This document shows, in pieces, positions 1 through 64,000 of a DNA stretch of 64,000 bases. The stretch is taken from contig CAJPGC010000007.1 of NCBI GenBank assembly GCA_905339405.1, positions 27,739 to 91,738 of the forward strand, written 5' to 3'. Made by a program: the position numbers and the translations under genes. The stretch is from an uncultured bacterium. GTDB lineage: Bacteria; Desulfobacterota; GWC2-55-46. The notes under the pieces are model-generated. The model saw only the letters and a list, made by a program, of their open reading frames with translations. It was not told where the DNA came from and searched no databases. Positions within the stretch are counted from its first letter, which is position 1. The number at the start of each line of letters is the position of its first letter.

Positions 1-637
1 CTATACCGCGTACGGCACGACCCTTGCCGGGACCATTATCAACAACACCGACCTGGGCTCCACTACGCTGGCGTGCCTCAGCTGCCACGACGGCACGACG
101 ACCTACGATAACCTCGTGAACGCGCCGGGCAAGAACGGTGTGGAGCCGAACGGCTCGGACCGCGCGTGGGAGTTCATAACGCTCGACGAAGTGGTCTCCG
201 ATTTCATGACCAGCTCGAGATTGAACATCGGCGTGAGCCTGTCGAACGACCACCCGATATCGGTGCCGTATAAAGACACGGTTGCGGGTTTGAGGCCGAC
301 GGACACCGTCATCAACGATATCGACCTCACGACCGGGCTCGCCTCAAGCGCCTTCGGGTTTGACGGCGGCAACCTCAACAAGAACCTCTGGGCGGTAAAG
401 GGGTACATCTCGGAAACGGCGCAGATATCCGACCTCTTGAGGGAGACGAACGGCGAGATGAGGGTCGAGTGCTCGTCGTGCCACGACCCGCACTTCAACA
501 ACAAGTCCTGGAACGAGGTTGACGCCACCTGGTCGAGCGAGTCGAGCACGCAGGAGGATGAGTCAAACGGCCTGTTCCTCCGGAGGGTGGGGGGGAACAC
601 TGGCTCCGGCGTGTGCAGGACCTGCCACAACAAGTAG
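1..637 (+). CDS. Multihaem c-type cytochrome, 5'-truncated by the window edge (the reading frame runs from position 2; C-terminal part shown)
   Basis: Open frame continues upstream of the listed 116 start. Three CxxCH haem-binding motifs are visible (CLSCHDG, CSSCHDPH, CRTCHNK). Confidence 0.7.
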   Translation, partial: YTAYGTTLAGTIINNTDLGSTTLACLSCHDGTTTYDNLVNAPGKNGVEPNGSDRAWEFITLDEVVSDFMTSSRLNIGVSLSNDHPISVPYKDTVAGLRPTDTVINDIDLTTGLASSAFGFDGGNLNKNLWAVKGYISETAQISDLLRETNGEMRVECSSCHDPHFNNKSWNEVDATWSSESSTQEDESNGLFLRRVGGNTGSGVCRTCHNK

Positions 638-703
638 AAGAATTCGCTTGAACGGCCGGAGCGAAACTGCTTTCATTACGGAAAAGCTGCGGAGGGCTGG
701 GAA

Positions 704-1006
704 ATGGATATGATTGACGTGTTCGAGAAGACCGGGTTCGCAGGCGAGTTCATGCCGCGCATCCTGAAGGTGAAGCCGGAGTACAAGGTCCCCTTGATAT
801 GCATGGAGCCGGGCCAGGAGATAAAGCCCCACCAGAGCGGGGTCGGGGTCTTTTACTTCGTAAGCGGCCACGGAGTGATGACGGTGGAGGGGAAAGAGTA
901 CGAGGTCGGCCCCGGCAAGATGGTCTTCGTGGAAAAGGGCGAGTCCAGGGGCATAAGGGCCGAAGGCGAGAGGCTCGTGGCCTTCGCAGTGCATATGAAC
1001 GCGTAA
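704..1006 (+). CDS. Cupin-domain protein
   Basis: 100-aa ORF with a cupin-like two-motif pattern (HQSGVGVFYFVSGHG ... EYEVGPGKMVFV). Confidence 0.5.
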   Translation: MDMIDVFEKTGFAGEFMPRILKVKPEYKVPLICMEPGQEIKPHQSGVGVFYFVSGHGVMTVEGKEYEVGPGKMVFVEKGESRGIRAEGERLVAFAVHMNA

Positions 1007-1039
1007 AGCTCAACAAACAAAAACAGACCGGGGGAGAGC

Positions 1040-1288
1040 ATGGACGAGCATAGTCTTCACCTTTACAACGTGCTCACCGAGTACCGCGAGCACCTGAAGG
1101 ACGTGGAAGCGCCTGAGCATTTCCGCACTGTGGTCGAAAGCGTGCTGTCGTCGTTGACGCACGAGGAATATGCCGACGAGGACGAGCTCGAGCTCCTGGC
1201 GTCGTACGTAGAGGAGTTCGACGGAGACAACCCGGAAAGCGAAGCCGTCCTTGACGTCATCCGCGAGTACGAGGAGAACGCGGCGTAG
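1040..1288 (+). CDS. Small acidic hypothetical protein
   Basis: 82-aa ORF, very Glu/Asp-rich, directly after the cupin gene and followed by an intrinsic terminator. Confidence 0.4.
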   Translation: MDEHSLHLYNVLTEYREHLKDVEAPEHFRTVVESVLSSLTHEEYADEDELELLASYVEEFDGDNPESEAVLDVIREYEENAA

Positions 1289-1305
1289 CGGACCAATGTG
1301 TTTCG

Positions 1306-1342
1306 AAAAAAACGGGCGGCCTTCTGCCGGCCCGTTTTTTTT
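1306..1342 (+). terminator. Rho-independent terminator
   Basis: GC hairpin (acgggcggccttctgccggcccg) followed by a T8 run. Confidence 0.6.
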
Positions 1343-1394
1343 CGCCCGTTCACGAAAGTTTTTTCCCAAGCTCCTGGAGCGCCTTTCCGGAGCT

Positions 1395-1423
1395 GTTGAC
1401 AAACAGCCCCCAATGATTGTAGA
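1395..1423 (+). promoter_or_regulatory. Putative sigma-70 promoter for the cytochrome c lipoprotein gene
   Basis: TTGACA at 1395-1400, 17-nt spacer, GTAGAT/TAGATT -10-like element about 35 nt upstream of the ATG at 1458. Confidence 0.35.
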
Positions 1424-1457
1424 TTGCTTTTGCAGACAGTCGTTGAGGAGGCCGAAC

Positions 1458-2009
1458 ATGAAGAAAATCAGTATGGCGGTATTGACGCTGGCGTTGGGTC
1501 TTGGCGTCATCACAGGTTGTTCTGAGAAAAAAGAACCGGCTGAAAAGGCGCAAACGCTCCAGCAGGCGCCCGCGCCGAACGTGACGGAACCGCCGGTTGA
1601 GGAAAAGAAAGTTGCCGAGGCGGCCACCGTGGCAACGGAGCAGGCCCCGGCCCCGCCGCCAGCGGTGAAGGATAAAACAGCCGTGCAAAAAGCGCCTGTC
1701 CAGGTTGCCGTGAATGAGGCGCCTGCACAGAAGCCGGTTGACGTCGAAGCTGGCGCGGCCCTCTACAAGTCGAAGTGCTCGCCCTGCCACGGCGTGGAAG
1801 GCAAGGGCACCACGATGGCCCCGGCCCTCAAGGGTAATGAGTGGATAAAGGCCTCTTCCAACGCAGACGTCACGAACGTCATCAGGAAGGGCCGCCAGGG
1901 CAGCGGGAAAAAATACGCGAACTTCTTCGTCGATATGCCGCCGACAAAGGGCCTGGCTGAAACCGACGAAGCCGTGCTCATCGGCTACCTGAGATCGCTC
2001 AACAAGTAA
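1458..2009 (+). CDS. Monohaem class I cytochrome c lipoprotein
   Basis: ATG at 1458 preceded by gaggagg. Lipoprotein signal (LALGLGVITGC) and a single CSPCHG haem motif with a downstream Met ligand region. The listed ORF start at 1251 is an upstream extension without an RBS. Confidence 0.7.
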   Translation: MKKISMAVLTLALGLGVITGCSEKKEPAEKAQTLQQAPAPNVTEPPVEEKKVAEAATVATEQAPAPPPAVKDKTAVQKAPVQVAVNEAPAQKPVDVEAGAALYKSKCSPCHGVEGKGTTMAPALKGNEWIKASSNADVTNVIRKGRQGSGKKYANFFVDMPPTKGLAETDEAVLIGYLRSLNK

Positions 2010-2035
2010 ATAAGCCCGTGAATAACGGTAAACGC

Positions 2036-2072
2036 AAAAAAGGGCCGCGCATCGCGCGGCCCTTTTTTATTT
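2036..2072. terminator. Bidirectional intrinsic terminator between convergent genes
   Basis: Perfect hairpin gggccgcgcatcgcgcggccc flanked by an A5 run upstream and a T6 run downstream. Confidence 0.65.
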
Positions 2073-2080
2073 CCGCCCGG

Positions 2081-2812
2081 CTATTCAACTATCGGGTAGG
2101 CCGTGCGGATGAGTTTTTTGTCGAAGGCCTCGAAGTGCCACCATTCGAGCTGGATTGACTGAAAACCGGCCCTGCTCATCACATGGCGCAGGAGCCTTCG
2201 GTTTTCGACCTGCTCTTCCGTAAGCTTGCCCTCCTTGAGGAACCTCTCCTCGTGCCTGGGTTCTGCGAGCGGCCCGAAAAAGTCCATCGGGGCTCCCATG
2301 TCGAGCCTTCTCCCGCTGAGGTCGCAGATGGTGATGTCCACGGCGCAGCCGTAGTTGTGCATGGAGCCGCCCCTCGGGTCGGCGACGTAGCGCTGCATGG
2401 GTTTCCCGGAGAGCGTGGTCCACATCTTCCATGATACGGCGCGCGGGCGCAGGGCGTCTCCCACGAGGAGGGTGTGGCCGGGCCGGAGCTCTTTCAGGTA
2501 TCTGTTTGCCAGCGCCAGCTTTTGAGCAGCCTCCCGCCGGAGATAGGCTTTTTTGAAATCGCCGTAGACGGCCTCTGCCATGAAGTTGTCGGTGGACGCG
2601 TATTTGAGCTCAACCCTGATATCGGCGTCGAGGCTCTGGACGTCAACGAAACCCATCGTGACGAGCCGGGACTCGAACGGGGGCAGGGGAGCCGCCATGG
2701 GAGGAAGGGCAGGGGAGATTCTGACGACGCTTTCGGCCGGGCCAGCGCTATTGAGAAAAAGCCCGAAAAGCGAAAGAACGGCAAGATAAAATTGTGGGCC
2801 GGTTTTTATCAA
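2081..2812 (-). CDS. D-alanyl-D-alanine dipeptidase (VanX/DdpX-like, peptidase M15D), signal peptide
   Basis: VanX-family motifs SMHNYGCAVDITI and EWWHFE; N-terminal signal sequence. Confidence 0.75.
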   Translation of the reverse strand: MIKTGPQFYLAVLSLFGLFLNSAGPAESVVRISPALPPMAAPLPPFESRLVTMGFVDVQSLDADIRVELKYASTDNFMAEAVYGDFKKAYLRREAAQKLALANRYLKELRPGHTLLVGDALRPRAVSWKMWTTLSGKPMQRYVADPRGGSMHNYGCAVDITICDLSGRRLDMGAPMDFFGPLAEPRHEERFLKEGKLTEEQVENRRLLRHVMSRAGFQSIQLEWWHFEAFDKKLIRTAYPIVE

Positions 2813-2899
2813 AACATCTCCATGCGGTTTTGAAGCGGTGCGCGGCTTCTCACGGGAGTGTCAATAGTAAAACAGATTTTCTCTTTGAATTCCAGAGGT

Positions 2900-5017
2900 T
2901 TATCTCTTTTGGGCCGCGAGCCAGGAAAGGGCCGCGTTATAGACTACGTCGTGCCTGCCTTTGTATATCTTCAGGACCGCCCCGTTAGAGTCCCTTTCGT
3001 GGAGCAGCTTGACCCCGGCTTCTTCGAATAGGTCGTCATTGAACTCGCCTGTAAAATCCGGCGGAAGCCTGTGCTCTTTCGAGATTGATTCGATTACCTC
3101 TTCCGAAAGGCGGCCCTTGCCGTCGGCGAGGTCGTTGAAGGCCCGGAGAGAATGGGCGGGCGGCACGAAGCTGTCGTCCAGTCCGACGGCTATATAGACC
3201 GGGACCTTGCTTTTTGCGCCCTTGAGGTATTCGCTGGGGCTCCTTTTCCTGCATTCTTTTTCGTGGGAATTGCCGTGCTCCGGCGGCCCTCCGCATGAAG
3301 CTGTTATGTCTTTTGAATAATGATGGCTCGCGCCCTTTGTGTGTCCGTACCAGTCGACGAGGTCGTAGACCGCGCCCCATGAGACGACTCCCGCCCATTT
3401 GTCAGGGTACTTCCCGGCCATTATGAGGGCTGTCATCGCTCCGCCGGAGAAGCCCGCTATATACACTCTGGAGACGTCGATGTCCGCGTTCTTTTTCGCG
3501 TATTCCAAGGCGTCGAGAATGTCGAGTATTGCCGCTTCCGACGCCGTTGCCGAAGGGTTGTCGAACGGCCCCCGGTAGTCGGGCTGCATGAAGACCCAGT
3601 CGTTCTCAAGCGCCCAGATACCGTAAGGTATGCCGAAGGATTGCCGGTAGTCCTCGCTCCAGCTGTGGAGGACTATGAGGAGCGGCTTGGCGCGCCTGGA
3701 GCCCGAGTCATAGAAAAGGGCCTTCTGGTCTTCCCTGTCATGGCTTGATTCGATTGTAATGGCCTCTACCTGCGGGACGGCTTTTTCCCATGCCTTAAGG
3801 TCGTCCATCTTCTTCAGGGAAGTCGCGGCAAAGCCGGTCAGGGTCTTGAACTCGTTCTTATCGATGAGTTTCACCGGCCCGGCTCCGGCAGCGTAGAGGC
3901 TCGAGGCGAAAAACGCCGGGATGATTAACGAGGGCACGATATATCTAACGGCCGGAAGGCTCCTTATTATTGCGACTGTAAGCAAAGAAGCGATGAATAC
4001 GAAAAATGAGAAAACAGGGATGCCTATGAATGGGTCCGTCATCCCGGGGGTGAGCTCCAGCCCGAGCATCCCTCTTTTGGCAACCGCTATGAAAGCCGCG
4101 TGGACGAGGTAGACGCCCGGCACGCAGGCCGCGATGAAGCTCAACGCCCTGGCAGCGTACCCCGGGTTTCCCTGAAGGAACGAAAGATTCATGCTTTTTA
4201 CCATGAGGAAGATTGAGATGGCCATCATGAAGACGCTGAAGCTGAAATACTCGTAGAATATGCCGCTGAACCGGCCGCCATTTCTTATTATGGACGTAAA
4301 GTAGGTCCCGTATGCCGTTATGGAGAGGCCCGCGGCGAAGAGCATGAGGAAAAGGACCTTTCTCGAGGTCTTGAGCTCGTAATCCCTCAGCATCCAGCCC
4401 AGGGCGAAGTAGCCTATGAACTTGAATATGGAATTCCCTGTACCTGAAGAGATGTAGGTTGTGACATTGAACCATGCCTCGACGAAAGGCAGGGCGCTTG
4501 CGGCCGCGAACCACAGGGCAAGGTAGTACCAGCCGTGGAGGCGGCGCGCATTTTTCATGTACAGGCCCATGAATGGGGCAACGAGATAAAGGCCCATGAG
4601 GAGGTACATGTACCAGAGGTGGTAGTAGACCGGCTCCATGAAGAGCATCGGGATGAAAGAAGAAAGGCGCAGCTCCTCTCCGTTGGCGTATATCCTCCAG
4701 AGGAAGTAAAAAAAGCTCCAGACGATGAAAGGTACGAAGACCCGAGTAAACCTCCTGAGGAAAAAGCTCCCCATCGAATCGTCGCGGTACTTGCCGATGA
4801 GGAAAAAGCCGCTCAGCATGATGAAAACCGGGATGCACCAGCGGGAGAGGGAATCATAGAAGTTGCCTGCCCACCATTGGCGGAGCCCGTGTGTCTCGTA
4901 GCCGGTCACGTACGGGGCGGCGGAGTGGATCAATATGACTGCGTATACCGCGATGATTTTAAGGAGGTCGGCCCAGATGAGACGGCCTTTGCCGTCCGTT
5001 GTGGATATTCTTTCCAT
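2900..5017 (-). CDS. Fusion of an acyltransferase-3 (OafA-like) membrane domain with a C-terminal alpha/beta-hydrolase (S9/esterase-like)
   Basis: N-terminal ~370 aa are polytopic with acyltransferase_3 character. C-terminal part carries GFSGG (GxSxG), GLDDSFVPP and His typical of alpha/beta hydrolases. Confidence 0.7.
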   Translation of the reverse strand: MERISTTDGKGRLIWADLLKIIAVYAVILIHSAAPYVTGYETHGLRQWWAGNFYDSLSRWCIPVFIMLSGFFLIGKYRDDSMGSFFLRRFTRVFVPFIVWSFFYFLWRIYANGEELRLSSFIPMLFMEPVYYHLWYMYLLMGLYLVAPFMGLYMKNARRLHGWYYLALWFAAASALPFVEAWFNVTTYISSGTGNSIFKFIGYFALGWMLRDYELKTSRKVLFLMLFAAGLSITAYGTYFTSIIRNGGRFSGIFYEYFSFSVFMMAISIFLMVKSMNLSFLQGNPGYAARALSFIAACVPGVYLVHAAFIAVAKRGMLGLELTPGMTDPFIGIPVFSFFVFIASLLTVAIIRSLPAVRYIVPSLIIPAFFASSLYAAGAGPVKLIDKNEFKTLTGFAATSLKKMDDLKAWEKAVPQVEAITIESSHDREDQKALFYDSGSRRAKPLLIVLHSWSEDYRQSFGIPYGIWALENDWVFMQPDYRGPFDNPSATASEAAILDILDALEYAKKNADIDVSRVYIAGFSGGAMTALIMAGKYPDKWAGVVSWGAVYDLVDWYGHTKGASHHYSKDITASCGGPPEHGNSHEKECRKRSPSEYLKGAKSKVPVYIAVGLDDSFVPPAHSLRAFNDLADGKGRLSEEVIESISKEHRLPPDFTGEFNDDLFEEAGVKLLHERDSNGAVLKIYKGRHDVVYNAALSWLAAQKR

Positions 5018-5152
5018 GATTAGAGCTTAGCAGAGGCAGGGAGGGGCGCAAAAGAAAATTGGCCCGTTTCGCCCCGGCTGCCTTGATGGCACTCTGTATG
5101 GATGCAAAGCTTATTTATGGCGTTTTTCACTTTTTGATATAAGGAGAAGCCA

Positions 5153-5491
5153 ATGCCAAAAAATAACAGGGGAACAGCACACGGCGCCGATTCAAAGGTC
5201 ACTACCGACCATGAAGAGATAAGAAGATGGGCGGAGGCGCGGGGCGGGAAACCGGCTTCGGTGAAAAGGACCCGCGAAAAAGACGGGCCAGGGATAATCC
5301 GCATCGATTTTCCCGGCTTTACCGGGGGCAAATCCCTTGAGCCGATCTCATGGGAAGAGTTCTTCAAGCAGTTCGACGAACGAAAGCTCGCCTTCCTCTA
5401 CCAGGAAAAGACGGCTTCAGGGGAAGTAAGCCGCTTCAACAAGCTCATATCCCGCGAGAGTGCGGCTGAACGGGGCAAAAAAGCGGCTTGA
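5153..5491 (+). CDS. Conserved hypothetical protein
   Basis: 112-aa ORF with an RBS (aaggagaagccaATG) and a conserved-looking block TTDHEEIRRWAEARGGKPA...IRIDFPG. Confidence 0.5.
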   Translation: MPKNNRGTAHGADSKVTTDHEEIRRWAEARGGKPASVKRTREKDGPGIIRIDFPGFTGGKSLEPISWEEFFKQFDERKLAFLYQEKTASGEVSRFNKLISRESAAERGKKAA

Positions 5492-5713
5492 GAGGTCAGG
5501 TTGCGCGCATTTGAGTTAAAGGAGCTCTGTAAGTCAAACCCGCTGAATGACTTACGGGGGTTTCCCTCGAAATGTGACTCAGGTCATGGCGCTGAAAACC
5601 GCTCCGGGGTAAAATCTCCTGGCGGCAAATTTGCGACCCTCAAAACGCCGTTTATCATAAATACCAATCCCTGTTTTTAATCCCCGCCAAAAAAACTCTT
5701 CTTTACATGGTGC

Positions 5714-6847
5714 TTGACAGTGAAAATACCGACCGCGCTCGACCCGGAACTTTTCGCCACGGCGCTCGATACGCTGCCCTTCAAATATTACATAGTCGAT
5801 AAAGACCTGAACGTCCTTTTCTGGAACAGGAAAGGCGAGGAAGGCCCTTATGGCGTCAGGCAGGAAGACGCTGTCGGCAAGCATCTTGAAGCCGTTCTGG
5901 CAATAAACAGGGCGCACGTGAGCTCCCCGAAGCCGATACCCGAGATGGAGGCCGAGTTCAGGGAGGTCTTCGAAAAGGGGAGTATCATCTCCTCCGAGGA
6001 GTCTTCAGTACTCAAAAGCGGCGAGAAAAGATATTACAGGATAACGAAAACCCCTCTTCGCGGCGAAGACGGCGATGTTGCGCATACGGCCGTCATAATC
6101 GAGGACATCACGGACCAGAGAAGGCTTGAGTCGATGCTCATAGCCAAGGAGAAGCTTTTCGCCCTCGAGGACCTGGCTTCCGGTATCGCGCACCAGATAA
6201 ACAACCCCCTTTCAACGATGATGCTGTGCTCGGAATCGATGCTGAACGAGGTACGCAAGGGCGCGGTGTGCGACCCCGAGGCCGCGCTGAGGTTCGAGCA
6301 TTATCTTGAGATGACCTGCAAGCAGATTTCAAGGTGCAAGCAGGTCTCGAACATGCTGGTGGATTTCGGCAGCAACGAGGCCGGTAAAAAGGGCAGGACC
6401 GATGTGAACAAATTGCTCGGCGAGGCGGTTTCTCTCCTTAAATCGAGCAAAAGGTTCTCTGTCCCGTCAGTGGAAAAGGAGCTTTCAGCGGACATCCGGA
6501 CCATAACGGCAAGCGAGCCGCACTTGAGGCAGGTATTCTTGTCCATCCTTGTCAATGCCTTCGAAGCTGTGGACGGCAAGGCGGGCGGCGCAATAAGGGT
6601 TTCCACGTTCATGTCGGGCGAGGGGCAGAAAAAAGAAGTCGCCGTTGCCGTCCAGGACAACGGGAGCGGAATGGAGCGGGAAAAACTGCGCAGGATTTTC
6701 ACTCCGTTCTTTACGGCCAAAGGCGGCTCCCACGCGGGCCTTGGTCTTTCGGTTGCGCACCAGATAGTCTCCGGGCACGGCGGCAGGATAGAAGTCGAAT
6801 CAGAAGCCGGGAAGGGGAGCACGTTCACCGTGCTCCTCCCGTCCTGA
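5714..6847 (+). CDS. PAS-domain sensor histidine kinase
   Basis: PAS region, H-box (ASGIAHQINNPL) and HATPase_c motifs (DNGSGM, GGSHAGLGL). Confidence 0.8.
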   Translation: MTVKIPTALDPELFATALDTLPFKYYIVDKDLNVLFWNRKGEEGPYGVRQEDAVGKHLEAVLAINRAHVSSPKPIPEMEAEFREVFEKGSIISSEESSVLKSGEKRYYRITKTPLRGEDGDVAHTAVIIEDITDQRRLESMLIAKEKLFALEDLASGIAHQINNPLSTMMLCSESMLNEVRKGAVCDPEAALRFEHYLEMTCKQISRCKQVSNMLVDFGSNEAGKKGRTDVNKLLGEAVSLLKSSKRFSVPSVEKELSADIRTITASEPHLRQVFLSILVNAFEAVDGKAGGAIRVSTFMSGEGQKKEVAVAVQDNGSGMEREKLRRIFTPFFTAKGGSHAGLGLSVAHQIVSGHGGRIEVESEAGKGSTFTVLLPS

Positions 6848-6858
6848 CAGGCGAAAGC

Positions 6859-8211
6859 ATGGACTCTCAGAAGAGGAAAATAAGGGTATGCGTCATAGAT
6901 GACGAGGAGGCCCTTGTCGGCGTGCTCAAAGAGGAGCTGGCCAGGGAGGGCTTCGAAGTCGCCGCTGCCTTGAACGGTAGCGACGGCATAAAGCTCCTTG
7001 AGCACAAGCCCTTTGACGTCTGCCTACTCGACCTCAATATGCCGGGACTTAACGGCCTTGACGTGCTCGGCAAGGCCGCCCAGCAGGCTATCCCTACCGA
7101 GTTCATAGTCCTTACTGCTTGCGCCACTGTGCAGACGGCTGTCGAGTCCATAAGGCTCGGCGCGTACGATTACCTCACTAAGCCATGCAACCTGGACAGG
7201 ATAGTCTTCCTTATAAAAAAGGCACATGAGAAAAGGTGCATGCGCCAGGAGAGCCTGATACTGAAGCGCATGACCGAGGCAAGGGGCGCCAGGATAGCCA
7301 CGGCCAGCAAGGCGATGCTCCAGGTCATAAAAGAAGCCGAAAAAGTGGCCGGCACTGAGGCTCCTGTGCTCATACTCGGAGAAAGCGGGACAGGCAAGGA
7401 GGTCATGGCGGAGTTCATCCATGCCAATTCAAGCCGCTCCGAGGGGCCGTTTATCGTATTCAATTCGGCAGCCATACAGGAGAACCTTTTCGAGAGCGAG
7501 CTTTTCGGGTATGAAAAGGGCGCGTTCACCGGGGCCAACTCATCCAAGGAAGGGCTCTTCGAGCTGGCGGACGGAGGGACGCTGTTCCTTGACGAGATAG
7601 GCGAGGTCCCTCAGCAGATGCAGGCGAAGCTTCTGAGGGCCATAGAGAAAGGGACTTTCTACAAGGTCGGCGGCACGAAGGAGATACGCGTTGACATAAG
7701 GGTGCTGAGCGCGACGAACAAGGACCTGCCCGGGATGGCTAAGGGAAACGCGTTCAGGGATGACCTTTACTACAGGCTCAGCAGCATCACCCTGACGCTG
7801 CCGCCGCTGCGTGAAAGGAGGGAAGACATCAAGCCGATTGTCGAGGAACTGCTGGCGCGCCTCCCTGCCGGATACACAAAGAGCATCGATGATGCCGCGC
7901 TCGAGCTCATGGCAAGGCATGACTGGCCCGGCAACATAAGGGAGCTTCAAAACGTAGTCAACAGGGCTGCCATCCTTTCCGATTCAGACCGGATCGGGCC
8001 GGGAGACCTTCCGCCTGAGTTCAAGGACGGCCCCGTAAACCAGGCGCGTCCCGCCCAAAGCGGCGGACTGCTGTCTTTGTGCGACCTTGAAAGGGAGCAC
8101 ATAATAAGAGTCCTCGGCCACACGGCGGGGCAGAAGAAAAAGGCCGCCGGAATACTCGGAATAGACGTAAAGACCCTTTACCGCAAACTCAAGCAATACG
8201 GGATATCCTGA
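6859..8211 (+). CDS. Sigma-54-dependent response regulator (NtrC family: REC, AAA+, Fis HTH)
   Basis: REC domain; Walker A GESGTGKE; GAFTGA sigma-54 contact motif; C-terminal HTH. Confidence 0.85.
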   Translation: MDSQKRKIRVCVIDDEEALVGVLKEELAREGFEVAAALNGSDGIKLLEHKPFDVCLLDLNMPGLNGLDVLGKAAQQAIPTEFIVLTACATVQTAVESIRLGAYDYLTKPCNLDRIVFLIKKAHEKRCMRQESLILKRMTEARGARIATASKAMLQVIKEAEKVAGTEAPVLILGESGTGKEVMAEFIHANSSRSEGPFIVFNSAAIQENLFESELFGYEKGAFTGANSSKEGLFELADGGTLFLDEIGEVPQQMQAKLLRAIEKGTFYKVGGTKEIRVDIRVLSATNKDLPGMAKGNAFRDDLYYRLSSITLTLPPLRERREDIKPIVEELLARLPAGYTKSIDDAALELMARHDWPGNIRELQNVVNRAAILSDSDRIGPGDLPPEFKDGPVNQARPAQSGGLLSLCDLEREHIIRVLGHTAGQKKKAAGILGIDVKTLYRKLKQYGIS

Positions 8212-8239
8212 AGCCCGGGCTTCTCTCTTCCCCAGAGGT

Positions 8240-8268
8240 CATTATGCCATGCCGCGCGTCGCATAATG
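8240..8268 (+). promoter_or_regulatory. Inverted repeat, candidate enhancer (UAS) for the NtrC-like activator
   Basis: CATTATGC-N13-GCATAATG perfect 8-bp arms, about 60 nt upstream of the sigma-54 -24 element. Confidence 0.35.
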
Positions 8269-8324
8269 CCCTGCCGTAATCCTTCATAAAACAAAAAAGA
8301 TTGTAAAAACCGCTGGTTCTTCTC

Positions 8325-8339
8325 TGGCACGCCGTTTGC
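8325..8339 (+). promoter_or_regulatory. Sigma-54 (-24/-12) promoter
   Basis: TGGCAC-gccgt-TTGC exactly matches the TGGCAC-N5-TTGC(A/T) consensus, 16 nt upstream of the ATG at 8355. Confidence 0.55.
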
Positions 8340-8354
8340 GTTTGGGAAGTCACC

Positions 8355-8717
8355 ATGAGATTCCTTATCGTAGACGATGACCGCTACATGATGACCCTGG
8401 TCGCCTCCATCCTCAAGAAGCATAAGGTCGAGGTCGTAAGCCATTCAAACATAGGCGACGCGCTCCGGAACCTCATAGAAGAGGATTTCGACGGGGTGCT
8501 GCTGGACCTGCATCTGCCCGGCATGGACGGGCTCAGCGCAATCCCGCTCGCCAGGCAGATAAGGCCGGAGATAAACATAGGACTGATGACCGGAGATACG
8601 AGCCCGGAGGTGCGCGCGAGGGCCCTTACAGGCGGAGCCGACTTCTTTTTTCAAAAGCCCGCCGACCTGAATAACCTTTGGGAAGTCATCAGGGGCTGCA
8701 CGAGAAAGGAGAATTAG
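8355..8717 (+). CDS. Single-domain response regulator (CheY-like receiver)
   Basis: REC motifs (LIVDDD, phospho-acceptor D in VLLDLHLPGMDG, T/K downstream). Confidence 0.8.
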   Translation: MRFLIVDDDRYMMTLVASILKKHKVEVVSHSNIGDALRNLIEEDFDGVLLDLHLPGMDGLSAIPLARQIRPEINIGLMTGDTSPEVRARALTGGADFFFQKPADLNNLWEVIRGCTRKEN

Positions 8718-9212
8718 ATGTCAAAGGTCCTGCAGCTTGTCGGCTTCAGAAATGGAGATGAGTTCTTCGGAGTACCCATAAGCAAGGTCAGGGAGATAGT
8801 AAGGGTGCCGGAGATTACGCCCGTTCCGGATATGCCCGAGTTCCTCAAAGGAGTTATTAACTTGAGGGGCAGGATTGTCGCGGTGGTCGACATGAGCAGG
8901 CGTCTGGGGACGGCAGGCCCCGGGGCCAAAAAGGCGAACCGGGTGCTGATACTCGAGTTGGGCGGCAGCCTTACGGGGCTCATAGTCGATTCAGTATCGG
9001 AAATAGTAAAAATCGACGAGGAGTCAATAGAGCCGCCGCCCGAGATGATATCGTCCATCGGGGCGGAATACGTGACCGGAGTCGGCAAGCTCAAGGACAG
9101 GCTTTTCATCCTTCTGGAGATAGACAAGCTCATGAAGCCGGAGGAGATGCTCAGGGTCAGGGCGGCTGACAGGACAGACGGCGCTGAAGATGCGGTTTCG
9201 GCCGCCGGTTGA
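8718..9212 (+). CDS. cheW: Chemotaxis coupling protein CheW
   Basis: CheW-like domain (FGVPISKVREIV, VINLRGRIVAVVD). Confidence 0.85.
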   Translation: MSKVLQLVGFRNGDEFFGVPISKVREIVRVPEITPVPDMPEFLKGVINLRGRIVAVVDMSRRLGTAGPGAKKANRVLILELGGSLTGLIVDSVSEIVKIDEESIEPPPEMISSIGAEYVTGVGKLKDRLFILLEIDKLMKPEEMLRVRAADRTDGAEDAVSAAG

Positions 9213-9263
9213 CGCGGGTACCAGCCCGTTTTGAACGCGGGCTTTTAAATTTCCACGGAGGCG

Positions 9264-11210
9264 ATGATGACTAAGATAGGCAGGAAATTGCTCCTCGGTT
9301 TCATGGTGATTATCGCGCTGACGATAGGGTTCAGCGGGATAATTTACCTTTTGATGGGCAAGCTCTCGGGCAGTATCGCGGAGATGAACGAGTACGGCGA
9401 GCAGCAGGCCGCTGCCGGGGATTTGAGTTACAGCATCACCTGGCTGACCATGCCTGGCAACGATTACATCATAACCGGAGAAAAAAAATATCTGGACGAG
9501 TTTAACAGCCAGTCGCGCCAGGTCGACGGCGACTTCAGGAAAATGGAGGCCCTTGACCTCTCTGAAGAGGAAAAAGAGCTTGTAAGGGACCTGCACGCGT
9601 TCTCCGACGGCGTCAAGGCGTCCGGGCAGAAGATCTTCGAGATAGAGCGTCCGGTGGGCGACCCGGCCGCCGCCGAGCTCATGAAGGAGATGGACTACAA
9701 ATACGCGGCCCCGGCCGCTGAAAAGCTGATGGAACTTGTCGGCATGATAAAAGACAAGAGGGCCGTTGCCAGCAAGAACGCGGCAGACGCCAGGTTCATG
9801 ATGAATATGACCATCGTCGCCGGGGCGTTCCTCACCGCCTGCATTTCCATCATGATAGCCTTCCTCATAGCGCGTTCAATCTCCAGGCCCATAGGAGAGA
9901 TATCCGAGGCGGCCCGGAAGATATCAAGAGGCGAGCTGGACAGCGACGTCTCCGTGAAGTCGAACGACGAGATAGGTGTCCTTGCGGATTCTTTCAGGGG
10001 GATGATCCAGTACCTGAAGGGAATGGCGCATACCGCCGAGGCCATAGCTGAGGGCGACCTCACAAGGGAGGTGGAGCCGAAGTCTGAAAAAGACGTTCTA
10101 GGCAACGCCTTCAACAGGATGATAAAGGGGCTCGGCAGCATAGTAAGCCAGGTAAGGAACGGCTCCGAGCAGATAGCCTCCGCCTCTGCGGAGGTTGCGG
10201 CCTCGAGCGAGCAGACAAGCAAAAACGGCGAGACCGCCTCGACCGCAGTCGAGGAGATAACCTCGACGATGCACGAGATGAGCGCCAACATCCAGAACGT
10301 CGCCAGGAGCATACAGTCACAGTCGCAGTTCGTGGTTGAGACTTCGACTTCGATTGAGCAGCTGATAGCCTCGATAGAAAGGGTCGCGGTCAACGCCAAG
10401 AGGCTGGTCGAGCTGGCGATGGAGAGCAACGAGGCTGTGACCTCCGGCAGGATGGCCGTCGACGTCTCCTCCGACGGCGTGAGGAACATCATCCAGGTCA
10501 TAACCAAGTCGGCGGATACGATAAAGGCCCTGGGCGTCAGGACGGAGGACATAGGCAGGATAATCGACGTCATTGACGACATAGCCGAGCAGACCAACCT
10601 GTTGGCGCTGAACGCCGCGATAGAGGCCGCCAGGGCCGGTGAGCATGGCATGGGGTTCGCGGTCGTGGCAGACGAGGTCAGAAACCTGGCCGAGCGATCT
10701 GCCAAATCTACCGCCGAGATATCGGCCCTCATCTACGGGATACAGAAGGACGCCGCTGGCGCGGTGCAAAACGTCGAGAAAAACGTAGAGATAGTCGGCA
10801 ACGCGTTGAGGCTCTCGGACGACGTTGTTGAGTCGCTACGGAAGATAGATTCTTCCGTGAGCGAGGTGGCGAGATATTCGCAGGAGATAGGCGCTGCAAC
10901 CGCGGAGCAGGCATGCGGGTGCGGCGAGATAACGAAGGCCGTGAGCAAGCTCAACGACATAACCCAGGAGATAAGCTCCTCGGCGGACGAGCAGGCCTCC
11001 GGCACGGAGCAGGTCGTAAAAGGCGTGGAGAAGCTCCGCGAGATGATCCAGCAGAACACGGCCAGCGCGGTGCAGCTCGCCGCAGCGGCCGAGCAGATGA
11101 ACAGCCAGTCGGAATCCCTCAGCGTCACAGTGGGCAGGTTCGTCGTCGAGGAGCAGGAGGTCGCTCCCGTACTGAAGAACAAGAAGCTGAAACTGGTGGC
11201 GGCCATCTGA
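9264..11210 (+). CDS. Methyl-accepting chemotaxis protein (2 TM, periplasmic sensor, HAMP, MA domain)
   Basis: Two TM helices flank a ~160-aa sensor region. Highly conserved MCP signalling box [35 protein letters not shown]. Confidence 0.9.
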
Positions 11211-11232
11211 GCCCGTATAGGAACAGGGGATA

Positions 11233-12096
11233 GTGTTGATGCAAACGACGATATTCCAGACAGCTGACGCCAACGCCTGCATGAGCGACGACGAATTTCT
11301 GCTCCTCCGCAACCTCGTGTACCAGGAGAGCGGGTTGTGGCTCAAGGAGGAGAAAAAGAGCTTTATCGCCCACAGGGCATTGAAGCGGATGAAGGGCAGG
11401 AACATACCAAGTTATTTCAGGTACTACAAGCTTTTAACCGACAAGGACGGCGGAAAAGACGAGCTCCGCGGTTTCCTTGACGACCTGACAATAAACGAAA
11501 CGTCCTTTTTCCGGAACAAGCCCCAGATGGACCTTTTTGCCGAGGTCGTGCTCCCCAAGCTCCTTGCCAAGAAAAGGGAGCAGGGCTCATTTAGCTTGAG
11601 GCTCTGGAGCGCGGGCTGCTCGACCGGGCAGGAGCCGTACTCACTGGCGATAGCCATAAGGCACTCGCTACTGGACTTCAGGAACTGGAGGATAACCATC
11701 CTTGCCTCGGACCTGAGCCTCTCGGCCCTGGAGACGGCGCAGGCCGGGTTTTACGGCGCGGCGAAAATGGAGGGCGTGGAAAGGAAGTTCGTGGACGCGT
11801 ACTTCCGCAAGGCCGACGGCGGGTACGCTGTCTCAGAGGAGATAAGGAAGCTCGTGGTCTTCGATTACCACAACCTCATGAACGAGAACGGCGAAAAGGA
11901 CTTCGACGTGATTTTCTGCAGGAACGTGCTTATCTATTTTGACGAGCAGACGCAGAAAAAGGTAATCGAACGGTTTGAGAAGGCGCTCGCCCCCGGAGGC
12001 TATCTGTTCCTGGGCCACAGCGAGACGCTCCAGGGCATAAACGACCATTTCGTATTCATGCACCACAACAGGGGAACGGCGTACCTGAAAAAATGA
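11233..12096 (+). CDS. cheR: Chemotaxis protein methyltransferase CheR
   Basis: CheR motifs ETSFFRN and SAGCSTGQEPYSLA (SAM-binding). Confidence 0.9.
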   Translation: MLMQTTIFQTADANACMSDDEFLLLRNLVYQESGLWLKEEKKSFIAHRALKRMKGRNIPSYFRYYKLLTDKDGGKDELRGFLDDLTINETSFFRNKPQMDLFAEVVLPKLLAKKREQGSFSLRLWSAGCSTGQEPYSLAIAIRHSLLDFRNWRITILASDLSLSALETAQAGFYGAAKMEGVERKFVDAYFRKADGGYAVSEEIRKLVVFDYHNLMNENGEKDFDVIFCRNVLIYFDEQTQKKVIERFEKALAPGGYLFLGHSETLQGINDHFVFMHHNRGTAYLKK

Positions 12097-12123
12097 CGGC
12101 CGTCCGCCGGAGGCTCGGGCTCC

Positions 12124-14181
12124 ATGGACCATGAAAACGACACGATAATGCTGACTGAAGAGGAGCTCGACGCCCTCAAGGAGACCTTTTACGCCCAGGC
12201 CCTTGAGATGAGCGAGGAGCTTACCGCGGAGATACTCTCGCTTGAAGCCAACGATTGCGCGGGCGAGCCGGTCAAACGCATAAAAAGGTACTTCCATACC
12301 TTAAAAGGCGATTCATCCTCCATAGGGCTCAAGGCCATCTCCGAGCTCATACACAGCGCCGAGGACTTGATGGCCGCCCTGGAGGACAGGAGTATCGCGC
12401 TGGACGGGGCCGTCTTGGAGGTTCTGCTGAAGTCCGTGGACGAGATTGAAAAGGCGATAAGCGCCGACCGCTTAGGCTCCAAGCACGAAATTCCCACACG
12501 CCTGAAAGAGGATATGGAGCAGCTGCTGGGGAAGGCGCGCGGGACCCCACGGCTTGCGATGACGGAATATGAAGAGCTCGTCCTTTCGACCAGCCTGGCG
12601 GAGGGCATGAAAATATATAGGCTCACGCTGGAGTTCTCCGGCGACTGCGTGATGAAGTCCGCCAGCGCGCTCCTTCTATTGCAGTACCTGTCCAGCGAGA
12701 TGGAGGCGATAAGGGTCAGCCCTTCACCCGAGGACCCGGCAATAGAGTCGGCCCGGTTCTTCGAATGCATCGCCGCGAGCAAGAGGCCCGCCCATGAGCT
12801 CAAAAAGCTCTGCCTGATACCGGGGGTGACTTCAAAGGCCGCGTGCGAGGAGCTCGACGCAGCTTCAATCGTAGCTTCTCCTGAAAAAGCCGGGACTGAA
12901 ACGCCCGTCGACAGCGTTGACAGGGGTCTTGACAAGGCGGCTCCGGCGACCATCAGGGTGCTTTCCGAGCGAGTCGACCAGATGATGGACCTCGTCGGCG
13001 AGCTCGTGATGGGCCGCTCCATGATAGAGGAGCTCGTCGGCAGGTTCGAGGCGCGCTACCCCAAGGACGAACTCGTGCACGGGTTTGTAAAGGCCAGGTC
13101 GTTCATCTCCCGCAGCTTGAGCGACCTTCAGAGGTCGGTCATGTCTATAAGGATGATACCCGTTGAGAAGGTCTTCAGGCGTTTCCCCAGGATGGTCAGG
13201 GACCTCAGCAATTCGAGCGGCAAGGAGATAAGCCTTCTTCTTAAGGGCGAGCGCACCGAGATAGACAAGGCGCTCGTCGACGTCATAGGCGAGCCCCTGC
13301 TGCACATCATAAGGAACGCCGTGGACCACGGGATGGAGACTTCCGCGGATAGGAAAAAAGCAGGCAAGCCTGCCGAGGGCACAATAACCGTAGAGGCATG
13401 CCACAGGGACAGCGAGATAGTCATACGGGTAGCGGACGACGGCAGGGGCATGGACGCGGGCAGGCTTAAGGAGAAGGCCGTGTCGATGGGGTATGTAAGC
13501 CCTGAGCAGGCTGGCGCAATGGAGGACAGCGAAGCCTTGCGTCTCATATTCATACCTGGTTTTTCAACAGCCGAAAAGGTGAGCGGCATCTCGGGGCGCG
13601 GCATAGGCATGGACATCGTAAAGGAGACCGTCGAAGGGATGAGGGGTTCGGTTTCGGTCGTCTCCTCACCTGGCAAGGGGACAGAGTTCACGCTCAGGTT
13701 CCCGCTTACGCTTTCGATAATGAGGGCCGTTCTCGTAAGGGCGGGAGGTACCATGTACGCGCTCCCGCTCGGTTCGGTCGCCGATATAAAGAGGGTCCGT
13801 CCCCATGACATAGATTCTCTGACCGGAATGGACGTGCTGAATTTGAAAGGCGGCCCGCTTCCCCTTACCGGCATAGACGGCCACGGTGCGGAAAACAGAG
13901 CCGGCCTCAGGCGCTCCAAGGCGTTCGTCCTTACCCTGAAACACGGGGGCAGGAAGGTCGGGCTCGTCGTGGACTCCCTCGCGGGCGAAGAAGAGCTCGT
14001 CGTAAAGGCTGTGGACGACGCGATTGTCTCCACGCCCCTGGTGAGCGGAGCGTCCATCCTCGGAAACGGAAAAGTCGTTTTGATATTGAATATAGGCGAG
14101 CTCATCTCCAGGACCCTCACAAACCCCGAATCGCTCGGATACAGGCGTTTTGAGCGCAAACCCACAGGTACAAATGGCTGA
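12124..14181 (+). CDS. cheA: Chemotaxis histidine kinase CheA
   Basis: HPt (YFHTLKGDS), dimerisation, HATPase and C-terminal CheW-like domains. Confidence 0.9.
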   Translation: MDHENDTIMLTEEELDALKETFYAQALEMSEELTAEILSLEANDCAGEPVKRIKRYFHTLKGDSSSIGLKAISELIHSAEDLMAALEDRSIALDGAVLEVLLKSVDEIEKAISADRLGSKHEIPTRLKEDMEQLLGKARGTPRLAMTEYEELVLSTSLAEGMKIYRLTLEFSGDCVMKSASALLLLQYLSSEMEAIRVSPSPEDPAIESARFFECIAASKRPAHELKKLCLIPGVTSKAACEELDAASIVASPEKAGTETPVDSVDRGLDKAAPATIRVLSERVDQMMDLVGELVMGRSMIEELVGRFEARYPKDELVHGFVKARSFISRSLSDLQRSVMSIRMIPVEKVFRRFPRMVRDLSNSSGKEISLLLKGERTEIDKALVDVIGEPLLHIIRNAVDHGMETSADRKKAGKPAEGTITVEACHRDSEIVIRVADDGRGMDAGRLKEKAVSMGYVSPEQAGAMEDSEALRLIFIPGFSTAEKVSGISGRGIGMDIVKETVEGMRGSVSVVSSPGKGTEFTLRFPLTLSIMRAVLVRAGGTMYALPLGSVADIKRVRPHDIDSLTGMDVLNLKGGPLPLTGIDGHGAENRAGLRRSKAFVLTLKHGGRKVGLVVDSLAGEEELVVKAVDDAIVSTPLVSGASILGNGKVVLILNIGELISRTLTNPESLGYRRFERKPTGTNG

Positions 14182-15271
14182 CCAGCGGAAGACTAAGGTA
14201 ATGGTCGTCGATGATTCTGCCCTGATGAGGCGGATGATACCCCTTATCCTGGAGAAAAGCCCGGAAATCGAGGTCGTGGCCACTGCGGTGGACGGAAGGT
14301 TCGCCCTGAGCAAGGCTGAAAAAAACAGGCCGGACGTCATCACCCTCGACATGGATATGCCAGGCATGGACGGCCTTACAACCTTGAAGCACATAGTGCG
14401 CGATTTCGGCATCCCGGTAGTTGTCGTAAGCTCCATGACGACCAGGGGGGCCGAGCTCACCATGAAGGCCTTTGAGCTCGGCGCGATGGACGTCATCGCT
14501 AAACCTGCCGACGCCATCTCGGTGAACATAAAAGAGATTGCCGAGGAACTTATTGAAAAGGTGCTCGCCATCGGCAGAAGCTCGGTCTCGAAGCTCCACC
14601 TCGATGTCCCTGCGGAAAAACTCCCTGAGCCGAGGCCGGCTGTCTGCTCAAGGGCAAAAACGGCCGAGCAGGTGATCGCGATCGGGATATCTACCGGTGG
14701 GCCCAACGCGCTCTCCTATATGCTGCCGCTCCTTCCGGCGGACCTTCCTGCTGCCGTGCTCGTGGTCCAGCACATGCCTGCCGGTTTTACTGAGGTGTTC
14801 GCTTCCCGCCTTAACAAGGCCTGCGCCCTCGAGGTCAGGGAAGCGCGGGACGGCGACCTTGTCACGCCGGGGCGGGTGCTGATAGCGCCGGGCGACTACC
14901 ACATGAAGATAAAGAAAACCGCCCTCAGCACAATCGTGGTCCTGAGCTCGCGCCCGGCTGTGAACGGCCACAGGCCTTCGGCCGACGTCCTCTTTAACTC
15001 CGTTGCCGCCGAGTACGGCCCGAGCTCGGTGGGCGTCATTATGACGGGAATGGGAGAGGACGGAGCCGAGGGGATAGGCGAGATAAAGAAGGCCGGCGGG
15101 CGTACCCTTGCGCAGGATGAAAACACCTCGGTAGTTTTCGGGATGCCAAAGGCCGCCATAAGAAGAGGGTATGTCGACAGGGTCATCCCGCTCGAGCGGA
15201 TGGCGGAGGCGGTTGCCGGCGAGATAACTTGGAAAAGAGGAGGACGGCAAATTGCGGCCAATCACAAGTGA
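14150..15271 (+). CDS. cheB: Chemotaxis methylesterase/deamidase CheB (REC + CheB_methylest)
   Basis: N-terminal REC and C-terminal methylesterase domain (GISTGGP, VVQHMPAGFT). In-frame alternative ATG at 14174 overlaps the cheA stop by 8 nt. Confidence 0.9.
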   Translation: MSANPQVQMADQRKTKVMVVDDSALMRRMIPLILEKSPEIEVVATAVDGRFALSKAEKNRPDVITLDMDMPGMDGLTTLKHIVRDFGIPVVVVSSMTTRGAELTMKAFELGAMDVIAKPADAISVNIKEIAEELIEKVLAIGRSSVSKLHLDVPAEKLPEPRPAVCSRAKTAEQVIAIGISTGGPNALSYMLPLLPADLPAAVLVVQHMPAGFTEVFASRLNKACALEVREARDGDLVTPGRVLIAPGDYHMKIKKTALSTIVVLSSRPAVNGHRPSADVLFNSVAAEYGPSSVGVIMTGMGEDGAEGIGEIKKAGGRTLAQDENTSVVFGMPKAAIRRGYVDRVIPLERMAEAVAGEITWKRGGRQIAANHK

Positions 15272-15653
15272 AGTAGATAAAAGCGCGTACAGTTTCCTGA
15301 TAGTCGACGATTCTCTTTTCGCGAGGAAAAACATCGCCAAGGCGGTCGAAGCCATAGGCGGCAACGTGGTCGGGGAGGCCGTGAACGGAAGGGAAGCCGT
15401 AGAGAAGTACTTTGAGCTCAGGCCTGACCTCGTGCTCATGGACATCTCGATGCCGGAGATGGAAGGCATCGAGGCGCTCGGGCTCATCAGGGAGCGCGAC
15501 AGCTCGGCCAAGGTCGTCATTGTGAGCTCGCTGGGCCATCAGGAGATGGTCAAGAAGGGGATATCCCTCGGCGCGAAACACTTCATCTCAAAACCCGTGG
15601 TGCTCGAGAAGGCGGCGGACATCATCAAATTCGTGTTGGCGCAGAAAGGCTGA
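15252..15653 (+). CDS. cheY: CheY-like response regulator
   Basis: REC domain (FLIVDDS, VLMDISMPEMEG, SKP). Confidence 0.8.
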   Translation: MRPITSEVDKSAYSFLIVDDSLFARKNIAKAVEAIGGNVVGEAVNGREAVEKYFELRPDLVLMDISMPEMEGIEALGLIRERDSSAKVVIVSSLGHQEMVKKGISLGAKHFISKPVVLEKAADIIKFVLAQKG

Positions 15654-15656
15654 TTC

Positions 15657-16124
15657 ATGAGGATAGAGTTCATAAACCCTTTTGTCGAGGCCGCCTTGAG
15701 CGTCCTCGACGCCGTACTCCAGGAGCCCTCTTCGAAGGGCGAGATGACGCTGGAGAGGGGGCTGGCGCAGCGGGAAAGCTTTTCAGTCAGCTTCGGCCTC
15801 ACAGGCGGCATCGAAGGCATGGTACTGTTCGACGCCAACGAGCGGACAGCGATGGACATAGCCGGAGCCATGAACGGGCGCAGGTTTGAGGAGATGGAGC
15901 CGCTGGTGCTGGACAGCATGGCAGAGCTGATGAACATGATAATAGGCAGCAGCGTCAGCTTGCTCAACGAAAGCGGCTTCAGGTTCGAGCTGACGCCGCC
16001 GTCGATACTGTGGGGAAGGGACATGAAGCTTTTCCCTATCAATCTCGAGACGCTTAAAGTCCCTCTTCACTCGCCGAAGGGCGTTTTGACCATCAGCATT
16101 TCAATGAAGCCGAGGGTAGGTTGA
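15657..16124 (+). CDS. cheX: CheX-family chemotaxis phosphatase
   Basis: CheX-like composition (FINPF..., MNMIIGSS) directly after cheY. Confidence 0.7.
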   Translation: MRIEFINPFVEAALSVLDAVLQEPSSKGEMTLERGLAQRESFSVSFGLTGGIEGMVLFDANERTAMDIAGAMNGRRFEEMEPLVLDSMAELMNMIIGSSVSLLNESGFRFELTPPSILWGRDMKLFPINLETLKVPLHSPKGVLTISISMKPRVG

Positions 16125-16174
16125 ATGCCGATGACGGCCCGGATAAAAGACGGTAAACGCGAGGGGCGTACCCT

Positions 16175-17359
16175 ATGCAGCTGACCGGCAACCTTGAAGA
16201 CATAGGCCTGGGTGAGATTTTCCAGATACTCGGCTTCAGCGGCAGGTCCGGAGTCCTGCGCCTGCGCGACACGAAGACCGAGGGGCTGGTCGTCTTCAAG
16301 GAAGGGAAAATAATAAAGGCCTTTTCAAGCCAGCTGCGCTTCTCCGTCGGCGAGAAGCTCCTAGAAGGCGCGAAGATAAGCGCCGCGCAGCTGGAAGAAG
16401 GGCGCAAAAAACAGCGCGAGAGGGGCTTTGTCGAGCCGCTTGGAAGACTGTTGGCCAGGAGCTTCAACGTGCCAGCCGAATGCGTCGAGGCAGCCGCCAC
16501 GGAGCTCATACAGAGTGCCGTCCAGGGCTTTTTTTCATGGAGAGGCGGGTACTTCGAATTCGACCTGGGGGATTACGCCGAGACGCCCGACGTAATAAAA
16601 GACGACGCGCTCCAGCACACGCTGAAGACAGGGTTGAACCCGCAGTTCCTCGCAATGGAAGGGTTGAGGGTGGCGGACGAGGCCGACAGGGACGGCCAGG
16701 GCGCGTCTTCTGCCCCTCAAGCCGTAGAGCGGGCTCAGGAAGAAAACAACTCTTTTTGCTCGGTAAGCGAGATGCTGCATGAATTGGGAGCCGATGAGCA
16801 GTTCCTCGAGACGAAGGGTTTTCAGGCCGGTTCCACCAGCAGGGGGCTTGCGGTCCTCAAGGAGATGCTCGAAGAGCTGGCCAGGCCGCTGACGATGAAC
16901 GAGATACTGCTTCTGATATTGAGGTTCAGCAGCGAGTTCATAAACAGGTCCGTGGTCTTTGTGATGAAGGACGGCCATATAGCGGGGTTCGGGCAGTTCG
17001 GCATAGAGCTTGACGGCGAGCAGCCCGACAAAAGGATAAGGGGAATAAAGATACCAGACAGAGGGCGGTCAATACTCGCGGAAGCTGTCGAGAAGAGGAA
17101 AATAATAGTCAGGGAACTCGAAAAAACAGAGTGGGACGAGTACCTGATGGATCAGCTTGGCGGAAGCAGGCCCATTGAGGCCTTCGCCGCGCCGGTCATC
17201 CTTCAGAACAGGGTCGTGATGGTGCTGTACGGCGACAACGTGCCCGAGGCCAGAAAGCTCGACGGGCTTTCCGTACTGGAGACCTTTCTGGCGCAGACGA
17301 GCATAGCCATGGAGCGGATGATATTGATGAGCGGCTCCGCGAACGCAAGCTGGTTTTAA
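16175..17359 (+). CDS. DUF4388-domain protein with C-terminal GAF-like region
   Basis: N-terminal DUF4388 signature (GNLEDIGLGEIFQILGFSGRSGVLRL...GLVVFKEGKII), a domain frequently embedded in Frz/Che-like clusters. Confidence 0.65.
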   Translation: MQLTGNLEDIGLGEIFQILGFSGRSGVLRLRDTKTEGLVVFKEGKIIKAFSSQLRFSVGEKLLEGAKISAAQLEEGRKKQRERGFVEPLGRLLARSFNVPAECVEAAATELIQSAVQGFFSWRGGYFEFDLGDYAETPDVIKDDALQHTLKTGLNPQFLAMEGLRVADEADRDGQGASSAPQAVERAQEENNSFCSVSEMLHELGADEQFLETKGFQAGSTSRGLAVLKEMLEELARPLTMNEILLLILRFSSEFINRSVVFVMKDGHIAGFGQFGIELDGEQPDKRIRGIKIPDRGRSILAEAVEKRKIIVRELEKTEWDEYLMDQLGGSRPIEAFAAPVILQNRVVMVLYGDNVPEARKLDGLSVLETFLAQTSIAMERMILMSGSANASWF

Positions 17360-17372
17360 AAGGGGTCTTTAG

Positions 17373-18239
17373 ATGGTCATCTCGTGCCCGGCGTGCTCTA
17401 AAAAATTCAACTTCAACGGCGAGGCGAAAAACCACGCACGGTTCAGGTGCACGGCCTGCGGGGCTGTTTTCAGCATGGGCGGGGAGCCCTCTGCAAAAAC
17501 AGCTGCGGGACAGAAGGCTTTCAAGGTCTTGGCCGCAACCGAAAACAACTCGATAGAGCGTGCAGTGAAAGCCGCCCTTGCAGACGGCAGGATAGAGCTT
17601 TCATTGGCGGCAGACGGCAACCAGGTTTTTGAAAAGATTTCCATCGATAAACCGCACCTGCTTATACTGGACGCCGCCATACAGGGAATGTTCAGCTTTA
17701 CGCTTTGCGAGAAGATTAAGAGCGACCAGTCGCTTCAGGACATAAAGATAATCCTGACGTCCGCGGCGTTTAATAAAAGCCGGTATAAGCGCAGGCCCTC
17801 GGAGCTGTTCGGGGCCGATTGCTATATCGAAGCCCATCAGCTCGAGGACGCCCTGGCAGGAAAAGCTGGCGCACTGCTCGGGGTCGAGCTTCGCGGGAGC
17901 GTGGCGGATGGCGTCGGGCCTGCGGGCAACGCGAGGGAGAACTCAGGCCCTGAAAATGGACTCGAGGAGAAGGACGCGAAAAAAACAGATGAAGACGGCA
18001 AGGCAAAACGGCTGGCGCGGGTCATAGCCGCCGACATCTTGTTGTATCACAGGAAAAAGCTCAGCCAGAAAGTTGAAAAACAGGACGCATCTGTCCTGTT
18101 CAAAGAAGAGATAGACGAAGCCGTCAAGTACTTCAATAAGAGGCTCCCCGGAGCAGATATCGCGTACATCCACGCGGCGATAGAAGAGTGTCTCGATTCG
18201 ATGAACAAGACCATGGGCACGGAGGCTGCGAATTGCTGA
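17373..18239 (+). CDS. Zinc-ribbon (MJ0042-type CxxC...CxxC) protein with receiver-like domain
   Basis: N-terminal CPACSKKF...CTACGAVF zinc ribbon; central REC-like fold (HLLILDAAIQGM ... IILTSAA). Confidence 0.6.
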   Translation: MVISCPACSKKFNFNGEAKNHARFRCTACGAVFSMGGEPSAKTAAGQKAFKVLAATENNSIERAVKAALADGRIELSLAADGNQVFEKISIDKPHLLILDAAIQGMFSFTLCEKIKSDQSLQDIKIILTSAAFNKSRYKRRPSELFGADCYIEAHQLEDALAGKAGALLGVELRGSVADGVGPAGNARENSGPENGLEEKDAKKTDEDGKAKRLARVIAADILLYHRKKLSQKVEKQDASVLFKEEIDEAVKYFNKRLPGADIAYIHAAIEECLDSMNKTMGTEAANC

Positions 18240-18312
18240 GCTCGACGAGAGTGGCGTTGGCCCGCATTTTTGCAGCGCAAGGCGTTGATATTCGCACCGA
18301 AAGGAACTTGAT

Positions 18313-19182
18313 ATGAGCCTTCCGGAAAGAAGACCAGAGAGTCAGGAAAGCCCGGTAGAGCGGGAAAGCCGTCAGGGCGCACCGCGTTCCACAAAGGGCG
18401 TCGAGATGGTGACGATGCTCAAGAAGGGCCTCGAGTACACACAGGACCTCCTCAAGGAGAACGAATGGCTGAGGCAGACCGCCATCAAGCTTCAGGAGCA
18501 GAACCGGCTTCTTCAGGCAAGGGTCAAGGACCCTTGCCCCGGCGCTGACTCCGCCGAGTTGATGGAGAGGCTCAAGTCCTCGCAGCAGGAGAAGGCCGGG
18601 CTCGAGGAGCGGACAAAAGAGCTGGAGAGGGAAAACCAGGAGTTCGCCAACCGCTATGTCGAGATTGAAGAGCAGAACCAGATGCTCACCAACCTGTATA
18701 CGGCCAGTTTTCAGCTTCATTCATCCCTCGACTACAACGAAGTGCTCAGAGGAGTCACCGAGATAATCATAAACCTCATAGGCGCGGAGAGGTTCGCGGT
18801 CATGCTGCTCGACGAGAAATCCCTTGTCCTCACGGCGGTAGCGGCCGAGGGGATGGAGATGGAGGAAGTGCTTCCTGTCAAGGTGGGTGAAGGCGCCGTA
18901 GGCGCGGCGGTCTCTTCCGGAGAGGTCTTTTACGGCAGCGGTGAAGCCTCCGGCGGGAGCCCTCTGGTCTGCCTGCCGCTCAAAATAGGGGAGAAGGTCA
19001 TAGGCGTCATCGTCATCTACGACCTCCTCAGGCAGAAAGAAAAGTTCACGGAAATCGATTACGAGCTCTTCTCGATGCTTGGAGACCATACCGCTACCGC
19101 TCTGTTCAGCGCGAAGCTTTACACCGAGTCGGAGAGAAGGCTGTCGACCATACAGGGGTTCATAGACCTTATTACCAAGTAG
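18313..19182 (+). CDS. Coiled-coil / GAF-domain protein
   Basis: Long heptad-rich coiled coil followed by a GAF-like region (FAVMLLDEKSLVL...GVIVIYD). Possible alternative start at MVTMLKKG. Confidence 0.6.
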   Translation: MSLPERRPESQESPVERESRQGAPRSTKGVEMVTMLKKGLEYTQDLLKENEWLRQTAIKLQEQNRLLQARVKDPCPGADSAELMERLKSSQQEKAGLEERTKELERENQEFANRYVEIEEQNQMLTNLYTASFQLHSSLDYNEVLRGVTEIIINLIGAERFAVMLLDEKSLVLTAVAAEGMEMEEVLPVKVGEGAVGAAVSSGEVFYGSGEASGGSPLVCLPLKIGEKVIGVIVIYDLLRQKEKFTEIDYELFSMLGDHTATALFSAKLYTESERRLSTIQGFIDLITK

Positions 19183-19186
19183 GAGA

Positions 19187-19576
19187 ATGAAAATGAGTGA
19201 TTACCGCGTGCTTGTCGTTGAAGATTCTCCGACAATGTCGCAGCTTCTCAAGTTCACGCTCAGGAGGATAAAGGGGCTCGAGGTGGTGACGGCTAGCGAC
19301 GGGGTGGACGGGCTTAAAAAACTGGCCAATGCCAAATACGACCTAGTGCTCACGGACATAAACATGCCCCTCATGGACGGGCTCAAGCTCATAGGGCTTG
19401 TGAGGGGGGACGGCAACGGGACGAACAAGAGCGTTCCCATTGTGATAATTACGACCGAAGGGGAGGACGACGCCCGCAGGGAGGGGCTCGCGCTCGGCGC
19501 TACGTCATATATAACCAAGCCCATAAATTCGCGCGAGGTTATCGATACCGTGATGAAATGCCTCGGGGCCGCATAG
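19187..19576 (+). CDS. Single-domain response regulator
   Basis: REC motifs (VLVVEDSPT, LVLTDINMPLMDG, TKP). RBS ggagaatgaaaATG. Confidence 0.85.
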   Translation: MKMSDYRVLVVEDSPTMSQLLKFTLRRIKGLEVVTASDGVDGLKKLANAKYDLVLTDINMPLMDGLKLIGLVRGDGNGTNKSVPIVIITTEGEDDARREGLALGATSYITKPINSREVIDTVMKCLGAA

Positions 19577-20055
19577 GTTGACTGCCAGCAAGCCCCTTTT
19601 GCCTGAGGGGCCGCCCCCCTACATCAGTACAGGTCATCTGTTGAAAGCATTCTGGTAAAGTACCCCTACTGCCGCATACAGAGGTTTGGACGTGGACGAT
19701 GATATCTGTTCCTATCTCGTTATGGTAAGGGGCTTTTGGATCTGCAGCTTCAAGATCTCGGACGCGATGGAATGCCCGCTTCGCGAGCTTGGGAGGTGTC
19801 TTTACGCGCGCGGCCCCTTTAAGCCTGACCTGAATGATTGACCTTTCAGGGTTCTGCCAGAAACACTCAATTTTTCCAGATTTTTTAACCAAAAAAGCCG
19901 CCGGGCCCGCCTTGTTTTGTAACTAATATCATGGAGTTTTTTCCTCTGTTTCAGGTAAGCTGGACTGCGCTCGAAACAGGGCTGGAAAGAGCGTTTTTTC
20001 CGGGAGAAAAGCACTCGTACGGGACCGTCCAAACGGAGATGAAGGAGGGCTTTCG

Positions 20056-21015
20056 ATGGCGCAGAAAAAATCCAGAAAAAACTTGTATCTCTATGCCCTG
20101 GTTTTCGCGGTATCCGCTGCAGTCGGTCTTTTTCTCGCGAAAACGTCTCATGCCGGGGACCCGGCCGATGGAAAGACTGCATCAGTCGTCAGCAATTGGA
20201 AAGAGGGGGACAGCAAGGGCCTGACAGTCAAGATAGGCAAGCTGAAAGAGGCCAACGGCAGGCTGACGAACGAGGACATAACCTACGACGTCGACATAAA
20301 AGTCATCGGCGAGAGCGAAGACGGCTACACGGTCGAATGGGTCTACAACAACATCACCTACAGCGGAAGCAACCCGTTCGTCAAAAAGCTCTATAAGACG
20401 TCCGAGGGGCTCAAAATAGTATACACGACCGGCAAGGACGGGATGTTCAAGGAGCTTGTCAATTGGAAAGAGGTCCAGGAACATCTTTATAGCGCGCTCG
20501 ACCTGCTGGAAAACGAATTTCCAGACAACCAGGCCATAAAGGGCCTGATAAGCCAGTTCAAGGCGTTGTACTCTTCGAGGGACAGCATCGAGAGCACGCT
20601 CCGCGACATACAGATCTACCATTCGCCTTACGGAGGCGAATACACGCTTGGCGAGTGGACGAGCACCGAGACGACGCTGCCCAATCATCTCGGAGGCTAT
20701 CCTTTTCCCGCCGTCATCAAAACCGGCATGACTGAACTGGACCTCGCGAAGAACAGGTGCAAGATAGTCGCGACTCAGAAAATCGACGAGGAGAAGGCCG
20801 CCGCCGCCGTCAAAGAGTTCCTGCGCACCACTGCGGAGAAAAGCGGTGGACAGCAGCATTTCAACGGGGCCGGACAGTCTGGCGTAAGCATAAACGACGT
20901 TTTCGAGTATGACGTCGAATTGAACGGGGGATGGGTAAACAAGGCGTACTTCAAAAGAGAGACCAGGACCGGCCCGGCAAAAGGCGTCAATACATATGAG
21001 ATAACTCTCAAGTAA
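20056..21015 (+). CDS. Secreted hypothetical protein
   Basis: Strong RBS gaaggaggg and signal peptide (LYALVFAVSAAVGLFLAKTSHA). No recognisable domain. Confidence 0.55.
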   Translation: MAQKKSRKNLYLYALVFAVSAAVGLFLAKTSHAGDPADGKTASVVSNWKEGDSKGLTVKIGKLKEANGRLTNEDITYDVDIKVIGESEDGYTVEWVYNNITYSGSNPFVKKLYKTSEGLKIVYTTGKDGMFKELVNWKEVQEHLYSALDLLENEFPDNQAIKGLISQFKALYSSRDSIESTLRDIQIYHSPYGGEYTLGEWTSTETTLPNHLGGYPFPAVIKTGMTELDLAKNRCKIVATQKIDEEKAAAAVKEFLRTTAEKSGGQQHFNGAGQSGVSINDVFEYDVELNGGWVNKAYFKRETRTGPAKGVNTYEITLK

Positions 21016-21235
21016 AAATGTGAATGGCATGAGATACGCGCCAGGCGGGATGACTTTTCAAGTCATCCCGCCTGGCTTTTTTTCAGCCCGGGCCCGTTAC
21101 GCGCAAACGCTCGCAAAGGCTTTGTTTTTTCGGGTTGTTTGTGGTAAATCTTGGGTAGGGTACTCTGTTTTTTTCTCATAAGTTTTTGTACTTGCCGAGG
21201 CTTTTAAATTTTTAAGAAAGCGGGTCATAAAAAGC

Positions 21236-22315
21236 ATGAAAAAAGTGATTTTTGCGGCAGCGGCGTTGTTGATGTTTTCAGGCTGCTTTGGGGGGCCGAC
21301 TCCACTTATGAAGGCCTCTTTTGAGGGAAATAACGGCGAGGTGAAAAGCCTCCTTGAAAAGGGGGCGGACATCGATGAAAGAGGCACTTTGCCGAACGTT
21401 ACCGGGTACGCGCCTAAATACTGGCTCAAATCCACCGCGCTCATGGCTGCGGCGCATTACGGCCAGGACGCCACGGTCGACCTTCTGCTCTCGCGCGGCG
21501 CTGATATAAACGCTGAAAACTTCCTGTGTCTTTCAGCTGTCCACCTCGCGACCGTAAGCAAGAAGAAAGAGACCGTCAGCCTTCTGGTAAAAAAAGGCGC
21601 GAAATTGGAACCGGCTGACGCGTCCAGCGCGTGGTGCCATATTCACAGCACCCCTCTTCAAGTGGCGGCGTCAGAGGGCGATATTGAAATCGTAAAGCTC
21701 CTTGTCAGAAATGGCGCCGGTGTCGACACTGGAGGCTACTGCGGCTACAGCCCTCTATTGCTTGCCTCGTTGGAGGGGCACTATGAGACGGTTGAATACC
21801 TGCTCAAAAACGGGGCCGATGTGAAACTGAAATCACAAAACAAACTTGGATGCCAGGAGACTACTCCTCTGAAGATAGCCGAGGAAAAAGGGCATACAAA
21901 GGTTGTCAAGCTGCTGAAGGATGCCGCAGCAGGCGCGGTAGCCGTCAATAAGGTGATCGCCGCGCCTCCTGAAGACCCCTTGGAGGCGGCAGCCTTCGAG
22001 GCAGAGGCCAGAAAGTACAGGGAGAGCGCCGTGAAACCGGCTTTCCCGGAAGAGGCAAGGAAGTACAAGGCCCAGGCCGAGTTCGCCTTACAGCAGAAAA
22101 AATTTGAGAACGCGGTCGATTTGTACGGCAGGGCCCTGAAGGCCGCCCCGTGGTGGCCTGACGGCCATTTCAACAGGGCGCTCATACTCGGGGAGCTCTC
22201 GAGGTATGAAGAGGCAATCAGGGAGATGAAGCGCTATCTCCTCCTTGCTCCCGACGCGCCGGACGCCAGGGACGCGCAGGACAGGATATACCAGTGGGAG
22301 AGCGTTGCGGAATAG
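21236..22315 (+). CDS. Ankyrin-repeat / TPR lipoprotein
   Basis: Lipobox (LLMFSGC), at least five ankyrin repeats (G.TALM.AA..G....V.LLL..GADIN), C-terminal TPR-like helices. Confidence 0.8.
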   Translation: MKKVIFAAAALLMFSGCFGGPTPLMKASFEGNNGEVKSLLEKGADIDERGTLPNVTGYAPKYWLKSTALMAAAHYGQDATVDLLLSRGADINAENFLCLSAVHLATVSKKKETVSLLVKKGAKLEPADASSAWCHIHSTPLQVAASEGDIEIVKLLVRNGAGVDTGGYCGYSPLLLASLEGHYETVEYLLKNGADVKLKSQNKLGCQETTPLKIAEEKGHTKVVKLLKDAAAGAVAVNKVIAAPPEDPLEAAAFEAEARKYRESAVKPAFPEEARKYKAQAEFALQQKKFENAVDLYGRALKAAPWWPDGHFNRALILGELSRYEEAIREMKRYLLLAPDAPDARDAQDRIYQWESVAE

Positions 22316-22369
22316 GCTGGCGGGGCCACTGAGCAGGCCTGAACGCAGTAGTTCGGAGTAGAGGACGTC

Positions 22370-23851
22370 ATGCGGAGAATATACATTTTTGGAGCGTTCC
22401 TGTTCTTGACGGCAGCCTTGCCGTCTTTAATACACGCTGAAGACTGTTCCGAGAGCTACGGGGCCAGACTTGCCTATGGCAATAAGAACGCGTGGAAGTC
22501 GTGGTGTTACAAATGCGGCGGGTCATTTGTCGAAAGCGGGCCGCGTTCCGAGTGCAGGCCTGGCCCTGATTGGGGAAAAGGAAGCTCTTCGAGCACCGGC
22601 GGCGACAAGGTTGGCAGCGGTTCTTACCAGTTCACTCCTACCGGAGACCTGCGAATAGACGCGCCCCTTGCGGTGATGTCAGGTTTTTTGAACGGCATGG
22701 AAGAGGCAAGCAAGGAGAGGAGCGCCCGACAGCAGGCGGAGAGAGAGCGGGCGGAGTATGAGGCTGTGATGGCGGCCCAAAAGGCCGCCGAAGAGGCCGA
22801 GAGGCGCAAAGAAGAGAGCTTTGAGCGCCTCTCGGGAGCTGTAAAGGGCGTTGAAAAAAACGGCATATTCCTGAAAAACATGGGCGATACGCAGGTGCTC
22901 AAGCTGAAGACCGGAAATGATTTCTTCAATTCGCCCGGAAATCCGGAAGGCATGGCCGAAACGGAGACTCACAGGAAGCTGGCGTTAAAATTAGGCGATG
23001 AGCCTTCTACGGTCATCGGAGTGCCTGTAAAAGATAATGGAAGCGTGTCTGTCCCCCCGGCACAGGTTGTTAAGGAAGAGAAGCTAAAGGCCGGGGAAGC
23101 GAATCTTCAAGCCGCTGAGACGGACGGCGATAAGGCGCTCATAGAGTCCATGAGCGCCATTGGAAAGCGTCACAATTGGGAACCTGAGGAGCAGGCCCGC
23201 CTTGATAAGGCCTTGAACGAGCTTGATTTCGACGGAGACCCCGACGCCACGCCTGCCGAGATACGGGAGACCTGGCGGAACATGCTCCGGGAGGGCAGGG
23301 GAGAGCTCCTCAAAAACGAGGCCGCGAAAGGACACGGCCCCGGCCTTCAGTGGGCGGGAGCGGGCGAGCAGACAAAATACATGGATTGCACCATCTTCGC
23401 GCTGGCAAACGCCTCAGGAGTGCCTTACGGCGTAGTCGCCGCAAGGGCTGCGGAGCTTATCCGTGAAGCTGACTGGCGTGGCCCAGCTGCACAAAAGAAA
23501 CCTCAAGAGGTGATGGAAAAAACCGGCCTGAACGGCGGTGAGGTCATCATACTTGCCGAATCATTGGGCCAGGCAGAGGTCGTCAAGAGCGCTGATTTCC
23601 AGAATGTCCTGAAAGAAGGGCGGCCGGTGCTCGTGAACGTCGCGCCGCAAAACGGCGGAAGCGGCGGGCACCAGGTAGTCATTACAAAGACTTTCGAGCA
23701 TGAAGGACAGACCTGGTACGAGATGATGGACTCGAACCAGGGCGCGCCTGGGCGTCTGTACCTGAGCGCCGATGAGCTTGACACGATACTCCAGGAGAAC
23801 GGCATAGCTTTCCGCCCGGAACCCGGAAGGAAACCTGCTCTGCTTCGCTGA
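22370..23851 (+). CDS. Secreted protein with Cys-rich N-terminal region, coiled coil and C-terminal papain-like (C39-like) cysteine peptidase fold
   Basis: Signal peptide; N-terminal CxxxxxC...CYKCGG...C; charged coiled coil; C-terminal candidate triad Cys (YMDCTIFALANASG), His (GGHQVVITK), Asp (MMDSNQG). Confidence 0.55.
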   Translation: MRRIYIFGAFLFLTAALPSLIHAEDCSESYGARLAYGNKNAWKSWCYKCGGSFVESGPRSECRPGPDWGKGSSSSTGGDKVGSGSYQFTPTGDLRIDAPLAVMSGFLNGMEEASKERSARQQAERERAEYEAVMAAQKAAEEAERRKEESFERLSGAVKGVEKNGIFLKNMGDTQVLKLKTGNDFFNSPGNPEGMAETETHRKLALKLGDEPSTVIGVPVKDNGSVSVPPAQVVKEEKLKAGEANLQAAETDGDKALIESMSAIGKRHNWEPEEQARLDKALNELDFDGDPDATPAEIRETWRNMLREGRGELLKNEAAKGHGPGLQWAGAGEQTKYMDCTIFALANASGVPYGVVAARAAELIREADWRGPAAQKKPQEVMEKTGLNGGEVIILAESLGQAEVVKSADFQNVLKEGRPVLVNVAPQNGGSGGHQVVITKTFEHEGQTWYEMMDSNQGAPGRLYLSADELDTILQENGIAFRPEPGRKPALLR

Positions 23852-23879
23852 GCTTGCGTAACAGGCCTGAAATATAAAA

Positions 23880-23914
23880 GGGGTACTGCTTGATAAGCAG
23901 TACCCCTTTTTGTT
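23880..23914 (+). terminator. Rho-independent terminator
   Basis: Perfect hairpin ggggtactgcttgataagcagtacccc followed by a T-run. Confidence 0.7.
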
Positions 23915-24040
23915 TAAGGGCCGCAACTGCGCTGGAACGGCCTGCTGGTCCGAGAGCATCCACGGCATTCTTGTCATTGCAAAAACAGGCCGATTTCTGT
24001 TATCTTTTGAGATATCCTTTTTATCTACTTTGACGAAATC

Positions 24041-24973
24041 ATGAAACCATTCCCTTCATCCTTGAGAAGCAGGCTTGGATGGGCAGAACTGCTTGAGCTT
24101 AAAAGGACTGCCGAGCCGCACGTCCATCAGATAGAGCCGACGAACAGCTGCCCGTATTCGTGCGTAATGTGCCCGAGACCAGAACGCATGGAGCGCGAGG
24201 TCGGGTTCATGGAAATGGGCCTCTTCGAGAAAATAATCGACGAGATATCCGGTTTCTCCGAGCCGGTCCGCAAAAAAGAGATAGAGCTTTTTCACTTCGG
24301 CGAATCGCTCCTGCACCCCCGTATACACGAGATGGCCGGATATGCTTCCGGCAAGGGCCTCAACGTGACCCTTTCGGTCAATGCCCCCGAGCTTACCCCT
24401 CAGCTGCTGGACCGGCTCGCCTCAAGCGGCCCGTGCAGGATAATAATCTCCTTCGACGGCTACGACGCTGAAAGCTACAGGAAGATACGCGGGAGCGCGG
24501 CCGATTATGAAAAAGGCACGGCCAACCTCAAATATGCCGCCGGGCTCCTCAAGAAAAAAGGCCTTGCCGGGACAAAAATCTCCCTCAGGGTAATCCGGCT
24601 GAACGCGAACAACCCGCGAATCGACGAAGTCAGGGAGTACTGGGAAGCGCTCGGGCTGCCAGTAGAGGTCCGCGAGTTTTTCCCGTGGACTGAAAAAGAG
24701 CTCGCGTCCCTCGGCATCGTGCAGAAGTACCCGCCATTCATGCCCTGTCCCTTTCCGTGGCAATATCTCGTTGTGCAGTGGGACGGCACTGTTGTGCCGT
24801 GCTGCAGGGACTATAACGGCGTCAACCAGATGGGCAACGTCCGGGGCTCGTCCTTGAAGGAGATATGGAACAGCCCCGTATACGCCGATTTCAGGGCGCA
24901 GCACCGGACAGGGGAATACGGCAGCAACGGACTGTGCAGGGGATGCATGGAAATCTTTTACACAGAGGGATAG
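24041..24973 (+). CDS. Radical SAM / SPASM-domain protein
   Basis: CPYSCVMC (Cx3Cx2C) radical-SAM cluster motif and a C-terminal Cys-rich SPASM-like region (CPFPW...PCC...CRGC). Confidence 0.8.
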   Translation: MKPFPSSLRSRLGWAELLELKRTAEPHVHQIEPTNSCPYSCVMCPRPERMEREVGFMEMGLFEKIIDEISGFSEPVRKKEIELFHFGESLLHPRIHEMAGYASGKGLNVTLSVNAPELTPQLLDRLASSGPCRIIISFDGYDAESYRKIRGSAADYEKGTANLKYAAGLLKKKGLAGTKISLRVIRLNANNPRIDEVREYWEALGLPVEVREFFPWTEKELASLGIVQKYPPFMPCPFPWQYLVVQWDGTVVPCCRDYNGVNQMGNVRGSSLKEIWNSPVYADFRAQHRTGEYGSNGLCRGCMEIFYTEG

Positions 24974-26553
24974 TGGAAGAGCAGGTCTTACATGGTGAAG
25001 GGGGACAAGCGCCTTCCAGGGATACTGTCGCCGCGCTGTTCCAAAGGGCCGTTCACGTCAACGGGGCGGCCCCGCTCGTCTTTTTCGACGACGGCAGTTT
25101 TTTGAGCTACACCGAGGCCGGCTCTCTTGCCTTTGAGATCGCCGGGCGTTTGCAGGCTAAAGGAATCGGCAAGGGAAGCTACGTGGTATCAGCTTCAGCT
25201 GCCTCAGCTGAGGCAGCGCTCGTTTTCTGGGCATCGATGCTCGTCGGCGCGGTCTTTGTGCCGGTTGACGGCAATATGCAGCCGGAGAAGCTCTCGAGAA
25301 TTCTGGAGCTCATAGACCCTGGGATTGTCTTCACGGGCCCGGAATGGGCAGGGAAAAGCGCTCTTGCGGGCTTGAAGCCGGTCATATACACTTCGTCCGC
25401 CACCACGCCTGTTGCAGGCGGCTCTCAACAATTTCAACAGTTTTTCGATGGCGGTGAGGGCGCTTACAGTCCACAGCCGGTCTCGCCCGAAGACGCCGCC
25501 GTCGTCCTTTTCACTTCAGGCACATCAGGAGAGCCAAAAGGCATAGTGCTCTCACAAGGCGCGCTTTCAGGCAGCGGGCGCTTGATGGCTGAGACTTATC
25601 AATGGGGGCCGTCTGACAAAGTCCTTATGACCGGTGATTTCCATACCATGAGCGGGTTGAGAAACCCGTGCGTCGCTGCTCTCTATTCAGGGGCTTCTTT
25701 CATAATCGCGCCACAGGGCGCAAGGGGGAGCGCTCCGGCCTGCTCGGAGCTGATGGAAAGGCTCGGAGTGACCATATTGTGCACGGTCCCAGCCTTTCTA
25801 TCCCAGTTCACGAGGTTCCAGGAGAAGATATCAGGCGGCTTTGCGAGAAGCCTCAGGTTCGTCATGTGCACTGGGACAAACCTTTCCCCGGCGGTCATCG
25901 ATGAATTCGAAGGGCGTTATGGCAAGTCTGTGCTCAACTATTACGGCTTGACGGAGACGGCCGGCCTTTGTGTCGGCGTTCCCCCGGGAATGGAACAGAA
26001 GCTAAAGGGCGCCGTCGGCGTGCCGCTCGGCTGCTCGCTCAAGATAGCCGCGCCTGAAGGCGCCGAGGCGGGCGAGGGAATATCAGGGGAGCTCCTCATA
26101 TCAACAGAGAACATCATGAGCGGCTATTTAAAAGACCCTGAAGCTACTGAAAAGGCTTTTGCAGGCGGCTGGTTCTTGACAAGGGACCTCTGCCGCAGAT
26201 GGCCGGACGGCTCGATAGAGCTTTTAGGACGCGTTGACGACGCTTTCAAGGACCTGAGGGGAGAGCTCGTGCACCCCTCCGAGATAGAGAAGGTCATCGA
26301 AGGGCTGCCAAACGTTCTTGAAGCCGTTGTCTGCGGCTTTGGCGAGCGGGACGGACGTCCTGCGGCGGCCGCCTTTGTAGTCGCAAAAGAAAAAGCGGCG
26401 GACGAGGACATTTTGGCCGGCGAGCTCCGCCGCCAGGTCTTCGCCGCGCTCGGCCCTTACAGGACGCCCGCTCTTATCATTTTCGTGGACTCGCTTCCAA
26501 GGGGGACGAACGGAAAGGTGCTTAGAAGAAAATTGATGGAGACCCTGCCATGA
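24973..26553 (+). CDS. AMP-dependent synthetase/ligase (adenylate-forming enzyme)
   Basis: AMP-binding motif FTSGTSGEPKG plus YGLTET and GEL core motifs. GTG at 24973 overlaps the upstream TAG (TAGTG); the listed ORF start at 24865 is an upstream extension. Confidence 0.75.
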   Translation: MEEQVLHGEGGQAPSRDTVAALFQRAVHVNGAAPLVFFDDGSFLSYTEAGSLAFEIAGRLQAKGIGKGSYVVSASAASAEAALVFWASMLVGAVFVPVDGNMQPEKLSRILELIDPGIVFTGPEWAGKSALAGLKPVIYTSSATTPVAGGSQQFQQFFDGGEGAYSPQPVSPEDAAVVLFTSGTSGEPKGIVLSQGALSGSGRLMAETYQWGPSDKVLMTGDFHTMSGLRNPCVAALYSGASFIIAPQGARGSAPACSELMERLGVTILCTVPAFLSQFTRFQEKISGGFARSLRFVMCTGTNLSPAVIDEFEGRYGKSVLNYYGLTETAGLCVGVPPGMEQKLKGAVGVPLGCSLKIAAPEGAEAGEGISGELLISTENIMSGYLKDPEATEKAFAGGWFLTRDLCRRWPDGSIELLGRVDDAFKDLRGELVHPSEIEKVIEGLPNVLEAVVCGFGERDGRPAAAAFVVAKEKAADEDILAGELRRQVFAALGPYRTPALIIFVDSLPRGTNGKVLRRKLMETLP

Positions 26554-28349
26554 GCAGTATAGTTCAAGTTTTTGAAAACGCTGAAAGAGTGAAGCCGGGC
26601 AAGCCCTTGATGGTGACTGCTTCGGGCGAGCTTACATATGGAGCGCTCATTGAGCGCACTTCTCTCATGGCCGGACTTTTAAAGAAAGACGGCATATCTG
26701 AGGGCGACAGGGCGATAGTGTCGAGCGCGGACGACATCGAGTCAGCCTCGTCTTTCATCGGCCTTATGCGCTGCGGGGCCGTTCCGGTGATGGTAGATGC
26801 GCACCTTCCGGCACCCGAATGGACTGAAGTGGCAAAGGCCGCGAAAGCTAGCTGCGCTTTTGTTGACCAGGCGTTGAGGGAGCGCGCGGAAAAAATAACC
26901 GGCGTGTATGAATTCGGGAGGTCAACTAAGGCAGGCATGCTCGGCAGGCTTCTTAAGAGGGACAGGGCAGGGTACCCGGCGTTCTTCGAGGGGATAGTCC
27001 CGGCAGCTCCGCCCGAGAAAATTGACGAGGGTCTTGACGCGTACATAATGTTCACTTCAGGGACTACTTCGCGGCCCAAGGGCGTCAGGATAAGCCATAA
27101 GGCGCTTTTCGCCCATCTTGGGACTCTTTCAAGGCAGTTCGGCTACTCAGGCGAGGCGCGCATACTCAATGTCCTTCCGCTTAGCCACGCGGACGGCATC
27201 GTCCAGGGGCCTCTTGTTGCCCTGTACAACTTCGCCACCGTATATAGGCCATTGGAGTTCAGCATACAGAGGATTACAGAGCTCCTCGACGCGCTCTACA
27301 GGGAGCGGATAACGCACTTTGTCGCAGTGCCGACCATGCTGTCGCTCATATACAAGCTGTGGCAGGGACACGAGGAGAGTTTTTCGTCGGGCGACCTGAA
27401 GATGGTTGTCTCGACGGCCTCTTATCTGGAAAAGGAGATATGGGAAGGGTTTGAAAAAAAGTTCGGGGTCAGGGTCTCGAACGTCTACGGCCTTACAGAG
27501 ACAGTTGCAGGAGGGCTCTTCAGCGGCCCCTCAGATTCGGGGAGGCGCGTAGGGACCGTCGGCAAGCCTGTAGACTGCGAGGCAAGGGCAGCCCTTGAGG
27601 ACGGTGCTCCCGCGCCGGACGGAGAACCAGGCGAGCTGCTTTTGAAGGGAGAAAATCTCATGACTGGCTACTTCGAGGACAGCGAGGCCACGGCCCAGGC
27701 TCTCGCGGGTAGCTGGCTCCATACCGGCGATATCGCCGTCAGGGACAGCGACGGTTTTTACAGGATAACCGGAAGGAAAAAGAACATCATCGTCACCGGA
27801 GGGCTGAACGTTCAGCCCGAGGAGGTGACAGAGGCATTGAAGGCCCACCCTGATGTGCTGGAAGCGGTGACTTTCGGCGTCGAGGACGATGTCTCCGGAG
27901 AGCTGGTCGCCTCATGCGTGGTCCTATCGTCTGGGTCGGCTGCCGATGATGCCGGACTTGCCGAGTGGTGCAGGGGAAGGATAGCGCACTACAAGGCGCC
28001 ACGGTGCGTACATATTTTCGAAGAGCTTCCCAAAGGGCCTTCTGGCAAGGTGATAATCGCCCAGGCTAAAAAGATGGCGCTGGAAGCGGCCGTAGCGGAG
28101 AGCGCGGCGGGAGAGAGCGTCATTGAAAAAGTGCTCGGCGCCGCGTCGGCTGTTTTCAAGTCGCCGGTCAAGGAGCTTTCCGAGCGTTCGACCACGGCTG
28201 ATGTCGCCGGATGGGATTCGCTCGCCCACCTGCAGTTCGTCGTCGCGCTTGAAGAGGCTTTTGATATAAGGCTCGACCCGTCTGACATAATAAGGATAGA
28301 GTCGATAGGCGAGGCTGAAAGGATAGTGCGTGAGAAGCTCTCGTCCTGA
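26550..28349 (+). CDS. Adenylating enzyme fused to a C-terminal acyl/peptidyl carrier protein domain (DltA-DltC-like fusion)
   Basis: AMP-binding motif FTSGTTSRPKG, YGLTET. C-terminal ~80 aa carry the phosphopantetheine-attachment motif GWDSLAHL. Start ATGA overlaps the upstream stop. Confidence 0.8.
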   Translation: MSSIVQVFENAERVKPGKPLMVTASGELTYGALIERTSLMAGLLKKDGISEGDRAIVSSADDIESASSFIGLMRCGAVPVMVDAHLPAPEWTEVAKAAKASCAFVDQALRERAEKITGVYEFGRSTKAGMLGRLLKRDRAGYPAFFEGIVPAAPPEKIDEGLDAYIMFTSGTTSRPKGVRISHKALFAHLGTLSRQFGYSGEARILNVLPLSHADGIVQGPLVALYNFATVYRPLEFSIQRITELLDALYRERITHFVAVPTMLSLIYKLWQGHEESFSSGDLKMVVSTASYLEKEIWEGFEKKFGVRVSNVYGLTETVAGGLFSGPSDSGRRVGTVGKPVDCEARAALEDGAPAPDGEPGELLLKGENLMTGYFEDSEATAQALAGSWLHTGDIAVRDSDGFYRITGRKKNIIVTGGLNVQPEEVTEALKAHPDVLEAVTFGVEDDVSGELVASCVVLSSGSAADDAGLAEWCRGRIAHYKAPRCVHIFEELPKGPSGKVIIAQAKKMALEAAVAESAAGESVIEKVLGAASAVFKSPVKELSERSTTADVAGWDSLAHLQFVVALEEAFDIRLDPSDIIRIESIGEAERIVREKLSS

Positions 28350-29250
28350 GGCGCGCCCCCGCCGCCACGCCCCTCCTCTTTATTTATGGTTTGCCGTCGC
28401 TGCCATGCTGGCCGTCTTTTTCCTCGCAAGCATTCCTGCCTTTAACCGGTTCAATGCCGTCGACAGGACTTTTTTCGAGTCTTCAGCGCGCAGGCTCGAG
28501 ACTTTTCGTGAGCGTGCCGGAGGCGGCGGGAAAAGCCTCAAGGTGCTTGCCATAGGAAGTTCCCTGATGGACAGGGCCGTTTATTTCGACGAGCAGATGG
28601 AAGCACTGGCAGAGAGCCGCGGCCTTCCCAACCTTGTGTTCGCCCGCATCACCCGTTCCGGCGGCGACATTTCGAATTTCATGCCTCTCTTGAGCCAAAT
28701 GGCACAGGCGGCTCCGGACATCATCCTGGTCGAGTCGGACAGCGTTTTTTATGACCGCCATACGATAAAGAACGTATTCTTGAGGGAGTATATTGTTTTT
28801 TTGCGGGCCTTGCTGATGGCAAACCTCAAGTCCGGGCCCACGCTTCCGGAGCCCCGGGTCTATATTGAAAACGAGTTCGACCTTGCGTTGGACGGCAAGA
28901 CATCCGCGCGCCCCGGTAAGACTTTACTTGATAAGGCATTGCTTGACTGGAACGAGATGGGTTTGACCGGCAGGTACAAGATAGAGCTTTTTTTAAGCGA
29001 GGCAGGTAAAACGGGCGCGAAGGTCGTGTTGATAAATATCCCGAGGAACCCGGAATTTCTGGCGCGTATCCAGCGTGAGGGTGCAAACGGAGAAAAACAG
29101 CGGCTGGAAGATGATTACGGCATAAGGTCGATAATGTTTGATGGAGAGCACAGCCCCGAGCTCTATTCGGACTACGCCCACCTCAATGAAAAAGGGCGCT
29201 CGGTATTTTCTGACTGGCTCATCGAGGAGCTCAAGGGCGGGCGCTTATGA
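28330..29250 (+). CDS. Membrane-anchored SGNH-fold protein, DltD/AlgJ-like
   Basis: N-terminal TM helix; SGNH block I-like (VLAIGSSLMD) and block V DxxH (SDYAHLNEKG). Exact start is uncertain (GTG near 28330-28333). Confidence 0.6.
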   Translation: MRSSRPEARPRRHAPPLYLWFAVAAMLAVFFLASIPAFNRFNAVDRTFFESSARRLETFRERAGGGGKSLKVLAIGSSLMDRAVYFDEQMEALAESRGLPNLVFARITRSGGDISNFMPLLSQMAQAAPDIILVESDSVFYDRHTIKNVFLREYIVFLRALLMANLKSGPTLPEPRVYIENEFDLALDGKTSARPGKTLLDKALLDWNEMGLTGRYKIELFLSEAGKTGAKVVLINIPRNPEFLARIQREGANGEKQRLEDDYGIRSIMFDGEHSPELYSDYAHLNEKGRSVFSDWLIEELKGGRL

Positions 29251-30377
29251 ACCTGGCCTCTGTCCAGATGCTCGGCTGGATAGCGTTGACAATAGCCCTT
29301 TTCTGGGCCGCCCCGCGAAGGTTCCAGCCCTATGTGGCGGCGGCCTCGTGCGCATTGCTGCTGTTGGTTTTCTCGCCTGTCTCTTTCGTCGTGCTCTCTA
29401 TTTTCACAGCTCTCGGGTATGTCCCTTTCAGGTACGGGAGACGGTCAGCCGCCGGGGCGCTCTGCGCTGGCGGGGCCGTGGCAGCGGTCTTCATCTGGTT
29501 CAAGTCAGGGGCCGCCACAGGAGGGGCGCTCGTGCCGCTCGGTTTCGGCTTCTATACGCTCAGGGCGCTCCATTACGGCCTTGACTCGGTCAAGCGCGCG
29601 CTCCCTCCGCACACTTACTGGCAGTTCGTAAGCTATATGTTCTTCCTTCCGACGATTATTGCCGGTCCGATAAACAGGTTTCAGGAATTCCATAGGGAGC
29701 TGGCGCGAAGAAGGTTTGATAAAGATCTTTTCTCGAAAGGGTGCGAGAGGATCCTTTACGGGTTCGTGAAGATAATCGTGCTGGCCAGCTACGAAGTCTC
29801 CCATATCCTGCGCCTGCGCATCGAGGCCATGGAAGGGCAGCACGAGATACTGGCCGCCTACCTCGACTGCATAAGGTACGGGCTCAACCTGTATTTTCAG
29901 TTCTCAGGCTACTCGGACGTGGCAATAGGCTTTTCAATGCTTCTGGGCTTCAGGATAGCCGAAAATTTCAATTACCCGTTCCTTGCCCGGAACATCGGCG
30001 ATTTCTGGAAGAGATGGCATATATCCCTTTCGAACTGGTGCAGGGACTATGTCTACATGATGGCGCTCTCGGTGAGCAGGCGTCCGTGGGCTGCCGTCAT
30101 CGCTTCGATGCTCGTCCTCGGGGTCTGGCATGAGCTTTCGCCAAGGTACCTTGCCTGGGGAGTCTACCACGGAGCGGGGATAGCCGTCTGGCAGGGTTTT
30201 CAGAAGGTAAAAAAGAATATTCCGGCAATGGATTTTGCCGGAGGGAAGTACCTGACGGAAGGGGCCTCCTACCTGCTGACAATGAACTTCGTGATACTCG
30301 GGTTTGCCATAACAAAGGAGCCTGACCTGGCTTCGGGGCTAAGAGTGATCGGTAAAATACTTTTTTTCTGGGTGTAA
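29247..30377 (+). CDS. MBOAT-family membrane O-acyltransferase (DltB/AlgI-like)
   Basis: Polytopic protein with the MBOAT signature FWKRWHISLSNWCRDYVY and a downstream conserved His (WHELS). Start ATGA overlaps the upstream stop. Confidence 0.85.
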   Translation: MNLASVQMLGWIALTIALFWAAPRRFQPYVAAASCALLLLVFSPVSFVVLSIFTALGYVPFRYGRRSAAGALCAGGAVAAVFIWFKSGAATGGALVPLGFGFYTLRALHYGLDSVKRALPPHTYWQFVSYMFFLPTIIAGPINRFQEFHRELARRRFDKDLFSKGCERILYGFVKIIVLASYEVSHILRLRIEAMEGQHEILAAYLDCIRYGLNLYFQFSGYSDVAIGFSMLLGFRIAENFNYPFLARNIGDFWKRWHISLSNWCRDYVYMMALSVSRRPWAAVIASMLVLGVWHELSPRYLAWGVYHGAGIAVWQGFQKVKKNIPAMDFAGGKYLTEGASYLLTMNFVILGFAITKEPDLASGLRVIGKILFFWV

Positions 30378-30658
30378 AGGATGTACGGGTTCTTAAGAGG
30401 GTTCCTGCCAAAGGCCGCTGCCGACGTGCTAGTCGTATTATGGTACCTGCTGCTCATATTCCTTGTCGTCGCTCTTTCCGGGAGCGGCCATGAGGAGTTC
30501 AGGTACCTTAATATATGACAAGGCGCGCCATGACGTCATTTTATACAGATAGCGGAATGTCTCAAATTTGATTTACAGGATGTTCCTGTGGCCTTTTTGG
30601 GACACCAAAAACAAAGGGGTTAGCCGAAGCTAACCCCTTGATTTGTTTAAAAAAGAAT

Positions 30659-30732
30659 TGGCTGGGGGACTAGGATTCGAACCTAGATAAACGAGTTCAG
30701 AGCCCGTTGTCCTGCCGTTAGACGATCCCCCA
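30659..30732 (-). tRNA. tRNA-Gln (anticodon CTG)
   Basis: Reverse complement folds as a cloverleaf: acceptor TGGGGGA/TCCCCCA, T-arm CTAGG-TTCGAAT-CCTAG, anticodon loop CTCTGAA, discriminator G + CCA. Very similar to E. coli tRNA-Gln. Confidence 0.85.
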
Positions 30733-30750
30733 TCCGCGTTGGATAATCTA

Positions 30751-30778
30751 ATATAATTAGATGAAGGGGTCAAGTCAA
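30751..30778 (-). promoter_or_regulatory. Putative sigma-70 promoter for tRNA-Gln
   Basis: On the minus strand, TTGACT -16 nt- TTATAT about 18 nt upstream of the mature tRNA 5' end. Confidence 0.4.
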
Positions 30779-30788
30779 GTAAATTCTG

Positions 30789-30818
30789 TTGACAAGGCCT
30801 CTTGCGTTCTTGTATACT
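30789..30818 (+). promoter_or_regulatory. Putative sigma-70 promoter for the yceD-rpmF-plsX-fab operon
   Basis: TTGACA (30789-30794), 17-18 nt spacer, GTATAC/TATACT, about 30 nt upstream of the ATG at 30845. Confidence 0.4.
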
Positions 30819-30844
30819 TTTAAGTCTTTATATTAAATGAAGAA

Positions 30845-31372
30845 ATGAAAATAAAGTTAGACGAAATACCGGAATCCGGGCTGTCCCTCGACGTAGTGGA
30901 CGAAGGCAGGGCCTTGAACGAGATAGCTGGCGGCAATCTCGACTTCAGCTTTCTCGCCCCCGTGAAGGCCCACCTTGAGATATCGAGGCAGGGCAGGAGC
31001 TTTTTCATATCCGGGGAGATAAAGGCCTCCATACGCCTTAACTGCAGCAGGTGCACCAGGGAGTTCGACTACCCCTACGACGCGCCCTTCTCGGCCTATT
31101 ACGAGAGGACAGGCAAGAACGTGGAGCGGGACAGCGAGCTCAAGCCCGCCGACCTCGAAGTGAACTTCATCGAGGGCGACGAGCTCGACACCGCCGAGCT
31201 TCTCCTGGGGCAGATAGCCCTGGAGCTTCCGATGCAGCCCCTGTGCACGCCCGAGTGCCGTGGCCTTTGCCCTAAATGCGGCGCGGACCTGAACCTCGGA
31301 GAGTGCGGCTGCGGGGGAGAGGCGAAGCCGGAATCGAAGTTCGCCAAGCTCAAGGATTTCAAGATAAAATAA
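30845..31372 (+). CDS. yceD: YceD/DUF177 family protein (23S rRNA accumulation protein)
   Basis: Conserved position upstream of rpmF; C-terminal CxxC...CxxC. Confidence 0.75.
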   Translation: MKIKLDEIPESGLSLDVVDEGRALNEIAGGNLDFSFLAPVKAHLEISRQGRSFFISGEIKASIRLNCSRCTREFDYPYDAPFSAYYERTGKNVERDSELKPADLEVNFIEGDELDTAELLLGQIALELPMQPLCTPECRGLCPKCGADLNLGECGCGGEAKPESKFAKLKDFKIK

Positions 31373-31459
31373 CCGCCCGGAAATTTGTTGTTGACGCCGG
31401 GGCCATTCATATATAAAGATAGAGCCCAGAAACATTAAAAGAAGAGAGGTCTTAAGACA

Positions 31460-31645
31460 ATGCCGAATCCGAAAAAGAGACATTCCAGCTGCAAGAGGGG
31501 CCAGAGAAGGAGCCACGACGCCCTTACCGCCACCGGAGTTTCGACTTGCCCCCAGTGCGGCGAGCCCAAGCGCCCCCATTACGTCTGCCCGAGCTGCGGC
31601 ACCTACAAGGGCAGGACGGTCATCAAGAAGGACGAGGCCATTTAA
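31460..31645 (+). CDS. rpmF: 50S ribosomal protein L32
   Basis: 61 aa; MPNPKKRHS start and CPQCG...CPSCG zinc ribbon. Confidence 0.85.
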
Positions 31646-31747
31646 GTCCGTGTTCCCATTCCGCTCAGTTTACGGCCCTGCCGGGGGTTCAACGCGCCCC
31701 GGCCGGGCCCTTTTTACAGCACCTTTTCCCATTATAGCCGGCCAGAT

Positions 31748-32773
31748 ATGAAAATAGCTGTTGACGCAATGGGCGGAGACTACGCTCCCGCGGTAGTTGT
31801 CGAAGGCGCGCTCAGCGCCGCGAAGGACCTGGACATCCCCATCATCCTCGTCGGCGACAGGGCGCGCATAGAGTACGAGCTCGCCAGGCACAAGGCGGCC
31901 AACCATAACATCTCCATCGTCCACGCCTCCGAGGTGGTGGGCATGGACGAATCACCCACGCAGGCCATCAGAAAGAAGAAAGACTCCTCCCTGAGGGTCT
32001 GCTTCGACCTCGTCAAGAGCGGGGCCGCCGAGGCCGTCGTGAGCGCTGGCAACTCCGGCGCGGCGATGGCTGCCGGGATATTCCTCCTGAAAAAGATTAA
32101 GGGCGTGGAAAGGCCAGCCATAGCCGTCAGCGTGCCCACGATGAAAGACCAGGCGGTCCTCCTGGACGTCGGCGGCAACGTCGACTGCAAGCCTTCGCAC
32201 CTTTTCCAGTTCGCCATAATGGGCGAGGTCTACGCCAAGTACGTCTTGAGGAAAGACCGCCCGAGGGTCGGCCTCCTTTCCAACGGCGAGGAGGAAGGCA
32301 AGGGCAACGACCTCACCAGGGAGACGCACTCGCTCCTCAAGGAATCCTCCATAAACTACGTCGGCTACATAGAGGGCAGGGACATCTACCAGGGCGAGAT
32401 AGACGTTGTCGTCACTGACGGCTTCGTCGGGAACGTCGTCCTTAAGCTCTCGGAAGGGCTTGTCGAGGCCTTCACAACGATGCTCAAAAAAGAGATAATG
32501 GCCAGCGTCCCGGCAAAAATTGGCTATATGCTTTCAAAGGGCGCTTTCAGGAACCTCAAGAAAAAGATAGACTACGCCGAGTACGGCGGCGCGCCGCTTC
32601 TCGGGGTCGAGGGCAACTGCATAATAAGCCACGGCAGGTCAAACGCCAGGGCCATGCGCAACGCCATTTTGCGCGCCCACGAGTACGCCAAGACCAAAGT
32701 CAACGTGCACCTCACGGAAGAGATAGAAAAGAACAAGGACCTTGCGGCTAAAGAAGCCGTGTCAGGGAGTTAG
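31748..32773 (+). CDS. plsX: Phosphate acyltransferase PlsX
   Basis: [15 protein letters not shown]-terminus and conserved position in the fab cluster. Confidence 0.9.
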
Positions 32774-32780
32774 GCCGAAG

Positions 32781-33755
32781 ATGTTGAGGTCAAGGGTATT
32801 GGGGACTGGTTCGTACGTCCCGGAAAAGGTTCTCACCAACCACGAACTCGAAAAGATAGTCGAGACTTCCGACGACTGGATATCAAGCCGCACCGGCATA
32901 AGGGAGCGCAGGGTAGCCGTTGAGGAGTCGACCTCCGACATGGCGACGAGGGCCGCTAAGGCCGCCCTCAAGTCAGCCGGGGTGTCAGCGAAGGACATAG
33001 ACCTCATAGTGGTGGGGACGGTCACCCCTGAGATGGCCTTCCCCTCGACTGCGTGCGCTGTACAGGCCCAGCTCGGCGTCAGGTCCGGGGCCGCGGCTTT
33101 CGACGTGTCGGCCGCCTGCTCAGGCTTTCTTTACGCGCTCGACGTGGCTGACAAGTACCTCAAGGCTGGAGGGGCTAAAAAGGCCCTCGTCATAGGCGTC
33201 GACAGGTTCTCCTCGCTCCTCGACTGGAAAGACAGGTCTACCTGCGTGCTCTTCGGAGACGGCGCGGGCGCGGTCGTGCTTTCGGCTGAAAAGGGCGCAA
33301 GGGGCGTCCTGTCCTGCCACATACACGCCGACGGCAAGCACTGGGACATGCTTTACGCGAAGAGCGGCTTGCAGCCGAGCCCCTTTGACAAGAGGGAGGC
33401 CGAACCTGCCGCCATCAAGATGAACGGCAACGAGACATTCAAGATAGCAGTTAGGACCATGGGGCAGGCCATAAAAGAGGTGCTTGAGGACACGGGCATA
33501 GACCCGAAGGACATAGCCCTCCTGGTGCCGCATCAGGCCAACATGAGGATAATAAACGCCACGAGGGAGCGGCTCGGCCTCCCGGAAGACAGGGTCTTTA
33601 CGAACCTCGACAGGTACGGGAACACCTCGGCGGGCTCCATCCCTCTCGCCCTCGACGAGGTGGCGCGCCAGGGCAGGGTAAAGGACGGCGACATAGTCCT
33701 TTTCGTGGCCTTCGGCGGCGGCCTCACCTGGGCCTCGGCAGCCGTCAAATGGTAA
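32781..33755 (+). CDS. fabH: 3-oxoacyl-ACP synthase III (FabH)
   Basis: ATG at 32781 after the plsX stop. Active-site Cys region AACSGFLYAL; HQAN and NTSAGSIP motifs. The listed ORF start at 32742 overlaps plsX. Confidence 0.9.
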   Translation: MLRSRVLGTGSYVPEKVLTNHELEKIVETSDDWISSRTGIRERRVAVEESTSDMATRAAKAALKSAGVSAKDIDLIVVGTVTPEMAFPSTACAVQAQLGVRSGAAAFDVSAACSGFLYALDVADKYLKAGGAKKALVIGVDRFSSLLDWKDRSTCVLFGDGAGAVVLSAEKGARGVLSCHIHADGKHWDMLYAKSGLQPSPFDKREAEPAAIKMNGNETFKIAVRTMGQAIKEVLEDTGIDPKDIALLVPHQANMRIINATRERLGLPEDRVFTNLDRYGNTSAGSIPLALDEVARQGRVKDGDIVLFVAFGGGLTWASAAVKW

Positions 33756-33783
33756 ACAGAAAAACTGAAGGGGCCTCTTTCAG

Positions 33784-34725
33784 ATGCTGAAAACCGCTTT
33801 TGTATTTCCCGGCCAGGGCTCGCAGTCAATGGGCATGGCCAAAAGCTTCCACGATTCTTTCGATATCGCGAAGGCGGCCTTTGACGAGGCAAGCGCCGTA
33901 ATGGGCCTCGATATGGCGAAACTGTGCTTCGAGGGGCCCGAAGAGCTCCTCAACAGGACAGAGTACACGCAGCCCGCGCTCCTTACGGCTTCAATAGCAA
34001 CTTTGAGGGTATTGTACGAAAAGACCTCTTTCAGGCCCGCTTTTTTCGCTGGCCACAGCCTGGGCGAGTATACGGCACTGGTCGCAGCCGGCAGCCTCGA
34101 TTTCAAGGAGGCTGTACGGCTCGTCCACCTTCGCGGGGTCTTCATGCAGGAGAGCGTCCCGGCGGGAGTGGGCAAGATGTGCGCGATAATCGGCCTCAGC
34201 CTGCCTGACGTGCAGGTCATCTGCGATTCGGCCTCGATAGACGCGGCGCAAGTTGTGCCAGCCAACATAAACAGCCCGGAGCAGATAGTCATCTCCGGAG
34301 CAGCGGCGGCCGTGGACATAGCGGCAAGCATGGCAAAGGACCGCGGCGCCAAGATGGTCGTCCCGCTGCAGGTCAGCGCGCCTTCGCATTCGCCCTTGAT
34401 GGAGAACGCGGCCGAAAGGCTCGGGAAAGAGCTCGACAAGATAACGATAAAAGACCCGGCGACCCCGGTATACACGAACGTGGATGCAGAGCCTCTCACG
34501 TCGAAAGCCAGGATAAAAGAGCTCCTCTGCCTCCAGCTCACGAGTCCGGTCCGCTGGGTGGACATAATAAGGCAGATGAAGGCCGATGGCGCGGGCACGG
34601 TGGTCGAGGTCGGCCCGGGCAAGGTGTTGACAGGCCTGGTCAAGAGGACCGAGAAGGATTTGAACACGCTCAACCTTAAGGAAGCGGCTGACCTGGAAAA
34701 GGTCGTTGCCGCTCTCGGCGCGTAA
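33784..34725 (+). CDS. fabD: Malonyl-CoA:ACP transacylase (FabD)
   Basis: FPGQGSQ and GHSLGEY active-site motifs. Confidence 0.9.
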   Translation: MLKTAFVFPGQGSQSMGMAKSFHDSFDIAKAAFDEASAVMGLDMAKLCFEGPEELLNRTEYTQPALLTASIATLRVLYEKTSFRPAFFAGHSLGEYTALVAAGSLDFKEAVRLVHLRGVFMQESVPAGVGKMCAIIGLSLPDVQVICDSASIDAAQVVPANINSPEQIVISGAAAAVDIAASMAKDRGAKMVVPLQVSAPSHSPLMENAAERLGKELDKITIKDPATPVYTNVDAEPLTSKARIKELLCLQLTSPVRWVDIIRQMKADGAGTVVEVGPGKVLTGLVKRTEKDLNTLNLKEAADLEKVVAALGA

Positions 34726-34878
34726 ATTAAAAAATGCTCTTTTTCCTGATCTCGGCAGGGCAAATAAAAATGCTCACATATTATCTTATATGCTGCGCTT
34801 TTTGTTTCCGTCCTTCCTTGACCTCAGAAAAAAAACTAATTTTTAGAGGCAGCCTAAAAAGATTTTAATAAGGAGGCT

Positions 34879-35625
34879 ATGATGAACGTAAGCGGCAGGG
34901 TTGCGATAGTCACCGGCGGAGGCCAGGGCATAGGGAAAGCCATCGCGGAGAAGCTCGGCTCATACGGAGCGGACGTGGCCGTTGTGGACGTGAACCTGGA
35001 GAAGGCCCAGGCGGTGGCCGATTCGATACAGCGGATGGGCCGTAAGTCGATGGCTTTGAAGGTCGACGTGACAAGCCTCAAGGAATGCGAGGAGATGGCT
35101 GAGAAGGTCTTCAAGGAGATGGAGGCCATACACATAGTCGTGAACAACGCCGGGATAACCAGGGACGGCCTCATCCTCAGGATGACGGAAGAAGACTGGG
35201 ACGCCGTAATGAACGTCAACCTCAAGGGCGCGTTCAACTGCAGCAAATCCGCCCTGAAGTACATGACGAAGGCGCGCTGGGGCAGGATAGTGAACATAGC
35301 CTCGGTCGTGGGAGTCATGGGCAATGCCGGGCAGGCGAACTACGCCGCGAGCAAGGCGGGCCTCATAGGCCTCACAAAGACCGTGGCAAGGGAGTTCGCC
35401 TCGAGGAACATCACCTGCAACGCCGTGGCCCCGGGCTTCATCGAGACCGCCATGACCGACGCCCTCACCGACAAGGTGAAAGAGGAGCTCATGGCGAAGA
35501 TACCGCTCGGCAGGCTCGGAGGGTCGTCCGACGTCGCAAACGGGGTGCTTTTCCTGGCTTCCAACGCGGCGAGCTATATAACCGGCCACGTGCTCAATAT
35601 AAACGGCGGGATGGCAATGCAATAG
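34879..35625 (+). CDS. fabG: 3-oxoacyl-ACP reductase (FabG)
   Basis: SDR motifs TGGGQGIG, NAG, YAASKAG. Confidence 0.9.
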   Translation: MMNVSGRVAIVTGGGQGIGKAIAEKLGSYGADVAVVDVNLEKAQAVADSIQRMGRKSMALKVDVTSLKECEEMAEKVFKEMEAIHIVVNNAGITRDGLILRMTEEDWDAVMNVNLKGAFNCSKSALKYMTKARWGRIVNIASVVGVMGNAGQANYAASKAGLIGLTKTVAREFASRNITCNAVAPGFIETAMTDALTDKVKEELMAKIPLGRLGGSSDVANGVLFLASNAASYITGHVLNINGGMAMQ

Positions 35626-35723
35626 CGTTGTTTGAATTTGACTTCGGGCTCCATTAGGTGTTATACAGTGAAGTCTGCCCGTAATCGAAAATAATCCAAT
35701 TAATTCTACAGGAGGTAGTTGAA

Positions 35724-35960
35724 ATGTCTGTTGAGAATAAGGTCAAGAAGATAATAATAGAGCAGCTGGACGTGACCGAGGACGAGGTCACTCCCACCGC
35801 CTCTTTCGTTGACGACCTCGGCGCCGACTCTCTCGATACCGTCGAGATGGTCATGGCTTTCGAGGAGGAGTTCGGCATCGAGATACCCGACGAGGACGCC
35901 GAGAAGATAAAGACCGTCCAGGACGCTACCGAGTACATCAAGAAGAAGTCCGGCAAGTAA
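35724..35960 (+). CDS. acpP: Acyl carrier protein
   Basis: 78 aa, DSLDTVE phosphopantetheine site; RBS ggaggtagttgaaATG. Confidence 0.9.
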
Positions 35961-36064
35961 TAAGCTCCACAAGAGTTTGCTCGTAAAAACGAATCCGCCG
36001 GAGGGCAAGGGGTTCTCCCGGCCTCTTCGGCGGACTTATTTGAGACAAGGAAAAAAAGAGCGAG

Positions 36065-37300
36065 ATGAGAAGGGTAGTCGTAACAGGCGTAGGAATAGTA
36101 AGCCCGCTGGGCACAGGCGTTGAGAAATCCTGGGGCGGGGCGATTGAAGGCCGCTCCGGCATAAGGCAGATAACGCGCTTCGACATCAGCAATTTCCCGG
36201 TGCGCATGGCAGGCGAGGTCCCCGACTTCGACCCGGCCCCGTTCATCGAGAAAAAAGAGCTGAAAAAGATGGACACCTTCATCCAGTACGCGATAGCGGC
36301 CGGGTCTATGGCCTTCGAGGACTCCGGCTACAAGATAACCGAGGAGAACGCCGAGATGGTCGGCGTGTACATCGGCGCCGGCATGGGCGGGCTCCCGGCC
36401 ATAGAGCACTGGCTCCAGGTGCTGAAAGAAAAAGGGCCGGACAGGGTCACTCCGTTCTTCATACCAATGGTGATAATAAACCTGGCCTCCGGCCAGGTAT
36501 CGATAAAGATCGGCGCGAAGGGCCCCAATAGCTGCGCCGTGACCGCGTGCGCGACCGGCACCCATTCGATAGGCGACGCTTTCAGGCTCGTGCAGATGGG
36601 GGTCGCCGACGTGATGGTCGCCGGAGGGACCGAGTCGACAATAACGCCGCTTTGCATCGCGGGTTTCAACTCGATGAAGGCCCTTTCGACGAGGAACGAC
36701 GACCCTCAGGCCGCTTCCCGCCCGTTCGACAAGGACAGGGACGGTTTCGTTGTGGGCGAGGGCAGCGGAGTGGTCGTCCTCGAAGAGCTCGAGTCTGCCA
36801 AGAAGAGGGGCGCGAAGATATACGCCGAGGTCGTGGGCTACGGGCTCAACTCGGACGCCAACCACATGACGACCCCCGCGCCGAACGGCGAGGGCGCGGC
36901 AAGGTGCATGAAGATGGCCTTGAAGAGCGGAGGGATAAACCCCGAGGAAGTCGGCTACATCAACGCTCACGGCACCTCGACTTTCTACAATGACCTTTAC
37001 GAGACGATGGCCATCAAGACGGTATTCGGCGGCCACGCCAGGAAAATCGCCATTAGCTCCACGAAGGGCATGACAGGCCACCTCCTCGGGGCCGCTGGCG
37101 GCGTCGAGGCCGTCTTCACGGTGCTCTCGCTCTACAACGGCGTGCTGCCTCCTACGATAAACCAGACTACGCCTGACCCGGACTGCGACCTCGATTACAT
37201 CCCGAACGCCGCGAGGGACGGCAAGCCCAAGGTGGCTCTGTCAAACTCTTTCGGTTTCGGCGGCACCAACGGAGTGTTGGCTTTCAGGCGGTTCGAGTAG
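36065..37300 (+). CDS. fabF: 3-oxoacyl-ACP synthase II (FabF)
   Basis: KAS II thiolase-fold motifs ([22 protein letters not shown]). Confidence 0.9.
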
Positions 37301-37364
37301 CCTTTTTCTTGCCCCTTTCCCGTAAAAGGGCGATAATCAATAGACAGGCGGAAGAGGGAAGAGA

Positions 37365-37823
37365 ATGAAAAAATCGAAAATAGCGATAGCGAGCGACCAC
37401 GCGGGCAGGGAGATGAAGGAGGAGCTGAAGTCGTTCCTCCAGTCCATGGGCGTCGAGGTCGTCGACATGGGCGTAAACGACGACAAGTCGGTTGATTACC
37501 CGGATTACGGCATACCTCTGGCGCAAAGGGTGTCGAACGGAGACGTCCCCAGGGGCGTGCTCGTCTGCGGCACCGGCATAGGCATGAGCATCCTCGCGAA
37601 CAAGTTCAAGGGCGTGCGCGCGGCGCTGGTGAGCGACGTATATACCGCGAGGATGGCGAAGGAGCACAACGACGCCAACATCCTCGTCATAGGCGGCAGG
37701 ATAGTAGGCAAGGGCCTGGCCAGAGAGATGCTCAAGACCTGGATAGAGGCAACGTTCGAGGGCGGCCGCCACCAGACGAGGCTGGACAAGATAACAGAGC
37801 TCGAGAAGAAGTGCCACAAGTAA
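37365..37823 (+). CDS. rpiB: Ribose-5-phosphate isomerase B (RpiB/LacAB family)
   Basis: IAIASDHAG and [12 protein letters not shown] motifs. Confidence 0.85.
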
Positions 37824-37857
37824 GCTGGACTATTATTTAGATACGGAGGCAGCACAG

Positions 37858-39108
<1,251 letters not shown>

Positions 39109-39127
39109 CCTTCTCAAGTCAGCTGAA

Positions 39128-39164
39128 AGCCCGCGGGCAGCAATGTCCCGCGGGCTTTTTTTAT
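39128..39164 (+). terminator. Rho-independent terminator after glyA
   Basis: Hairpin agcccgcggg-N9-cccgcgggct followed by a T7 run. Confidence 0.7.
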
Positions 39165-39207
39165 TTCCGGCCTTGCCTGCGGGTGACAATCGTGATATTT
39201 TCGGAGT

Positions 39208-39447
39208 ATGGAATACATTCTGGGCTTCGGTTCTCCTCACAAGGCGTTGAAGGCCGAGGAGATATTGAAGAAAGCCTCCGTCCCCTTCAGGCTCCTGCCG
39301 GTGCCGAAGGCGCTTGACGCGTCCTGCGGGCTCGTCATCTCGGTGAAAGACGGCGCGTTTCATGACGCCTCTGGCGTTCTCGAAAAAAACGGGCTGAGGC
39401 CCAGGAACATATACAGGAAAGAAGGTGAGGACTATGTTAAAGTGTGA
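39208..39447 (+). CDS. DUF3343-like small protein
   Basis: 79-aa ORF. Composition resembles DUF3343-type small proteins (GFGSPHKALKAEEILKKA...L.P.P...C); the family assignment is from memory. Confidence 0.45.
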   Translation: MEYILGFGSPHKALKAEEILKKASVPFRLLPVPKALDASCGLVISVKDGAFHDASGVLEKNGLRPRNIYRKEGEDYVKV

Positions 39448-39613
39448 TTTCTGCGGCAGGGAGGCCGCCACGGTTGGAAGGGTCGCTCTTGACAGGGAAT
39501 ATGACAGGCTTACGGTAAAGCACGAGAAGAGGTTCGCGTGCCCTGAGTGCTCCGAGAAAAAGGAAAAGGAGAGGCAGGCCAGGCTCAAGACAGCGAAGAC
39601 AAAGGCCGATTGA
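39434..39613 (+). CDS. Small zinc-ribbon protein
   Basis: 59-aa ORF with RBS aaggtgagg 4 nt upstream of the ATG. CDFCG...CPEC pairs plus a basic tail. Overlaps the previous ORF end by 14 nt. Confidence 0.35.
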   Translation: MLKCDFCGREAATVGRVALDREYDRLTVKHEKRFACPECSEKKEKERQARLKTAKTKAD

Positions 39614-40038
39614 GGCGCGTTCTGGTACTTGCCCAGGTCAGGACACGGCTCGTGCCTTCGCTACAGATGCTTTCTGACAGAGACCTTCCCGAAGCTCTCT
39701 TATATTCCTGATAACGGCATTTTAACGGACATACCCCTAAGGCTCGGCAGGCGAGACATAAGCCTTTCGCGCCGGAGGGGTTTTTTTATCTTCCGCAGGA
39801 CATGACGGGACCCGCGATAAAATCAAATATTTTCAGGTAGTTATCAGGGCTCATGTGCGTTGGCAGCGCTCGTAGGCCAGGGTGCACTGGAAGGAGAAAA
39901 TCGAGGCGGCTTCAAGGCTTTCGAAGACTGGCGCGAGCTGTTTCGCCCACGGCGGTGAAATCGAGTTTTGTTGTAATTCAAGGCGCAAAATGATATTCTA
40001 AAACTTGCTTTTTTCAGGGTTTTTCCCTGCATTTACCG

Positions 40039-40893
40039 ATGAAAAGACTCCCTTCCTGGGCAAAAAAGACTCTGGGGCCGCTTGGAGCGCTCCACGAGAT
40101 GAAATCCATTCTCCGTAAGAGGAACCTCCATACGGTCTGCGAGTCCGCGAGGTGCCCGAATATCGGCGAGTGTTTCTCCAAGCCTACGGCGACCTTTCTA
40201 ATACTGGGCGACGTCTGTACCCGCACGTGCGCCTTCTGCTCGGTCGACAAGAGAGCGCGCCCACTCATCGTCGACCCGGAAGAGCCCATGAACATAGCCG
40301 TCACGGCGAAGGAACTGGGGCTCCGCCATGTGGTCGTCACTTCGGTCACGAGAGATGACCTTCCGGACGGCGGAGCGGGCCATTTTGCCTTGACAATCAA
40401 GGCGATACGGGATAACATTTCCCGCATTTTGATAGAGGTCCTGACCCCTGATTTCAGGGGAAACGAAGGGGCCCTGTCGGTTGTTTTCGAGGCCTGTCCC
40501 GACATATTCAACCACAACCTCGAGACGGTCCCGTCTCTTTACTCGCTCGTGCGCCCACAGGCGGACTATCGGCGTTCGCTTGTGGTGCTCGCGGCCTCGA
40601 AAAGGGCCGGGCTCATTACCAAGTCCGGCATCATGGTCGGGCTCGGCGAGACTCCCTCAGAGGTGAGGGAGGTCTTAAAAGACCTCAAGGACGCGGGCTG
40701 CGATGCCGTTACGATAGGACAGTACCTGAGGCCCACGAGGGAGAACCTCGAAGTGAGGGAGTACATAGAACCAGAGGTATTCAAGGAATACGAGGAGTTC
40801 GGAAAGGCCCTGGGGTTGCGCCATGTGTACTCGGGGCCTTTCGTAAGAAGCTCATATAATGCGGAAAAGTTAATGGACGAGCTGAAGCCATAA
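40039..40893 (+). CDS. lipA: Lipoyl synthase
   Basis: CESARCPNIGEC and CTRTCAFCSV dual-cluster motifs. Confidence 0.9.
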   Translation: MKRLPSWAKKTLGPLGALHEMKSILRKRNLHTVCESARCPNIGECFSKPTATFLILGDVCTRTCAFCSVDKRARPLIVDPEEPMNIAVTAKELGLRHVVVTSVTRDDLPDGGAGHFALTIKAIRDNISRILIEVLTPDFRGNEGALSVVFEACPDIFNHNLETVPSLYSLVRPQADYRRSLVVLAASKRAGLITKSGIMVGLGETPSEVREVLKDLKDAGCDAVTIGQYLRPTRENLEVREYIEPEVFKEYEEFGKALGLRHVYSGPFVRSSYNAEKLMDELKP

Positions 40894-40987
40894 GGATTCC
40901 TCCTAAAAAATTGTTCTTTTTCCTGATCTCTTTGTCAGGGCGGAAAAATAACTGATTTTTAGAGTCATCCATACTCAACAACCGAAG

Positions 40988-42190
40988 GTGCCTACGATGG
41001 AAGAGTTCCACAGGATAAAAAGGCTTCCGCCTTACGTTTTCAACATAGTGACCGACCTGAAGGTCCAGGCCCGCAAAAGGGGCGAGGACATAATAGACTT
41101 CGGCATGGGCAACCCTGACCAGCCCACCCCGAAGCACATTGTGGACAAGCTCATAGAAGCCACCATGAACCCGAGGAACCACAGGTACTCGGCTTCAAGG
41201 GGTATCTACAAGCTCCGCTGCGCCATAGCAGACTGGTACAAGAGGCGCTACAACGTCGACATAGATCCGGAGACCGAGGCTGTCGCTACAATAGGCTCGA
41301 AGGAGGGCATCGCCCACCTGGCGATGGCCATAATAGGCCCCGGCGACGTCGCGTTCGTGCCGAGCCCGACCTACCCGATACACACTTATTCGGTCATCAT
41401 AGCCGGGGGCGACGTAAGGAGCATCCCGCTTCTGCCGGGCGTCGATTTTTTCGACGAGCTGCAGAAGGCCGTCAAGCAGACCTGGCCGCGCCCGAAGCTC
41501 CTCATATTGAACTTCCCGCACAATCCTACGACGGAGTGCGTGGACAGGGAATTTTTCGTCAAGGTCGTGGACTTCGCCAAGGAGAACGACCTCATGGTCG
41601 TCCATGACCTCGCCTACGCCGACATAGTATTCGACGGCTACAAGGCGCCGAGCTTTCTCGAGGTGCCGGGCGCGAAAGACGTCGGGATTGAGTTCTTCAC
41701 GCTCTCCAAGAGCTACAATATGCCGGGTTGGAGAGTAGGCTTCGCCGTTGGCAACAAGAGGCTCATCGGCGCGCTCACGAGGATAAAGAGCTATCTCGAC
41801 TACGGCATGTTCCAGCCGATACAGATAGCCGGTATAATCGCGCTGAACGGCCCGCAGGACTGCGTCACCGAGATGTGCCACACCTACGAGCTCCGCCGAA
41901 ACGCCCTCATAGAGAGCTTCGGCAAGGCGGGCTGGGAGATAGAAAAGCCGAAGGCGACGATGTTCGTTTGGGCCAAGATACCCGAGCAGTACAGGGACAT
42001 GAAGTCCATCGAGTTCTCCAAGTTCCTCCTCAACAAGGCAAAGGTGGCAGTGTCCCCGGGCATTGGCTTCGGCGAGTACGGCGACGATTACGTCCGCCTC
42101 GCGCTCGTCGAGAACGAGCACAGGGTACGCCAGGCCGCCAAATGCATAAAGAAGGCTTTTGAATCGTCCGTCGAGAAGGTGGTCGGCTGA
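40988..42190 (+). CDS. Class I/II PLP aminotransferase (DapL/AlaT-like)
   Basis: N-terminal RLPPYVF...[15 protein letters not shown] block typical of LL-DAP / alanine aminotransferase-like enzymes; SKSYNM PLP-Lys region. Confidence 0.75.
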
Positions 42191-43557
42191 TGCCAGTTTC
42201 TGAAAAGGAATTCGCCCGCACCGGGGCCATGAAGACAGCGAAGCGCGTGAACGTCGGGCTCATAGGTTTCGGCACCGTCGGCACCGGCGTCGTGAGGGTC
42301 TTGAAGGAGAACGCCTCCGTCATCAAGGACAAGCTCGGCTGCGAGCTGGTATTGAAGAGGGTCGCCGACAGGGACATTGGCCGTGACAGGGGCGTGAAGC
42401 TTGACGAAGGCGTCCTCACGAGCGAGGCGATGGAGGTCATAAACGACCCGGAGATATCGATAGTCATCGAGCTCGTCGGTGGCACCGGCATAGCGAAAGA
42501 CTTCATCATGGAGGCGCTCTCGAACGGCAAGCACGTCGTGACCGCCAACAAGGCGCTCCTTTCCACCCACGGCAAGGAGATATTCAAGAAGGCCTCTGAA
42601 AAGGGCGTGGACATAGGCTTCGAGGCGAGCGTCGGCGGCGGCATACCCGTAATAAAGGCATTAAGGGAAGGGCTCGCCGCGAACAGGATAGAGTCGATCT
42701 ACGGGATCATAAACGGCACCGCCAACTACATACTCTCGAAGATGACGAACGAGGGCGGCAAGTTCGAGGACGTATTGAGGCGCGCCCAGGAAAAGGGCTA
42801 CGCCGAGGCAGACCCGACCTACGACGTAGAGGGCATAGACACGGCCCACAAGCTCGCCATACTCATCAACCTGGCCTTCGGGACCTATATAGGCATCAAG
42901 GACATATACACCGAAGGCATATCGAGGATAAACCAGCTCGATATCAAGTTCGCAAAGGAGTTCGGCTACAGGATTAAGCTGCTGGCCATAACGAAGTCGA
43001 TAGACGGCAGAATAGAGGCGAGGGTGCACCCGACCATGATACCGGCCAACCACCCGCTGGCTAACATAGACGGCGCGTTCAACGGCATCTACCTGAAGGG
43101 CAACGCCGTGGGGCCGGTCATGCTCTACGGCATGGGCGCGGGGATGATGCCCACGGCGAGCGCGGTCGTGGCCGACCTAATCGACATTGCCAGGAACATG
43201 AACACCGGCGCGGCGCAGAGAATACCCGCGCTGTCGTATGCAGATGACGCCGTGCGCCCGGTCGACATAAAAGAGACCGACTCGCTGGAGATACCCTATT
43301 ACATGCGCTTTCTGGCGGCCGACAAGCCGGGCGTGCTCTCGAACATATCAGGCGTTCTGGGGCGTCACGACATAAGCATCTCGTCGGTCATACAGCGTGA
43401 CAGGAAAATTGGCGGGTCTGTGGCGCTCGTGATCCTGACGCACCACGCTGTCGAAAAGGAGCTCATGGCGGCCCTCAGCGAGATAGAGAAGATGGACACC
43501 ATACACGAAAAGCCCGTATACATCAGGATAGAGGAGAACCTCGGTGCAGCTAACTAG
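42190..43557 (+). CDS. hom: Homoserine dehydrogenase
   Basis: NAD-binding GLIGFGTVG and catalytic/ACT domains. Alternative start at MKTAKRV (42229). Confidence 0.85.
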   Translation: MPVSEKEFARTGAMKTAKRVNVGLIGFGTVGTGVVRVLKENASVIKDKLGCELVLKRVADRDIGRDRGVKLDEGVLTSEAMEVINDPEISIVIELVGGTGIAKDFIMEALSNGKHVVTANKALLSTHGKEIFKKASEKGVDIGFEASVGGGIPVIKALREGLAANRIESIYGIINGTANYILSKMTNEGGKFEDVLRRAQEKGYAEADPTYDVEGIDTAHKLAILINLAFGTYIGIKDIYTEGISRINQLDIKFAKEFGYRIKLLAITKSIDGRIEARVHPTMIPANHPLANIDGAFNGIYLKGNAVGPVMLYGMGAGMMPTASAVVADLIDIARNMNTGAAQRIPALSYADDAVRPVDIKETDSLEIPYYMRFLAADKPGVLSNISGVLGRHDISISSVIQRDRKIGGSVALVILTHHAVEKELMAALSEIEKMDTIHEKPVYIRIEENLGAAN

Positions 43558-44614
43558 GAAAGGACTCTGGGGAGGCATAATAAGGGAGTTCAGGGAATTC
43601 CTCCCGGAGATACAGGACGACGCGGTAACCACGCTGCTCGAAGGCAATACGCCCCTTGTCGAGTGCGTCAACCTCAAGGACCTCTTCGGTGAATTGAGGC
43701 TCATGCTCAAGTTCGAGGGCTTGAACCCCACCGGCTCGTTCAAGGACAGGGGCATGACCATGGCCGTCTCCAAGGCGAGGGAAGAGGGAGCGAAAGCGAT
43801 AATCTGCGCCTCTACCGGCAACACCTCGGCGGCCGCCGCGGCTTACGCGGCAAAGGCAGGCATGAGGGCGTTCGTGCTCGTGCCGGACGGTCAGATAGCC
43901 ATGGGCAAGCTCTCGCAGGCGATAATGCACGGGGCGATGGTCCTGCAGATAAAGGGCAACTTCGACAACGCCCTCGAGATAGTGAAAGAGATAACCAGAG
44001 ACTATCCCATAAAGATGGTCAACTCGATAAACCCGTTCAGGATAGAGGGGCAAAAGACAGGCGCCTTCGAGGTATGCGAGCACCTCGGGCACGCGCCGAC
44101 ATATCATTTCCTCCCGGTGGGCAACGCCGGAAACATAACCGCCTACTGGAAGGGCTACAGGCAGTATTACGGCGAGGGCATAATCTCCAACCTCCCGAAG
44201 ATGATGGGCTTCCAGGCCGAAGGGGCAGCGCCGATAGTCCTCGGCCACCCGGTCGAAGAGCCTGACACTCTGGCCACGGCCATAAAGATAGGCAACCCGG
44301 CGAGCTGGGACGGGGCGTTGAAGGCCAGGGACGAAAGCGGCGGCGTCATAAGTTCCGTGACTGACGACGAGATAATAGAGGCCTACAAGCTCCTGGCGGC
44401 CCGTGAAGGCGTCTTTTGCGAGCCCGCGTCTGCGGCTTCTGTGGCTGGCGTCATTAAGATGAAAAAAGAAGGCGTCCTCAATGACGGTGACACGGTCGTA
44501 TGCACGCTCACCGGCCACGGCCTCAAGGACCCGGACATAGCATTGAAGTCCTCTGAGAAGCCGATAAAGGTGCCTGCTGATACTGCGAAGATCCTGAAGG
44601 TCATGGGCTTTTAG
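43544..44614 (+). CDS. thrC: Threonine synthase
   Basis: PLP-Lys motif NPTGSFKDRG plus ASTGNTSAAAA. Confidence 0.9.
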   Translation: MQLTRKGLWGGIIREFREFLPEIQDDAVTTLLEGNTPLVECVNLKDLFGELRLMLKFEGLNPTGSFKDRGMTMAVSKAREEGAKAIICASTGNTSAAAAAYAAKAGMRAFVLVPDGQIAMGKLSQAIMHGAMVLQIKGNFDNALEIVKEITRDYPIKMVNSINPFRIEGQKTGAFEVCEHLGHAPTYHFLPVGNAGNITAYWKGYRQYYGEGIISNLPKMMGFQAEGAAPIVLGHPVEEPDTLATAIKIGNPASWDGALKARDESGGVISSVTDDEIIEAYKLLAAREGVFCEPASAASVAGVIKMKKEGVLNDGDTVVCTLTGHGLKDPDIALKSSEKPIKVPADTAKILKVMGF

Positions 44615-44705
44615 CAGCAGGCTGCCTGAAAATACGATAAGCTGTTTGTGAGGGCGCTCCAGGCCCTCAGCTGTTTGATTCTCCCAGGAACGGAAGGGAC
44701 ATCCC

Positions 44706-45917
44706 ATGAAGTACATAATACTCGTCGGCGACGGAATGGCCGACAACGACATGGCCGAGCTCGGCGGCAAAACGCCGCTCGACGTCGCCAGCACCCCCAA
44801 CATGGACTCTCTTGCCGGGAAGGGCAGGTACGGCCTTTTCAGGACGGTGCCTCCGGGGTTTTCCCCGGGCAGCGACGTCGCCAACCTGAGCGTCATGGGC
44901 TACGACCCGAGGAAGTACTACACCGGCAGGGCCCCGCTCGAGGCGGCCTCAATTGGCGTAAAGCTAGGCCCGGCCGACATAGCCTTCAGGTGCAACCTCG
45001 TCACTCTCGTTGAAAAAGACGCCGAGACGATAATGGGGGACTACAGCTCCGGCCACATAACCACGGATGACGCGAGGGAGATAGTCCTCTCTCTCGACGA
45101 GGCTTTGAAGTCCGAGGGTGTCAGGTTCTACCCCGGCACCAGCTACAGGCATCTCATGGTCTGGAAGGACGGGGCAAAGGAGCTGAAGACCACCCCGCCG
45201 CATGACATATCCGACAAGGCGATAGCGCCCTGGCTGCCAAAAGGCGACAGGGCCGACAAGCTGGTGCGCCTCATGGAGCTTTCCTGGGCAGTGCTGAAGG
45301 ACCACCCCACGAACAGGAAGAGGGTGGCGGCTGGCAAAAAGCCCGCAACTTCCATCTGGCTCTGGGGGCAGGGCAGCGCTCCGGCGATGCCTGCATTGCG
45401 CGAGCGGTTCGGGAAAGAAGGCGCGATAATATCGGCCGTGGACCTCATGAAGGGGATAGGCTTGTACGCTGGTCTCGAGGTCATAAACGTGCCCGGAGCA
45501 ACCGGCTACATCGACACCAATTATAAGGGAAAGGCCGAGGCCGCCATCAAGGCGCTCGAGTCTAAGGACTTCGTCTGCGTCCACGTCGAGGCCCCCGACG
45601 AGGCCGGGCACAACGGCAGCCTCAAGGACAAGCTCCAGGCCATAGAGGACTTCGACGGGAAGATAGTAGGCCCGGTAGTGAAGGGCGCGGCCAGGTTCGG
45701 GGATTTCGCGGTGCTCGTCCTCCCGGACCACCCGACCCCGGTTGCCATAAAGACCCACACTTCCGACCCGGTCCCATTTGTCCTGTACCGTAGCGGCGCT
45801 GAAGGCGAGCCTTCGAAGTTCTGCGAGAAGGGCGCGAAGTCGACCGGCGTCCTCGTCGAGGACTGCCAGTCGCTCGCGGAGGATTTTTTCGGAAGGTCCG
45901 AGAAAGCCCGGGCCTGA
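44706..45917 (+). CDS. Cofactor-independent phosphoglycerate mutase, archaeal-type (ApgM family); candidate non-canonical homoserine kinase
   Basis: ApgM-family N-terminus (MKYIILVGDGMAD...TPNMD) and metal-binding Asp/His residues. Located immediately downstream of hom-thrC with no thrB present. Confidence 0.75.
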   Translation: MKYIILVGDGMADNDMAELGGKTPLDVASTPNMDSLAGKGRYGLFRTVPPGFSPGSDVANLSVMGYDPRKYYTGRAPLEAASIGVKLGPADIAFRCNLVTLVEKDAETIMGDYSSGHITTDDAREIVLSLDEALKSEGVRFYPGTSYRHLMVWKDGAKELKTTPPHDISDKAIAPWLPKGDRADKLVRLMELSWAVLKDHPTNRKRVAAGKKPATSIWLWGQGSAPAMPALRERFGKEGAIISAVDLMKGIGLYAGLEVINVPGATGYIDTNYKGKAEAAIKALESKDFVCVHVEAPDEAGHNGSLKDKLQAIEDFDGKIVGPVVKGAARFGDFAVLVLPDHPTPVAIKTHTSDPVPFVLYRSGAEGEPSKFCEKGAKSTGVLVEDCQSLAEDFFGRSEKARA

Positions 45918-45941
45918 GTTGGCAAGAGGATAAAAACAAGA

Positions 45942-45970
45942 GCCCGCAGAATGTCTGCGGGCTTTTTTCT
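45942..45970 (+). terminator. Rho-independent terminator
   Basis: Hairpin agcccgcaga-atgtctgcgggc followed by a T6 run. Confidence 0.65.
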
Positions 45971-46066
45971 GTGTGTAAGCCGGTCATCAGGCCGAATAGC
46001 GGCACCCCTCTTTTCTAAAGAGGGGCAGGGGAGATTGAACTGGACGGATCATCCCCTCGCTCCCCT

Positions 46067-46948
46067 TTGGCAAAGGGGGAAGTTCACTATGAGAACCCTT
46101 TCAATATGAAACGTTCCCTCTACGCGCTCCTCATATTCGCCTCTATACTCCTGGTGCTTTACCTGGCGTTCATCCCGGGCGTGGCTCACCTTGTGAAGGA
46201 GAACCCGAAAAAAACCGCCATGATGGAGTACAGGGAGGCCGAGTGGGCCGCCAAAAAGAAAAAACGCAGGATAAGCCATGTCTGGGTGCCGTACTCGCGC
46301 ATCTCCCCGTACATGGCCAAGGCGGCCATAATAGCCGAGGACGACAAGTTCTGGCAGCACGAGGGCTTTGACGTCGAGGCCATAAGCAAGGCCATAGAAA
46401 AAGACCTCAAGGCCGGGAAGTTCAAATCCGGCGGCTCCACCATAAGCCAGCAGCTCGCCAAGAACCTTTTCCTTACCCCGGCTAAGTCTCCCGTAAGGAA
46501 GATAAGGGAGGCAGTCATCACATGGAAGCTCGAGCGCACGCTCTCGAAAAGGCGCATACTCGAGCTCTATTTGAACGCCGCCGAGTGGGGCGAGGGCGTA
46601 TTCGGCGTGGAGGCGGCCTCACGCCACCACTTCGGCAAGTCCGCTTCACAGCTCACGGCGATGGAAGCCGCGAGGCTCGCGGCCGTCCTCCCCAACCCGA
46701 GGAGGTATAACGCCTCCGGAGAGCAGAGGTACGTGGCCAACAGGGCGAACGTCATCTACAGGATAATGGTCAGGCGCGGCATAGCCATCCCCGAGTTCGA
46801 GGAGATACAGGCCGAGGGCATCGATATCTCTTCTTCCATCGATATTACCGCTGAACCCGGCGTGTCGACCGAGCCCGGCGAAGCGCCTGCCGGTGCGCCG
46901 CAGGACAGCCTGCCCGTTGTCGAAGAGCCGAAGGCAGTCACGAACTGA
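46067..46948 (+). CDS. mtgA: Monofunctional biosynthetic peptidoglycan transglycosylase (GT51)
   Basis: GT51 motifs (EDDKFWQHEGFD, GGSTISQQLAKN); N-terminal TM anchor. A more likely start is the ATG at 46106 (MKRSLYALL). Confidence 0.8.
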   Translation: MAKGEVHYENPFNMKRSLYALLIFASILLVLYLAFIPGVAHLVKENPKKTAMMEYREAEWAAKKKKRRISHVWVPYSRISPYMAKAAIIAEDDKFWQHEGFDVEAISKAIEKDLKAGKFKSGGSTISQQLAKNLFLTPAKSPVRKIREAVITWKLERTLSKRRILELYLNAAEWGEGVFGVEAASRHHFGKSASQLTAMEAARLAAVLPNPRRYNASGEQRYVANRANVIYRIMVRRGIAIPEFEEIQAEGIDISSSIDITAEPGVSTEPGEAPAGAPQDSLPVVEEPKAVTN

Positions 46949-47306
46949 AGCTTACGGCATGCTTTTTTTGCGCGCTGCCGCGCTAAATTGTTTCCGCCAA
47001 AATACCATGTAACGCGGCTGTCGCCGCTCTCTGTAACAGGGCTCTACGCGCTTTCCGCCTCCCCCACCCGCGAACCTCGCCCCTGAGGTCGCTTCGCTCC
47101 CGACAGCCCCGGCTCGGTTCGCCACTGCCTCCCTTAGGCGCGCTCCGCCCTGTTACGGTGTATGTGTTAAAGACAATACAAATAAAAAACAAATCTTTTT
47201 AGGCGTATCATAGCTGGCGCAGGTTAATCTCTAGAGCGGTAGCCGCTATTACAGAGGAATTGATTATATCCCCATCCCTGAAGGTTGAAAACGGCATCCG
47301 TCCTTC

Positions 47307-47335
47307 TTGACTCTCTCCAATATCTGGATTATCAT
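47307..47335 (+). promoter_or_regulatory. Putative sigma-70 promoter of the lexA operon
   Basis: TTGACT-17 nt-TATCAT immediately upstream of the palindromic operator. Confidence 0.4.
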
Positions 47336-47356
47336 AGGGTAACGTTTGTTACCCTA
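47335..47356 (+). promoter_or_regulatory. Palindromic operator (candidate LexA/SOS box) overlapping the lexA start codon
   Basis: TAGGGTAAC-GTTT-GTTACCCTA: perfect 9-bp inverted arms, located between the -10 element and the ATG. Confidence 0.45.
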
Positions 47357-47967
47357 TGAAGCCGCTTACCACAAGACAAAAGGAAATACTCGTTTTTTTA
47401 CGCGAGTTTATAAGCGAAAGCGGATACCCGCCCTCACTGAGGGACATCTGCGCCCGCTTCGGCATAAGCGGCCCCAAGAACGCGGCAAAGCACCTCGACG
47501 CCCTCGAAAAAAAGGGCTTCATAAGGAGGAGGGCCGCCTCGTCGAGGGCAATAGAGCTTCTCGGGCCATCCCCGCTGGGAGGCGTGCCAATTCCCATAGC
47601 GGGAAGGGTGAGGGCGGGCTCCCCTGAACCAGCTGTCGAGGACATAACAGGCCACGTGGTGCTCGATGAGAGCTTCTTCAGGTGCTCCGGGGCTTTTGTC
47701 CTGAAGGTCGTGGGCGAGAGCATGACAGGGGCCGGGATAAACGACGGGGATTTCGTCGTCGTCAGGCCCCAGCCTGAGGCCGCGCCCGGCGACATTGTCG
47801 TGGCCCTCCTGGACGGCGAGGCCACTGTGAAGACCTTCCTGCGCGACGGGGACGAGGTCGTATTGAGGCCCGAAAACCCGGCGATGAAGCCTATAAGGGT
47901 TACCGGGACGGAGGACTTCGCAATTGCCGGCAAGGTCGTGTCGGTCATAAGGCGGATTGGGAAATAG
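47356..47967 (+). CDS. lexA: LexA repressor (S24 peptidase)
   Basis: N-terminal winged HTH, AG cleavage site (IAGRVRAG), Ser/Lys dyad (GESMTGAGI ... KTF). Confidence 0.9.
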   Translation: MKPLTTRQKEILVFLREFISESGYPPSLRDICARFGISGPKNAAKHLDALEKKGFIRRRAASSRAIELLGPSPLGGVPIPIAGRVRAGSPEPAVEDITGHVVLDESFFRCSGAFVLKVVGESMTGAGINDGDFVVVRPQPEAAPGDIVVALLDGEATVKTFLRDGDEVVLRPENPAMKPIRVTGTEDFAIAGKVVSVIRRIGK

Positions 47968-47986
47968 TTTAAGGAATTTAAAGAGT

Positions 47987-48223
47987 ATGGCTGAAAGCAT
48001 AAAGGAAGAGATAAAGGTCGTGGCCGTCTTCGACAGGGGCTTGAAGCCGGTCAAGTTCCGTTGGCGCGGGCGTCTTTACATCATAACGGAGGTGACCCAC
48101 ACCTGGTCTTCGAGGCATGGGGCTTCCGGCATACTCCACTACGCGGTCACTGACGGGGCCACGCTTTTCGAGCTGGCCTACAACCAGTCGACGATGAGAT
48201 GGTCGATAGAGGCGTCCGAGTGA
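47987..48223 (+). CDS. Small hypothetical protein within the SOS operon
   Basis: 78-88 aa ORF between lexA and dinB; its stop overlaps the dinB GTG (GTGA). Confidence 0.4.
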   Translation: MAESIKEEIKVVAVFDRGLKPVKFRWRGRLYIITEVTHTWSSRHGASGILHYAVTDGATLFELAYNQSTMRWSIEASE

Positions 48224-49452
48224 AGCTCATAATGCACGTCGACATGAACGCCTTTTTCGCCTCCGTCGAGCAGAGGTGCGACCCGGCCCTTCGCGGCAAG
48301 CCCATAGCCGTCGTCGGCTCGGCCAAGAGGACGGTGGTGACGACCGCCTCCTACGAGGCGAGGAAGCTGGGCGTCAAGACCGGAATGAACAAGTTCGAGG
48401 CAAAGAAGGCCTGCCCGTCGCTCATTCTCGTCATCGGCGACAACAGGAAGTACATAGACGCCTCGGTGCGCATACTGGAGATATTGAAGTCCTTCTCCCC
48501 GAAGGTCGAGGCATATTCCATCGACGAGGCGTTCCTCGACATAACGGGCTGCCTTAAGCCCTTCGGCTCGCCGGAGGCACTGGCAAGGGCCGTGAAGGAG
48601 AGGATAAGGGAAGGGGTCGGCCTTACCTGCTCCATCGGCATAGCGCCTAATAAGCTCCTGGCAAAGCTCGCCTCCGACATGCAGAAGCCGGACGGCTTGG
48701 TAATAATAGATGAGGCCGGGAAAGCGAAGCTGCTGGAGGACCTCCCGGTGGGCGAGCTCTGGGGCATAGGCCCGAGGCTCACCGAGCACCTCGGCAGGTT
48801 GGGAGTGAAGACCTGCGGCCAGCTCGGCAGGTTCCCGGCAAGCGTGCTGCGCGAGAGGTTCGGCATAATAGGCGAGAGATTGAGGCTCATGGGCCAGGGC
48901 GTCTATTCGAGCGAGGTAGTGCCGATAGGGCAGGAGGAAGAGGCCAAGAGCGTCGGCCACTCCACGACTCTGCCTGCCGATACGTCCGAGAAAGCGGAGA
49001 TCAAAAGGTATCTCCTGAAGCTCTCCGAGATGGTTGGCGCGAGGGCGAGGGAGCATTGCCTCAAGGGCGGCAAAGTATGTCTCACAATAAGGTACCCTGA
49101 TTTTTATACCTTCTCGCGACAGAGAACGCTACCCGTCCACACGAACGACACCCGGGCCATATATGCCTCGGCCCTGGCCATACTGGAGTCGATGAGGCTC
49201 AGGACGGCCGTCAGGCTCCTGGGCGTTTCGATATCCGCTCTCGCGAAGGGCAGCGGCCAGATGGCCCTTTTCGAGGAGGACAGACGGCGCGAGAAGCTCC
49301 TCGAGGCTATGGACGAGGTCAACAGGTCTTTCGGCGAGTACACCGTCACCTGGGGGACTCTCCTGGACGAGGGGGGCGGAAGCGAGGACGATACCGGGGT
49401 GATATCCCCGGCGTGGAGGCCTGTCGGTGTAAAAAGGGTCAACGTGAAATGA
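48220..49452 (+). CDS. dinB: DNA polymerase IV (Y-family)
   Basis: Y-family motifs (IMHVDMNAFFASVE, SIDEAFLD). Residues VKLIMH align with E. coli DinB MRKIIH, supporting a GTG start at 48220. The listed ORF start 48199 and an ATG at 48232 are alternatives. Confidence 0.85.
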   Translation: MKLIMHVDMNAFFASVEQRCDPALRGKPIAVVGSAKRTVVTTASYEARKLGVKTGMNKFEAKKACPSLILVIGDNRKYIDASVRILEILKSFSPKVEAYSIDEAFLDITGCLKPFGSPEALARAVKERIREGVGLTCSIGIAPNKLLAKLASDMQKPDGLVIIDEAGKAKLLEDLPVGELWGIGPRLTEHLGRLGVKTCGQLGRFPASVLRERFGIIGERLRLMGQGVYSSEVVPIGQEEEAKSVGHSTTLPADTSEKAEIKRYLLKLSEMVGARAREHCLKGGKVCLTIRYPDFYTFSRQRTLPVHTNDTRAIYASALAILESMRLRTAVRLLGVSISALAKGSGQMALFEEDRRREKLLEAMDEVNRSFGEYTVTWGTLLDEGGGSEDDTGVISPAWRPVGVKRVNVK

Positions 49453-49512
49453 CGCCCCCTCATCCCTCAAGTGTAAAGTTCTTTTTCTATTTTCTTTTTT
49501 TCCGTAAAGAAT

Positions 49513-49540
49513 TTGACAACGGTTCGAACCCTGCTAAAGT
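49513..49540 (+). promoter_or_regulatory. Putative sigma-70 promoter of a possible small RNA
   Basis: TTGACA-16 nt-TAAAGT in an AT-rich stretch; a strong terminator lies about 45 nt downstream. Confidence 0.25.
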
Positions 49541-49584
49541 CCTTATCAAGGCTAATCGGTCGCAGATGCCTTTTAACCCCCTTT

Positions 49585-49620
49585 GCCGGGAGCGTGCCCT
49601 CGCTCCCGGCAGTTTTTTAT
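49585..49620 (+). terminator. Strong rho-independent terminator
   Basis: Perfect 10-bp stem gccgggagcg/cgctcccggc with a 6-nt loop, followed by a T6 run. Confidence 0.7.
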
Positions 49621-49938
49621 TTCAGGGCCCGATATTTTTATAACCCTTCATTTTTTCAGCTGATTTCTTAATTCCTCTAAAATTTAAAGCCTGGTCTAAT
49701 CTTTCCTTAATCTTTCATATGTAAAATGGTTATCGAAACCTGGGGTACTCCTTTCCACAAGTTAAAGCGATGTTCCCCTGAATGCGCCCGGAAGCCCATG
49801 ACTGCCTTCCGGGCGTATTTAATTTCAGGCTGTCCGGATATCACCGGCCTTTTTTCTTTGTTGGCCGCCTTAATACCCTCTTAATCTCTCTTGCGTATAA
49901 TGGGAGGCGTAAAGAACGCATCCATCAAGGAGGAGCCC

Positions 49939-50031
49939 ATGACAAAGATAAAAGACAATCTTCTCGAGGTGACGATAAACCTTGTCATAGCGCTTGCTGT
50001 CTTGTCGACCGTCGCCAAGGTCACTCTTTGA
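49939..50031 (+). CDS. Small hydrophobic peptide (30 aa, single predicted TM helix)
   Basis: Strong RBS aaggagga 5 nt upstream of the ATG. Product MTKIKDNLLEVTINLVIALAVLSTVAKVTL. Confidence 0.35.
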   Translation: MTKIKDNLLEVTINLVIALAVLSTVAKVTL

Positions 50032-50257
50032 CTCTTAAGATACCGCGGCATCCATTCCGCCGCTCATCAGGCTCTCCGGCCACTTCACCCCTCTGACTCC
50101 GCCAAATGACCGCCGCCCAGCTCCCTCACCTGATGCCAGGGAGGCCGTAAACCGGCCTCCCGGCGCGCTTTCAGAGGGCCAGTGACCGGGCTCACCGCTC
50201 GAAGAGGCCCCCGGGTGTTAATCTTCGCGCATGAAACGGGGAGGGCCCCGGGGAGGG

Positions 50258-50446
50258 ATGAATATGCGTTACAGAAATACAGGCGGTTCAGGCTGCGGAG
50301 ATTCTGAGAAGGGCACAAGGGCAAATTGCCCGAAAGCGCGCGCCGAAGGTGGATGGCGTTTACTGAAGCGCGACCCTGGAGCCATCCTGGAAGTGCTCCT
50401 GAACATAGCGGTCGTGCTGGTGCTCGTCATAACCATAACCGTTTGA
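50258..50446 (+). CDS. Small protein with Gly/Arg-rich N-terminus and C-terminal TM helix (62 aa)
   Basis: RBS ggggaggg before the ATG; C-terminus GAILEVLLNIAVVLVLVITITV is paralogous to the two neighbouring peptides. Listed ORF 50231..50446 (alternative start). Confidence 0.3.
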   Translation: MNMRYRNTGGSGCGDSEKGTRANCPKARAEGGWRLLKRDPGAILEVLLNIAVVLVLVITITV

Positions 50447-50518
50447 GCAGTGGAAAGGGGCTTTGAGACGGCCGGACGGAACAGGCGTCCTTCCATCAAG
50501 CTACAAGGAGAACTGATC

Positions 50519-50605
50519 ATGAAGACCACAAGAACCGGCGAGATATTGGCGCTCCTTGCGGCTGTGCTCCTCCTCATTGCGGCAATATCCTCCAACCTCA
50601 TCTGA
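50519..50605 (+). CDS. Small hydrophobic peptide (28 aa, single predicted TM helix)
   Basis: RBS aaggaga 7 nt upstream of the ATG. Product MKTTRTGEILALLAAVLLLIAAISSNLI. Confidence 0.35.
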   Translation: MKTTRTGEILALLAAVLLLIAAISSNLI

Positions 50606-50752
50606 ACCTGACCGCAAGACCCCGAAATCCGTCTTCGCGCTCCATCTTTACCCGGCCCTCGGAAAGGGATTTTTTTCTCCCCAACCCGCCTCCTTTTATG
50701 CTATATTGACAAATTAGCAAAACACAAGGCGCACTTAAGGAGAAGAAGTAAA

Positions 50753-52354
50753 TTGGAAAGTAAGGAAAAGAAGAGTTTCGCTGATTTCGGGCTGTCCGGC
50801 GACATGCTCAAATCCATCCTCTCGATGGGTTTCGAAGAGCCCACTCCCATACAGGCCAGGACAATACCGGTGCTCCTCACCGGAAAGGACGTCATCGGCC
50901 AGGCGCAGACTGGCACCGGCAAGACGGCGGCCTTCGGCATACCAGTAATAGAGAAGGTCGACAGGCAGGTGAACGCGGTGCAGGCGATAGTGCTCGCCCC
51001 CACGAGGGAGCTTGCCATGCAGGCGGCCGAGGAGATGAACAAGCTAGGAAAGCACAAGAGGATACACGCCCTGCCTGTATACGGCGGCACGTCCATTGAA
51101 AGGCAGATAAAGGCGCTCGTCAAGGGCGTGCAGGTGGTGGTGGGCACCCCGGGCAGGGTCCTCGACCACATAGAGAGAAAGACGCTTTCGCTCAAGGAAG
51201 TAAAGATGGTTGTCCTCGACGAGGCCGACGAGATGCTGGACATGGGCTTCGTGGAAGACATTACGAAGATATTGAAGACCACGCCCGAGACGAGGCAGAC
51301 CCTTCTTTTTTCGGCGACCATGCCGGAAGAGATACTGAAGATATCCAAGCGCCACATGAAAAACCCCGAGCGCATACGCATAGCCACCGACACGCTCACT
51401 GCCCCGAAGATAAGCCAGATAGTCTACGAAGTGCGCAACGCCGACAAGCTCGACGCCCTGTGCCGCCTCATCGACTTCGGCTCCGAAGGCACTTACCTCA
51501 TATTCTGCCACACCAAGAGGGAAGTCGACGAGGTCTCGCAGCACCTGCGCCTGCGCGGGTATGAGGCCGACGCGATGCACGGCGACTACACGCAGGCCCA
51601 GAGGGAAGCGGTGCTCAAAAAGTTCCGCGACGGCAGGGTCGACGTCCTGGTCGCGACCGACGTCGCCGCAAGGGGCCTGGACATAAGCAGCATCTCCCAC
51701 GTCGTCAACTACTCGATACCCCAGAACCCGGAATCTTACGTGCACAGGATAGGCCGTACCGGAAGGGCTGGAAGGGAAGGCGTGGCCATAACGTTCGTCA
51801 CCCCGAGGGAAGACAGGCAGCTCCGCCTCATACAGTCGGTCGCAAAGGCCCAGATTAAAAGGGGCAAGCTCCCGAGCAGGGAAGAGGTCCTGGGAGCCAG
51901 GCTTACCGGCCTCGAGGAGAAGATGAACGAGTTCATCGACGACAAGCGCTTCGACAAGTTCATGACGCTCGCCGAGAGGGTCTCCGAGAAGATGGACCCG
52001 AAGGAAGCTCTGGCCGCTCTCCTGAAGTTCCAGCTCGAGGGCTTTGACAAGCCGGCCGAGCAGCAGGAGGAAGCCTCTCTCAACGATACCGGGGCCTCCC
52101 CCGGCATGGCCCGCCTCTTCCTTACGATAGGCAAGGAGCAGGGCGTGAGGGTAAACGACATAGTCGACGCGATATCGAGGAGGGCCGAGATCCCCAAGCA
52201 GTTCATCAAGGGCGTGGCCATATTCGAGACCTTCACCTTCGTCGAGGTCCCCAGGGATTCGGCTGAGAAGATAATAGAGATGGTGCACCGTTCCATCATC
52301 TCGGGCAGGAAGGTCGCCGTTGCCCCGGCGAAGCCGAAGGTGGCGAGAAGGTAA
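50753..52354 (+). CDS. deaD: DEAD-box ATP-dependent RNA helicase (DeaD/CsdA-like, with C-terminal DbpA-type RNA-binding domain)
   Basis: Q motif, AQTGTGKT, DEAD, SAT, HRIGRTGRAG motifs; C-terminal extension. Confidence 0.9.
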   Translation: MESKEKKSFADFGLSGDMLKSILSMGFEEPTPIQARTIPVLLTGKDVIGQAQTGTGKTAAFGIPVIEKVDRQVNAVQAIVLAPTRELAMQAAEEMNKLGKHKRIHALPVYGGTSIERQIKALVKGVQVVVGTPGRVLDHIERKTLSLKEVKMVVLDEADEMLDMGFVEDITKILKTTPETRQTLLFSATMPEEILKISKRHMKNPERIRIATDTLTAPKISQIVYEVRNADKLDALCRLIDFGSEGTYLIFCHTKREVDEVSQHLRLRGYEADAMHGDYTQAQREAVLKKFRDGRVDVLVATDVAARGLDISSISHVVNYSIPQNPESYVHRIGRTGRAGREGVAITFVTPREDRQLRLIQSVAKAQIKRGKLPSREEVLGARLTGLEEKMNEFIDDKRFDKFMTLAERVSEKMDPKEALAALLKFQLEGFDKPAEQQEEASLNDTGASPGMARLFLTIGKEQGVRVNDIVDAISRRAEIPKQFIKGVAIFETFTFVEVPRDSAEKIIEMVHRSIISGRKVAVAPAKPKVARR

Positions 52355-52364
52355 GCGGAAAAGA

Positions 52365-52397
52365 AATGTTCAAAGGCCCGGGTCTTTCTGACCCGGG
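52365..52397. terminator. Intrinsic terminator between convergent genes
   Basis: Perfect stem ggcccgggtc/gacccgggcc followed by a T7 run on the + strand. Confidence 0.65.
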
Positions 52398-52404
52398 CCT
52401 TTTT

Positions 52405-53949
52405 TTATCCCGCCTTTTTTCTTGAGACCCAGTTCTTAAGGAACCTCATCCCTTCCGAGAATACAGAGCCCATGTCAGGCGAGAATATCTCAAAGACGTT
52501 CTCCTCTATGACAGCTTTCTCGGGGTCGAGGAGCAGCTCGTCTATGGTCTTTAAAAAGTCGCTGCCCTCGAAGTAGGAGCTGAAGGAGTGTTTCTGGAGC
52601 TTGTAGAGCCTCTTCTCGGCGATGAAGTCGAGGTACTCGACGATCCCCCTTGTCGCCGCAACCTTCCTCTTTTCTATGTGCCTGTCCGGGCCGATATGCT
52701 CGAGGAGCAGCCCGAGGCGGAGCTTCCTTATCGACCTCATGAGCCTGAGGTCAATGAGTGATGCCTCCCAGGATATGTTTATCTCCGTGTCCAGGCCCAT
52801 GCTCCTGTTCGTGGTGTTCGCGGAGCCAATAGTTGCGAACCTGTCGTCCACCATGACGAGTTTAGAGTGTATGTATACAGGAACCTCTTCGCCTGCCTCG
52901 TCGAAGCTCGTCGAATAATAGACCCCGAACGAGTGGCCCTGTCTTTGCGCGGTCTGCCTCAGTATCGAAAGGATCCTTGCCTGAAGGAGGCCGACCGATA
53001 TCTCTTCCACGAGCGCGCTCGGCTTCTTCGGGAGGATGAGTACTATATCTAAGGGAGGGGCGGTCTCGTCCTCCATGCGGTCAATGAGCGCCCTGTAGAC
53101 GGCGTAAGAGCTGAAGTACTGGTTTTCGATGTAGACGAGTTCCCTGGCAGCGCGGATGGCGTCGACGTAGAGCGACCTTATCTCCTTTACCGGCCCCTTG
53201 ACCTGCACGAAGGTCTGCCCCTGCGTTCTGCTGAGGGCCGCCTTTCCGGCCTTGATGGGCGTGCCTATGCCTGCAGGCAGGTAGCGGCGTCTTCTGGGCG
53301 CGGGAAGGCTCAACTCGTTTCCGGTGCACAGTTTCCATCTTTCAGTGAAGACCTCCAGAAGCCTTCCGATGAGCTCCCCGGTGAAGTAGGCCTGTACGTC
53401 GTGGTACGGGCCGTAAGCGCCGCCGTCGGGGTTGACCCTGTCCGGGTTGACGGCCCTGTGGCAGCGGTCGTCCCACCTCCCGGCGCACAGGTCCATGCCG
53501 CCGAGGAAAGCGGCCGCCCCGTCGATGATGACGAACTTCTGGTGCTGGCTCGCGCCGATGGCGTGCTTGTCGTCGAACCTGAAAAGGAGCCGGTCGCTGG
53601 TGGACCAGTTGAAGACTATCTCCTGCATCCACTCGCGCTCGTGCATGAAGATGAGGCTGAAGTCCCAGGCGAGTATGTATATTCGAAGGGTGGGGTTTTC
53701 CCGGCAGAGCGAGTCGAGGAACCTCAAGAGGCGGACCTCGCCTGTCTCCCTTTGCGCTGACTTGCCGCGAAGGAGCGCGACCTCGCTGTCGAACTGCCAG
53801 CCGGATATCGCTATGTAGTCTCTGGCCTCTCTCGCGGCCATGTGGAAAGCCGTGTAGTATTCCTCGGCGTCCACGTAGACCCCTGACTGATCGACTCCGG
53901 CGACCTCAAAGCAGTTACGGCCCGTCTTCAATATCCGGCCACCATGCAT
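52405..53949 (-). CDS. Phospholipase D-family protein with two HKD motifs
   Basis: HQKFVIIDGAAAFLGGMD and HSKLVMVDDRFATIGSANTTNRS (HxKx4D twice). Start set at the ATG at 53949 with RBS ggagga; the listed ORF's extension to 54402 overlaps the upstream EEP gene. Confidence 0.8.
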   Translation of the reverse strand: MHGGRILKTGRNCFEVAGVDQSGVYVDAEEYYTAFHMAAREARDYIAISGWQFDSEVALLRGKSAQRETGEVRLLRFLDSLCRENPTLRIYILAWDFSLIFMHEREWMQEIVFNWSTSDRLLFRFDDKHAIGASQHQKFVIIDGAAAFLGGMDLCAGRWDDRCHRAVNPDRVNPDGGAYGPYHDVQAYFTGELIGRLLEVFTERWKLCTGNELSLPAPRRRRYLPAGIGTPIKAGKAALSRTQGQTFVQVKGPVKEIRSLYVDAIRAARELVYIENQYFSSYAVYRALIDRMEDETAPPLDIVLILPKKPSALVEEISVGLLQARILSILRQTAQRQGHSFGVYYSTSFDEAGEEVPVYIHSKLVMVDDRFATIGSANTTNRSMGLDTEINISWEASLIDLRLMRSIRKLRLGLLLEHIGPDRHIEKRKVAATRGIVEYLDFIAEKRLYKLQKHSFSSYFEGSDFLKTIDELLLDPEKAVIEENVFEIFSPDMGSVFSEGMRFLKNWVSRKKAG

Positions 53950-53969
53950 TGTAAGTCTCCTCAGAGGGC

Positions 53970-54719
53970 TCAGCGTATCTCGATTTCGGCTATAAGGGGG
54001 AGGTGGTCGGAAGCCAGGCACGTGAGCTTGCTCCTGGGGACCTTGGTGTCCATGACCTCGACCCCGGACCCGGTGAAGATGTGGTCTATCCTGGCCAGGG
54101 GGAAGCGGCTCGGGTAAGTGTTCATGGGCTTCTTCCCTTTTATCGAGAGCTGCGCGTCCTGCAGGAACTTCCTTATCCTGCGGTAGACGCTCGATATCGG
54201 GAGGGTGTTGAAGTCCCCGCAGACGACAAGCGGAGAGGCGCATGAAGAGTGCGCCGCCCATCCGGCCCCGAGAAGCGTCTCGGCCTGCAGGAGCCTTTCC
54301 CGGAGGTTGTGCCCGAAGTGCGTATTTATTATCTGGACCTCCCTGCCGCCTAGATCGATAGCGGCCCATATCGCTCCGCGCCTCTCGAGCGGCCTGAACC
54401 ACCAGGGAGAAGGGAGAGGTCCGGCCTGCACGAGCCGCAGTGGATAGCGGCTCAATATGGCGTTGCCGTACTCCCCTTCCTGCACCTCTATGGACGGGTG
54501 GAAATGGAAGTCCATGTTCAGGTGCCTGGCTATCTCGGCAGCCTGGTGCTCATGGTTCGTCCTGGCCAGCCCGGAGTCGAGCTCCTGTATGGCCACGATG
54601 TCCGGCTCGAAGGAGGCTATTACGTCCGCGACCCTGTAGGTCGATATCCTGCCGTCCGAGCCAGTGCAGCTGTGGACGTTATAGGTCATGACGCGGAGAG
54701 TCTTTTCCGAGTACGGCAT
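53970..54719 (-). CDS. Endonuclease/exonuclease/phosphatase (EEP) family hydrolase
   Basis: EEP motifs (VMTYNVH, IQELD, GDFNT, SDHLPL). Confidence 0.8.
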   Translation of the reverse strand: MPYSEKTLRVMTYNVHSCTGSDGRISTYRVADVIASFEPDIVAIQELDSGLARTNHEHQAAEIARHLNMDFHFHPSIEVQEGEYGNAILSRYPLRLVQAGPLPSPWWFRPLERRGAIWAAIDLGGREVQIINTHFGHNLRERLLQAETLLGAGWAAHSSCASPLVVCGDFNTLPISSVYRRIRKFLQDAQLSIKGKKPMNTYPSRFPLARIDHIFTGSGVEVMDTKVPRSKLTCLASDHLPLIAEIEIR

Positions 54720-54945
54720 CTCATCTCTACTTTAAGAGTATAGCAGGCCCAATGGCCAGCTGTGCGTAATGAAGCGCAACGGAGCCGCCGCGCAGAGCGC
54801 TTTTAAGCGCGGCCTGGCATCTGGCAGAATCTCGTTTGGATTAGGTGCGAGAGTGGAAAGAAGGCCGGAGTTTGCAGCGTGAGACATCTGCGTGACTTGC
54901 AAAATTATAACATGGAAAACCGGCTTCAGGAAAGTATTTTCGTCG

Positions 54946-55398
54946 TCATCTGTACTCATCTTTGGGCACTATGGTGATGCCTCCGTCCTTTTCAAGGATG
55001 GCGTATTTTATCTGCTCAAGACGCTCGAGCCCCTGGAGCTTTCTGGCTGCCTCCAGGATGTCGGTCTCGTCTATCCTTGCTTTCCTGAGCGTCTCTGTGA
55101 GGGGCGCGCCGTCTTTCATTATTATGACGGGCGTGCCTTCGATCCATTTGTCGAGCCGCCCGGAGCGCTGTTTTATTATCGAAAGACCGATGTCTATGAG
55201 TATCAGCGTGATTATGAGGATAAAGGCGTTGGTGAATGAGAAGTCGTTCCCGATGAGCGCCTGCTGCGTTGACTCGCCGATTATGAGGAGGAGCACGAGG
55301 TCGAAGGTCGTTACTTCGGCGAGGGTGCGCTTCCCGGCGACCCTTATGACGATGAGGAGGAAAAAGTACATCGCCGCGCCCCTCAATACAGGTTCCAT
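54946..55398 (-). CDS. DUF421 (YetF-like) membrane protein
   Basis: N-terminal TM helices plus the YetF-type soluble domain pattern. Confidence 0.65.
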
Positions 55399-55407
55399 GC
55401 CGCGCTC

Positions 55408-55908
55408 CTATGGAAAGACGAACTGGCTGAATTCAACCGTTGATTTTCCGCTCCCTATACTGCCTGAAAGCCTCCCGACCCTCAGAGGCTGGAAGTAAAG
55501 GCTTATCTCTAGCTCCCTTGCGCTCCCGTCGAGGCGGAAGCCGAAATATATTTTCCCTTCTGCGGCAATGACCTCTTCAGGCCGTGGAAGCATCTGTTTC
55601 ATGTAGACGCTTTCGAGATAGTCCCTGCTTATCCAGACTGAAAGCCTGCCGCCTTCAGAGGTCTTTACTTTTATGGTCATCTCCGAGTCTTTCTGATGAA
55701 AAACCGTCCCGTTGTATTCCGTTTTGACGGCTCTGTCCGGGCTTTCTGATTCGTCAGTGCCTGAAAGGCCCGGCCCGGCAAGACCGGCCAGGGCAAGCAG
55801 GACGGCAAGGGACATCAGGGCCCATGACACGCGCTGCGCCTTGTGGAACCTCCTCTGGTACGCGGCGTCTTCCTCTATTTCGATGTCACCCACCCTTTTG
55901 ATATCCAT
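55408..55908 (-). CDS. Hypothetical membrane-anchored protein
   Basis: 166-aa ORF with one TM helix, apparently co-transcribed with the DUF421 gene. Confidence 0.45.
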   Translation of the reverse strand: MDIKRVGDIEIEEDAAYQRRFHKAQRVSWALMSLAVLLALAGLAGPGLSGTDESESPDRAVKTEYNGTVFHQKDSEMTIKVKTSEGGRLSVWISRDYLESVYMKQMLPRPEEVIAAEGKIYFGFRLDGSARELEISLYFQPLRVGRLSGSIGSGKSTVEFSQFVFP

Positions 55909-56212
55909 GAATGATTATAGACCTGTAAAGACGTTTAAGCTGTGGGCCGGTTTCCTTGACAACAGACAATCCTGATATAAGTTTAGATAAGCCTTGTTCA
56001 TCAACTCAGAAGCTCCTGTGGTGAGCGCTCGGGGTTACTGACTCTTTGGTTCGCGCGCAAAGGCGGCCTCCATTTTCCCCGCTGTCAGTCTGAAAAGTTA
56101 GCAGAGAAGCCGTGTGTCCCGTGGATGCGCCGCGACGGCCCATCTTTTGAATTGGCGCGCCCTGGCTTAGCCCGGGACTTCCACTGGCGAGCTTGCGTGC
56201 TTTTACAACTCC

Positions 56213-57340
56213 TTGAGGAGGCAGACCGTGAAAAGTATCTTGATTACCGGAGGAGCGGGATTCATAGGCTCGCATCTGTCTGATGAGCTCCTTGCCAACG
56301 GGTACGAGGTCAGGGCGCTGGACAACCTCTCAGAGCAGGTCCACGGCAGCGGCAGCACGAGGCCCGAGTACCTCGACGACAGGGTCGAACTCGTAGTAGG
56401 CGACGTAAGGGACCCTGAAGCTGTCCGTGAGGCGCTCGACGGGGTCGACGCGGTGTTCCACTTCGCCGCAGCAGTCGGCGTAGGGCAGTCGATGTACGAG
56501 ATTGCCGAGTACGTTGACGTGAACAGCCGGGGCACGGCCGTGCTCCTCGAGGAACTTATAAAACAGCCTGTCAAAAAGCTCGTCGTGGCCTCGAGCATGA
56601 GCATCTACGGGGAAGGCCTTTACAGGGCCTCCGACGGCTCGATGATATCGAACGCCTGCAGGGAGCTCGAAGCCATAAAGGCCGGCAAATGGGAGGTAAT
56701 GGACGGGTGCGGGCAAGCAGCCGTTCCTTTGCCGACTGGCGAGACAAAGGAGCCCTCCCTTTCATCTGTCTACGCCCTCACGAAGTACGACCAGGAGAAG
56801 ATGTGCCTCATGACTGGCAGGGCTTACAACATCCCGACCGTCGCAATGAGGTTCTTCAACGTCTACGGCCCGAGGCAGGCCTCCTCGAACCCGTATACCG
56901 GCGTGCTGGCCATATTCTCAGCGAGGTTCATGAACATGAGGCCGCCGCTCATCTACGAGGACGGTCTGCAGAAAAGGGACTTCGTGAGCGTTCACGACAT
57001 CGCCAGGGCCTGCAGGCTCGCGCTTGAGAGCGGCTCCGCAGATTATCTTTCCTTCAACGTAGGAAGCGGCCGGAGCTATTCGATACTGGAGATTGCCGGG
57101 CGCCTGTCAAAGGTCTTCGACGTCGACATAAGCCCCGAGGTCGTCGGAAAGTACAGGGTTGGGGACATAAGGCACTGTTTCGCCGACATCGGCCTGGCCG
57201 AAAGGCTCCTCGGCTACACTCCTTCCGTTTCGCTTGACGAGGGTCTCGAGGAACTGCGGCAATGGCTCGAAGGAAGGGTCGCTCACGACAGGGTAGCCGA
57301 GGCGAGCGCGGAACTTGCTGGACGCGGCCTCACAATCTAA
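56213..57340 (+). CDS. NAD-dependent epimerase/dehydratase (UDP-sugar 4-epimerase-like SDR)
   Basis: TGGAGFIGSHL Rossmann motif and YxxxK region. Possible start at GTG 56228. Confidence 0.85.
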   Translation: MRRQTVKSILITGGAGFIGSHLSDELLANGYEVRALDNLSEQVHGSGSTRPEYLDDRVELVVGDVRDPEAVREALDGVDAVFHFAAAVGVGQSMYEIAEYVDVNSRGTAVLLEELIKQPVKKLVVASSMSIYGEGLYRASDGSMISNACRELEAIKAGKWEVMDGCGQAAVPLPTGETKEPSLSSVYALTKYDQEKMCLMTGRAYNIPTVAMRFFNVYGPRQASSNPYTGVLAIFSARFMNMRPPLIYEDGLQKRDFVSVHDIARACRLALESGSADYLSFNVGSGRSYSILEIAGRLSKVFDVDISPEVVGKYRVGDIRHCFADIGLAERLLGYTPSVSLDEGLEELRQWLEGRVAHDRVAEASAELAGRGLTI

Positions 57341-57354
57341 GGCGGGATGAATCG

Positions 57355-58638
57355 ATGAGATACGCCCTTGTGAACCCTAATTGGAATTTTGACGGCAGCG
57401 CGTACTTCGGCTGCCGCGAATGTCATTTTCCGCTCGAGCTCGGTTACTCGAAGGCTCTTCTTGGTGAGGCCGGTTTCGATTCGATCATCATCGACGCTCA
57501 CATGGAGGGACTGTCACTGGCGGAGGTAAGGCTGAGGGTTGAGGCGTTCTCGCCTGATTTCATCGTTGTCACTACCGCGCCGAGCTATCTTTTCTGGCGC
57601 TGTCCGCCTCCGGAGCTCAAGATTCCGATGGAGTTGATGGAAGCCCTTGAAGGGATAAAGGGGCAGAGGATAGTCATGGGGCCGCACGGCTCGGTGACTC
57701 CGGCCGCCGTGATGAAAAAACTCGGCGCTGACATCGTCATAATTGGAGAGGGCGAAAGCGTCCTTCCCGATATCGGCAGGAACGCCGGAGACTTCGGCAA
57801 GGTGCCTTCGATATGCGTCAACCGCAACGGCGTGGCGGAAATACAGGGAAGGCCTGCCGCTTCAGATATGGCGTCGCTTCCGGCCCTCAAGTGGGGGGCT
57901 GAATACATTAGCAGGCATTCGCACCACCACCACAGGTTCGCAACCCGGCCGGAAGGGCTCGGGGCCGAGGTGGAAGCTTCGCGCGGCTGCCCCTATTCGT
58001 GCACCTTCTGCGCGAAAGACTCCTTCAGGACGAATTACAGAAAGCGCCCTCTTGAGGCTGTGCTCGAAGAGCTCGACTGTCTCTGCGCGAACGGGGTTGG
58101 GTACGTCTACTTCATAGACGAGATATTCATGCCGGACAGGGCCCTTCTTGACGCGCTGGCCTCAAGGAAGCTCTCTTTCGGCATACAGACGAGGATAGAC
58201 CTGTGGAAGCCCGGGATGCTCTCTCTCCTCGGAGAAGCCGGGTGCGTTTCCATTGAGGCCGGGGTCGAGAGCATATCAGAGCGCGGCAGGAGCCTTCTCG
58301 GTAAAAGGTGCGCCGCTTCTACCGAAGAGCTCGTGGCGCTCCTTTCGGCGGCCAGGAAATCCGTGCCATTCGTTCAAGCGACCCTGCTCGATTCCCGCGT
58401 CGACGACCCATTGGCAGTCGAAGCATGGAGGAGCATGCTGCTGGACCACGGCGTGTGGGCGAACAGCCCGGTGCCCATGTTCCCATATCCCGGCTCCGGT
58501 GAGTATACGAAAAGATGGGGCAGGCCAGACGATTACGCCTGGGAGCGCGCTCACGAGCATTACCTCGAGGTCAACGGCTCCTTCAGCGACATCCAGAGCT
58601 CTAACCCTGTGCCCTTGCGGGAGCTCGAAAAAAGATGA
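57355..58638 (+). CDS. B12-binding radical SAM protein (class B)
   Basis: N-terminal cobalamin-binding-like domain and CPYSCTFC (Cx3Cx2C) motif. ATG at 57355; the listed ORF start 57262 overlaps the epimerase gene. Confidence 0.75.
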   Translation: MRYALVNPNWNFDGSAYFGCRECHFPLELGYSKALLGEAGFDSIIIDAHMEGLSLAEVRLRVEAFSPDFIVVTTAPSYLFWRCPPPELKIPMELMEALEGIKGQRIVMGPHGSVTPAAVMKKLGADIVIIGEGESVLPDIGRNAGDFGKVPSICVNRNGVAEIQGRPAASDMASLPALKWGAEYISRHSHHHHRFATRPEGLGAEVEASRGCPYSCTFCAKDSFRTNYRKRPLEAVLEELDCLCANGVGYVYFIDEIFMPDRALLDALASRKLSFGIQTRIDLWKPGMLSLLGEAGCVSIEAGVESISERGRSLLGKRCAASTEELVALLSAARKSVPFVQATLLDSRVDDPLAVEAWRSMLLDHGVWANSPVPMFPYPGSGEYTKRWGRPDDYAWERAHEHYLEVNGSFSDIQSSNPVPLRELEKR

Positions 58639-59759
58639 GCGCGCCAGGAAGGCTTAAAAAGGTATTGATGACGGCCGACACGGTCGGCGGTGTCTGGACT
58701 TATTCAATCGAGCTGGCCGCCGCACTGGAAAAAAAGGGCGTGCAGGTCTTTCTTGCCACCATGGGCGCGCCGTTGACCCACGGCCAGATCGCTGAAGTTA
58801 AAATGGTGCCTGGCCTCGAGGTATTCGAGAGCGGCTTCAGGCTCGAATGGATGGAAGACCCCTGGGAGAACGTAAGGCTTGCGGGAGAGTGGCTTCTCAG
58901 GCTCGAAAACTATATCAAGCCGGACGTCATACATTTGAACGGATATTCTCACGGCAGTGTGCCTTTCAGCGCGCCTGCCGTGGCAGCCGGCCATTCTTGC
59001 GTACTTTCGTGGTGGGAAGCCGTAAAGGGCGGAGATGCTCCCAAGGACTGGGACAGGTACCGCCGGGAAGTAGGCAGCGGGCTTGCGGGGGTGAAAGCTG
59101 TTTGCGCGCCGACGCGGGCCATGCTCGCCTCCCTCCACAGGTTTTACCGGTTTTCGGCCCCCTCGCGCGTAATACCTAACGGAAGGGAAGAAGAGCTTTT
59201 CAGGCCCGCCGAAAAACAGGACTTCATCTTCGCCGCCGGAAGGCTCTGGGACGAGGCTAAAAACATACGGACTCTCCAGGCCGCAGCGTTTTCGCTCGAA
59301 TGGCCCGTTTACGCCGCAGGCGAATGCTCGCATCCTTCAGGGACTCAGCTCCCTGATGGAGCGATAAGGGCCCTGGGCGTGCTTTCGCAGAAGGAGCTTG
59401 CCTCATGGCTCTCGGCCGCCTCTGTTTTCGCGGCACCGGCCCTCTACGAGCCGTTCGGCCTCACGGTTTTGGAAGCCGGTCTTTCGGGAGCTGCGCTCGT
59501 GCTCGGCGACATACCTTCCCTTAAGGAGAACTGGGAGGACGCGGCCCTTTTCGTAGAACCGAGGGATACGAAATCGCTGAAAGATATCCTGTCTCTCCTC
59601 ATGAGGGACGCCGGGTTGAGGTCTGCTTACGGCATAAAGGCAAGGGCGAGGGCACTCGAGTTTACGGCCTCGAGGATGGCCGAAGGCTATATCGATTTTT
59701 ACGAAGAAGCGCTTTCCGGTAATACAGGTTTCGAGGAGGCCCAAAGATGCGTTTCGTGA
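58635..59759 (+). CDS. Glycosyltransferase family 1 (GT4-type)
   Basis: C-terminal EPFGLTVLEAGLSGAALV GT1 motif; ATGA overlap with the upstream gene. Confidence 0.85.
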   Translation: MSAPGRLKKVLMTADTVGGVWTYSIELAAALEKKGVQVFLATMGAPLTHGQIAEVKMVPGLEVFESGFRLEWMEDPWENVRLAGEWLLRLENYIKPDVIHLNGYSHGSVPFSAPAVAAGHSCVLSWWEAVKGGDAPKDWDRYRREVGSGLAGVKAVCAPTRAMLASLHRFYRFSAPSRVIPNGREEELFRPAEKQDFIFAAGRLWDEAKNIRTLQAAAFSLEWPVYAAGECSHPSGTQLPDGAIRALGVLSQKELASWLSAASVFAAPALYEPFGLTVLEAGLSGAALVLGDIPSLKENWEDAALFVEPRDTKSLKDILSLLMRDAGLRSAYGIKARARALEFTASRMAEGYIDFYEEALSGNTGFEEAQRCVS

Positions 59760-60847
59760 TGTTCTATCATTCGCTCATATCCGACTGGAACCACGGAAAC
59801 GCTCACTTCCTGAGGGGGATAGCCACAGAGCTCCTCTTCAGGGGGCACGATGTCGTGGTCTATGAACCGGAGGACTCGTGGAGCTACGCTAACCTCACGG
59901 CCGTCTGCGGGCAGGCTTCATGTATTTTCGAATCGAAGTACCCGTGGCTCAAAAGCCGCAGATACAGGCTCGAGCAGATAGACCTCGAGGCAGCTGTTTC
60001 GGAAGCGGACGTCGTAATAGTCCACGAATGGAACGACCATGAACTCGTAAGGAGGCTCGGGGACATGAGGGCGCGCTCTAGCTCCTTCAGCCTTTTTTTC
60101 CATGACACGCACCACAGGTCGGTTACTGAGCCGGAGGGCATGGCCGCGTACGACCTCTTTAACTATGACGGCGTTCTCGCCTTCGGAGACGTAGTGCGCG
60201 ACCTGTACCTGCGGCGCGGCTGGGCTGAGAGGGCATGGACCTGGCATGAGGCAGCTGACCTGCGCACGTTCAGGCCGCTCGAAGCTGAAAAGAAGGGAGA
60301 CCTAGTCTGGGTTGGGAACTGGGGCGACGGCGAAAGGGCGGCGGAGCTCTCGGAGTTTCTTCTCGAGCCGGTAAAATCATTAGGCCTCAAGGCGCGCATC
60401 CACGGCGTCAGATACCCCGAGGAAGCTTTGGCCAGCCTGGAGGACGCCGGGGTCGAGTACGCGGGCTGGACTCCCAACTTCGACGTGCCGGAGATTTTCG
60501 CATCGTTCAATTTTACCGTCCACGTGCCGAGAAGGCCCTACGCCGAATCGCTGCCCGGCATACCTACCATAAGGATTTTCGAGGCGCTAGCGTGCGGCAT
60601 CCCGCTTGTAAGCGCGCCCTGGGACGACTCTGAAGGGCTTTTCACTCCGGGGAAAGACTTCCTCGTGGCGAAGAACGGAGTGATGATGGAACGCCACCTC
60701 AAAGACCTTGCGAACGACAAAGCCATGAGATGGGAGATTTCCCGGAACGGCCTTGCGACGGTCCGCGCGAAGCACAGCTGCTCACACAGGGCTGACGAGC
60801 TCCTTGCGATATGCGGTGAACTCAAGGGAGGGATGGCAGCCATATGA
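59747..60847 (+). CDS. CgeB-like glycosyltransferase paralogue 1
   Basis: N-terminal SDWNHGNAHFLRG...GHDVVVYEP and C-terminal RIFEALACGIP motifs shared with the downstream paralogues. Confidence 0.65.
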   Translation: MRFVMFYHSLISDWNHGNAHFLRGIATELLFRGHDVVVYEPEDSWSYANLTAVCGQASCIFESKYPWLKSRRYRLEQIDLEAAVSEADVVIVHEWNDHELVRRLGDMRARSSSFSLFFHDTHHRSVTEPEGMAAYDLFNYDGVLAFGDVVRDLYLRRGWAERAWTWHEAADLRTFRPLEAEKKGDLVWVGNWGDGERAAELSEFLLEPVKSLGLKARIHGVRYPEEALASLEDAGVEYAGWTPNFDVPEIFASFNFTVHVPRRPYAESLPGIPTIRIFEALACGIPLVSAPWDDSEGLFTPGKDFLVAKNGVMMERHLKDLANDKAMRWEISRNGLATVRAKHSCSHRADELLAICGELKGGMAAI

Positions 60848-61926
60848 AACAGGGGCTTCAAATCGCTTTTTTCGGGTCGAGCCTCGTTTCAGCGTACTGG
60901 AACGGCGCGGCGACATATTACAGGGGAATAATAAAGGGCCTTAACGGCCTCGGCCATTCGATCAAGTTTTACGAGCCTGACGCCTACGACAGGCAGCGGC
61001 ACAGGGACATCGCCGACCCGGACTGGGCAAAGGTCGAGGTCTACCCGGCAACTCTCGACGGTGTTTCGAAAGCACTTGAGAAGGCATCTCGCGCGGACCT
61101 CATCGTAAAGGCGAGCGGAGTCGGCGTCTTCGACGAATTCCTCGAAAAGGCGGTGCTCGACATAAGGCGGCCCGGCGCGCTGGCAGCTTTCTGGGACGTC
61201 GACGCCCCGGCAACTCTCGAGCGCGTAAAGGAAAACCCGGCTGACCCGTTCAGGGCCCTCGCCGGAAAATACGACCTCGTGTTCACTTACGGCGGCGGCG
61301 AGCCTGTCGTGGCCGGTTACGGCGGGCTTGGAGCAGCGGCCTGTTGGCCGATATACAACGCGCTCGACCCGGCGACGCACTTTCCGGTCGCGCCTGTGGA
61401 GAGGTTCCGGGCGGACCTGGGTTTTCTCGGTAACAGAATGCCTGACCGCGAATCAAGGGTCTGGGAGTTCTTCTTCAACGCGGCAGCCGGCCTTCCGGAC
61501 AAGAAGTTTCTCCTCGGGGGGAACGGCTGGGACAAGGTGGCCATGCCGAACGTCAACTGGGTCGGCCACGTCTATACGCGCGACCATAACGCGTTCAACT
61601 CTACGGCCCTGGCGGTATTGAACGTCAACAGGGCTTCGATGGCAAGGTACGGCTTCTCGCCCCCGACGCGCATCTTCGAGGCTGCCGGGGCAGGCGCCTG
61701 CATCATAACCGACGAGTGGGAAGGCATAGGGATGTTTCTCGAGCCTGGCTCGGAAGTCCTTGTGGCTGAAAGCGGGGCCGAAGTGGGCGCGCTCGTAAAG
61801 GGGCTTACAAAGGAGAGGGCCGGTAAAATCGGCAGAAGGGCTTTCAAGAGGGTCATGGCCGAGCACACGTACGGTCATCGGGCAAGAGAGCTCGAGCGCA
61901 TCTTGAACGGACTGGCCGGCAGATAG
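60844..61926 (+). CDS. CgeB-like glycosyltransferase paralogue 2
   Basis: SAYWNGAATYYRG...GHSIKFYEP; C-terminal RIFEAAGAGAC. Confidence 0.65.
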   Translation: MKQGLQIAFFGSSLVSAYWNGAATYYRGIIKGLNGLGHSIKFYEPDAYDRQRHRDIADPDWAKVEVYPATLDGVSKALEKASRADLIVKASGVGVFDEFLEKAVLDIRRPGALAAFWDVDAPATLERVKENPADPFRALAGKYDLVFTYGGGEPVVAGYGGLGAAACWPIYNALDPATHFPVAPVERFRADLGFLGNRMPDRESRVWEFFFNAAAGLPDKKFLLGGNGWDKVAMPNVNWVGHVYTRDHNAFNSTALAVLNVNRASMARYGFSPPTRIFEAAGAGACIITDEWEGIGMFLEPGSEVLVAESGAEVGALVKGLTKERAGKIGRRAFKRVMAEHTYGHRARELERILNGLAGR

Positions 61927-61947
61927 GTCGAGAAAGAAAAGGAGTTT

Positions 61948-63042
61948 TTGATGAGCCTCCATCCGCTCAGGATAGTCATGCTCGGGCTTTCAATCACCTC
62001 TTCCTGGGGCAACGGCCACGCGAGCACCTACAGAAGTCTCGTCAAAGAGCTCACAGAGCGCGGCCATGACGTGCTCTTTCTGGAGCGCGACGTGCCCTGG
62101 TATAGGGAGAACAGGGACATGCCTTCGCCGCCATGGGGGCGCACGAGACTTTATTGCAGCCTCGAAGAGCTCAAAGACAGCTTCGAGCCGGACGTGAGGC
62201 AAGCCGACTTCGTCATGGTCGGCTCGTACGTGCAGGAAGGACGCGCGGTTGGCGAATGGGTAAACTCCGTGGCAAGGGGCGCGACTGCTTTTTACGATAT
62301 CGACACGCCGGTCACTCTCGCGAAGCTTGAAAAGGGCTGCTGCGAATATCTCTCGGCGCAGCTGGTCTCGAGGTACGACGTCTATCTTTCGTTCACTGGA
62401 GGTCCGATACTTGAAAAAATAGAGTCCAGGTACGGCTCGCCAATGGCGAGGCCCCTTTACTGCTCCGTCGACCCGGCGGTCTACAAGCCTCTTGACCTGC
62501 CGAAAAAATGGGACATGGGCTACCTTGGCACGTACAGCGCCGACAGGCAGCCCGTTCTCGACAGGCTTATGCTCGAGCCAGCAAGGCGCTCTCAAGGCAG
62601 GTTCGTCGTTGCGGGCCCTCTTTATCCTGAAACGGCAAAATGGCCAGCGAACACCGATAGGATAGAGCACCTGCCGCCGGGCCTGCACAGCGCGTTTTAC
62701 GGGTCGATGAAGTACACAGTAAACATAACGAGGGCGGACATGGTCAGGGCCGGGTATTCTCCGAGCGTCCGGCTTTTCGAGGCGGCCGCCTGCGCGGCAC
62801 CCATCATCTCCGACTACTGGGAAGGCCTTGAGACCCTGTTCAGGCCCGGAGAGGAGATACTCGTCTCCCGCTCCGCCGAAGATACTCTCAGGTATCTCCG
62901 TGAGCTTACGGTGGAGCAGAGGTCAAGGATAGGCGAGAGGGCCAGAGCCAGGGTGCTCTCCAGGCATACAGCCTCACACAGAGTCGATGAGCTGGAATCG
63001 TACATGGCAGACGTGCTCAAAAAACAGGAGGTGCTCGAATGA
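61948..63042 (+). CDS. CgeB-like glycosyltransferase paralogue 3
   Basis: SSWGNGHASTYRS...GHDVLFLERD; C-terminal RLFEAAACAAP. Confidence 0.65.
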   Translation: MMSLHPLRIVMLGLSITSSWGNGHASTYRSLVKELTERGHDVLFLERDVPWYRENRDMPSPPWGRTRLYCSLEELKDSFEPDVRQADFVMVGSYVQEGRAVGEWVNSVARGATAFYDIDTPVTLAKLEKGCCEYLSAQLVSRYDVYLSFTGGPILEKIESRYGSPMARPLYCSVDPAVYKPLDLPKKWDMGYLGTYSADRQPVLDRLMLEPARRSQGRFVVAGPLYPETAKWPANTDRIEHLPPGLHSAFYGSMKYTVNITRADMVRAGYSPSVRLFEAAACAAPIISDYWEGLETLFRPGEEILVSRSAEDTLRYLRELTVEQRSRIGERARARVLSRHTASHRVDELESYMADVLKKQEVLE

Positions 63043-63716
63043 CACACCATGAGCCTCGGCGAAGGTCATCTGGAGAAGCGGTAAACGTCGGCGGCGCAGA
63101 ACGCCTCATCTCCGCGCTTCTCGGCGGCTTCCTGGCACTTAAGGCTGCCAGAAAGGGCGGGCTGCTGAGGACTCTTGCCAGCGGGTATTTGGTGTACAGG
63201 GGCGCAACCGGCCACTGCGGGCTTTACAAGGCAGCCGGTATAAATACGGCTGAGGGCCGCGGGATAGTGCTCGACGAGACTGTGACCGTGAACAGGCCTG
63301 TCTCCGAGGTCTACGCCTTCTGGCGCAACCTCGAAAACCTGCCCGAGTTCATGGAGCACCTCAAGGAAGTGAACGTCATCGACAGGAAACGCTCCCACTG
63401 GGTCGCCGTTGTCCCGGGCGGAGCCCGCATAGAGTGGGACGCCGAGATAGTCGGAGAGAGCGAGAACGAATACATCGCCTGGCAGTCGCTGCCGTACTCA
63501 GACATTGAAACGCGCGGTTCAGTTGAATTCAGCGAAGCGCCCGGACACAGGGGCACCGTCATCAGGGTCCATATGCTCTACAACCTGCCGGGGGCGGGGA
63601 CGGCCGCAGTGGCGAGGCTTCTTGAGCATGTAACCTTCAGGCAGCTCCGCGGAGAGCTCCTGAGGTTCAAGGAGCTGATGGACGGCAAGGGGCCGGACAG
63701 GGCTATCGGAGAATAA
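63039..63716 (+). CDS. SRPBCC (cyclase/dehydrase-like) protein with N-terminal TM segment
   Basis: Polyketide_cyc2-like pattern (VTVNRPVSEVYAFWRNLENLPEFMEHL ... W.S). Confidence 0.6.
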   Translation: MTHHEPRRRSSGEAVNVGGAERLISALLGGFLALKAARKGGLLRTLASGYLVYRGATGHCGLYKAAGINTAEGRGIVLDETVTVNRPVSEVYAFWRNLENLPEFMEHLKEVNVIDRKRSHWVAVVPGGARIEWDAEIVGESENEYIAWQSLPYSDIETRGSVEFSEAPGHRGTVIRVHMLYNLPGAGTAAVARLLEHVTFRQLRGELLRFKELMDGKGPDRAIGE

Positions 63717-63783
63717 ATCCGCTTTGCTGGCCAAAAGGCATAAGGCTTTGGGCGCCTTATGCCTTTTTAATACCGGAGGTGAG

Positions 63784-64000
63784 ATGAAGCTCGCCGTTTT
63801 CGGCCTTACCATGAGCTCTTCCTGGGGCAACGGGCACGCTACCATCTGGAGGGGTCTTTGCCGCGGCCTAGCGAAAAGAGGGCACAGGGTAGTCTTCTTC
63901 GAGAGGGACGTCCCGTACTACGCCTCGCACAGGGATATGCTCTCTCCGGAGGGAGCCGAGCTTGTCCTCTACGGGTCGTGGGAAGATATAAAAAGGCGCG
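63784..64000 (+). CDS. CgeB-like glycosyltransferase paralogue 4 (3'-truncated by the window edge)
   Basis: SSSWGNGHATIWRG...GHRVVFFERD, same signature as paralogues 1-3. Confidence 0.6.
   Translation, partial: MKLAVFGLTMSSSWGNGHATIWRGLCRGLAKRGHRVVFFERDVPYYASHRDMLSPEGAELVLYGSWEDIKRR

Follow-up and report, generated by a model that had tools for sequence, protein, structure and literature searches.

What the 599-aa protein encoded at 26550..28349 is, and which pathway it supplies, are the questions raised by this locus. Coordinates refer to the window, the whole 64,000-nucleotide stretch of DNA that was analysed, and to its + strand unless stated otherwise. The reading frame begins with an ATG at 26550 and ends with a stop at 28347-28349. 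Its product, called ligase 2 here, is comprised of an adenylation (A) domain (26571..28049), an Ala-rich linker (about 28050..28106) and a carrier domain (28107..28346). Pfam assigns residues 8-375 to AMP-binding (PF00501, 210 bits), residues 425-500 to AMP-binding_C (PF13193, 55 bits) and residues 527-589 to PP-binding (PF00550, 26.4 bits, E 8.6e-6), the last above the gathering cut-off of 20.8 bits. Sequence comparison and structure prediction together suggest, with a probability of about three in four, that the protein is a self-loading adenylation-thiolation (A-T) didomain, which would feed a relay formed by an MBOAT protein, a microprotein and an SGNH protein.

The predicted phosphopantetheine site of the carrier domain is the GWDSLAHL motif (residues 554-561; 28209..28232), in which Ser557 (codon 28218..28220) is the predicted attachment residue. 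W555, S557 and E568 are kept in all 120 full-length homologues of ligase 2, which reach down to about 40% identity; H560 is found in 118 of them, G554 in 113 and D556 in 104. The C-terminal 78 residues alone match solved acyl carrier proteins (ACPs), the best of which, 2lml_A, bears the motif AWDSLSHM (E 1e-5). In the AlphaFold2 model of the whole protein (pLDDT 86.4, pTM 0.85) the carrier is a four-helix bundle (residues 524-536, 557-571, 577-582 and 586-598), and Ser557 is at the N-terminus of helix II, downstream of a disordered Ala-rich linker (516-520). The sequence-only reading had proposed an A-T didomain with a phosphopantetheine-type serine in the C-terminal 80 residues or so; both a PP-binding match and a serine heading helix II are present, and the claim stands. 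In sequence, the carrier resembles a generic ACP: models of that kind score about 25 bits, while the DltC equivalog NF003464 gives 16.9 bits against a cut-off of 68.

That this domain is merely what is left of a carrier, degenerate and without function, is an all but negligible possibility. The modest PP-binding score and the absence of PF00550 from the precomputed Pfam list of many homologues speak for a remnant, but the invariance of Trp555, Ser557 and Glu568 and the confident four-helix model speak against it, and none of the homologues compared has lost the domain. An assembly or frameshift artefact is rejected as the source of the fusion, because near and remote family members, all of 590-630 aa with the carrier region covered, share the same architecture. 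No phosphopantetheinyl transferase (PPTase) gene is detected by Pfam among the window's reading frames scanned from 18313 to 63716. Synteny with one of the homologous loci (L001) suggests that window positions 1-18300 contain chemotaxis and response-regulator genes.

A Dlt- or Alm-like setting had been suggested for the didomain, and the next three genes strengthen this context beyond what the earlier note had evidence for: their products are a putative DltD analogue of SGNH fold, an MBOAT like DltB and a microprotein like DltX. The first of the three (28330..29250) encodes a membrane-anchored protein of 306 aa with an N-terminal PPLxxW motif and one transmembrane helix. It has no Pfam or NCBIfam match. 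The search of PDB sequences with the family profile gave nothing meaningful, with no sequence-level match to DltD, and for this reason fold comparison was needed to recognise the protein as a putative SGNH-fold analogue of DltD and PatB. The model used has moderate confidence (pLDDT 62.6). The candidate catalytic residues are Ser78 (28561..28563) and Asp281 with His284 (29170..29181); the serine and the DxxH motif are invariant in the family.

The second gene (29247..30377) encodes a 376-aa MBOAT (Pfam) of the short, DltB-like form. Its histidines lie in RWH(258)ISL and GVWH(295)EL, and these RWHxSL and WH motifs are conserved and align with those of DltB. The only PDB sequences matched are the DltB entries 6bug and 8jem (E 3e-34). 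The protein is not a DltB equivalog, since its score of 196.5 bits with NCBIfam TIGR04091 falls below the cut-off of 375. The C-terminus, ...ILFFWV, does not contain the Tyr motif, as is typical of the short form.

The third gene (30381..30518), which starts 3 nt past the MBOAT stop, encodes a single-transmembrane microprotein of 45 aa, a candidate acyl shuttle of the DltX kind. It ends with F40-R-Y42-L-N-I (Tyr42 codon, 30504..30506). A reading frame of 44-47 aa with an F-x-Y-x-x-Φ C-terminus follows the MBOAT gene in about 32 of 41 loci. The alignment of these microproteins from 22 taxa is nearly gapless over 45 columns; Y2 and Y42 are invariant, and F40, W21 and Y22 are kept at 90% or more. 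The last position of the motif varies (W, Y, F, I, L, V, M or G) and often has W, Y, I, L or V in place of F. DltX has the C-terminal motif FxYxxF (PMC12148441). The microprotein has no match in Pfam or NCBIfam, DltX models included, and its candidate likeness to DltX lies in length, topology and the six-residue motif. Positive-inside topology would place the microprotein C-terminus and the SGNH domain outside the cytoplasm.

The didomain and its membrane partners belong to a tightly coupled operon of six genes (24041..30518), in which they are preceded by the genes of a radical SAM/SPASM enzyme and of a second ligase, ligase 1. The successive junctions are TAGTG (radical SAM/ligase 1), ATGA (ligase 1/ligase 2), a 20-nt overlap, ATGA and a 3-nt gap. 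A bidirectional hairpin with an 11-bp stem, resembling an intrinsic terminator, closes the operon (30614..30639), and a tRNA-Gln gene (30659..30732, - strand) lies beyond it. The terminator and the tRNA separate the cassette from an adjoining fab/plsX cluster.

The order ligase 1, ligase 2 with its carrier, SGNH, MBOAT and 45-aa reading frame is found in about 40 loci of at least six phyla (Bacteroidota, Proteobacteria, Planctomycetota, Bdellovibrionota, Riflebacteria and Sericytochromatia), and the same cassette is recovered when the MBOAT serves as the starting point. Clustering of the reading frames of 90 aa or more in 38 loci gave no recurrent neighbours besides the ligases, the SGNH protein and the MBOAT, the last being present in 38/38; the remaining clusters were antisense shadow frames, and no PPTase, aminotransferase or transporter was conserved in this set. 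Across loci it is invariably ligase 2 that bears the carrier, and in no case ligase 1. The ligase-carrier fusion is a fixed hallmark of the cassette.

The distribution of the cassette bears on the question of whether the didomain acts in an altogether different pathway. A-T didomains are classic initiation modules of NRPS and PKS lines, and the remoter matches of the same scan (L046 onward) are Streptomyces megasynthases, as would be expected if the didomain were the loading module of a cytoplasmic pathway (NRPS/PKS-like or lipid) and stood beside the MBOAT by accident. Such a role is very improbable, however: in almost all loci, whatever the phylum, the didomain gene is followed by those of the MBOAT, the SGNH protein and the microprotein, and starts and stops overlap. 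The initiation role is rejected because condensation (C), ketosynthase (KS) and thioesterase (TE) partners are absent from the operon and from its conserved neighbours.

The A domain of ligase 2 has the motifs of the ANL superfamily: A3 (T-S-G-T-T-x-x-P-K-G), A5 (Y-G-x-T-E), A7 (T-G-D), A8 (G-R) and the A10 lysine. A set of 22 diverse homologues shows no variation at T169-G171, T173, K177, G178, G314-E317, G393, D394, G408, R409 and K500. By domains and motifs, ligase 2 is a member of this superfamily. The closest solved relatives of the A domain are oxalyl-, fatty-acyl-, feruloyl- and malonyl-CoA synthetases. In NCBIfam, the top 25 models for ligase 2 without exception describe acyl-CoA ligases, with no DltA model among them, and no DltA entry is present among its 60 best PDB sequence matches. 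The A domain is thus of the acyl-CoA-synthetase type and not DltA- or AlmE-like, so that the cargo, judged from these relationships, is probably neither D-Ala nor Gly. The A4 region reads L-P-L-S-H-A-D-G, with invariant H213, D215 and G216. An aspartate at the position that binds the alpha-amino group in NRPS and DltA enzymes is absent from both ligases, in alignments that are weak at this place. The model of ligase 2 fits ANL enzymes in the thioester-forming conformation and can be superposed, over about 615 columns, on 3rg2, an engineered A-ArCP fusion of EntE and EntB.

A lipid cargo has to be considered here. Ligase 2 would then be an enzyme of the FAAL type loading a medium- or long-chain fatty acid, and the MBOAT and SGNH proteins would acylate a membrane lipid, a lipoprotein or LPS instead of putting a small acid on a polymer. 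The best NCBIfam families of ligase 2 are indeed long-chain-fatty-acid-CoA ligases (PRK06187, 302 bits; FadD-type), fatty-acyl-CoA synthetases are among the closest solved relatives, and the cassette stands beside the fab/plsX cluster in the present genome. However, none of the family scores comes near its threshold, oxalyl- and malonyl-CoA synthetases do as well as the fatty-acyl ones, and the fab neighbourhood, besides being separated by the terminator and tRNA, is not conserved at other cassette loci. FAAL enzymes, which are specific for long-chain fatty acids, are marked by some 20 extra residues inserted into the N-domain, which prevent the use of CoA; the A-domain model superposes on CoA ligases of 484-503 residues (MenE, McbA, CBL) with a target-normalised TM-score of 0.84-0.87, and its sole low-confidence insert is at 126-138, which argues against such an insertion. 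The Tyr-shuttle MBOAT/SGNH systems known so far carry small acyl groups (PMC12148441), a further point against a lipid. Altogether, a fatty acid is an unlikely cargo.

Ligase 1 (24973..26553), a stand-alone ANL enzyme of 526 aa with Pfam AMP-binding and AMP-binding_C domains, starts with GTG, in agreement with the public gene call. It had been described as an upstream paralogous ligase lacking a carrier. Pfam finds no carrier domain in it, and its 32 orthologues all terminate directly past A10; the two ligases are not recent paralogues, being only about 28% identical and belonging to separate ANL subfamilies. The A3, A5, A7, A8 and A10 Lys motifs of ligase 1 are kept in the 32 orthologues, and an invariant MSGLR motif, in the A4 region, is specific to its family. 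Its closest solved relatives are the A domains of the NRPS LgrA (E 4.5e-53), followed by malonyl-CoA synthetase; L-prolyl-carrier-protein ligase and beta-aminoacyl-ACP synthetases are further ones. The amino-acid adenylation model TIGR01733 matches it at 197 bits.

The operon begins with the radical SAM/SPASM gene (24041..24973; 310 aa; Pfam Radical_SAM and SPASM). Homologues of this enzyme adjoin the cassette in five loci (L001, L007, L008, L016 and L086); in two others (L035 and L087) they form the N-terminal part of a fusion with ligase 1. The enzyme accompanies the cassette as a semi-conserved accessory. Ligase 1 of Bacteroidota and of other taxa has an N-terminal extension of about 430 aa, whose only matches are weak ones to Methyltransf_11 and to winged-helix-like domains.

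That ligase 1 loads the carrier of ligase 2 in trans with a second substrate is plausible: it is present in most loci, translationally coupled and intact in its catalytic motifs, and its closest solved relatives are NRPS A domains that load carriers. Three loci (L020, L022 and L025) count against its being essential, as ligase 2 with its carrier and the MBOAT are present there and ligase 1 is missing within 8 kb; the fused enzyme can therefore suffice as the loader.

Another assignment makes ligase 1 the physiological loader and leaves the A domain of ligase 2 with some other reaction, for instance formation of a CoA thioester or of an amide on a carrier-bound intermediate. The carrier-loading relatives of ligase 1 and its TIGR01733 match agree with this, as does the resemblance of the ligase 2 fold to CoA ligases and to the amide-bond synthetase McbA. 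Against it stand the loci from which ligase 1 is missing, the thioester-forming conformation of the ligase 2 model with A8 and A10 kept, the lack of the NRPS-type aspartate from ligase 1 in that weakly aligned region and, across loci, the attachment of the carrier to ligase 2 alone. The assignment is distinctly unlikely, and a didomain that loads itself remains the preferred reading.

On the preferred reading, Ser557 would be phosphopantetheinylated by a PPTase encoded elsewhere, and the A domain would adenylate a carboxylic acid, probably not D-Ala, and thioesterify the arm of its own carrier in cis. The tethered carrier may then dock on the MBOAT from the cytoplasmic side, in the way that DltC binds DltB, and the acyl group would cross the membrane from the MBOAT histidine to Tyr42 of the 45-aa microprotein. 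In the periplasm, Ser78 of the SGNH protein would receive it next, and this protein would esterify an acceptor of the envelope: a polysaccharide, LPS, peptidoglycan or an outer-membrane component. By pure inference, ligase 1 and the adjacent or fused radical-SAM or methyltransferase-like module might make, tailor or add a second building block, most simply placed on the same carrier in trans. The cassette might then be a phylogenetically broad diderm counterpart of Dlt, a carrier-dependent MBOAT/Tyr-microprotein/SGNH relay by which a polymer of the periplasm or outer membrane receives an acyl group other than D-alanine, with the acyl group built by two different ANL ligases and a SAM-dependent enzyme (radical-SAM/SPASM or methyltransferase-like) and the ligase-carrier fusion as its fixed signature. 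This broader proposal is evenly poised between right and wrong.

Public annotation misnames the genes of the cassette, which are called "HIP-CoA ligase", "fatty-acyl-CoA synthase", "peptidoglycan O-acetyltransferase/AlgI" and "hypothetical". Full-text searching, whose coverage leaves out most subscription journals, found no description of the cassette, which is apparently a conserved cassette of Gram-negative bacteria new to the literature. To our knowledge, Dlt is so far the sole MBOAT/SGNH envelope-acylation system fed by a carrier protein and not by acyl-CoA. Acyl-shuttle microproteins of the DltX type are discussed as specific to Dlt (PMC12148441). If the proposal is true, Dlt is joined by another carrier-dependent system, which has a shuttle microprotein to itself, uses a different acid and is spread across Bacteroidota, Proteobacteria, Planctomycetota and other diderms. 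The relay would then be a general bacterial route for exporting activated acyl groups, and an envelope decoration would have been overlooked so far in many environmental Gram-negative bacteria. The cassette gives a clean handle for annotation, and several of its hosts that can be cultivated (Pedobacter, Spirosoma, Niabella, Flavisolibacter, Cytophaga aurantiaca and Hymenobacter) could serve for experiments.

The fusion is built like other A-T didomains (NRPS loading modules, FAAL-ACP, the A-T part of carboxylic acid reductase, EntE-EntB), with an A core, an A sub-domain, a flexible linker and a four-helix carrier. It differs from them in its downstream partner, a membrane MBOAT relay, with no C, KS or R domain in the cassette. 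In the Vibrio cholerae AlmEFG system, which transfers glycine to lipid A, a DltA-like ligase loads a small carrier that is the donor to the envelope lipid; ligase and carrier are separate, and AlmG is an LpxL-type acyltransferase of the cytoplasmic face. The ligase-carrier logic is common to both systems, but Alm, by its description, has neither the fusion nor the MBOAT/SGNH/Tyr-shuttle relay. The O-acetylation systems of the PatA/PatB, AlgI/AlgJ/AlgX and WssH types use acetyl-CoA as the donor, with no ligase or carrier, and the PatA/AlgI/WssH-type MBOATs end in two additional helices of their own, which bear the Tyr motif (PMC12148441). The cassette, in contrast, has a short-form MBOAT and the Tyr motif on a separate microprotein.

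In Bordetella pertussis the dra genes correspond by orthology to dltA, dltB, dltC and dltD; their carrier is a protein of its own, and the cargo is D-Ala. PMC4448142, citing Taneja et al. 2013, presents the dra locus as a Dlt homologue in a Gram-negative bacterium, responsible for a carrier-dependent, Dlt-type modification of an outer-membrane component. Both systems are carrier-dependent and found in diderms; the cassette family, set apart from dra by description, is distinct and has a fused carrier and a non-DltA ligase. Dlt itself attaches D-alanine to the teichoic acids of Gram-positive bacteria. With it the cassette shares the logic of an ATP-dependent ligase, a phosphopantetheinyl carrier and a short-form MBOAT, as well as a single-transmembrane microprotein of roughly 45 aa with the C-terminal FxYxxΦ Tyr motif and a putative membrane-anchored SGNH-fold transferase. 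The division of labour between a short MBOAT and a Tyr motif on a separate microprotein is likewise that of DltB and DltX (PMC12148441). Unlike Dlt, the cassette has its ligase and carrier in a single chain and an A domain of the acyl-CoA-synthetase type; the carrier is generic-ACP-like, the MBOAT scores below the DltB cut-off, and the SGNH protein and microprotein have no sequence-level match to the DltD and DltX models. The cassette also has a second ligase and a SAM-type enzyme, and its hosts are diderms, which lack teichoic acids. In its proposed working the cassette resembles Dlt, yet it is not Dlt.

The gene of ligase 2 occupies 26550..28349 (+), with an ATG at 26550 and a stop codon at 28347-28349, and encodes 599 residues. 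Three Pfam models are matched within this one ORF: AMP-binding (residues 8-375, 210 bits), AMP-binding_C (residues 425-500) and PP-binding (residues 527-589), whose 26.4 bits exceed the gathering cut-off of 20.8. The proposal of the sequence-only reading, that an adenylation enzyme is fused here to its own carrier, is thereby confirmed. Residues 554-561 are GWDSLAHL, and the codon of Ser557, the predicted phosphopantetheine site, lies at 28218..28220. In an alignment of the C-terminal 100 residues from 120 full-length homologues, W555, S557 and E568 were invariant, while H560 was retained in 118 and G554 in 113 of the 120. The C-terminal 78 residues on their own match solved acyl carrier proteins, with 2lml_A at the top, which shares the signature in the form AWDSLSHM. 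In the AlphaFold2 model, computed with 22 homologues (pLDDT 86.4, pTM 0.85), a disordered Ala-rich linker (516-520) is followed by helices 524-536, 557-571, 577-582 and 586-598. The C-terminus is thus predicted to be a four-helix carrier, in which the invariant Ser557 opens helix II. In a Foldseek search, ANL enzymes in their thioester-forming conformation were matched by the model, as was, over the model's full length, an engineered EntE-EntB adenylation-carrier fusion. With a PP-binding match and a conserved serine in the helix II context, the original observation stands. Two other readings of the didomain, that its carrier is vestigial or that it is an unrelated NRPS/PKS initiation module, are poorly supported, because Ser557 is invariant and C, KS and TE domains are absent from the operon and its conserved neighbours.

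The fusion is not an isolated case but marks the whole family. The best 120 database homologues of ligase 2 (40-94% identity, about 590-630 residues) include the carrier region, a few truncated entries excepted. A scan of one genome per species yielded about 40 loci with the full-length architecture. The Bacteroidota among them are Niabella, Hymenobacter, Spirosoma, Pedobacter, Flavisolibacter, Cytophaga, Saprospiraceae, Lewinella, Ekhidna and Polaribacter; the other bearers are delta-, gamma-, beta- and alpha-proteobacteria, Bdellovibrionales, Planctomycetota, Riflebacteria and Sericytochromatia. Locus L005 (CAJPFZ010000272.1, 1640 bp) and the proteins P0004, P0138 and P0139 come from short contigs binned as Burkholderiaceae and Planctomycetaceae. 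Their ligase fragments are 94% identical to, or clustered at 90% with, the ligases of the window, which suggests cross-bin contamination or mis-binning and not true presence in those taxa.

In the window, the ligase 2 gene belongs to a tightly coupled operon on the forward strand. A radical SAM/SPASM enzyme (24041..24973) is followed by ligase 1 (24973..26553), the ligase 2-carrier fusion, a 306-residue protein that has no Pfam match (28330..29250), an MBOAT (29247..30377) and a 45-residue ORF (30381..30518). The successive junctions, 5' to 3', are TAGTG, ATGA, a 20-nt overlap, ATGA and a 3-nt gap. A bidirectional terminator hairpin with an 11-bp stem (30614..30639) closes the operon, and a convergent tRNA-Gln(CTG) gene (30659..30732, reverse strand) comes after it. 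Beyond these two lie yceD, plsX, fabH, fabD, fabG, acpP (35724..35960) and fabF. The housekeeping AcpP gene, 5 kb from the cassette, therefore belongs to a different transcription unit. Upstream, 21236..23851 (+) was compared with the 6188..7492 region of locus L001, a 90%-identical relative. The window has two additional genes between the radical SAM gene and the conserved 319-residue ORF. They encode an ankyrin and TPR repeat protein (21236..22315, +) and a 493-residue protein whose N-terminal segment is hydrophobic and which has no Pfam match (22370..23851, +), and they resemble an insertion immediately upstream of the cassette. Further downstream, lexA and, after it, a Y-family (impB/mucB/samB) polymerase gene (47356..49452, +) form an SOS mutagenesis pair unrelated to the cassette.

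The ORFs of every fetched locus were searched with the window proteins, and the order ligase 1, ligase 2-carrier, 300-residue protein, MBOAT was repeated in almost all of them. The cassette was found again in three more contigs when MBOAT homologues served as the starting point. Clustering of every ORF of at least 90 residues from 38 loci recovered the ligases and the MBOAT in all 38 and the 300-residue protein in 35, and no other conserved neighbour of the cassette among these ORFs.

The start of ligase 1 (526 residues) agrees with the public gene call, and the enzyme is about 28% identical to ligase 2. Thirty-two orthologues conserve motifs A3, A5, A7, A8 and the A10 lysine, carry a family-specific MSGLR in place of the usual A4, and all stop just past A10. 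Judged by these motifs, ligase 1 is an intact enzyme; it has no carrier, as had been noted for the upstream ligase. Among solved proteins it is nearest to carrier-loading NRPS A domains (LgrA at 4.5e-53, an L-prolyl-carrier-protein ligase, beta-aminoacyl-ACP synthetases) and then to malonyl-CoA synthetase. These relatives hint weakly that ligase 1 might load the carrier of ligase 2 in trans, as the sequence-only reading suggested; in a less likely alternative, ligase 1 would be the true loader. The relay can do without ligase 1, since none was found within 8 kb in three loci (L020, L022 and L025). A SAM-type module consistently accompanies ligase 1. A separate radical-SAM/SPASM gene adjoins the cassette in the window and in L001, L007, L008, L016 and L086, and the same domain is fused to the N-terminus of ligase 1 in L035 (5207..7984) and L087 (1585..4245). 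In most Bacteroidota and several other taxa, ligase 1 has an extension of about 430 residues (for example L010, 5122..8004), with a weak class-I methyltransferase match, in which the motif is degenerate (DRTGW instead of GxGxG), a conserved PHVHLSN and a winged-helix-like segment. We infer that ligase 1 and the SAM-type module constitute a precursor-making or tailoring branch.

DltB is the sole match of the MBOAT among all PDB sequences (E 3e-34), and the RWHxSL and WH histidine motifs align with it. Its score of 196.5 bits with the NCBIfam DltB model indicates homology, though it stays under the equivalog cut-off of 375. It is a short form of 376 residues ending in ...ILFFWV. Acetyl-CoA-dependent MBOATs (PatA, AlgI and others) carry the acyl-shuttle motif themselves, on two additional helices, whereas DltB lacks these helices and uses the separate microprotein DltX (PMC12148441). 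The split arrangement of MBOAT and microprotein in the window consequently fits Dlt specifically.

The 45-residue ORF, MYGFLRGFLPKAAADVLVVLWYLLLIFLVVALSGSGHEEFRYLNI, starts 3 nt past the MBOAT stop, ends in F-R-Y-L-N-I and is recorded as a hypothetical protein (CAG1064937.1). In about 32 of 41 loci, an ORF of 44-47 residues with the same C-terminal motif lies directly 3' of the MBOAT gene. Twenty-two of these microproteins, from different taxa, align over 45 columns with one single-residue gap. All of them have Y2 and Y42, and L5, W21, Y22, L28 and F40 are at least 90% conserved. Their C-terminus fits F-x-Y-x-x-Φ, the "acyl shuttle" hexapeptide known from DltX (PMC12148441), and the ORF looks like a candidate DltX-type acyl-shuttle microprotein in Gram-negative bacteria.

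The 306-residue protein is membrane-anchored. It has a predicted SGNH fold in which GxS and DxxH are near-invariant and, ahead of its TM helix, a conserved PPLxxW motif on the cytoplasmic side. Its family has no model in Pfam or NCBIfam and comprises 521 clusters at 50% identity (E <=1e-3) among 1.84 billion representatives. In related contigs gene callers place its start about 65 codons too late (239 residues in L001). The N-termini of this protein and of the microprotein are alike positive-inside.

The MBOAT, microprotein and SGNH genes downstream of ligase 2 would constitute a Dlt-type relay. A PPTase encoded elsewhere would convert Ser557 to the holo form; no PPTase gene was seen in the scanned parts of the window (ORFs 18313 to 63716). 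The A domain of ligase 2 would then adenylate an acid and thioesterify it in cis, and the tethered carrier would dock on the MBOAT. At the outer face, Tyr42 of the microprotein would receive the acyl group from the MBOAT; Ser78 of the SGNH protein would then take it over and esterify an envelope acceptor. The steps from adenylation onwards are modelled on DltA, DltC, DltB, DltX and DltD (PMC12148441) and lean also on conserved residues and topology. An operon-like region at 56213..63716 (+) encodes an NAD-dependent epimerase/dehydratase, a B12-binding radical SAM enzyme, a GT4 glycosyltransferase, three paralogous Glyco_trans_1_2 proteins in tandem (about 360 residues each) and a YgaP-TM plus polyketide-cyclase/START-like protein. 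This region is perhaps a glycan or glycolipid locus and as such could provide an acceptor polymer.

In public records the cassette genes are called "HIP-CoA ligase", "fatty-acyl-CoA synthase", "peptidoglycan O-acetyltransferase" or "AlgI", and "hypothetical protein", and a full-text literature search found no account of the cassette. The ligase-carrier fusion by itself is not new, since A-T didomains are well known. What is new is the fusion as the fixed entry to a second carrier-dependent relay, in Gram-negative bacteria, with the MBOAT, a Tyr-shuttle microprotein and an SGNH transferase as its candidate members. MBOAT/SGNH pathways other than Dlt are described in recent mechanistic work as having neither a carrier protein nor a DltX-like microprotein (PMC12148441).

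The components nevertheless differ from those of Dlt. For the A domain of ligase 2 the nearest matches are oxalyl-, fatty-acyl-, feruloyl- and malonyl-CoA synthetases together with FadD-type NCBIfam models, all under their cut-offs, and DltA is absent from its best matches in NCBIfam and among PDB sequences. A fatty-acyl cargo with a lipid acceptor is a less likely alternative. The carrier matches a generic ACP at about 25 bits and the DltC model at 16.9 bits (cut-off 68). Neither the SGNH protein nor the microprotein matches the DltD or DltX models at the sequence level, and the hosts are diderm bacteria. Given these mismatches, the cargo of ligase 2 is probably not D-Ala but some other carboxylic acid, and the cassette appears Dlt-like in its working, yet not Dlt.

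Follow-up and report, generated by a model that had tools for sequence, protein, structure and literature searches.

The gene at 44706-45917 on the + strand very probably encodes a homoserine phosphotransferase of the HomK type, a family also known as TIGR02535 or ThrB2, and would serve as a non-orthologous replacement for the homoserine kinase ThrB. It lies within a 64,000-nucleotide stretch of DNA, hereafter the window, from a 126,865-bp contig in the metagenome-assembled genome of an uncultured member of the Desulfobacterota. The fold, the curated family score, the residues and the gene context of the 403-amino-acid protein come from this analysis. The pathway role and the rescue of thrB mutants come from its relatives. 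From these we infer the activity of the protein itself, a ping-pong mechanism and the nature of the phosphoryl donor.

The protein is a typical member of a family that is already curated and published (TIGR02535, ThrB2, HomK), and the reassignment is not new. For this genome, the HomK assignment would close an apparent gap in the threonine pathway. The public name "cofactor-independent phosphoglycerate mutase" is probably wrong, and the result is an annotation correction. Such a correction matters for metabolic reconstruction and for the prediction of auxotrophy in the genomes of Desulfobacterota and Nitrospirota, and brings no new biology beyond the published work on HomK/ThrB2.

The threonine gene block

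The block is composed of four genes on the same strand and is closed by a strong terminator. The features are as follows.

40997-42190, + strand: AlaT-like aminotransferase of class I/II, which opens the block, 397 aa; PF00155 at 5.7e-59; NF006033 (alanine transaminase) at 675.5 bits against a cut-off of 647
42190-43557, + strand: homoserine dehydrogenase (hom) with a C-terminal ACT domain; PF00742 at 5.7e-69, PF03447 and PF01842; NF004976 at 555 bits
43544-44614, + strand: threonine synthase (thrC); TIGR00260 thrC at 318.8 bits against a cut-off of 167.1; PF00291
44649-44669, + strand: weak hairpin in the gap between thrC and homK, found by a simple terminator scan; 7-bp stem and a poor T tail
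44706-45917, + strand: very probable HomK / ThrB2 / TIGR02535-type homoserine phosphotransferase with an ApgM-like fold; TIGR02535 at 552.9 bits, PF10143 and PF01676, key residues
45938-45966, + strand: strong intrinsic terminator closing the block; 13-bp stem (7 GC pairs) and then a T run; has the form of a terminator on either strand

The original prediction placed an ApgM-type gene directly behind an aminotransferase-hom-thrC block, and the open reading frame, its domains and the same-strand gene order all agree with this. The open reading frame (44706-45917, + strand) encodes 403 amino acids, begins with ATG and includes its stop codon. A ribosome-binding site, GGAAGGGA, is found ~7 nt 5' of the start codon, and the start is judged to be correct because the first residue matches the first position of the family profiles. 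The aminotransferase gene is called from 40997, and its longest open reading frame begins at 40988. Overlaps of 1 nt (aminotransferase stop and hom start) and 14 nt (hom and thrC) link the first three genes, and 91 nt separate thrC from the gene for the 403-aa protein.

The statement that no terminator follows thrC was nearly right. The weak 7-bp hairpin at 44649-44669 is flagged there, but the gap between thrC and homK folds no better than shuffled sequences do (z = 0.38). Terminator-like sites in the region are as frequent as expected from shuffling (12 versus 9.8 +/- 3.1). The hairpin is probably not an efficient terminator. With a weak gap hairpin, an ordinary fold and one strong terminator at the end, the four genes therefore look like one transcription unit, and the aminotransferase, hom, thrC and homK are probably carried on one transcript that ends at 45938-45966. 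A leader, attenuator or riboswitch in or around the block was also considered. It was rejected on the basis of the gap fold and of an Rfam search of 39000-47500 at permissive thresholds, which returned two sub-threshold chance matches only and none in the gap hairpin. The Rfam Thr_leader match at 45938-45966 (23 bits against 55, E = 0.82, minus strand) is a chance match to the terminator hairpin.

ThrB is an ATP-dependent enzyme of the GHMP family. It presumably makes the same product as the 403-aa protein, O-phospho-L-homoserine, and holds the same place in the pathway and the operon. The two proteins differ in that they share no homology, and the 403-aa protein has no GHMP kinase domain in Pfam. 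A Pfam scan of the plausible open reading frames of the 64-kb window, together with the gene table for 34.7-55.9 kb, finds no GHMP-kinase domain, and therefore no thrB is present in the window. The same scan and gene table find no His_Phos_1 or iPGM_N domain, and therefore the window has no gpmA or gpmI. The absence of thrB, as originally stated, thus holds for the 64-kb window of this metagenome-assembled genome, and the check for a canonical thrB or gpmI/gpmA that had been proposed found neither when run over the same 64 kb.

Family membership and active-site residues

Members of this family have been studied in a small number of organisms. In Bacteroides thetaiotaomicron, which has no thrB, mutation of the TIGR02535 member BT2402 makes growth dependent on threonine (PMC7311316). 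A first attempt at complementation with BT2402 failed (PMC7311316). Ashniev et al. named the family ThrB2, found thrB and thrB2 in complementary sets of gut genomes, and reported that thrB2 co-localises with thrC and hom (PMC9026213). In the GapMind 2026 preprint, BT2402 and the diverged DET_RS08350 of Dehalococcoides mccartyi rescue an E. coli thrB::kan mutant (bioRxiv 10.1101/2024.10.14.618325). These rescues are weak: the gain in OD600 after 47 h was 0.14 to 0.25. The preprint also introduces HomK, "homoserine phosphotransferase", as the new family name, gives S56 as the catalytic serine, and proposes E299 of BT2402 as a specificity residue that is Lys in nearly all mutases (10.1101/2024.10.14.618325). 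A published comparison of 1,012 homologues already covers the Glu/Lys contrast. The experimental evidence found comes from Bacteroides/Phocaeicola and Dehalococcoides. The original prediction had pointed to reports of such enzymes from some Bacteroidetes and from Desulfovibrio-type organisms; BT2402 bears out the first part, and the literature found on the family holds no statement on Desulfovibrio.

The Pfam matches of the 403-aa protein are PhosphMutase (PF10143, 1.7e-60) and Metalloenzyme (PF01676, 4.4e-44) only, an architecture that it shares with the archaeal-type ApgM mutases and with BT2402. Curated model scores were used as a proxy for tree placement relative to BT2402, DET_RS08350 and the characterised mutases. 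In NCBIfam, the protein passes TIGR02535, "proposed homoserine kinase", with 552.9 bits against a cut-off of 446.3. Its score with the general apgM model, TIGR00306, is lower at 529.3 bits. Both archaeal mutase equivalogs fail, NF003104 with 299.7 bits against 489 and NF003160 with 168.6 against 468. The best NCBIfam score belongs to NF003242, "cofactor-independent phosphoglycerate mutase", at 577.4 bits against a cut-off of 426. Every named homologue among the matches listed carries this same name, which is probably explained by NF003242. We know of no experiment behind the mutase name of this model.

The key residues of the protein are D9, S56 (the nucleophile), Y147, W218, W220, E295 (the specificity position), D298, H302, D341, H342 and H351. 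The relatives of solved structure are ApgM mutases, PH0037 of Pyrococcus horikoshii (PDB 2zkt) and the Thermoplasma acidophilum enzyme (PDB 3idd, 3kd8). They have the same fold, the Ser nucleophile and the two-metal site, and are ~35% identical to the 403-aa protein over 340-360 aligned residues (E = 1e-62 to 1e-56). Compared with 3idd/3kd8 and 2zkt, Ser56 is kept in its GSD motif and the set of seven metal-site residues is complete, with D9, D341 and H342 at metal site one and D298, H302 and H351 at metal site two. Ser56 and the metal ligands are invariant in an alignment of 17 sequences (62-93% identity to the 403-aa protein). Across 150 representatives of 50%-identity clusters they remain the majority residue, in 134 to 147 of the sequences.

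The specificity position sets the protein apart from the mutases. E295 aligns to Lys in both solved mutases, and Glu occupies this position in 138 of the 150 cluster representatives. Signature columns were defined as those conserved in at least 85% of the 150 representatives, common to the 403-aa protein, and changed identically in both mutases. Exactly four columns qualify: Y147 to H, W218 to L, W220 to R and E295 to K, a contrast that rests on two mutase sequences. E295 is the only conserved Glu-to-Lys column among them. The combination Y-W-W-E is found in 128 of the 150 representatives (135 if F at position 147 is counted), whereas both mutases have H-L-R-K. The Arg and Lys that would suit an anionic substrate such as phosphoglycerate are therefore replaced by Trp and an anionic Glu. 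Because D9 and S56 are numbered identically in BT2402 and E295 is the only conserved Glu/Lys column, E295 is equated with BT2402 E299. We infer this correspondence through the Lys of the solved mutases, as opposed to a direct alignment. BT2402 is absent from the 120 matches listed and is not recognisable in the set of 150 representatives. One cluster representative, P0229, was considered as a stand-in for BT2402. Its numbering fits (D9/S56/E299/D346/H347), but it has no R38 and is unnamed, and it was left unused.

These results bear on the reading that the gene follows thrC by chance and encodes a cofactor-independent phosphoglycerate mutase of glycolysis or gluconeogenesis. The ApgM fold and domains, the matches to the solved archaeal mutases, and the pass with the mutase-named NF003242 (577 against 426) all fit such an enzyme. 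All of the catalytic and metal residues for phosphoryl transfer are kept as well, and no other mutase is seen in the 64-kb window. Against this stand the failure of both archaeal mutase equivalogs and the change from H-L-R-K to Y-W-W-E, with loss of the Arg and Lys that would suit an anionic substrate. Moreover, relatives of the TIGR02535 type rescue a thrB defect rather than a mutase defect (10.1101/2024.10.14.618325). A mutase function is thus quite improbable, and the context of threonine synthesis rather than central carbon metabolism, described below, lowers its standing further.

The preferred HomK assignment is also consistent with a direct comparison to the known family. BT2402 has Glu at the specificity position and shares the D9 and S56 numbering; measured against TIGR02535, the 403-aa protein lies above the curated cut-off and has all metal ligands. 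The phylum differs from that of BT2402, and for the uncultured Desulfobacterota the function is read from sequence. In Bacteroides, the aspartokinase and homoserine dehydrogenase are fused, whereas the block described here has a monofunctional hom and an AlaT-like aminotransferase.

Two further observations concern the active site. Appendix 3 of the preprint lists D274, H278 and H325 as the second metal site of BT2402 (10.1101/2024.10.14.618325), which clashes with D346 and H347, the positions given for the first site, and with the residue order D298, H302, D341/H342, H351 of the 403-aa protein. The spacing matches with an offset of ~24-26 residues, and a numbering slip is likely. The metal ligands were therefore taken from the pattern in the solved structures and not from the second-site numbering of the preprint. 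In addition, ten cluster representatives (P0166, P0184, P0196, P0198, P0199, P0239, P0262, P0268, P0269 and P0270) carry a residue other than Glu at the specificity position (A, S, K, H, P, G or D). Most of them keep W-x-W, and P0262 has W-x-Y. These proteins may represent sub-families with another acceptor, comparable to the proposed threonine-phosphate-forming CbiU.

Gene context in related genomes

The gene order hom-thrC-homK places the gene in a threonine operon next to thrC and hom, as is known for HomK, and the arrangement recurs in relatives. One genome per species was scanned, which yielded 80 loci with proteins 51-69% identical to the 403-aa protein from Desulfobacterota, Nitrospirota, Geobacter-type bacteria and others. 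The scan pattern contained H[VI]EAPDEA; the 80 loci are therefore biased to the Glu type and are no test of Glu versus Lys, and their use as a sample for that contrast was rejected.

At 27 of the 55 loci with at least 3 kb of upstream sequence, hom and/or thrC is found on the same strand within 5 kb. The directly adjacent gene is thrC in 11 cases and hom in 6. When aspartate kinase is counted along with hom and thrC, at least one of the three is encoded within 6 kb and in the same orientation at 36 of the 80 loci, and this linkage is seen at 23 of the 44 loci with at least 3 kb on both sides. Unsupervised clustering of the neighbouring open reading frames places hom, thrC, the AlaT-like aminotransferase and aspartate kinase among the commonest neighbour families. 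The AlaT-like aminotransferase lies upstream of hom at 16 of the 80 loci and downstream of the HomK-like gene at 1 more. No glycolytic gene is found among the identified neighbour families (several of the 16 commonest were left unnamed). Linkage to hom, thrC and aspartate kinase, with no glycolytic gene among the identified families, argues against a mutase. The original prediction had reassigned the gene to a homoserine-phosphorylating role from its operon context. That role is now supported by the family model, by the specificity and catalytic residues, and by the context of the gene and of its relatives.

About half of the related loci, mainly from Geobacter/Desulfuromonadales, are not beside threonine genes. 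In Geomonas, the order is glnD, a tyrosine recombinase of the Phage_integrase family, the HomK-like gene and an aminotransferase-like gene. This locus was considered as an alternative context and is uninformative.

The Geobacter-type orthologues unlinked to threonine genes are one point in favour of a bifunctional enzyme, both mutase and homoserine phosphotransferase, or of another role in the threonine pathway, such as regeneration of the donor. After the failed complementation, the authors of the 2020 study allowed for "another role in threonine synthesis" (PMC7311316), which would accommodate this view. However, two later heterologous rescues of thrB::kan (10.1101/2024.10.14.618325) indicate that the protein by itself is enough to provide O-phosphohomoserine in E. 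coli, and the residue signature speaks against phosphoglycerate as the main substrate. Dual function or an accessory role is considered unlikely, to the same degree as a mutase function.

A role in threonine phosphate formation has been proposed for Dehre_1608 (PMC4285132) and for cobD-adjacent homologues (10.1101/2024.10.14.618325, Appendix 3). By analogy with these family members and near-members, the protein might phosphorylate another hydroxy-amino acid, for example L-threonine to L-threonine-O-3-phosphate for cobalamin in the manner of CbiU, and Glu at the specificity position would also suit threonine, but this is the least probable of the readings, given that the gene table and profile searches find no cobD or other cobalamin gene within ~10 kb, that the gene sits directly behind hom-thrC, and that the cobD-linked homologues score higher with TIGR00306 than with TIGR02535 while the 403-aa protein has the opposite order.

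Several loci of the relatives have features of their own. The HomK-like gene is immediately followed by a same-strand aspartate kinase gene at L010, L018 and ~14 other loci, in Nitrospirota and in some additional lineages. The gene after that is often citramalate synthase (cimA), an arrangement that brings genes for threonine and isoleucine precursors into one cluster. In Geomonas diazotrophica, an S26 peptidase gene (locus L031, 13102-13773, - strand) lies ~2 kb past the HomK-like gene and in the opposite orientation. One cluster representative of 622 aa, P0187, has a HomK-like domain fused to a signal peptidase S26 domain. Eight of the 150 representatives are 974-1123 aa long and carry the HomK-like domain at the N-terminus (P0125, P0129, P0131, P0137, P0143, P0146, P0169 and P0170). 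Pfam finds no match beyond the HomK-like domain in any of these eight. P0125, P0129 and P0143 contain the Glu-type motif HMEAPDECGH. After it come a linker rich in K/D/E, a single apparent transmembrane helix and ~500-550 aa of C-terminal sequence. For a cytoplasmic enzyme to be attached to a membrane-anchored, unannotated domain would be odd, and the long representatives could be an artefact of gene calling.

Proposed reaction and other genes in the window

HomK is probably a phosphotransferase that uses a donor other than ATP, rather than an ATP-dependent kinase. The term "homoserine kinase" in the original prediction is thus apt for the formation of O-phosphohomoserine, which is supported, and probably not for the ATP dependence that the word kinase implies. 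In the preprint, the donor is argued to be probably not ATP and probably not phosphoglycerate, with phosphoserine offered as speculation (10.1101/2024.10.14.618325).

The proposed mechanism is drawn by homology with the mutases and with the wider group of alkaline-phosphatase-like enzymes. Homoserine dehydrogenase, encoded upstream, would supply L-homoserine. The donor would phosphorylate Ser56 at the bimetal centre (D9/S56/D341/H342 and D298/H302/H351), and the phosphate would then move from Ser56 to the gamma-hydroxyl of L-homoserine. During this transfer the amino group of homoserine would be held by, and paired with, Glu295, the position that is Lys in the mutases. The resulting O-phospho-L-homoserine would be converted to threonine by ThrC, which is encoded just upstream.

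The following proposal on the donor is about as likely as not: the 403-aa protein and its family would take the phosphate for O-phosphohomoserine from a compound other than ATP (for example PEP, phosphoserine or a phosphoglycerate), and the Y147/W218/W220/E295 pocket, versus H/L/R/K, would re-tune the mutase scaffold into an intermolecular phosphotransferase. PEP and phosphoserine are donors suggested in the literature, where the donor question has already been posed, and it concerns the whole family. A precedent for a non-ATP donor is ThrH of Pseudomonas aeruginosa, a phosphoserine:homoserine phosphotransferase of the HAD family (cited in 10.1101/2024.10.14.618325). ThrH has an unrelated fold, and the likeness is a functional analogy only. 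If the proposal is true, threonine synthesis in this member of the Desulfobacterota would draw on a phosphoryl pool other than the one used by textbook bacteria.

Other parts of the window encode several recognizable gene groups. A complete chemotaxis cluster is found at 8355-15271 (+ strand) in the order cheY, cheW, MCP, cheR, cheA and cheB, and is preceded at 5714-8211 by a pair composed of a PAS histidine kinase and a sigma-54 activator. The stretch 24865-30377 (+ strand) encodes a tandem pair of AMP-binding (adenylate-forming) enzymes, 562 and 599 aa long, and after them a 306-aa open reading frame with no Pfam match and an MBOAT membrane O-acyltransferase. This group may be a surface-polymer acylation module. 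A small Se_S_carrier open reading frame (PF11823, 79 aa) lies at 39208-39447 (+ strand) between glyA (serine hydroxymethyltransferase) and lipA (lipoyl synthase). Downstream of the threonine block, at 47356-49452 (+ strand), lexA, a small DUF6504 open reading frame (78 aa, weak Pfam match) and a Y-family DNA polymerase (IMS/DinB-like) are found in a row. This arrangement resembles a mutagenesis cassette linked to LexA, in which the small partner is uncharacterised. Near the end of the window, an epimerase, a B12-binding radical SAM gene and a GT4 glycosyltransferase (56213-59759) lie ahead of three tandem paralogous Glyco_trans_1_2 genes of ~360 aa each (59747-63042, + strand).

Follow-up and report, generated by a model that had tools for sequence, protein, structure and literature searches.

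Introduction

Are the small hydrophobic peptides encoded between dinB and deaD in uncultured Thermodesulfobacteriota/Deltaproteobacteria SOS-induced type I toxins, as a preliminary description of this DNA proposed, or do they belong among the small membrane regulators, the alternative that it also named? Small membrane proteins are badly under-annotated and, beyond the enterobacteria and the Firmicutes, we know of almost none with a known regulator or target. The locus is therefore considered here with regard to its peptides, promoters, small-RNA-like elements and relatives; "the window" designates the whole 64-kb stretch of DNA analyzed.

Organization of the dinB–deaD Spacer

Pfam matches identify the genes for LexA (47356-47967), the Y-family polymerase DinB (48199-49452) and the DEAD-box helicase DeaD (50753-52354), so that dinB and deaD had been rightly named as flanking genes, and the spacer between them measures 1300 nt (49453-50752) instead of the approximately 1.2 kb first given. 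In the window's clade, the order lexA-DUF6504-dinB is followed directly 3′ by the peptide genes, all on the same strand, and the locus is chromosomal and syntenic throughout. The low-GC island of the preliminary description survives only in part: the GC content is 0.43-0.44 at about 49480-49930, but it reaches 0.61-0.63, like the flanks, in the peptide region at 49950-50400, which points to ordinary promoter and small-RNA DNA and not to an island spanning the peptides. An ORF at 49782-50096, rightly regarded as spurious in the preliminary description, overlaps p1 and a nearly invariant RNA-like element and carries frame-breaking indels in relatives. The exact repeat D13 (AGCCCATGAC, two copies) and the inverted repeat I3, also in the spacer, were taken as chance occurrences because neither is conserved in L081 or L083.

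Peptide Genes and Their Conservation

Three small ORFs, each led by a Shine-Dalgarno (SD) sequence, lie on the plus strand exactly where they had been noted and with the helices quoted for them: p1 (49939-50031; SD AAGGAGG), a single-helix peptide of 30 aa, MTKIKDNLLEVTINLVIALAVLSTVAKVTL; p2 (50264-50446; SD GGAGGG), of 60 aa, with the C-terminus ...PGAILEVLLNIAVVLVLVITITV and other possible ATGs at 50231 and 50258; and p3 (50519-50605; SD AAGGAG), a single-helix peptide of 28 aa, MKTTRTGEILALLAAVLLLIAAISSNLI. The SD sequences are strong, well spaced and exposed-looking. Each product is approximately a basic N-terminus followed by one acidic residue and some 20 hydrophobic residues, with one transmembrane helix and a mean Kyte-Doolittle hydropathy (17 residues) of 2.1-3.0; in p2, a basic and variable N-terminal part precedes the conserved C-terminal helix ...D-x5-EV-x-LNIAVVLVLVI. 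The proposed paralogy of the three is supported for p1 and p2, which hhalign aligns over 18 columns with P = 1.2e-4, but not for p1 and p3, since p3 has only the architecture (basic N-terminus, Glu, helix) in common with p1. In the public records, p2 is identical to CAG1064961.1 (hypothetical protein), and p1 appears in CAG1064960.1 as a protein of 43 aa whose start falls inside the -10 box and whose extension is disrupted in L081 by a 4-nt indel; the annotation is thereby corrected, since the public record makes p1 too long and p3 is mostly overlooked. An identical p3 is encoded on a 2.99-Mb contig in JGI/GEM, and the reads SRR34449294, SRR25397369 and SRR25321296 contain the locus as DNA.

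The order p1, p2, p3 is unchanged in seven distinct relatives, and certain relatives carry a fourth peptide. Variable columns per codon position number 12/6/23 in p1 and 18/13/26 in p3, with pN/pS of 0.29 for p1 (0.98 and 1.84 off-frame) and 0.42 for p3 (0.98 and 1.45 off-frame); in p2, the tail gives 0.3-0.6, and SD, ATG and helix are conserved alongside an N-terminus with in-frame indels. Since the substitutions fall mostly at third codon positions, and do so in the annotated frame alone, the ORFs are coding, and purifying selection is shown to act on the three proteins; the preliminary description had set conservation of the frame against conservation of the nucleotides only, and it is the frame that is conserved. 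Invariant residues are K5, D6, E10, N14, S23, T24 and K27 among 10 p1 orthologues, and M1, K2, T4, E8, A11, A15 and A21 in p3, so that invariant polar residues sit within the peptide helices. Each paralogue is kept as a separate set of orthologues, a pattern that speaks for distinct roles and against recent duplication.

No Pfam, NCBIfam or PHROG model matched p1-p3, and Pfam and NCBIfam searches to E values of up to 10 returned only unrelated noise. An exhaustive HMMER profile search of 1.84 billion proteins recovered members from the same clade only; judged by these searches, the peptide family is lineage-restricted. In L009 and L086-L093, where DeaD shares 63-80% identity, a filter combining SD and hydrophobicity found no peptides upstream of deaD. 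Among the peptide-bearing relatives, L004, L006 and L007 have 2.7-3.0 kb between dinB and the peptides (in L004 with an ORF of 448 aa in this stretch), the peptides still lying directly upstream of deaD; other DNA or genes also intervene between dinB and the peptides in L103. In L004, three successive peptides are separated by gaps of 18 and 10 nt in an operon-like run, and L005 carries the peptide units with no deaD found within about 5 kb downstream.

Promoters

The p1 promoter (49869..49901, plus strand) is composed of a perfect direct repeat, CTTAAT-N5-CTTAAT (49869-49885), a 10-nt spacer and the -10 hexamer TATAAT (49896-49901), and the promoter of the candidate small RNA 2 (49695..49727, plus strand) repeats this arrangement with TCTAAT-N5-CTTAAT (49695-49711), a 10-nt spacer and TAAAAT (49722-49727), followed by GG. 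Both predicted promoters thus combine a good -10 with no -35 element, in whose place stands a direct repeat, yTAAT-N6-yTAAT, that has a period of 11 bp and occupies about -39 to -23. The composite motif (repeat, 10 nt and TAnAAT) has two matches in 64 kb against 0.00 expected, both in the spacer, and a relaxed form of it, sought across some 1 Mb of retrieved loci, precedes these peptide or RNA units exclusively, on the plus strand in every case. The small RNA 2 promoter is 94.6% identical over 37 nt in L081, the p1 architecture is also found in L004, L005, L006, L007, L081 and L083, and the repeat promoter is retained down to 70% DinB identity (L004, L005, L006, L007). In the window, the direct-repeat assignment covers p1 and small RNA 2 and excludes p2 and p3.

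The pmra-box has been described as two XTTAAY hexamers, 5 nt apart, in place of the -35 element (PMC10570014), and the p1 box, CTTAAT-N5-CTTAAT, fits the formula XTTAAY-N5-XTTAAY. By their sequence, the p1 and small RNA 2 promoters look response-regulator-controlled, as in the pmra-box promoters of OmpR/PhoB-type regulators. Within the 64-kb window no OmpR-family regulator was found, a PhoB probe giving receiver-only matches.

The remaining predicted promoters, all on the plus strand, are of plainer types. A possible -10 of a p2-p3 transcript lies at 50216..50222 (TGTTAAT), where the aligned column block contains TACAAT in L081 and TAAAAT in L083; no direct repeat lies upstream of it, and L081, L101 and L103 contain matches to CTGCC[AC]-17-TACAAT for a p2-p3 promoter. 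The candidate small RNA 1 is preceded by a sigma-70-type promoter (49513..49540; TTGACA-16-TAAAGT, with TG before it), the sole promoter match of the consensus scan (10/12), nearly invariant among relatives within variable flanks. For deaD, an extended -10 promoter of its own is predicted at 50699..50707 (TGCTATATT) and is conserved in the window, L083, L100, L101 and L102. A run of seven T (50670-50676) was considered as a terminator between p3 and deaD and rejected, since folding gave no stable stem, and it is better explained as lying in the -35/UP region of the deaD promoter; since nothing between p3 and deaD folds into a stable hairpin in the window's clade, some read-through into deaD would be possible.

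Small-RNA-Like Elements and the p1 3′ UTR

Two candidate small RNAs, with 5′ ends placed by prediction, adjoin the peptide genes on the plus strand. Candidate small RNA 1 (49547..49620), of about 70 nt, comprises a 5′ hairpin, the single-stranded UUAACCCCCUUU and, as detected by a terminator scan, a terminator of 12 bp followed by a U-run; its fold has a z-score of -4.25 and its nucleotide identity in six relatives is 84-89%. This terminator may also end the dinB transcript. Candidate small RNA 2 (49734..49828), of about 95 nt, comprises a GGGG...CCCC hairpin with the invariant, anti-Shine-Dalgarno-like CUCCUUUCCACA and a 14-bp terminator (fold z = -4.26). No other part of the spacer is as conserved, small RNA 2 showing 84-95% identity and the p1 unit 69-77%; the structure of small RNA 2 is predicted, the paired positions showing no covariation. 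A covariance model detects small RNA 2 in the window's own clade only, and it is absent from the peptide-bearing L004, L006 and L007. Rfam searches of 49000-51200 with E values of up to 10 gave nothing above threshold, the weak matches (Acido-1 over the dinB terminator; mmgR, E = 1.1) being noise, and when the window was searched for targets of the invariant small RNA 2 loop, none emerged beyond chance.

The p1 3′ UTR ends in an element (50118..50174, plus strand) that consists of a CU-rich tract, GCUCCCUCACCU (50120-50131), a hairpin, GGGAGGCCG/CGGCCUCCC (50139-50161), and GCGCUUU; the hairpin is kept in all relatives, and the element is probably the p1 terminator, transcript ends in the spacer being deduced from sequence. 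Predicted transcript starts lie near 49547, 49734, 49908 and about 50226. In six of seven relatives, the p1 SD is predicted to pair (0.89-1.00) with the CU tract, immediately before the terminator. Sequestration of the SD by the 3′ UTR, although attractive as a mechanism, loses its statistical support against shuffled tails, which give a mean of 0.83-0.92.

Relation to the SOS Response and to deaD

The position of the peptide genes directly 3′ of lexA-DUF6504-dinB and on the same strand in the window's clade is what would recommend them as SOS-induced effectors, either TisB/DinQ-type toxins or SidA-type division inhibitors, expressed through read-through from lexA-dinB or from a LexA box of their own. 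The clade LexA box, GGGTAAC-N4-GTTACCC, derived from eight lexA promoters, nevertheless has a single perfect site in 64 kb, at 47338-47353 in the lexA promoter, and the spacer (49453-50752) contains no site with up to three mismatches, which makes SOS control unlikely. Read-through would also have to pass the strong terminator after dinB (49583-49620), the peptide units are served by separate promoters of another type, and dinB is separated from them by other DNA or genes in the more distant L004, L006, L007 and L103. With no match to a toxin family either, the SOS type I toxin of the preliminary description is not upheld, and SOS effectors of any kind seem to us extremely improbable. Promoters that look response-regulator-like and not SOS-like make stress-induced small membrane proteins likelier than SOS type I toxins, and we infer that the upstream SOS operon and the downstream deaD gene are neighbors of the peptide genes and not their regulators.

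The second neighbor suggests that the peptides could be leader ORFs in a long deaD 5′ leader, whose translation would tune helicase expression in the manner of yrbN, a 26-aa ORF located inside the deaD leader of E. coli (10.1101/2021.03.08.434349). The arrays do lie immediately upstream of deaD in all relatives having both, and the window's clade is without a stable terminator between p3 and deaD, a configuration that recalls the small YrbN ORF immediately upstream of a DEAD-box helicase gene (deaD/csdA). Still, deaD has its conserved extended -10 promoter downstream of p3, clear terminators separate array and deaD in L004 and L007, and L005 has the peptide units without a deaD found within the 5 kb or so downstream. 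Moreover, selection acts on the amino acids of whole transmembrane helices and not on a few regulatory codons, and yrbN, inside the 5′ UTR, shares 8 nt with the start of deaD, whereas here transmembrane peptides with their own predicted promoters end at least 147 nt from deaD, p3 lying at 147 nt; this role is very doubtful.

Comparison with Toxins and Exported Peptides

Small size, hydrophobicity, tandem copies, narrow range and adjoining small RNAs fit type I toxins too, and a type I toxin–antitoxin-like module, with membrane-depolarizing toxins whose synthesis is kept down by RNA, is an unlikely reading that nonetheless carries appreciable weight. Three sources of the restraining RNA are conceivable: an antisense transcript that escaped detection, small RNA 2 with its anti-Shine-Dalgarno-like sequence, or the p1 3′ UTR folding back onto its own SD. 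Peptides of up to about 60 aa, hydrophobic, single-helix, tandem and of very narrow taxonomic range are in its favor, and small size, hydrophobicity, tandem arrangement and narrow range are features that served to find ZorO-type toxins (PMC8309996); so are the two conserved small-RNA-like elements next to the peptides, the invariant CUCCUUUCC of small RNA 2, the pairing of the p1 SD with the CU tract predicted at a fixed pre-terminator place in six of seven relatives, and a weak minus-strand promoter-like match, ATGACG-17-TATGTT (8/12), inside p2 in five genomes. Other results speak against it. The SD pairing is equally predicted with the shuffled tails; the minus-strand match, found in a looser sequence scan, is of background quality and conserved because it lies within conserved codons; and the consensus scan revealed no minus-strand promoter or terminator. 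Duplexes between small RNAs 1 or 2 and the start regions of p1, p2 or p3 are matched by 17-75 of 100 shuffles, small RNA 2 is missing from L004, L006 and L007 despite their peptides, and, with the inducible promoter type of p1, it would not be constitutive. No known toxin family was matched (TisB, DinQ, Hok, Ldr, Ibs, Fst and others; Pfam, NCBIfam), the SDs are strong and exposed-looking, the genes form operon-like runs, and the paralogues are old and individually conserved. Taken at the level of sequence, the type I toxin reading is weakened.

Comparison with the described systems gives the same mixture of likeness and difference. In TisB/IstR-1 and DinQ/AgrB of E. coli, too, the inner-membrane peptides have 27-30 aa and a single helix along which charged or polar residues are distributed, and they are encoded in an intergenic location with small RNA genes alongside. 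Nevertheless, tisB and dinQ have LexA boxes and small RNAs that are transcribed divergently and share about 20 nt of complementarity, whereas here there is no LexA box, complementarity is at chance level, the neighboring RNA runs in the same direction as p1 from the same promoter type, and there is no homology. ZorO/OrzO, Ldr and Ibs share the tandem small hydrophobic ORFs and the narrow distribution, but their copies are near-identical, each with an antisense RNA and an RBS-hiding 5′ UTR, whereas the copies here are old, divergent and in places operon-like, with no antisense partner found by sequence scans.

Several short, related tandem peptides, each with its own SD, could also suggest export, either as a leaderless multi-peptide bacteriocin or as surfactants like those of the tandem psm-alpha genes, but the helices are uniformly hydrophobic and membrane-spanning and not cationic amphipathic, there is no leader motif, no transporter, immunity or modification genes adjoin, and the locus is chromosomal and syntenic in the clade; such a function is hardly to be expected. 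Type IV pilin/Flp-like signal peptides and PEP-CTERM anchors were also considered and discarded since the Gly/Glu spacing and the order of parts do not fit.

Possible Response-Regulator-Induced Small Membrane Proteins

The reading that we prefer, with a confidence somewhat short of even, is that p1-p3 may be response-regulator-induced small membrane proteins; it corresponds to the small membrane regulators that the preliminary description gave as its alternative, and the evidence favors it. The spacer would then encode a series of small inner-membrane proteins, single-pass and specific to the lineage; the p1 and small RNA 2 promoters would be under response-regulator control through tandem half-sites replacing the -35 element, and p2 and p3 would be transcribed from a separate and plainer promoter. 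According to the positive-inside rule, the peptides would be inserted N-in/C-out, and by analogy with PmrR, MgrB, MgtS and YoaI, which work in this manner, the polar helix face (E10/N14/S23/T24 in p1) might pack on a larger membrane protein, or on other peptides, and modulate it.

Small membrane proteins induced by two-component systems include PmrR, MgrB, MgtS and YoaI (PMC11429745), and a likeness of p1-p3 to these stress-induced small membrane regulators is proposed by analogy. PmrR, a PmrA-activated protein of 29 aa in Salmonella and E. coli, resembles p1 in its length of about 30 aa, its single transmembrane helix and a promoter with tandem hexamers 11 bp apart replacing the -35 element. 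There is no sequence similarity between p1-p3 and the four regulators, which belong to another phylum, and searches in Pfam, NCBIfam and the exhaustive profile search gave no homology to PmrR, MgrB, MgtS or any described small protein; the locus also differs from the PmrR kind in holding an array of three to four divergent peptides together with a small RNA with the same promoter type.

An undescribed module may also be envisaged, although we regard it as improbable, in which one response regulator would switch on both p1 and small RNA 2, the latter acting as an anti-Shine-Dalgarno mimic that damps SD-dependent translation of the peptides. If true, this would be an incoherent feed-forward and antitoxin-like control of potentially harmful membrane peptides without gene-specific antisense pairing.

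For the annotation of such loci, a hydrophobic mini-ORF beside an SOS operon is insufficient to call an SOS-induced type I toxin. In summary, the locus provides a clean, evolution-validated set in uncultured Thermodesulfobacteriota, with three or four genes for peptides and two candidate small RNAs that are conserved, together with a sharply defined promoter motif that should point to the regulator and the regulon of the peptides.

Gene content of the spacer and coding status of the peptides

By Pfam assignment, LexA (47356-47967), a Y-family polymerase (dinB, 48199-49452) and a DEAD-box helicase with a DbpA domain (deaD, 50753-52354) are encoded at this locus, and a DUF6504 ORF of ~78-88 aa (47957-48223) lies between lexA and the polymerase gene. 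In the lexA-DUF6504-dinB cassette this ORF is kept in all close relatives, and its end overlaps the dinB start when dinB is taken as 417 aa; relatives call dinB 406 aa. The spacer between dinB and deaD measures 1300 nt (49453-50752), and the small-peptide ORFs reported there in the preliminary description, with good Shine-Dalgarno (SD) sequences and similar helices, are confirmed: p1 (49939-50031, 30 aa), p2 (50264-50446, 60 aa, with alternative ATGs upstream) and p3 (50519-50605, 28 aa), each behind a good SD. The low-GC island said to carry them is only partly borne out: GC of 0.43-0.44 is confined to about 49480-49930, whereas 49950-50400, at 0.61-0.63, equals its surroundings, so the low GC belongs to the promoter and small-RNA DNA, not to a peptide-carrying island.

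Loci of relatives (L numbers) were gathered via DinB, via DeaD and via peptide orthologues, and seven distinct relatives, with DeaD ~92% identical or orthologous peptides present, were retained: L081 (the same as L082 and L084), L083, L100, L101, L102, L103 and the group L096-L099, which shows no difference from the window in any stretch compared. All seven share the gene order lexA-DUF6504-dinB-spacer-deaD and have p1, p2 and p3, except that in L100 a 26-aa peptide stands in place of p2; L081, L101 and L103 have an additional 20-25-aa peptide between p2 and p3. Variable columns fall by codon position as 12/6/23 in p1 and 18/13/26 in p3, with in-frame pN/pS of 0.29 and 0.42, respectively, against 0.98 and 1.84 (p1) and 0.98 and 1.45 (p3) off-frame. 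The helix of p2 has a similar substitution pattern; its N-terminal half is variable yet in frame, and the SD and ATG ahead of it are conserved. Nucleotide conservation without conservation of the reading frames, named beforehand as the outcome that would speak against coding, is therefore not what the three ORFs display, and on this substitution pattern they are genes. The fourth peptide, of the MKEQGIWDVIANVAVMVAIVAAVII type and 20-26 aa long (L081 4593-4670, L101 3151-3228, L103 3262-3324, L100 2612-2692), has its own repeat-type promoter in L081; in L100 it is a peptide of this type that substitutes for p2. The array ranges from three to four genes.

Range of the family and public annotation

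The peptides match no model in Pfam, NCBIfam or PHROGs. Of 5.8 billion proteins searched by word seeding, 36 matched; among 1.84 billion representatives searched exhaustively with HMMER, 13 reached E <= 1e-3, two of them spurious repeats. Both searches retrieved only orthologues from this one clade of uncultured Deltaproteobacteria/Thermodesulfobacteriota, each of them named "hypothetical". Judged by these searches, the family is new and narrow. In the public records p1 is 43 aa long (CAG1064960.1) and p2 is 60 aa long (CAG1064961.1). The 43-aa call (49900-50031) starts at an ATG within p1's own -10 box, and a 4-nt indel in L081 disrupts the N-terminal extension, which makes the 30-aa form the probable product; p3 is uncalled in the NCBI record, and a JGI record alone has it, one Met longer. 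The 43-aa call and the missing p3 are small-ORF annotation errors.

In L004, L005, L006 and L007, whose DinB is ~70% identical, no DNA can be aligned with the spacer, and the same kind of peptides (for example, MIRTMKRSSGLFEIMATFAILALVLLISMIII) occupies the same place: four directly upstream of deaD in L004 and L006 and three in L007, and two units downstream of dinB in L005, where deaD was not found within ~5 kb of them. When the window, cut into 1467 six-frame fragments, was ranked with an HMM built from the L004 and L007 peptides only, p3 came first and p1 second, with weak E-values (0.1 and 0.2) at the correct location. The peptides share one plan: the N-terminus is basic, a Glu/Asp is near-universal, an Asn often comes four residues on, and ~20 hydrophobic residues follow. 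Profile comparison supports shared ancestry of p1 and p2 (P = 1.2e-4) and does not support it for p1 and p3. Short GC-rich palindromic REP-like elements, such as GGGGAGGGTAGGGTGGGGGTGA and CCTCCCCTTAGCAAGGAG, abound in the DNA after dinB of more distant relatives (L001 7257-7361, L003 7218-7373, L004 3750-4140, L005 2860-3000, L006 7245-7400); two contigs stop ~100-150 nt past dinB, which suggests assembly-breaking repeats.

Promoters and RNA-like elements

The p1 promoter (49869-49903, + strand) reads CTTAAT-ACCCT-CTTAAT, 10 nt, TATAAT-GG, and that of RNA-like element 2 (49695-49729, + strand), 174 nt upstream, reads TCTAAT-CTTTC-CTTAAT, 10 nt, TAAAAT-GG. The composite of repeat and -10 element occurs twice in 64 kb against 0.00 expected from shuffles; a relaxed pattern, run over both strands of ~1 Mb of fetched loci, matches nowhere but at these peptide or RNA units, those of L004, L005 and L006 included, and invariably in + orientation; by eye the arrangement is also recognised ahead of both units of L007 and of the extra L081 peptide. 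Taking the -10 element as -12 to -7, the repeat occupies roughly -39 to -23, and a -35 hexamer is lacking. In a pmra-box, two XTTAAY hexamers five nucleotides apart take the place of the -35 element or overlap it, and a dimer of PmrA, an OmpR/PhoB-family regulator, binds them; PhoB boxes are placed four base pairs further upstream (PMC10570014). By analogy, we infer that the p1 and element 2 promoters may work like pmra-box promoters. No OmpR-family regulator gene is present in the 64-kb window; several ORFs with CheY-like receiver domains (6442-8714, 14096-15650, 19166-19573) occur in it, none with an OmpR-type winged-helix output domain. For p2 there is only a plain -10-like element (TACAAT in L081, L101 and L103), and for p3, which starts 72 nt after p2, no promoter is visible.

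The best-conserved DNA of the spacer is not the peptides but element 2 (49734-49828), with 84-95% nucleotide identity across relatives, compared with 69-77% in the p1 unit. The predicted fold of element 2 combines a GGGG/CCCC hairpin with a 14-bp terminator (z = -4.26); no pairs covary, so the fold is unproven. The invariant CUCCUUUCCACA of element 2 resembles the 3' end of 16S rRNA; in three relatives a further hairpin of 42 nt is inserted at the 5' end of the element, and no target was found for it. Right after dinB, element 1 (49513-49620) consists of a promoter close to consensus (TTGACA-16-TGCTAAAGT), a stretch of ~70 nt and a terminator that is strong (z = -4.25 for the fold of the element); a C-rich run, UUAACCCCCUUU, is predicted to be single-stranded. 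Six relatives have element 1 nearly unchanged between variable flanks; it is absent from L100 and is a candidate small RNA. Neither element matches Rfam; a covariance model of the element 2 core (49741-49828) finds matches only in the window's own clade, and the core is absent from L004, L006 and L007.

SOS control, type I toxins and the link to deaD

The peptides had been proposed to be SOS-induced type I toxins, and the SOS part of this proposal is not supported. An alignment of eight lexA promoters gives the clade's LexA operator as GGGTAAC-N4-GTTACCC, just downstream of the -10 element; the window has one perfect site (47338-47353), which is also its only good one, loose matches equal the chance expectation, and none with <=3 mismatches lies in the spacer. 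L007 has two copies of the operator. A terminator (12 bp and a U-run) follows dinB, and other DNA intervenes in relatives: 2.7-3.0 kb separate dinB from the peptides in L004, L006 and L007, with a 448-aa ORF between them in L004, and a PEP-CTERM protein gene does so in L103. Directly upstream of deaD wherever deaD is present, the peptides travel with the upstream region of deaD and not with the SOS operon. The helicase gene has its own conserved extended -10 element (TGCTATATT, 50699-50707, + strand). Clear terminators stand between array and deaD in L004 and L007; in the window's clade no stably folding one was found, so read-through from p2-p3 into deaD is possible. E. coli yrbN is a positional analogue only.

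That the peptides are type I toxins is unproven. Measured against the defining features of such toxins (PMC8309996), their small size, hydrophobicity, tandem copies, narrow range and neighbouring small RNAs agree with the idea, but p1, p2 and p3 have no homology to a known type I toxin family, no LexA box, no minus-strand promoter or terminator by the consensus scan, and complementarity between elements 1 and 2 and the peptide start regions not above chance. The sole recurrent minus-strand promoter-like match, ATGACG-17-TATGTT (8/12, 50367-50402), is of background quality and recurs in L081, L083, L102 and L103; it lies within the p2 helix-coding stretch, and the conservation of the codons there probably accounts for its own. 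No other candidate was found for the start of an antisense RNA covering the p2 start. In six of seven genomes, a CU-rich tract just ahead of the p1 terminator is the predicted pairing partner of the p1 SD, and dinucleotide-shuffled tails give nearly equal pairing probability, so such pairing is to be expected in any case; the tract (50120-50131 in the window) keeps a fixed position in L081, L083, L100, L102 and L103, within a ~110-nt 3' UTR otherwise poorly conserved. Strong SDs, operon-like spacing in L004, an inducible promoter type shared by p1 and the RNA, and old, individually conserved paralogues together fit regulated small membrane proteins better than type I toxins.

Proposed function

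The reading tentatively preferred, at somewhat less than an even chance, is that these are lineage-specific small single-pass membrane proteins, of which at least p1 would be induced, along with the conserved small RNA, by a response regulator of the OmpR/PhoB type acting via the pmra-box-like repeat. The peptides would act through helix-helix contacts in the membrane, as do PmrR, MgrB, MgtS and YoaI (PMC11429745), to which p1-p3 are likened in this respect; the family is new within a known kind. Owing to the unusually clean promoter motif and the co-regulated RNA resembling an anti-SD sequence, regulator and circuit can both be tested directly.

Follow-up and report, generated by a model that had tools for sequence, protein, structure and literature searches.

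A conserved 'rhizo-twelve' gene cassette with four CgeB-like paralogues in an uncultured bacterium

Gene content of the locus

At the end of the window, the 64,000-nucleotide stretch of DNA from an uncultured bacterium that was analysed here, lies a run of genes in which an initial annotation had recognised an epimerase, a B12-radical SAM (rSAM) enzyme, a glycosyltransferase, four CgeB-like (PF13524) paralogues and an SRPBCC protein. Gene calls and Pfam searches placed all of these on the + strand, and the gene content bears out the description of the run as a cluster for sugar or glycan biosynthesis. The first gene (56228..57340) encodes an NAD-dependent epimerase/dehydratase of the SDR family (SDR1; PF01370, E 7e-52), with a GTG start at 56228 that is preceded by a GAGGAGG ribosome-binding site, and with an alternative TTG start at 56213. 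Its best NCBIfam match was GalE (153 bits, under the cut-off of that family) and weaker matches, all far under the cut-offs, were to 3Beta_HSD (81 bits), HpnA (72 bits), OleD and SdmB; with its positional orthologue on the Bradyrhizobium plasmid p195_2 it shares 60% identity. It is followed by a B12-binding-domain rSAM protein of the TIGR04295 ('rhizo-twelve system') family (57355..58638) and then by GT4a (58635..59759), a GT4-family glycosyltransferase that matches PF13439, PF13579, PF13692 and PF00534 and, weakly and in its C-terminal part, the MSMEG_0565 and MshA families. In related loci GT4a always comes after the slot that is held by the rSAM or by a Zn-ADH, and it is likely to be the initiating transferase.

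Three PF13524 genes come next, assigned to the orthogroups P1 (59747..60847, E 4.5e-35), P2 (60844..61926, E 2.5e-35) and P3 (61948..63042, E 1.6e-36; alternative start ATG at 61951), and the first 72 codons of a fourth, P4, occupy 63784..64000, where the window's end cuts the gene short. Cassette genes overlap at their start and stop codons. The full cluster is on L001, a locus that shares 98.9% identity with the window over 55295-64000, and the 72 residues of the P4 fragment match the first residues of the P4 found there at 100% identity. The island as completed on L001 is operon-like, with about 16 genes in about 16 kb, of which the window holds the 5' half, and it extends some 9 kb past the window's end. 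On L001 P4 is followed by genes for an NTP-transferase, a TIGR04290 methyltransferase, a PslG-like hydrolase and a PIG-L protein and, past the last of these, for a second GT4, an Acetyltransf_6 protein, a 571-aa protein of no known kind and a PHP-domain protein.

Between the third and fourth paralogues, as initially annotated, lies a gene (63039..63716) for a protein that combines a YgaP-like membrane hairpin (PF11127, 35 bits) with an SRPBCC (Polyketide_cyc) domain (PF03364, 55 bits). Among 54 fully flanked genome loci only one had this gene, as did a handful of metagenome loci; it is a sporadic accessory outside the conserved core. A perfect 14-bp hairpin with a U-run behind it (63733..63771, + strand) sits between this gene and P4. 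With a fold energy of -30.7 kcal/mol (z = -3.0) and a place in the output of a terminator scan, the hairpin has the look of a terminator or attenuator, and in other loci the two cassette modules meet at this point.

The four CgeB-like paralogues

The description of the four genes as paralogues held, since they align with one another over their full length (pairwise tblastn, E 1e-19 to 1e-84), at 25-41% identity, a likeness that chance comes nowhere near explaining. P1-P3 scored 121-126 bits against PF13524 (cut-off 25; E 2e-35 to 2e-37) and the full-length P4 of L001 (363 aa, 8490-9581) scored 122 bits (E 2e-35). The term 'GT1-like' that had been applied to them is right in the sense of 'group 1' in Pfam and corresponds to GT4-like in CAZy.

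An important consideration is whether the copies arose by tandem quadruplication at this locus, as had been proposed. The copies in the window are 51-58% identical to their positional orthologues on the Bradyrhizobium plasmid (P1 51%, P2 58%), as against 22-41% to their own neighbours (22-27% for P1 against P2-P4). In a set of 219 proteins, members of one orthogroup were 55-62% identical and members of different orthogroups 24-43%. Because the copies sit in four orthogroups that are kept across phyla, local quadruplication has to be given up; P1-P4 are instead four ancient orthogroups that have been passed on as a block. Homologues of P3 are 65-70% identical in at least six phyla, an unusually high conservation for glycosyltransferases.

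Across all four orthogroups 24 columns are at least 93% invariant and these include, in P3 numbering, S18, G23, A25, R29, E46, D117, D175, R200, R262, G269, P272, R275, F277, E278, H340 and R345. The shared N-terminal motif noted at the outset is present, but it reads S-x4-G-x-A-x3-R ... G-H-x-[VI]-x-[FV]-x-E and does not begin S-x-W-N/G throughout, the tryptophan being displaced by one in the second copy. Likewise the R-I/L-FEA motif is there, as R-x-F-E-A, but it stands about 85 residues before the C-terminus rather than at it, and that of the fourth copy was confirmed on L001 only. The AF2 model of P3 (pLDDT 94.5) has the two-Rossmann-domain GT-B fold, with Foldseek TM-scores of 0.64-0.76 (E 5e-14) to GT4 enzymes of that fold, and the closest folds are those of GT4 enzymes with small acceptors, namely MshA and BshA (TM 0.71-0.76), PglA, the MMP mannosyltransferase and SPS. 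To judge from their alignment with P3, P1, P2 and P4 probably have the GT-B fold as well. In the place where the EX7E motif of GT4 enzymes is expected P1-P4 carry the signature R-x6-G-x2-P-x2-R-x-F-E-A, whose Glu, E278, is the second of the motif and never varies; eight residues upstream, where the first would stand, all 219 sequences have I, F, Y or W. All four paralogues look catalytically competent. As the first Glu is missing, and as we know of no PF13524 member that has been biochemically characterised, it is only the fold that suggests a transferase activity for P1-P4.

The rhizo-twelve cassette and its radical SAM slot

The island is one instance of a cassette that is catalogued in TIGRFAMs/NCBIfam, where it is marked by TIGR04295 and TIGR04290 and has no characterised function. 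The rSAM matches TIGR04295 from end to end (positions 1-422 of 422; 645.4 bits, cut-off 400), the methyltransferase at 10302-11039 of L001, about 1.6 kb past the window's end, matches TIGR04290 (363.8 bits, cut-off 300), and JGI labels homologues of the rSAM 'of rhizo-twelve system'. A genome scan yielded at least 571 pattern-confirmed relatives; the best 80 of these loci are 53-65% identical, and the order SDR-(SDR2)-rSAM-GT4-P1-P2-P3 was seen in more than 60 of these best 80 and on annotated plasmids. The core order was found in Acidobacteriota, Myxococcota, Nitrospirota, Alpha- and Gammaproteobacteria and Cyanobacteria, so that the block is syntenic across phyla, and P4 next to a nucleotidyltransferase is part of the conserved neighbourhood in relatives.

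The core module consists of an SDR, an optional second SDR, one 'slot' enzyme, GT4, P1, P2 and P3, and the second module of P4, a sugar-1-phosphate nucleotidylyltransferase, the methyltransferase and a PslG-like glycoside hydrolase; minimal cassettes without methyltransferase and hydrolase exist. In the 54 fully flanked loci, by an ORF-based gene classification that is rough, P1 was present in 52, P2 in 51, P3 in 48 and GT4a in 47, followed by the hydrolase (29), the methyltransferase (27), P4 (23) and UDP-xylose synthase (UXS, 22). Lineage-specific additions elsewhere are inositol-3-phosphate synthase (ino1) with a histidine phosphatase, UXS and phosphopentomutase; ino1 lay within 10 kb in only 17 of the 54 loci, hence it and the histidine phosphatase are not universal. 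The gene order of the window matches that of the annotated cassettes of Azospirillum (A. lipoferum AZO_p5), Bradyrhizobium (sp. 195 p195_2) and Mesorhizobium, but this version is without the second SDR, ino1, histidine phosphatase and UXS, and it adds the SRPBCC protein, the PIG-L deacetylase, the second GT4, the FemAB-like acyltransferase (Acetyltransf_6), the 571-aa protein and the PHP-domain phosphoesterase. No match to ino1 or the histidine phosphatase was obtained by tblastn in the 64-kb window and neither is on L001.

The initial assignment of the rSAM to class B agrees with both of its features, an N-terminal B12-binding domain (PF02310, 37.9 bits, cut-off 32.1) and a radical SAM core (PF04055, 47 bits) with an invariant CxxxCxxC motif (C213/C217/C220). 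C21, C84 and C298 are also invariant, and homologues are about 60% identical across phyla. The AF2 model (pLDDT 86) has a two-domain fold nearest to those of TsrM, AprD4, MgmA and OxsB. AprD4, a diol dehydratase with a B12-like domain, is a top fold match and, at about 18% identity, the best PDB sequence match, and there are weak matches to the lipid B12-rSAM families TIGR04072 and HpnR.

The suggestion that this enzyme C-methylates a sugar or lipid found no direct support. Of 31 P3-anchored cassettes 17 had a Zn-ADH in its slot, with or without a GFO/IDH/MocA protein, 12 had the rSAM, two had neither and none had both. P3 of the ADH-type cassettes is 66-68% identical to that of the window, and on a neighbour-joining tree of P2, which is rough, the slot changes state some 11 times or more. 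In NCBIfam the slot Zn-ADH came nearest to tdh/IolM and the GFO protein to IolG, with all scores under the cut-offs. The rSAM may well be an exchangeable tailoring enzyme. Since the Zn-ADH, with or without GFO, replaces the rSAM and never accompanies it, tailoring by redox chemistry or epimerisation is favoured over C-methylation; the slot context argues against methyl transfer to carbon or phosphorus, and it seems more likely that the enzyme works on a sugar or cyclitol, as an oxidoreductase, epimerase or dehydratase. Non-methylases of the AprD4, OxsB and BchE type are equally close relatives. Replacement in the same slot is nevertheless no proof of the same job, and rSAM- and ADH-type cassettes could yield different products. 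In aminoglycoside pathways a radical SAM enzyme (BtrN) and a Zn-dependent MDR enzyme (the NeoA-type dehydrogenase) alternate. A similar alternation is seen here in otherwise orthologous clusters, but the cassette is without aminotransferase or 2-deoxy-scyllo-inosose synthase and its use of cobalamin is putative.

The product of the cassette

No flippase, ABC exporter, polymerase or priming phosphoglycosyltransferase is among the 16 genes of L001, and no such transporter, polymerase or priming families are in the Pfam-annotated gene lists of five further loci (L088, L090, L091, L092 and L174). In the fully flanked loci no TM segments were predicted in the cassette enzymes and there is no TM-rich protein. 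This lack of transporter, polymerase and priming transferase, together with the soluble nature of the proteins, makes a cytoplasmic assembly line for an oligosaccharide or cyclitol-glycoside most likely. No experimental data on any cassette member were found, so the product, donors and acceptor named here are guesses. On balance we regard it as probable, by a modest measure, that this is a conserved cassette of soluble enzymes which assembles a defined, decorated (pseudo)oligosaccharide stepwise, with exchangeable tailoring by the rSAM; the stepwise addition of several residues, already envisaged in the initial annotation, is the most economical reading. This would be an orphan pathway, preserved with very little change by hundreds of bacteria that are only distantly related, that probably makes a small decorated intracellular sugar compound.

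Other products have to be weighed against this. A short methylated glycan placed on a membrane lipid (hopanoid, carotenoid, glycerolipid or similar), giving a conserved glycolipid headgroup, is an outside possibility to be taken seriously: the membrane-anchored SRPBCC protein within the window's operon and the weak matches of the SDR to 3Beta_HSD, HpnA, OleD and SdmB could point to a lipid acceptor, as could those of the rSAM to TIGR04072 and HpnR, and GT4 enzymes often work at the membrane without TM segments. Many of the lineages that host the cassette (Bradyrhizobium, Methylobacterium, Acetobacteraceae, Acidobacteriota, cyanobacteria) make hopanoids. Yet the SRPBCC gene is missing from almost all other cassettes, the lipid-family matches are far under the cut-offs and score lower than those to sugar-nucleotide families, the neighbourhood has no conserved gene for lipid biosynthesis and the frequent linkage to ino1, UXS, nucleotidyltransferase and glycoside hydrolase speaks for water-soluble sugar chemistry. 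A somewhat slimmer chance attaches to the idea that P1-P3, with or without P4, do not add one residue each but work together as a hetero-oligomeric synthase, polymerising a methylated polysaccharide of the MMP/MGLP kind in the cytoplasm. The fixed gene order with overlapping start and stop codons, the high conservation, two database proteins that read as P2-P3 fusions and the MMP mannosyltransferase among the top structural matches of P3 would all fit, and the cassette methyltransferase and PslG-like hydrolase parallel the MeT/MmpH pair of the mycobacterial MMP system. Frameshift artefacts could, however, account for both fusions, which are on contigs that are short or partial, and the minimal cassettes do without methyltransferase and hydrolase.

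The original proposal, a lineage-specific tandem quadruplication building a surface glycoconjugate (spore coat or EPS) with C-methylation of a sugar or lipid by the B12-rSAM, now seems distinctly unlikely. The paralogues are adjacent and co-directional, the rSAM fold resembles the cobalamin-dependent methylases TsrM, TokK, CysS and MgmA, and the family takes its name (in JGI) from the spore-maturation protein CgeB of B. subtilis. With CgeB and YkvP, the founders of PF13524, P1-P4 have the Pfam domain in common (E ~1e-35) but beyond that family label nothing: they form tight orthogroups of their own with the S-x4-G-x-A-x3-R signature, and the hosts are not spore formers but mostly non-sporulating Gram-negative lineages. 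Against the proposal stand also the cross-phylum orthogroups, the lack of export and polymerisation genes in the cassettes inspected, the alternation of the rSAM with the Zn-ADH (with or without GFO), the dedicated SAM methyltransferase already in the cassette and the equally close structure of AprD4, a non-methylating sugar diol-dehydratase. Very improbable indeed is an identity, or kinship, with the operon for the O-antigen of bradyrhizose, an inositol-fused C10 sugar, in photosynthetic Bradyrhizobium. The cassette does occur in ORS278, STM3809, STM3843 and B. aeschynomenes, there with ino1 and a C-C-capable rSAM, and an uncharacterised 11-gene sugar-modification operon is required for the O-antigen (PMC4743980), which counts in favour. 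The cassette has 15 genes rather than 11, however, is flanked by Crp and MCP genes and not by LPS genes, carries SDRs annotated as CDP-tyvelose 2-epimerase as against the dTDP-glucose 4,6-dehydratase of that operon, and is also carried by many Bradyrhizobium that are non-photosynthetic and by members of other phyla.

If the cassette does assemble a soluble (pseudo)oligosaccharide, soluble enzymes would make and tailor nucleotide sugars and the GT4 enzyme would glycosylate a small cytoplasmic acceptor, in the many ino1-bearing lineages probably inositol or inositol phosphate, as for MshA. The four CgeB-like GT-B paralogues would then act in a fixed sequence, one more residue being added by each, and methylation would finish the product, joined in the window organism by de-N-acetylation and N-acylation. 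The finished compound would remain cytoplasmic or lie against the membrane's inner face. The analysis establishes the gene content, the families, the synteny, the orthogroups, the fold, the set of conserved residues and the alternation of rSAM and Zn-ADH; the donors and the acceptor, the one residue per paralogue, the cytoplasmic product and the rSAM chemistry are what we infer. The acceptor in the window organism may be something other than inositol, as neither ino1 nor histidine phosphatase lies on L001 or in the 64 kb of the window. A close parallel is with the early steps of mycothiol and bacillithiol synthesis, in which a GT4 enzyme (MshA/BshA), a PIG-L deacetylase (MshB/BshB) and an N-acyl or acetyl transferase take part. 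The island differs in being without a Cys ligase, in its four extra GT-B enzymes and radical SAM enzyme, in NCBIfam thiol-pathway scores far under the cut-offs and in the incomplete EX7E of P1-P4. It is alike in that MshA and BshA are the best structural matches of the P3 model, the ino1 and phosphatase of sister cassettes would supply an MshA-type acceptor, and the island carries a trio of PIG-L, GT4 and GNAT-like proteins.

Gene content and continuation of the island

The island is no local innovation: it belongs, as an ordinary member, to a known and widespread cassette that is functionally orphan. The gene series described in the initial annotation was found in full on the + strand by ORF listing and HMM scans: an SDR epimerase/dehydratase (56228-57340, with a GTG start and a ribosome-binding site), a radical SAM protein with a B12-binding domain (rSAM; 57355-58638), a GT4 glycosyltransferase (GT4a; 58635-59759), three CgeB-like proteins of family PF13524 (Glyco_trans_1_2), here called P1 (59747-60847), P2 (60844-61926) and P3 (61948-63042), a YgaP-TM + SRPBCC protein (63039-63716) and, from 63784, the first 72 codons of a fourth PF13524 gene, P4. 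Most neighbouring genes within the island overlap by 4-13 bases, the pattern expected for an operon. Between the SRPBCC gene and P4 lies a perfect 14-bp hairpin followed by a U-run (63733-63771; -30.7 kcal/mol, z = -3.0), which may separate two transcription units matching two modules of other genomes. An Rfam search of 55300-64000 at E up to 1 matched no riboswitch or other RNA element, a promoter scan 5' of the SDR gene gave no signal beyond shuffled background, and base composition showed no anomaly of the kind that would mark horizontal transfer (GC 0.59-0.60 in the island vs 0.53-0.60 in the rest of the window). The mechanical ORF list starts the rSAM at an ATG at 57262, and it is the starts of homologues that place the gene at 57355; the same list over-extends a PLD gene (52405-54402) upstream to 665 aa, so that it overlaps an Exo_endo_phos gene.

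Exact-protein look-up located the same locus, L001, on a 139-kb MAG contig (GCA_030834745.1) that is 98.9% identical to window positions 55295-64000. There the full-length P4 is followed by a sugar-1-phosphate nucleotidylyltransferase, a methyltransferase matching TIGR04290 (364 bits, cut-off 300) and a PslG/GH39-like hydrolase, and the locus also encodes a PIG-L deacetylase, a second GT4 (GT4b), an Acetyltransf_6 (FemAB-like) protein, a 571-aa protein and a PHP phosphoesterase. The 571-aa protein (L001 14805-16520) has no family match in Pfam or NCBIfam, and its sole match in the PDB is choline-kinase-like, C-terminal and non-significant (E 0.87); it contains a PRTase-like stretch, LIVDEGPGLSGTS, and its family was found again beside the inositol-3-phosphate synthase gene (ino1) in Mesorhizobium loci. 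Immediately 3' of the island on L001 (17512-18422 onward) is a 1,684-aa protein with faint matches to CarboxypepD_reg, SdrD_B and fn3-like repeats, which may be a large surface protein.

Spread of the cassette and its CgeB-like orthogroups

The rSAM matches TIGR04295 end to end (645 bits, cut-off 400), and its homologues carry the JGI label 'B12-binding domain/radical SAM domain protein of rhizo-twelve system'. Of these, more than 7,700 have E < 1e-30, with identities typically of 60% in Delta- and Alphaproteobacteria, Nitrospirales, Acidobacteriota and others. When one genome per GTDB species was scanned, at least 571 pattern-confirmed relatives of the cassette were found. The best 80 of these at least 571 loci, the ORFs of which were all classified by phmmer against the cluster proteins, come from Bryobacteraceae, Acidobacteriaceae, Sorangium, Chondromyces and other Polyangia, Nitrospirota, Mesorhizobium, Bradyrhizobium, Methylobacterium, Azospirillum, Skermanella, Acetobacteraceae, Thiohalomonas and one cyanobacterium. 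The synteny in related genomes to which the initial annotation had pointed is near-invariant in these 80, with the order SDR-(second SDR)-rSAM-GT4-P1-P2-P3; a second module, P4-nucleotidyltransferase-methyltransferase-hydrolase, is frequent, and ino1 with a histidine-family phosphatase, UDP-xylose synthase (UXS) and, in Bradyrhizobium, phosphopentomutase are common additions. In the cyanobacterial cassette of Mojavia pulchra (L088 2574-4646) the second SDR measures 690 aa, roughly double the usual size, and the added half is without a Pfam match. Crp/Fnr-family regulators lie directly 5' of Bradyrhizobium cassettes (L007 1-5537, L174 1-734) and respiratory oxidase genes lie near the cassettes in L006 and L007, neighbours that may hint at oxygen- or redox-linked regulation.

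With at least 571 relatives, and thousands of protein homologues at 55-70% identity in at least 8 phyla, the cassette is among the more widespread orphan biosynthetic gene sets, and its hosts include the agriculturally important rhizobia and Azospirillum. Curated HMMs cover two of its proteins, but literature searches on TIGR04295, TIGR04290, rhizo-twelve, PF13524 or the cassette found nothing relevant and no report of a product or phenotype. The current labels 'spore maturation protein CgeB' and 'Mg-protoporphyrin cyclase' on cassette genes are misleading.

The four PF13524 genes had been taken for a tandem quadruplication. The paralogues do align over their full length at 25-41% identity (tblastn E 1e-19 to 1e-84), and the HMM search returned the PF13524 and B12-binding/radical SAM matches that had been predicted. 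P1, P2 and P3, however, share 51%, 58% and 56% identity with their positional counterparts on a Bradyrhizobium plasmid but only 22-32% with one another (P3-P4 41%), and amongst 219 PF13524 proteins from 82 loci mean identity was 55-62% within positional groups vs 24-43% between them. The quadruplication is therefore older than the dispersal of the cassette among phyla and not particular to this genome; the paralogues are four ancient orthogroups. Homologues of P3 at 65-70% also occur in Cyanobacteria, Armatimonadota, Verrucomicrobiota, Chloroflexota and Abditibacteriota, a conservation that is unusually tight for glycosyltransferases.

The shared motifs of the initial annotation essentially stand, with the invariant N-terminal pattern corrected to S-x4-G-x-A-x3-R...GH-x-[VI]-x-[FV]-x-E; the R-x-F-E-A motif is present but lies about 85 residues before the C-terminus and is not terminal, and in P4 that part falls outside the window. 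Across all four orthogroups 24 alignment columns are at least 93% invariant, including (P3 numbering) S18, G23, A25, R29, E46, D117, D175, R200, R262, G269, P272, R275, F277, E278, H340 and R345, and judged by sequence none of P1-P4 looks like a degenerate pseudo-enzyme. The AlphaFold2 model of P3 (pLDDT 94.5) has a GT-B fold, the best PDB matches of which (TM 0.64-0.76) are retaining GT4 enzymes with small acceptors, namely MshA, BshA, PglA, methylmannose-polysaccharide mannosyltransferase, sucrose-phosphate synthase and tetrahydrobiopterin glucosyltransferase. PDB sequence searches with P3, single and profile, gave only marginal matches to BshA, and profile-profile comparison of the P3 family with the neighbouring GT4 gave a probability of 1%, too low for residue mapping. 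E278 aligns with the second glutamate of the GT4 EX7E motif, but in all 219 sequences a hydrophobic residue stands in place of the first; the family therefore probably works like GT4, yet lacks this hallmark of GT4. Two invariant arginines near the predicted donor site are distinctive.

An exchangeable enzyme before GT4a

A look-up based on P3 revealed a Zn-dependent MDR alcohol dehydrogenase (Zn-ADH) between the SDRs and the GT4 in Armatimonadota, Abditibacteriaceae and Verrucomicrobiales, in many cases with a GFO/IDH/MocA oxidoreductase after it. In a P3-anchored metagenome scan, together with look-ups of individual loci, this slot held the rSAM in 12 of 31 cases and Zn-ADH in 17 (nine with GFO), neither in two and both in none; apparent co-occurrences of the two were 40-50-bit matches to unrelated MDR proteins and were discarded. 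P3 proteins of the ADH type are as near to the window P3 (66-68%) as those of the rSAM type, and a rough NJ tree of P2 requires at least about 11 switches in the state of the slot. The best family matches of the slot ADH include scyllo-inosose 3-dehydrogenase and that of the GFO protein is inositol 2-dehydrogenase, all below cut-off. As L109 (5537-7784) and L101 have neither enzyme between the second SDR and the GT4, the slot enzyme seems to be either dispensable or encoded elsewhere.

C-methylation of a sugar or lipid had been proposed for the rSAM. Its model (pLDDT 86) shares a two-domain architecture with TsrM, AprD4, MgmA, OxsB and CysS, and it carries a CxxxCxxC motif and three more invariant cysteines. 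Among PDB entries the rSAM is closest in sequence to AprD4, which is a diol-dehydratase of an aminoglycoside and no methylase. This likeness, the alternation with Zn-ADH in the same slot and the presence of a separate SAM methyltransferase in the cassette make C-methylation the less plausible role, and from gene context oxidative, epimerising or dehydrating tailoring is more plausible.

Nature of the product

The general reading of the island as a site of glycan biosynthesis is sound, but a spore-coat or EPS product, as initially suggested, fits poorly. No cassette enzyme has a predicted TM segment, and no priming phosphoglycosyltransferase, flippase, ABC exporter, polymerase or ligase occurs in any Pfam-annotated version of the cassette. 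Surface-polysaccharide loci are normally hypervariable and the cassette, in contrast, is nearly invariant. Together these features point to a defined product, located in the cytoplasm or at the inner leaflet, in preference to EPS, O-antigen or spore coat.

In the likeliest pathway the SDRs, UXS and nucleotidyltransferase would supply modified nucleotide sugars, and GT4a would glycosylate a small acceptor, which is probably inositol phosphate, by analogy with MshA, in cassettes linked to ino1 and the phosphatase; ino1 is absent near the island in the window genome. P1-P3 and next P4 would then each add one residue, with the methyltransferase and PslG-like hydrolase trimming or capping the product, and in this organism the PIG-L, GT4b and Acetyltransf_6 trio would add a glucosamine and re-acylate it. 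We consider it unlikely, taken jointly, that the product is a new and phylogenetically widespread cytoplasmic cyclitol-based pseudo-oligosaccharide, serving soil and desert bacteria as, for instance, a stress-protective solute or a cofactor-like glycoside, that it is built by four GT-B enzymes which are dedicated to it, are inherited together, act in sequence and belong to a family unexplored by biochemistry, and that the rSAM performs as one radical step the sugar or inositol oxidation or epimerisation done elsewhere by the Zn-ADH and GFO/IDH/MocA pair. A glycolipid headgroup is a possible product, consistent with the SRPBCC protein in the island and with the weak matches that the SDR and rSAM give to lipid families, but an SRPBCC gene occurs in only one of 54 fully flanked loci. 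The fixed gene order and two possible P2-P3 fusions suggest a hetero-oligomeric polymerising synthase in place of transferases acting in sequence. In these two P3 homologues (P0134, 625 aa; P0150, 541 aa) the C-terminal part of P2 is in frame with a full P3; they derive, however, from short contigs, and may either hint, in Rosetta-stone manner, at a complex of P2 with P3 or be artefacts of a frameshift or of gene calling.

The 11-gene bradyrhizose O-antigen operon (PMC4743980) was considered as a candidate, as photosynthetic Bradyrhizobium possess the cassette, with ino1. It was rejected on the grounds that the cassette is present equally in non-photosynthetic Bradyrhizobium and in other phyla, has 15 genes rather than 11 and non-LPS flanks, and carries annotations that do not fit the gdh of PMC4743980.

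The interest lies in the cassette itself, with its conserved product, an unexplored GT-B family inherited as four paralogues and the rSAM/dehydrogenase exchange. Handles for experiments are provided by the fixed, ancient CgeB-like orthogroups with an intact shared predicted active site, by a pathway predicted to be soluble throughout and by the natural replacement, seen in gene context, of the rSAM by NAD-dependent dehydrogenases. A related MAG (L093 5047-12587) shares with window positions 50753-56000 the upstream DEAD/DbpA helicase, PLD and Exo_endo_phos genes and then carries a single P3-like PF13524 gene (65% identity) with PHP and PIG-L, followed by thrS-infC-rpmI-rplT-pheST; the comparison suggests that the large island grew or was inserted at this site, and that the PF13524, PHP and PIG-L trio is able to stand alone.
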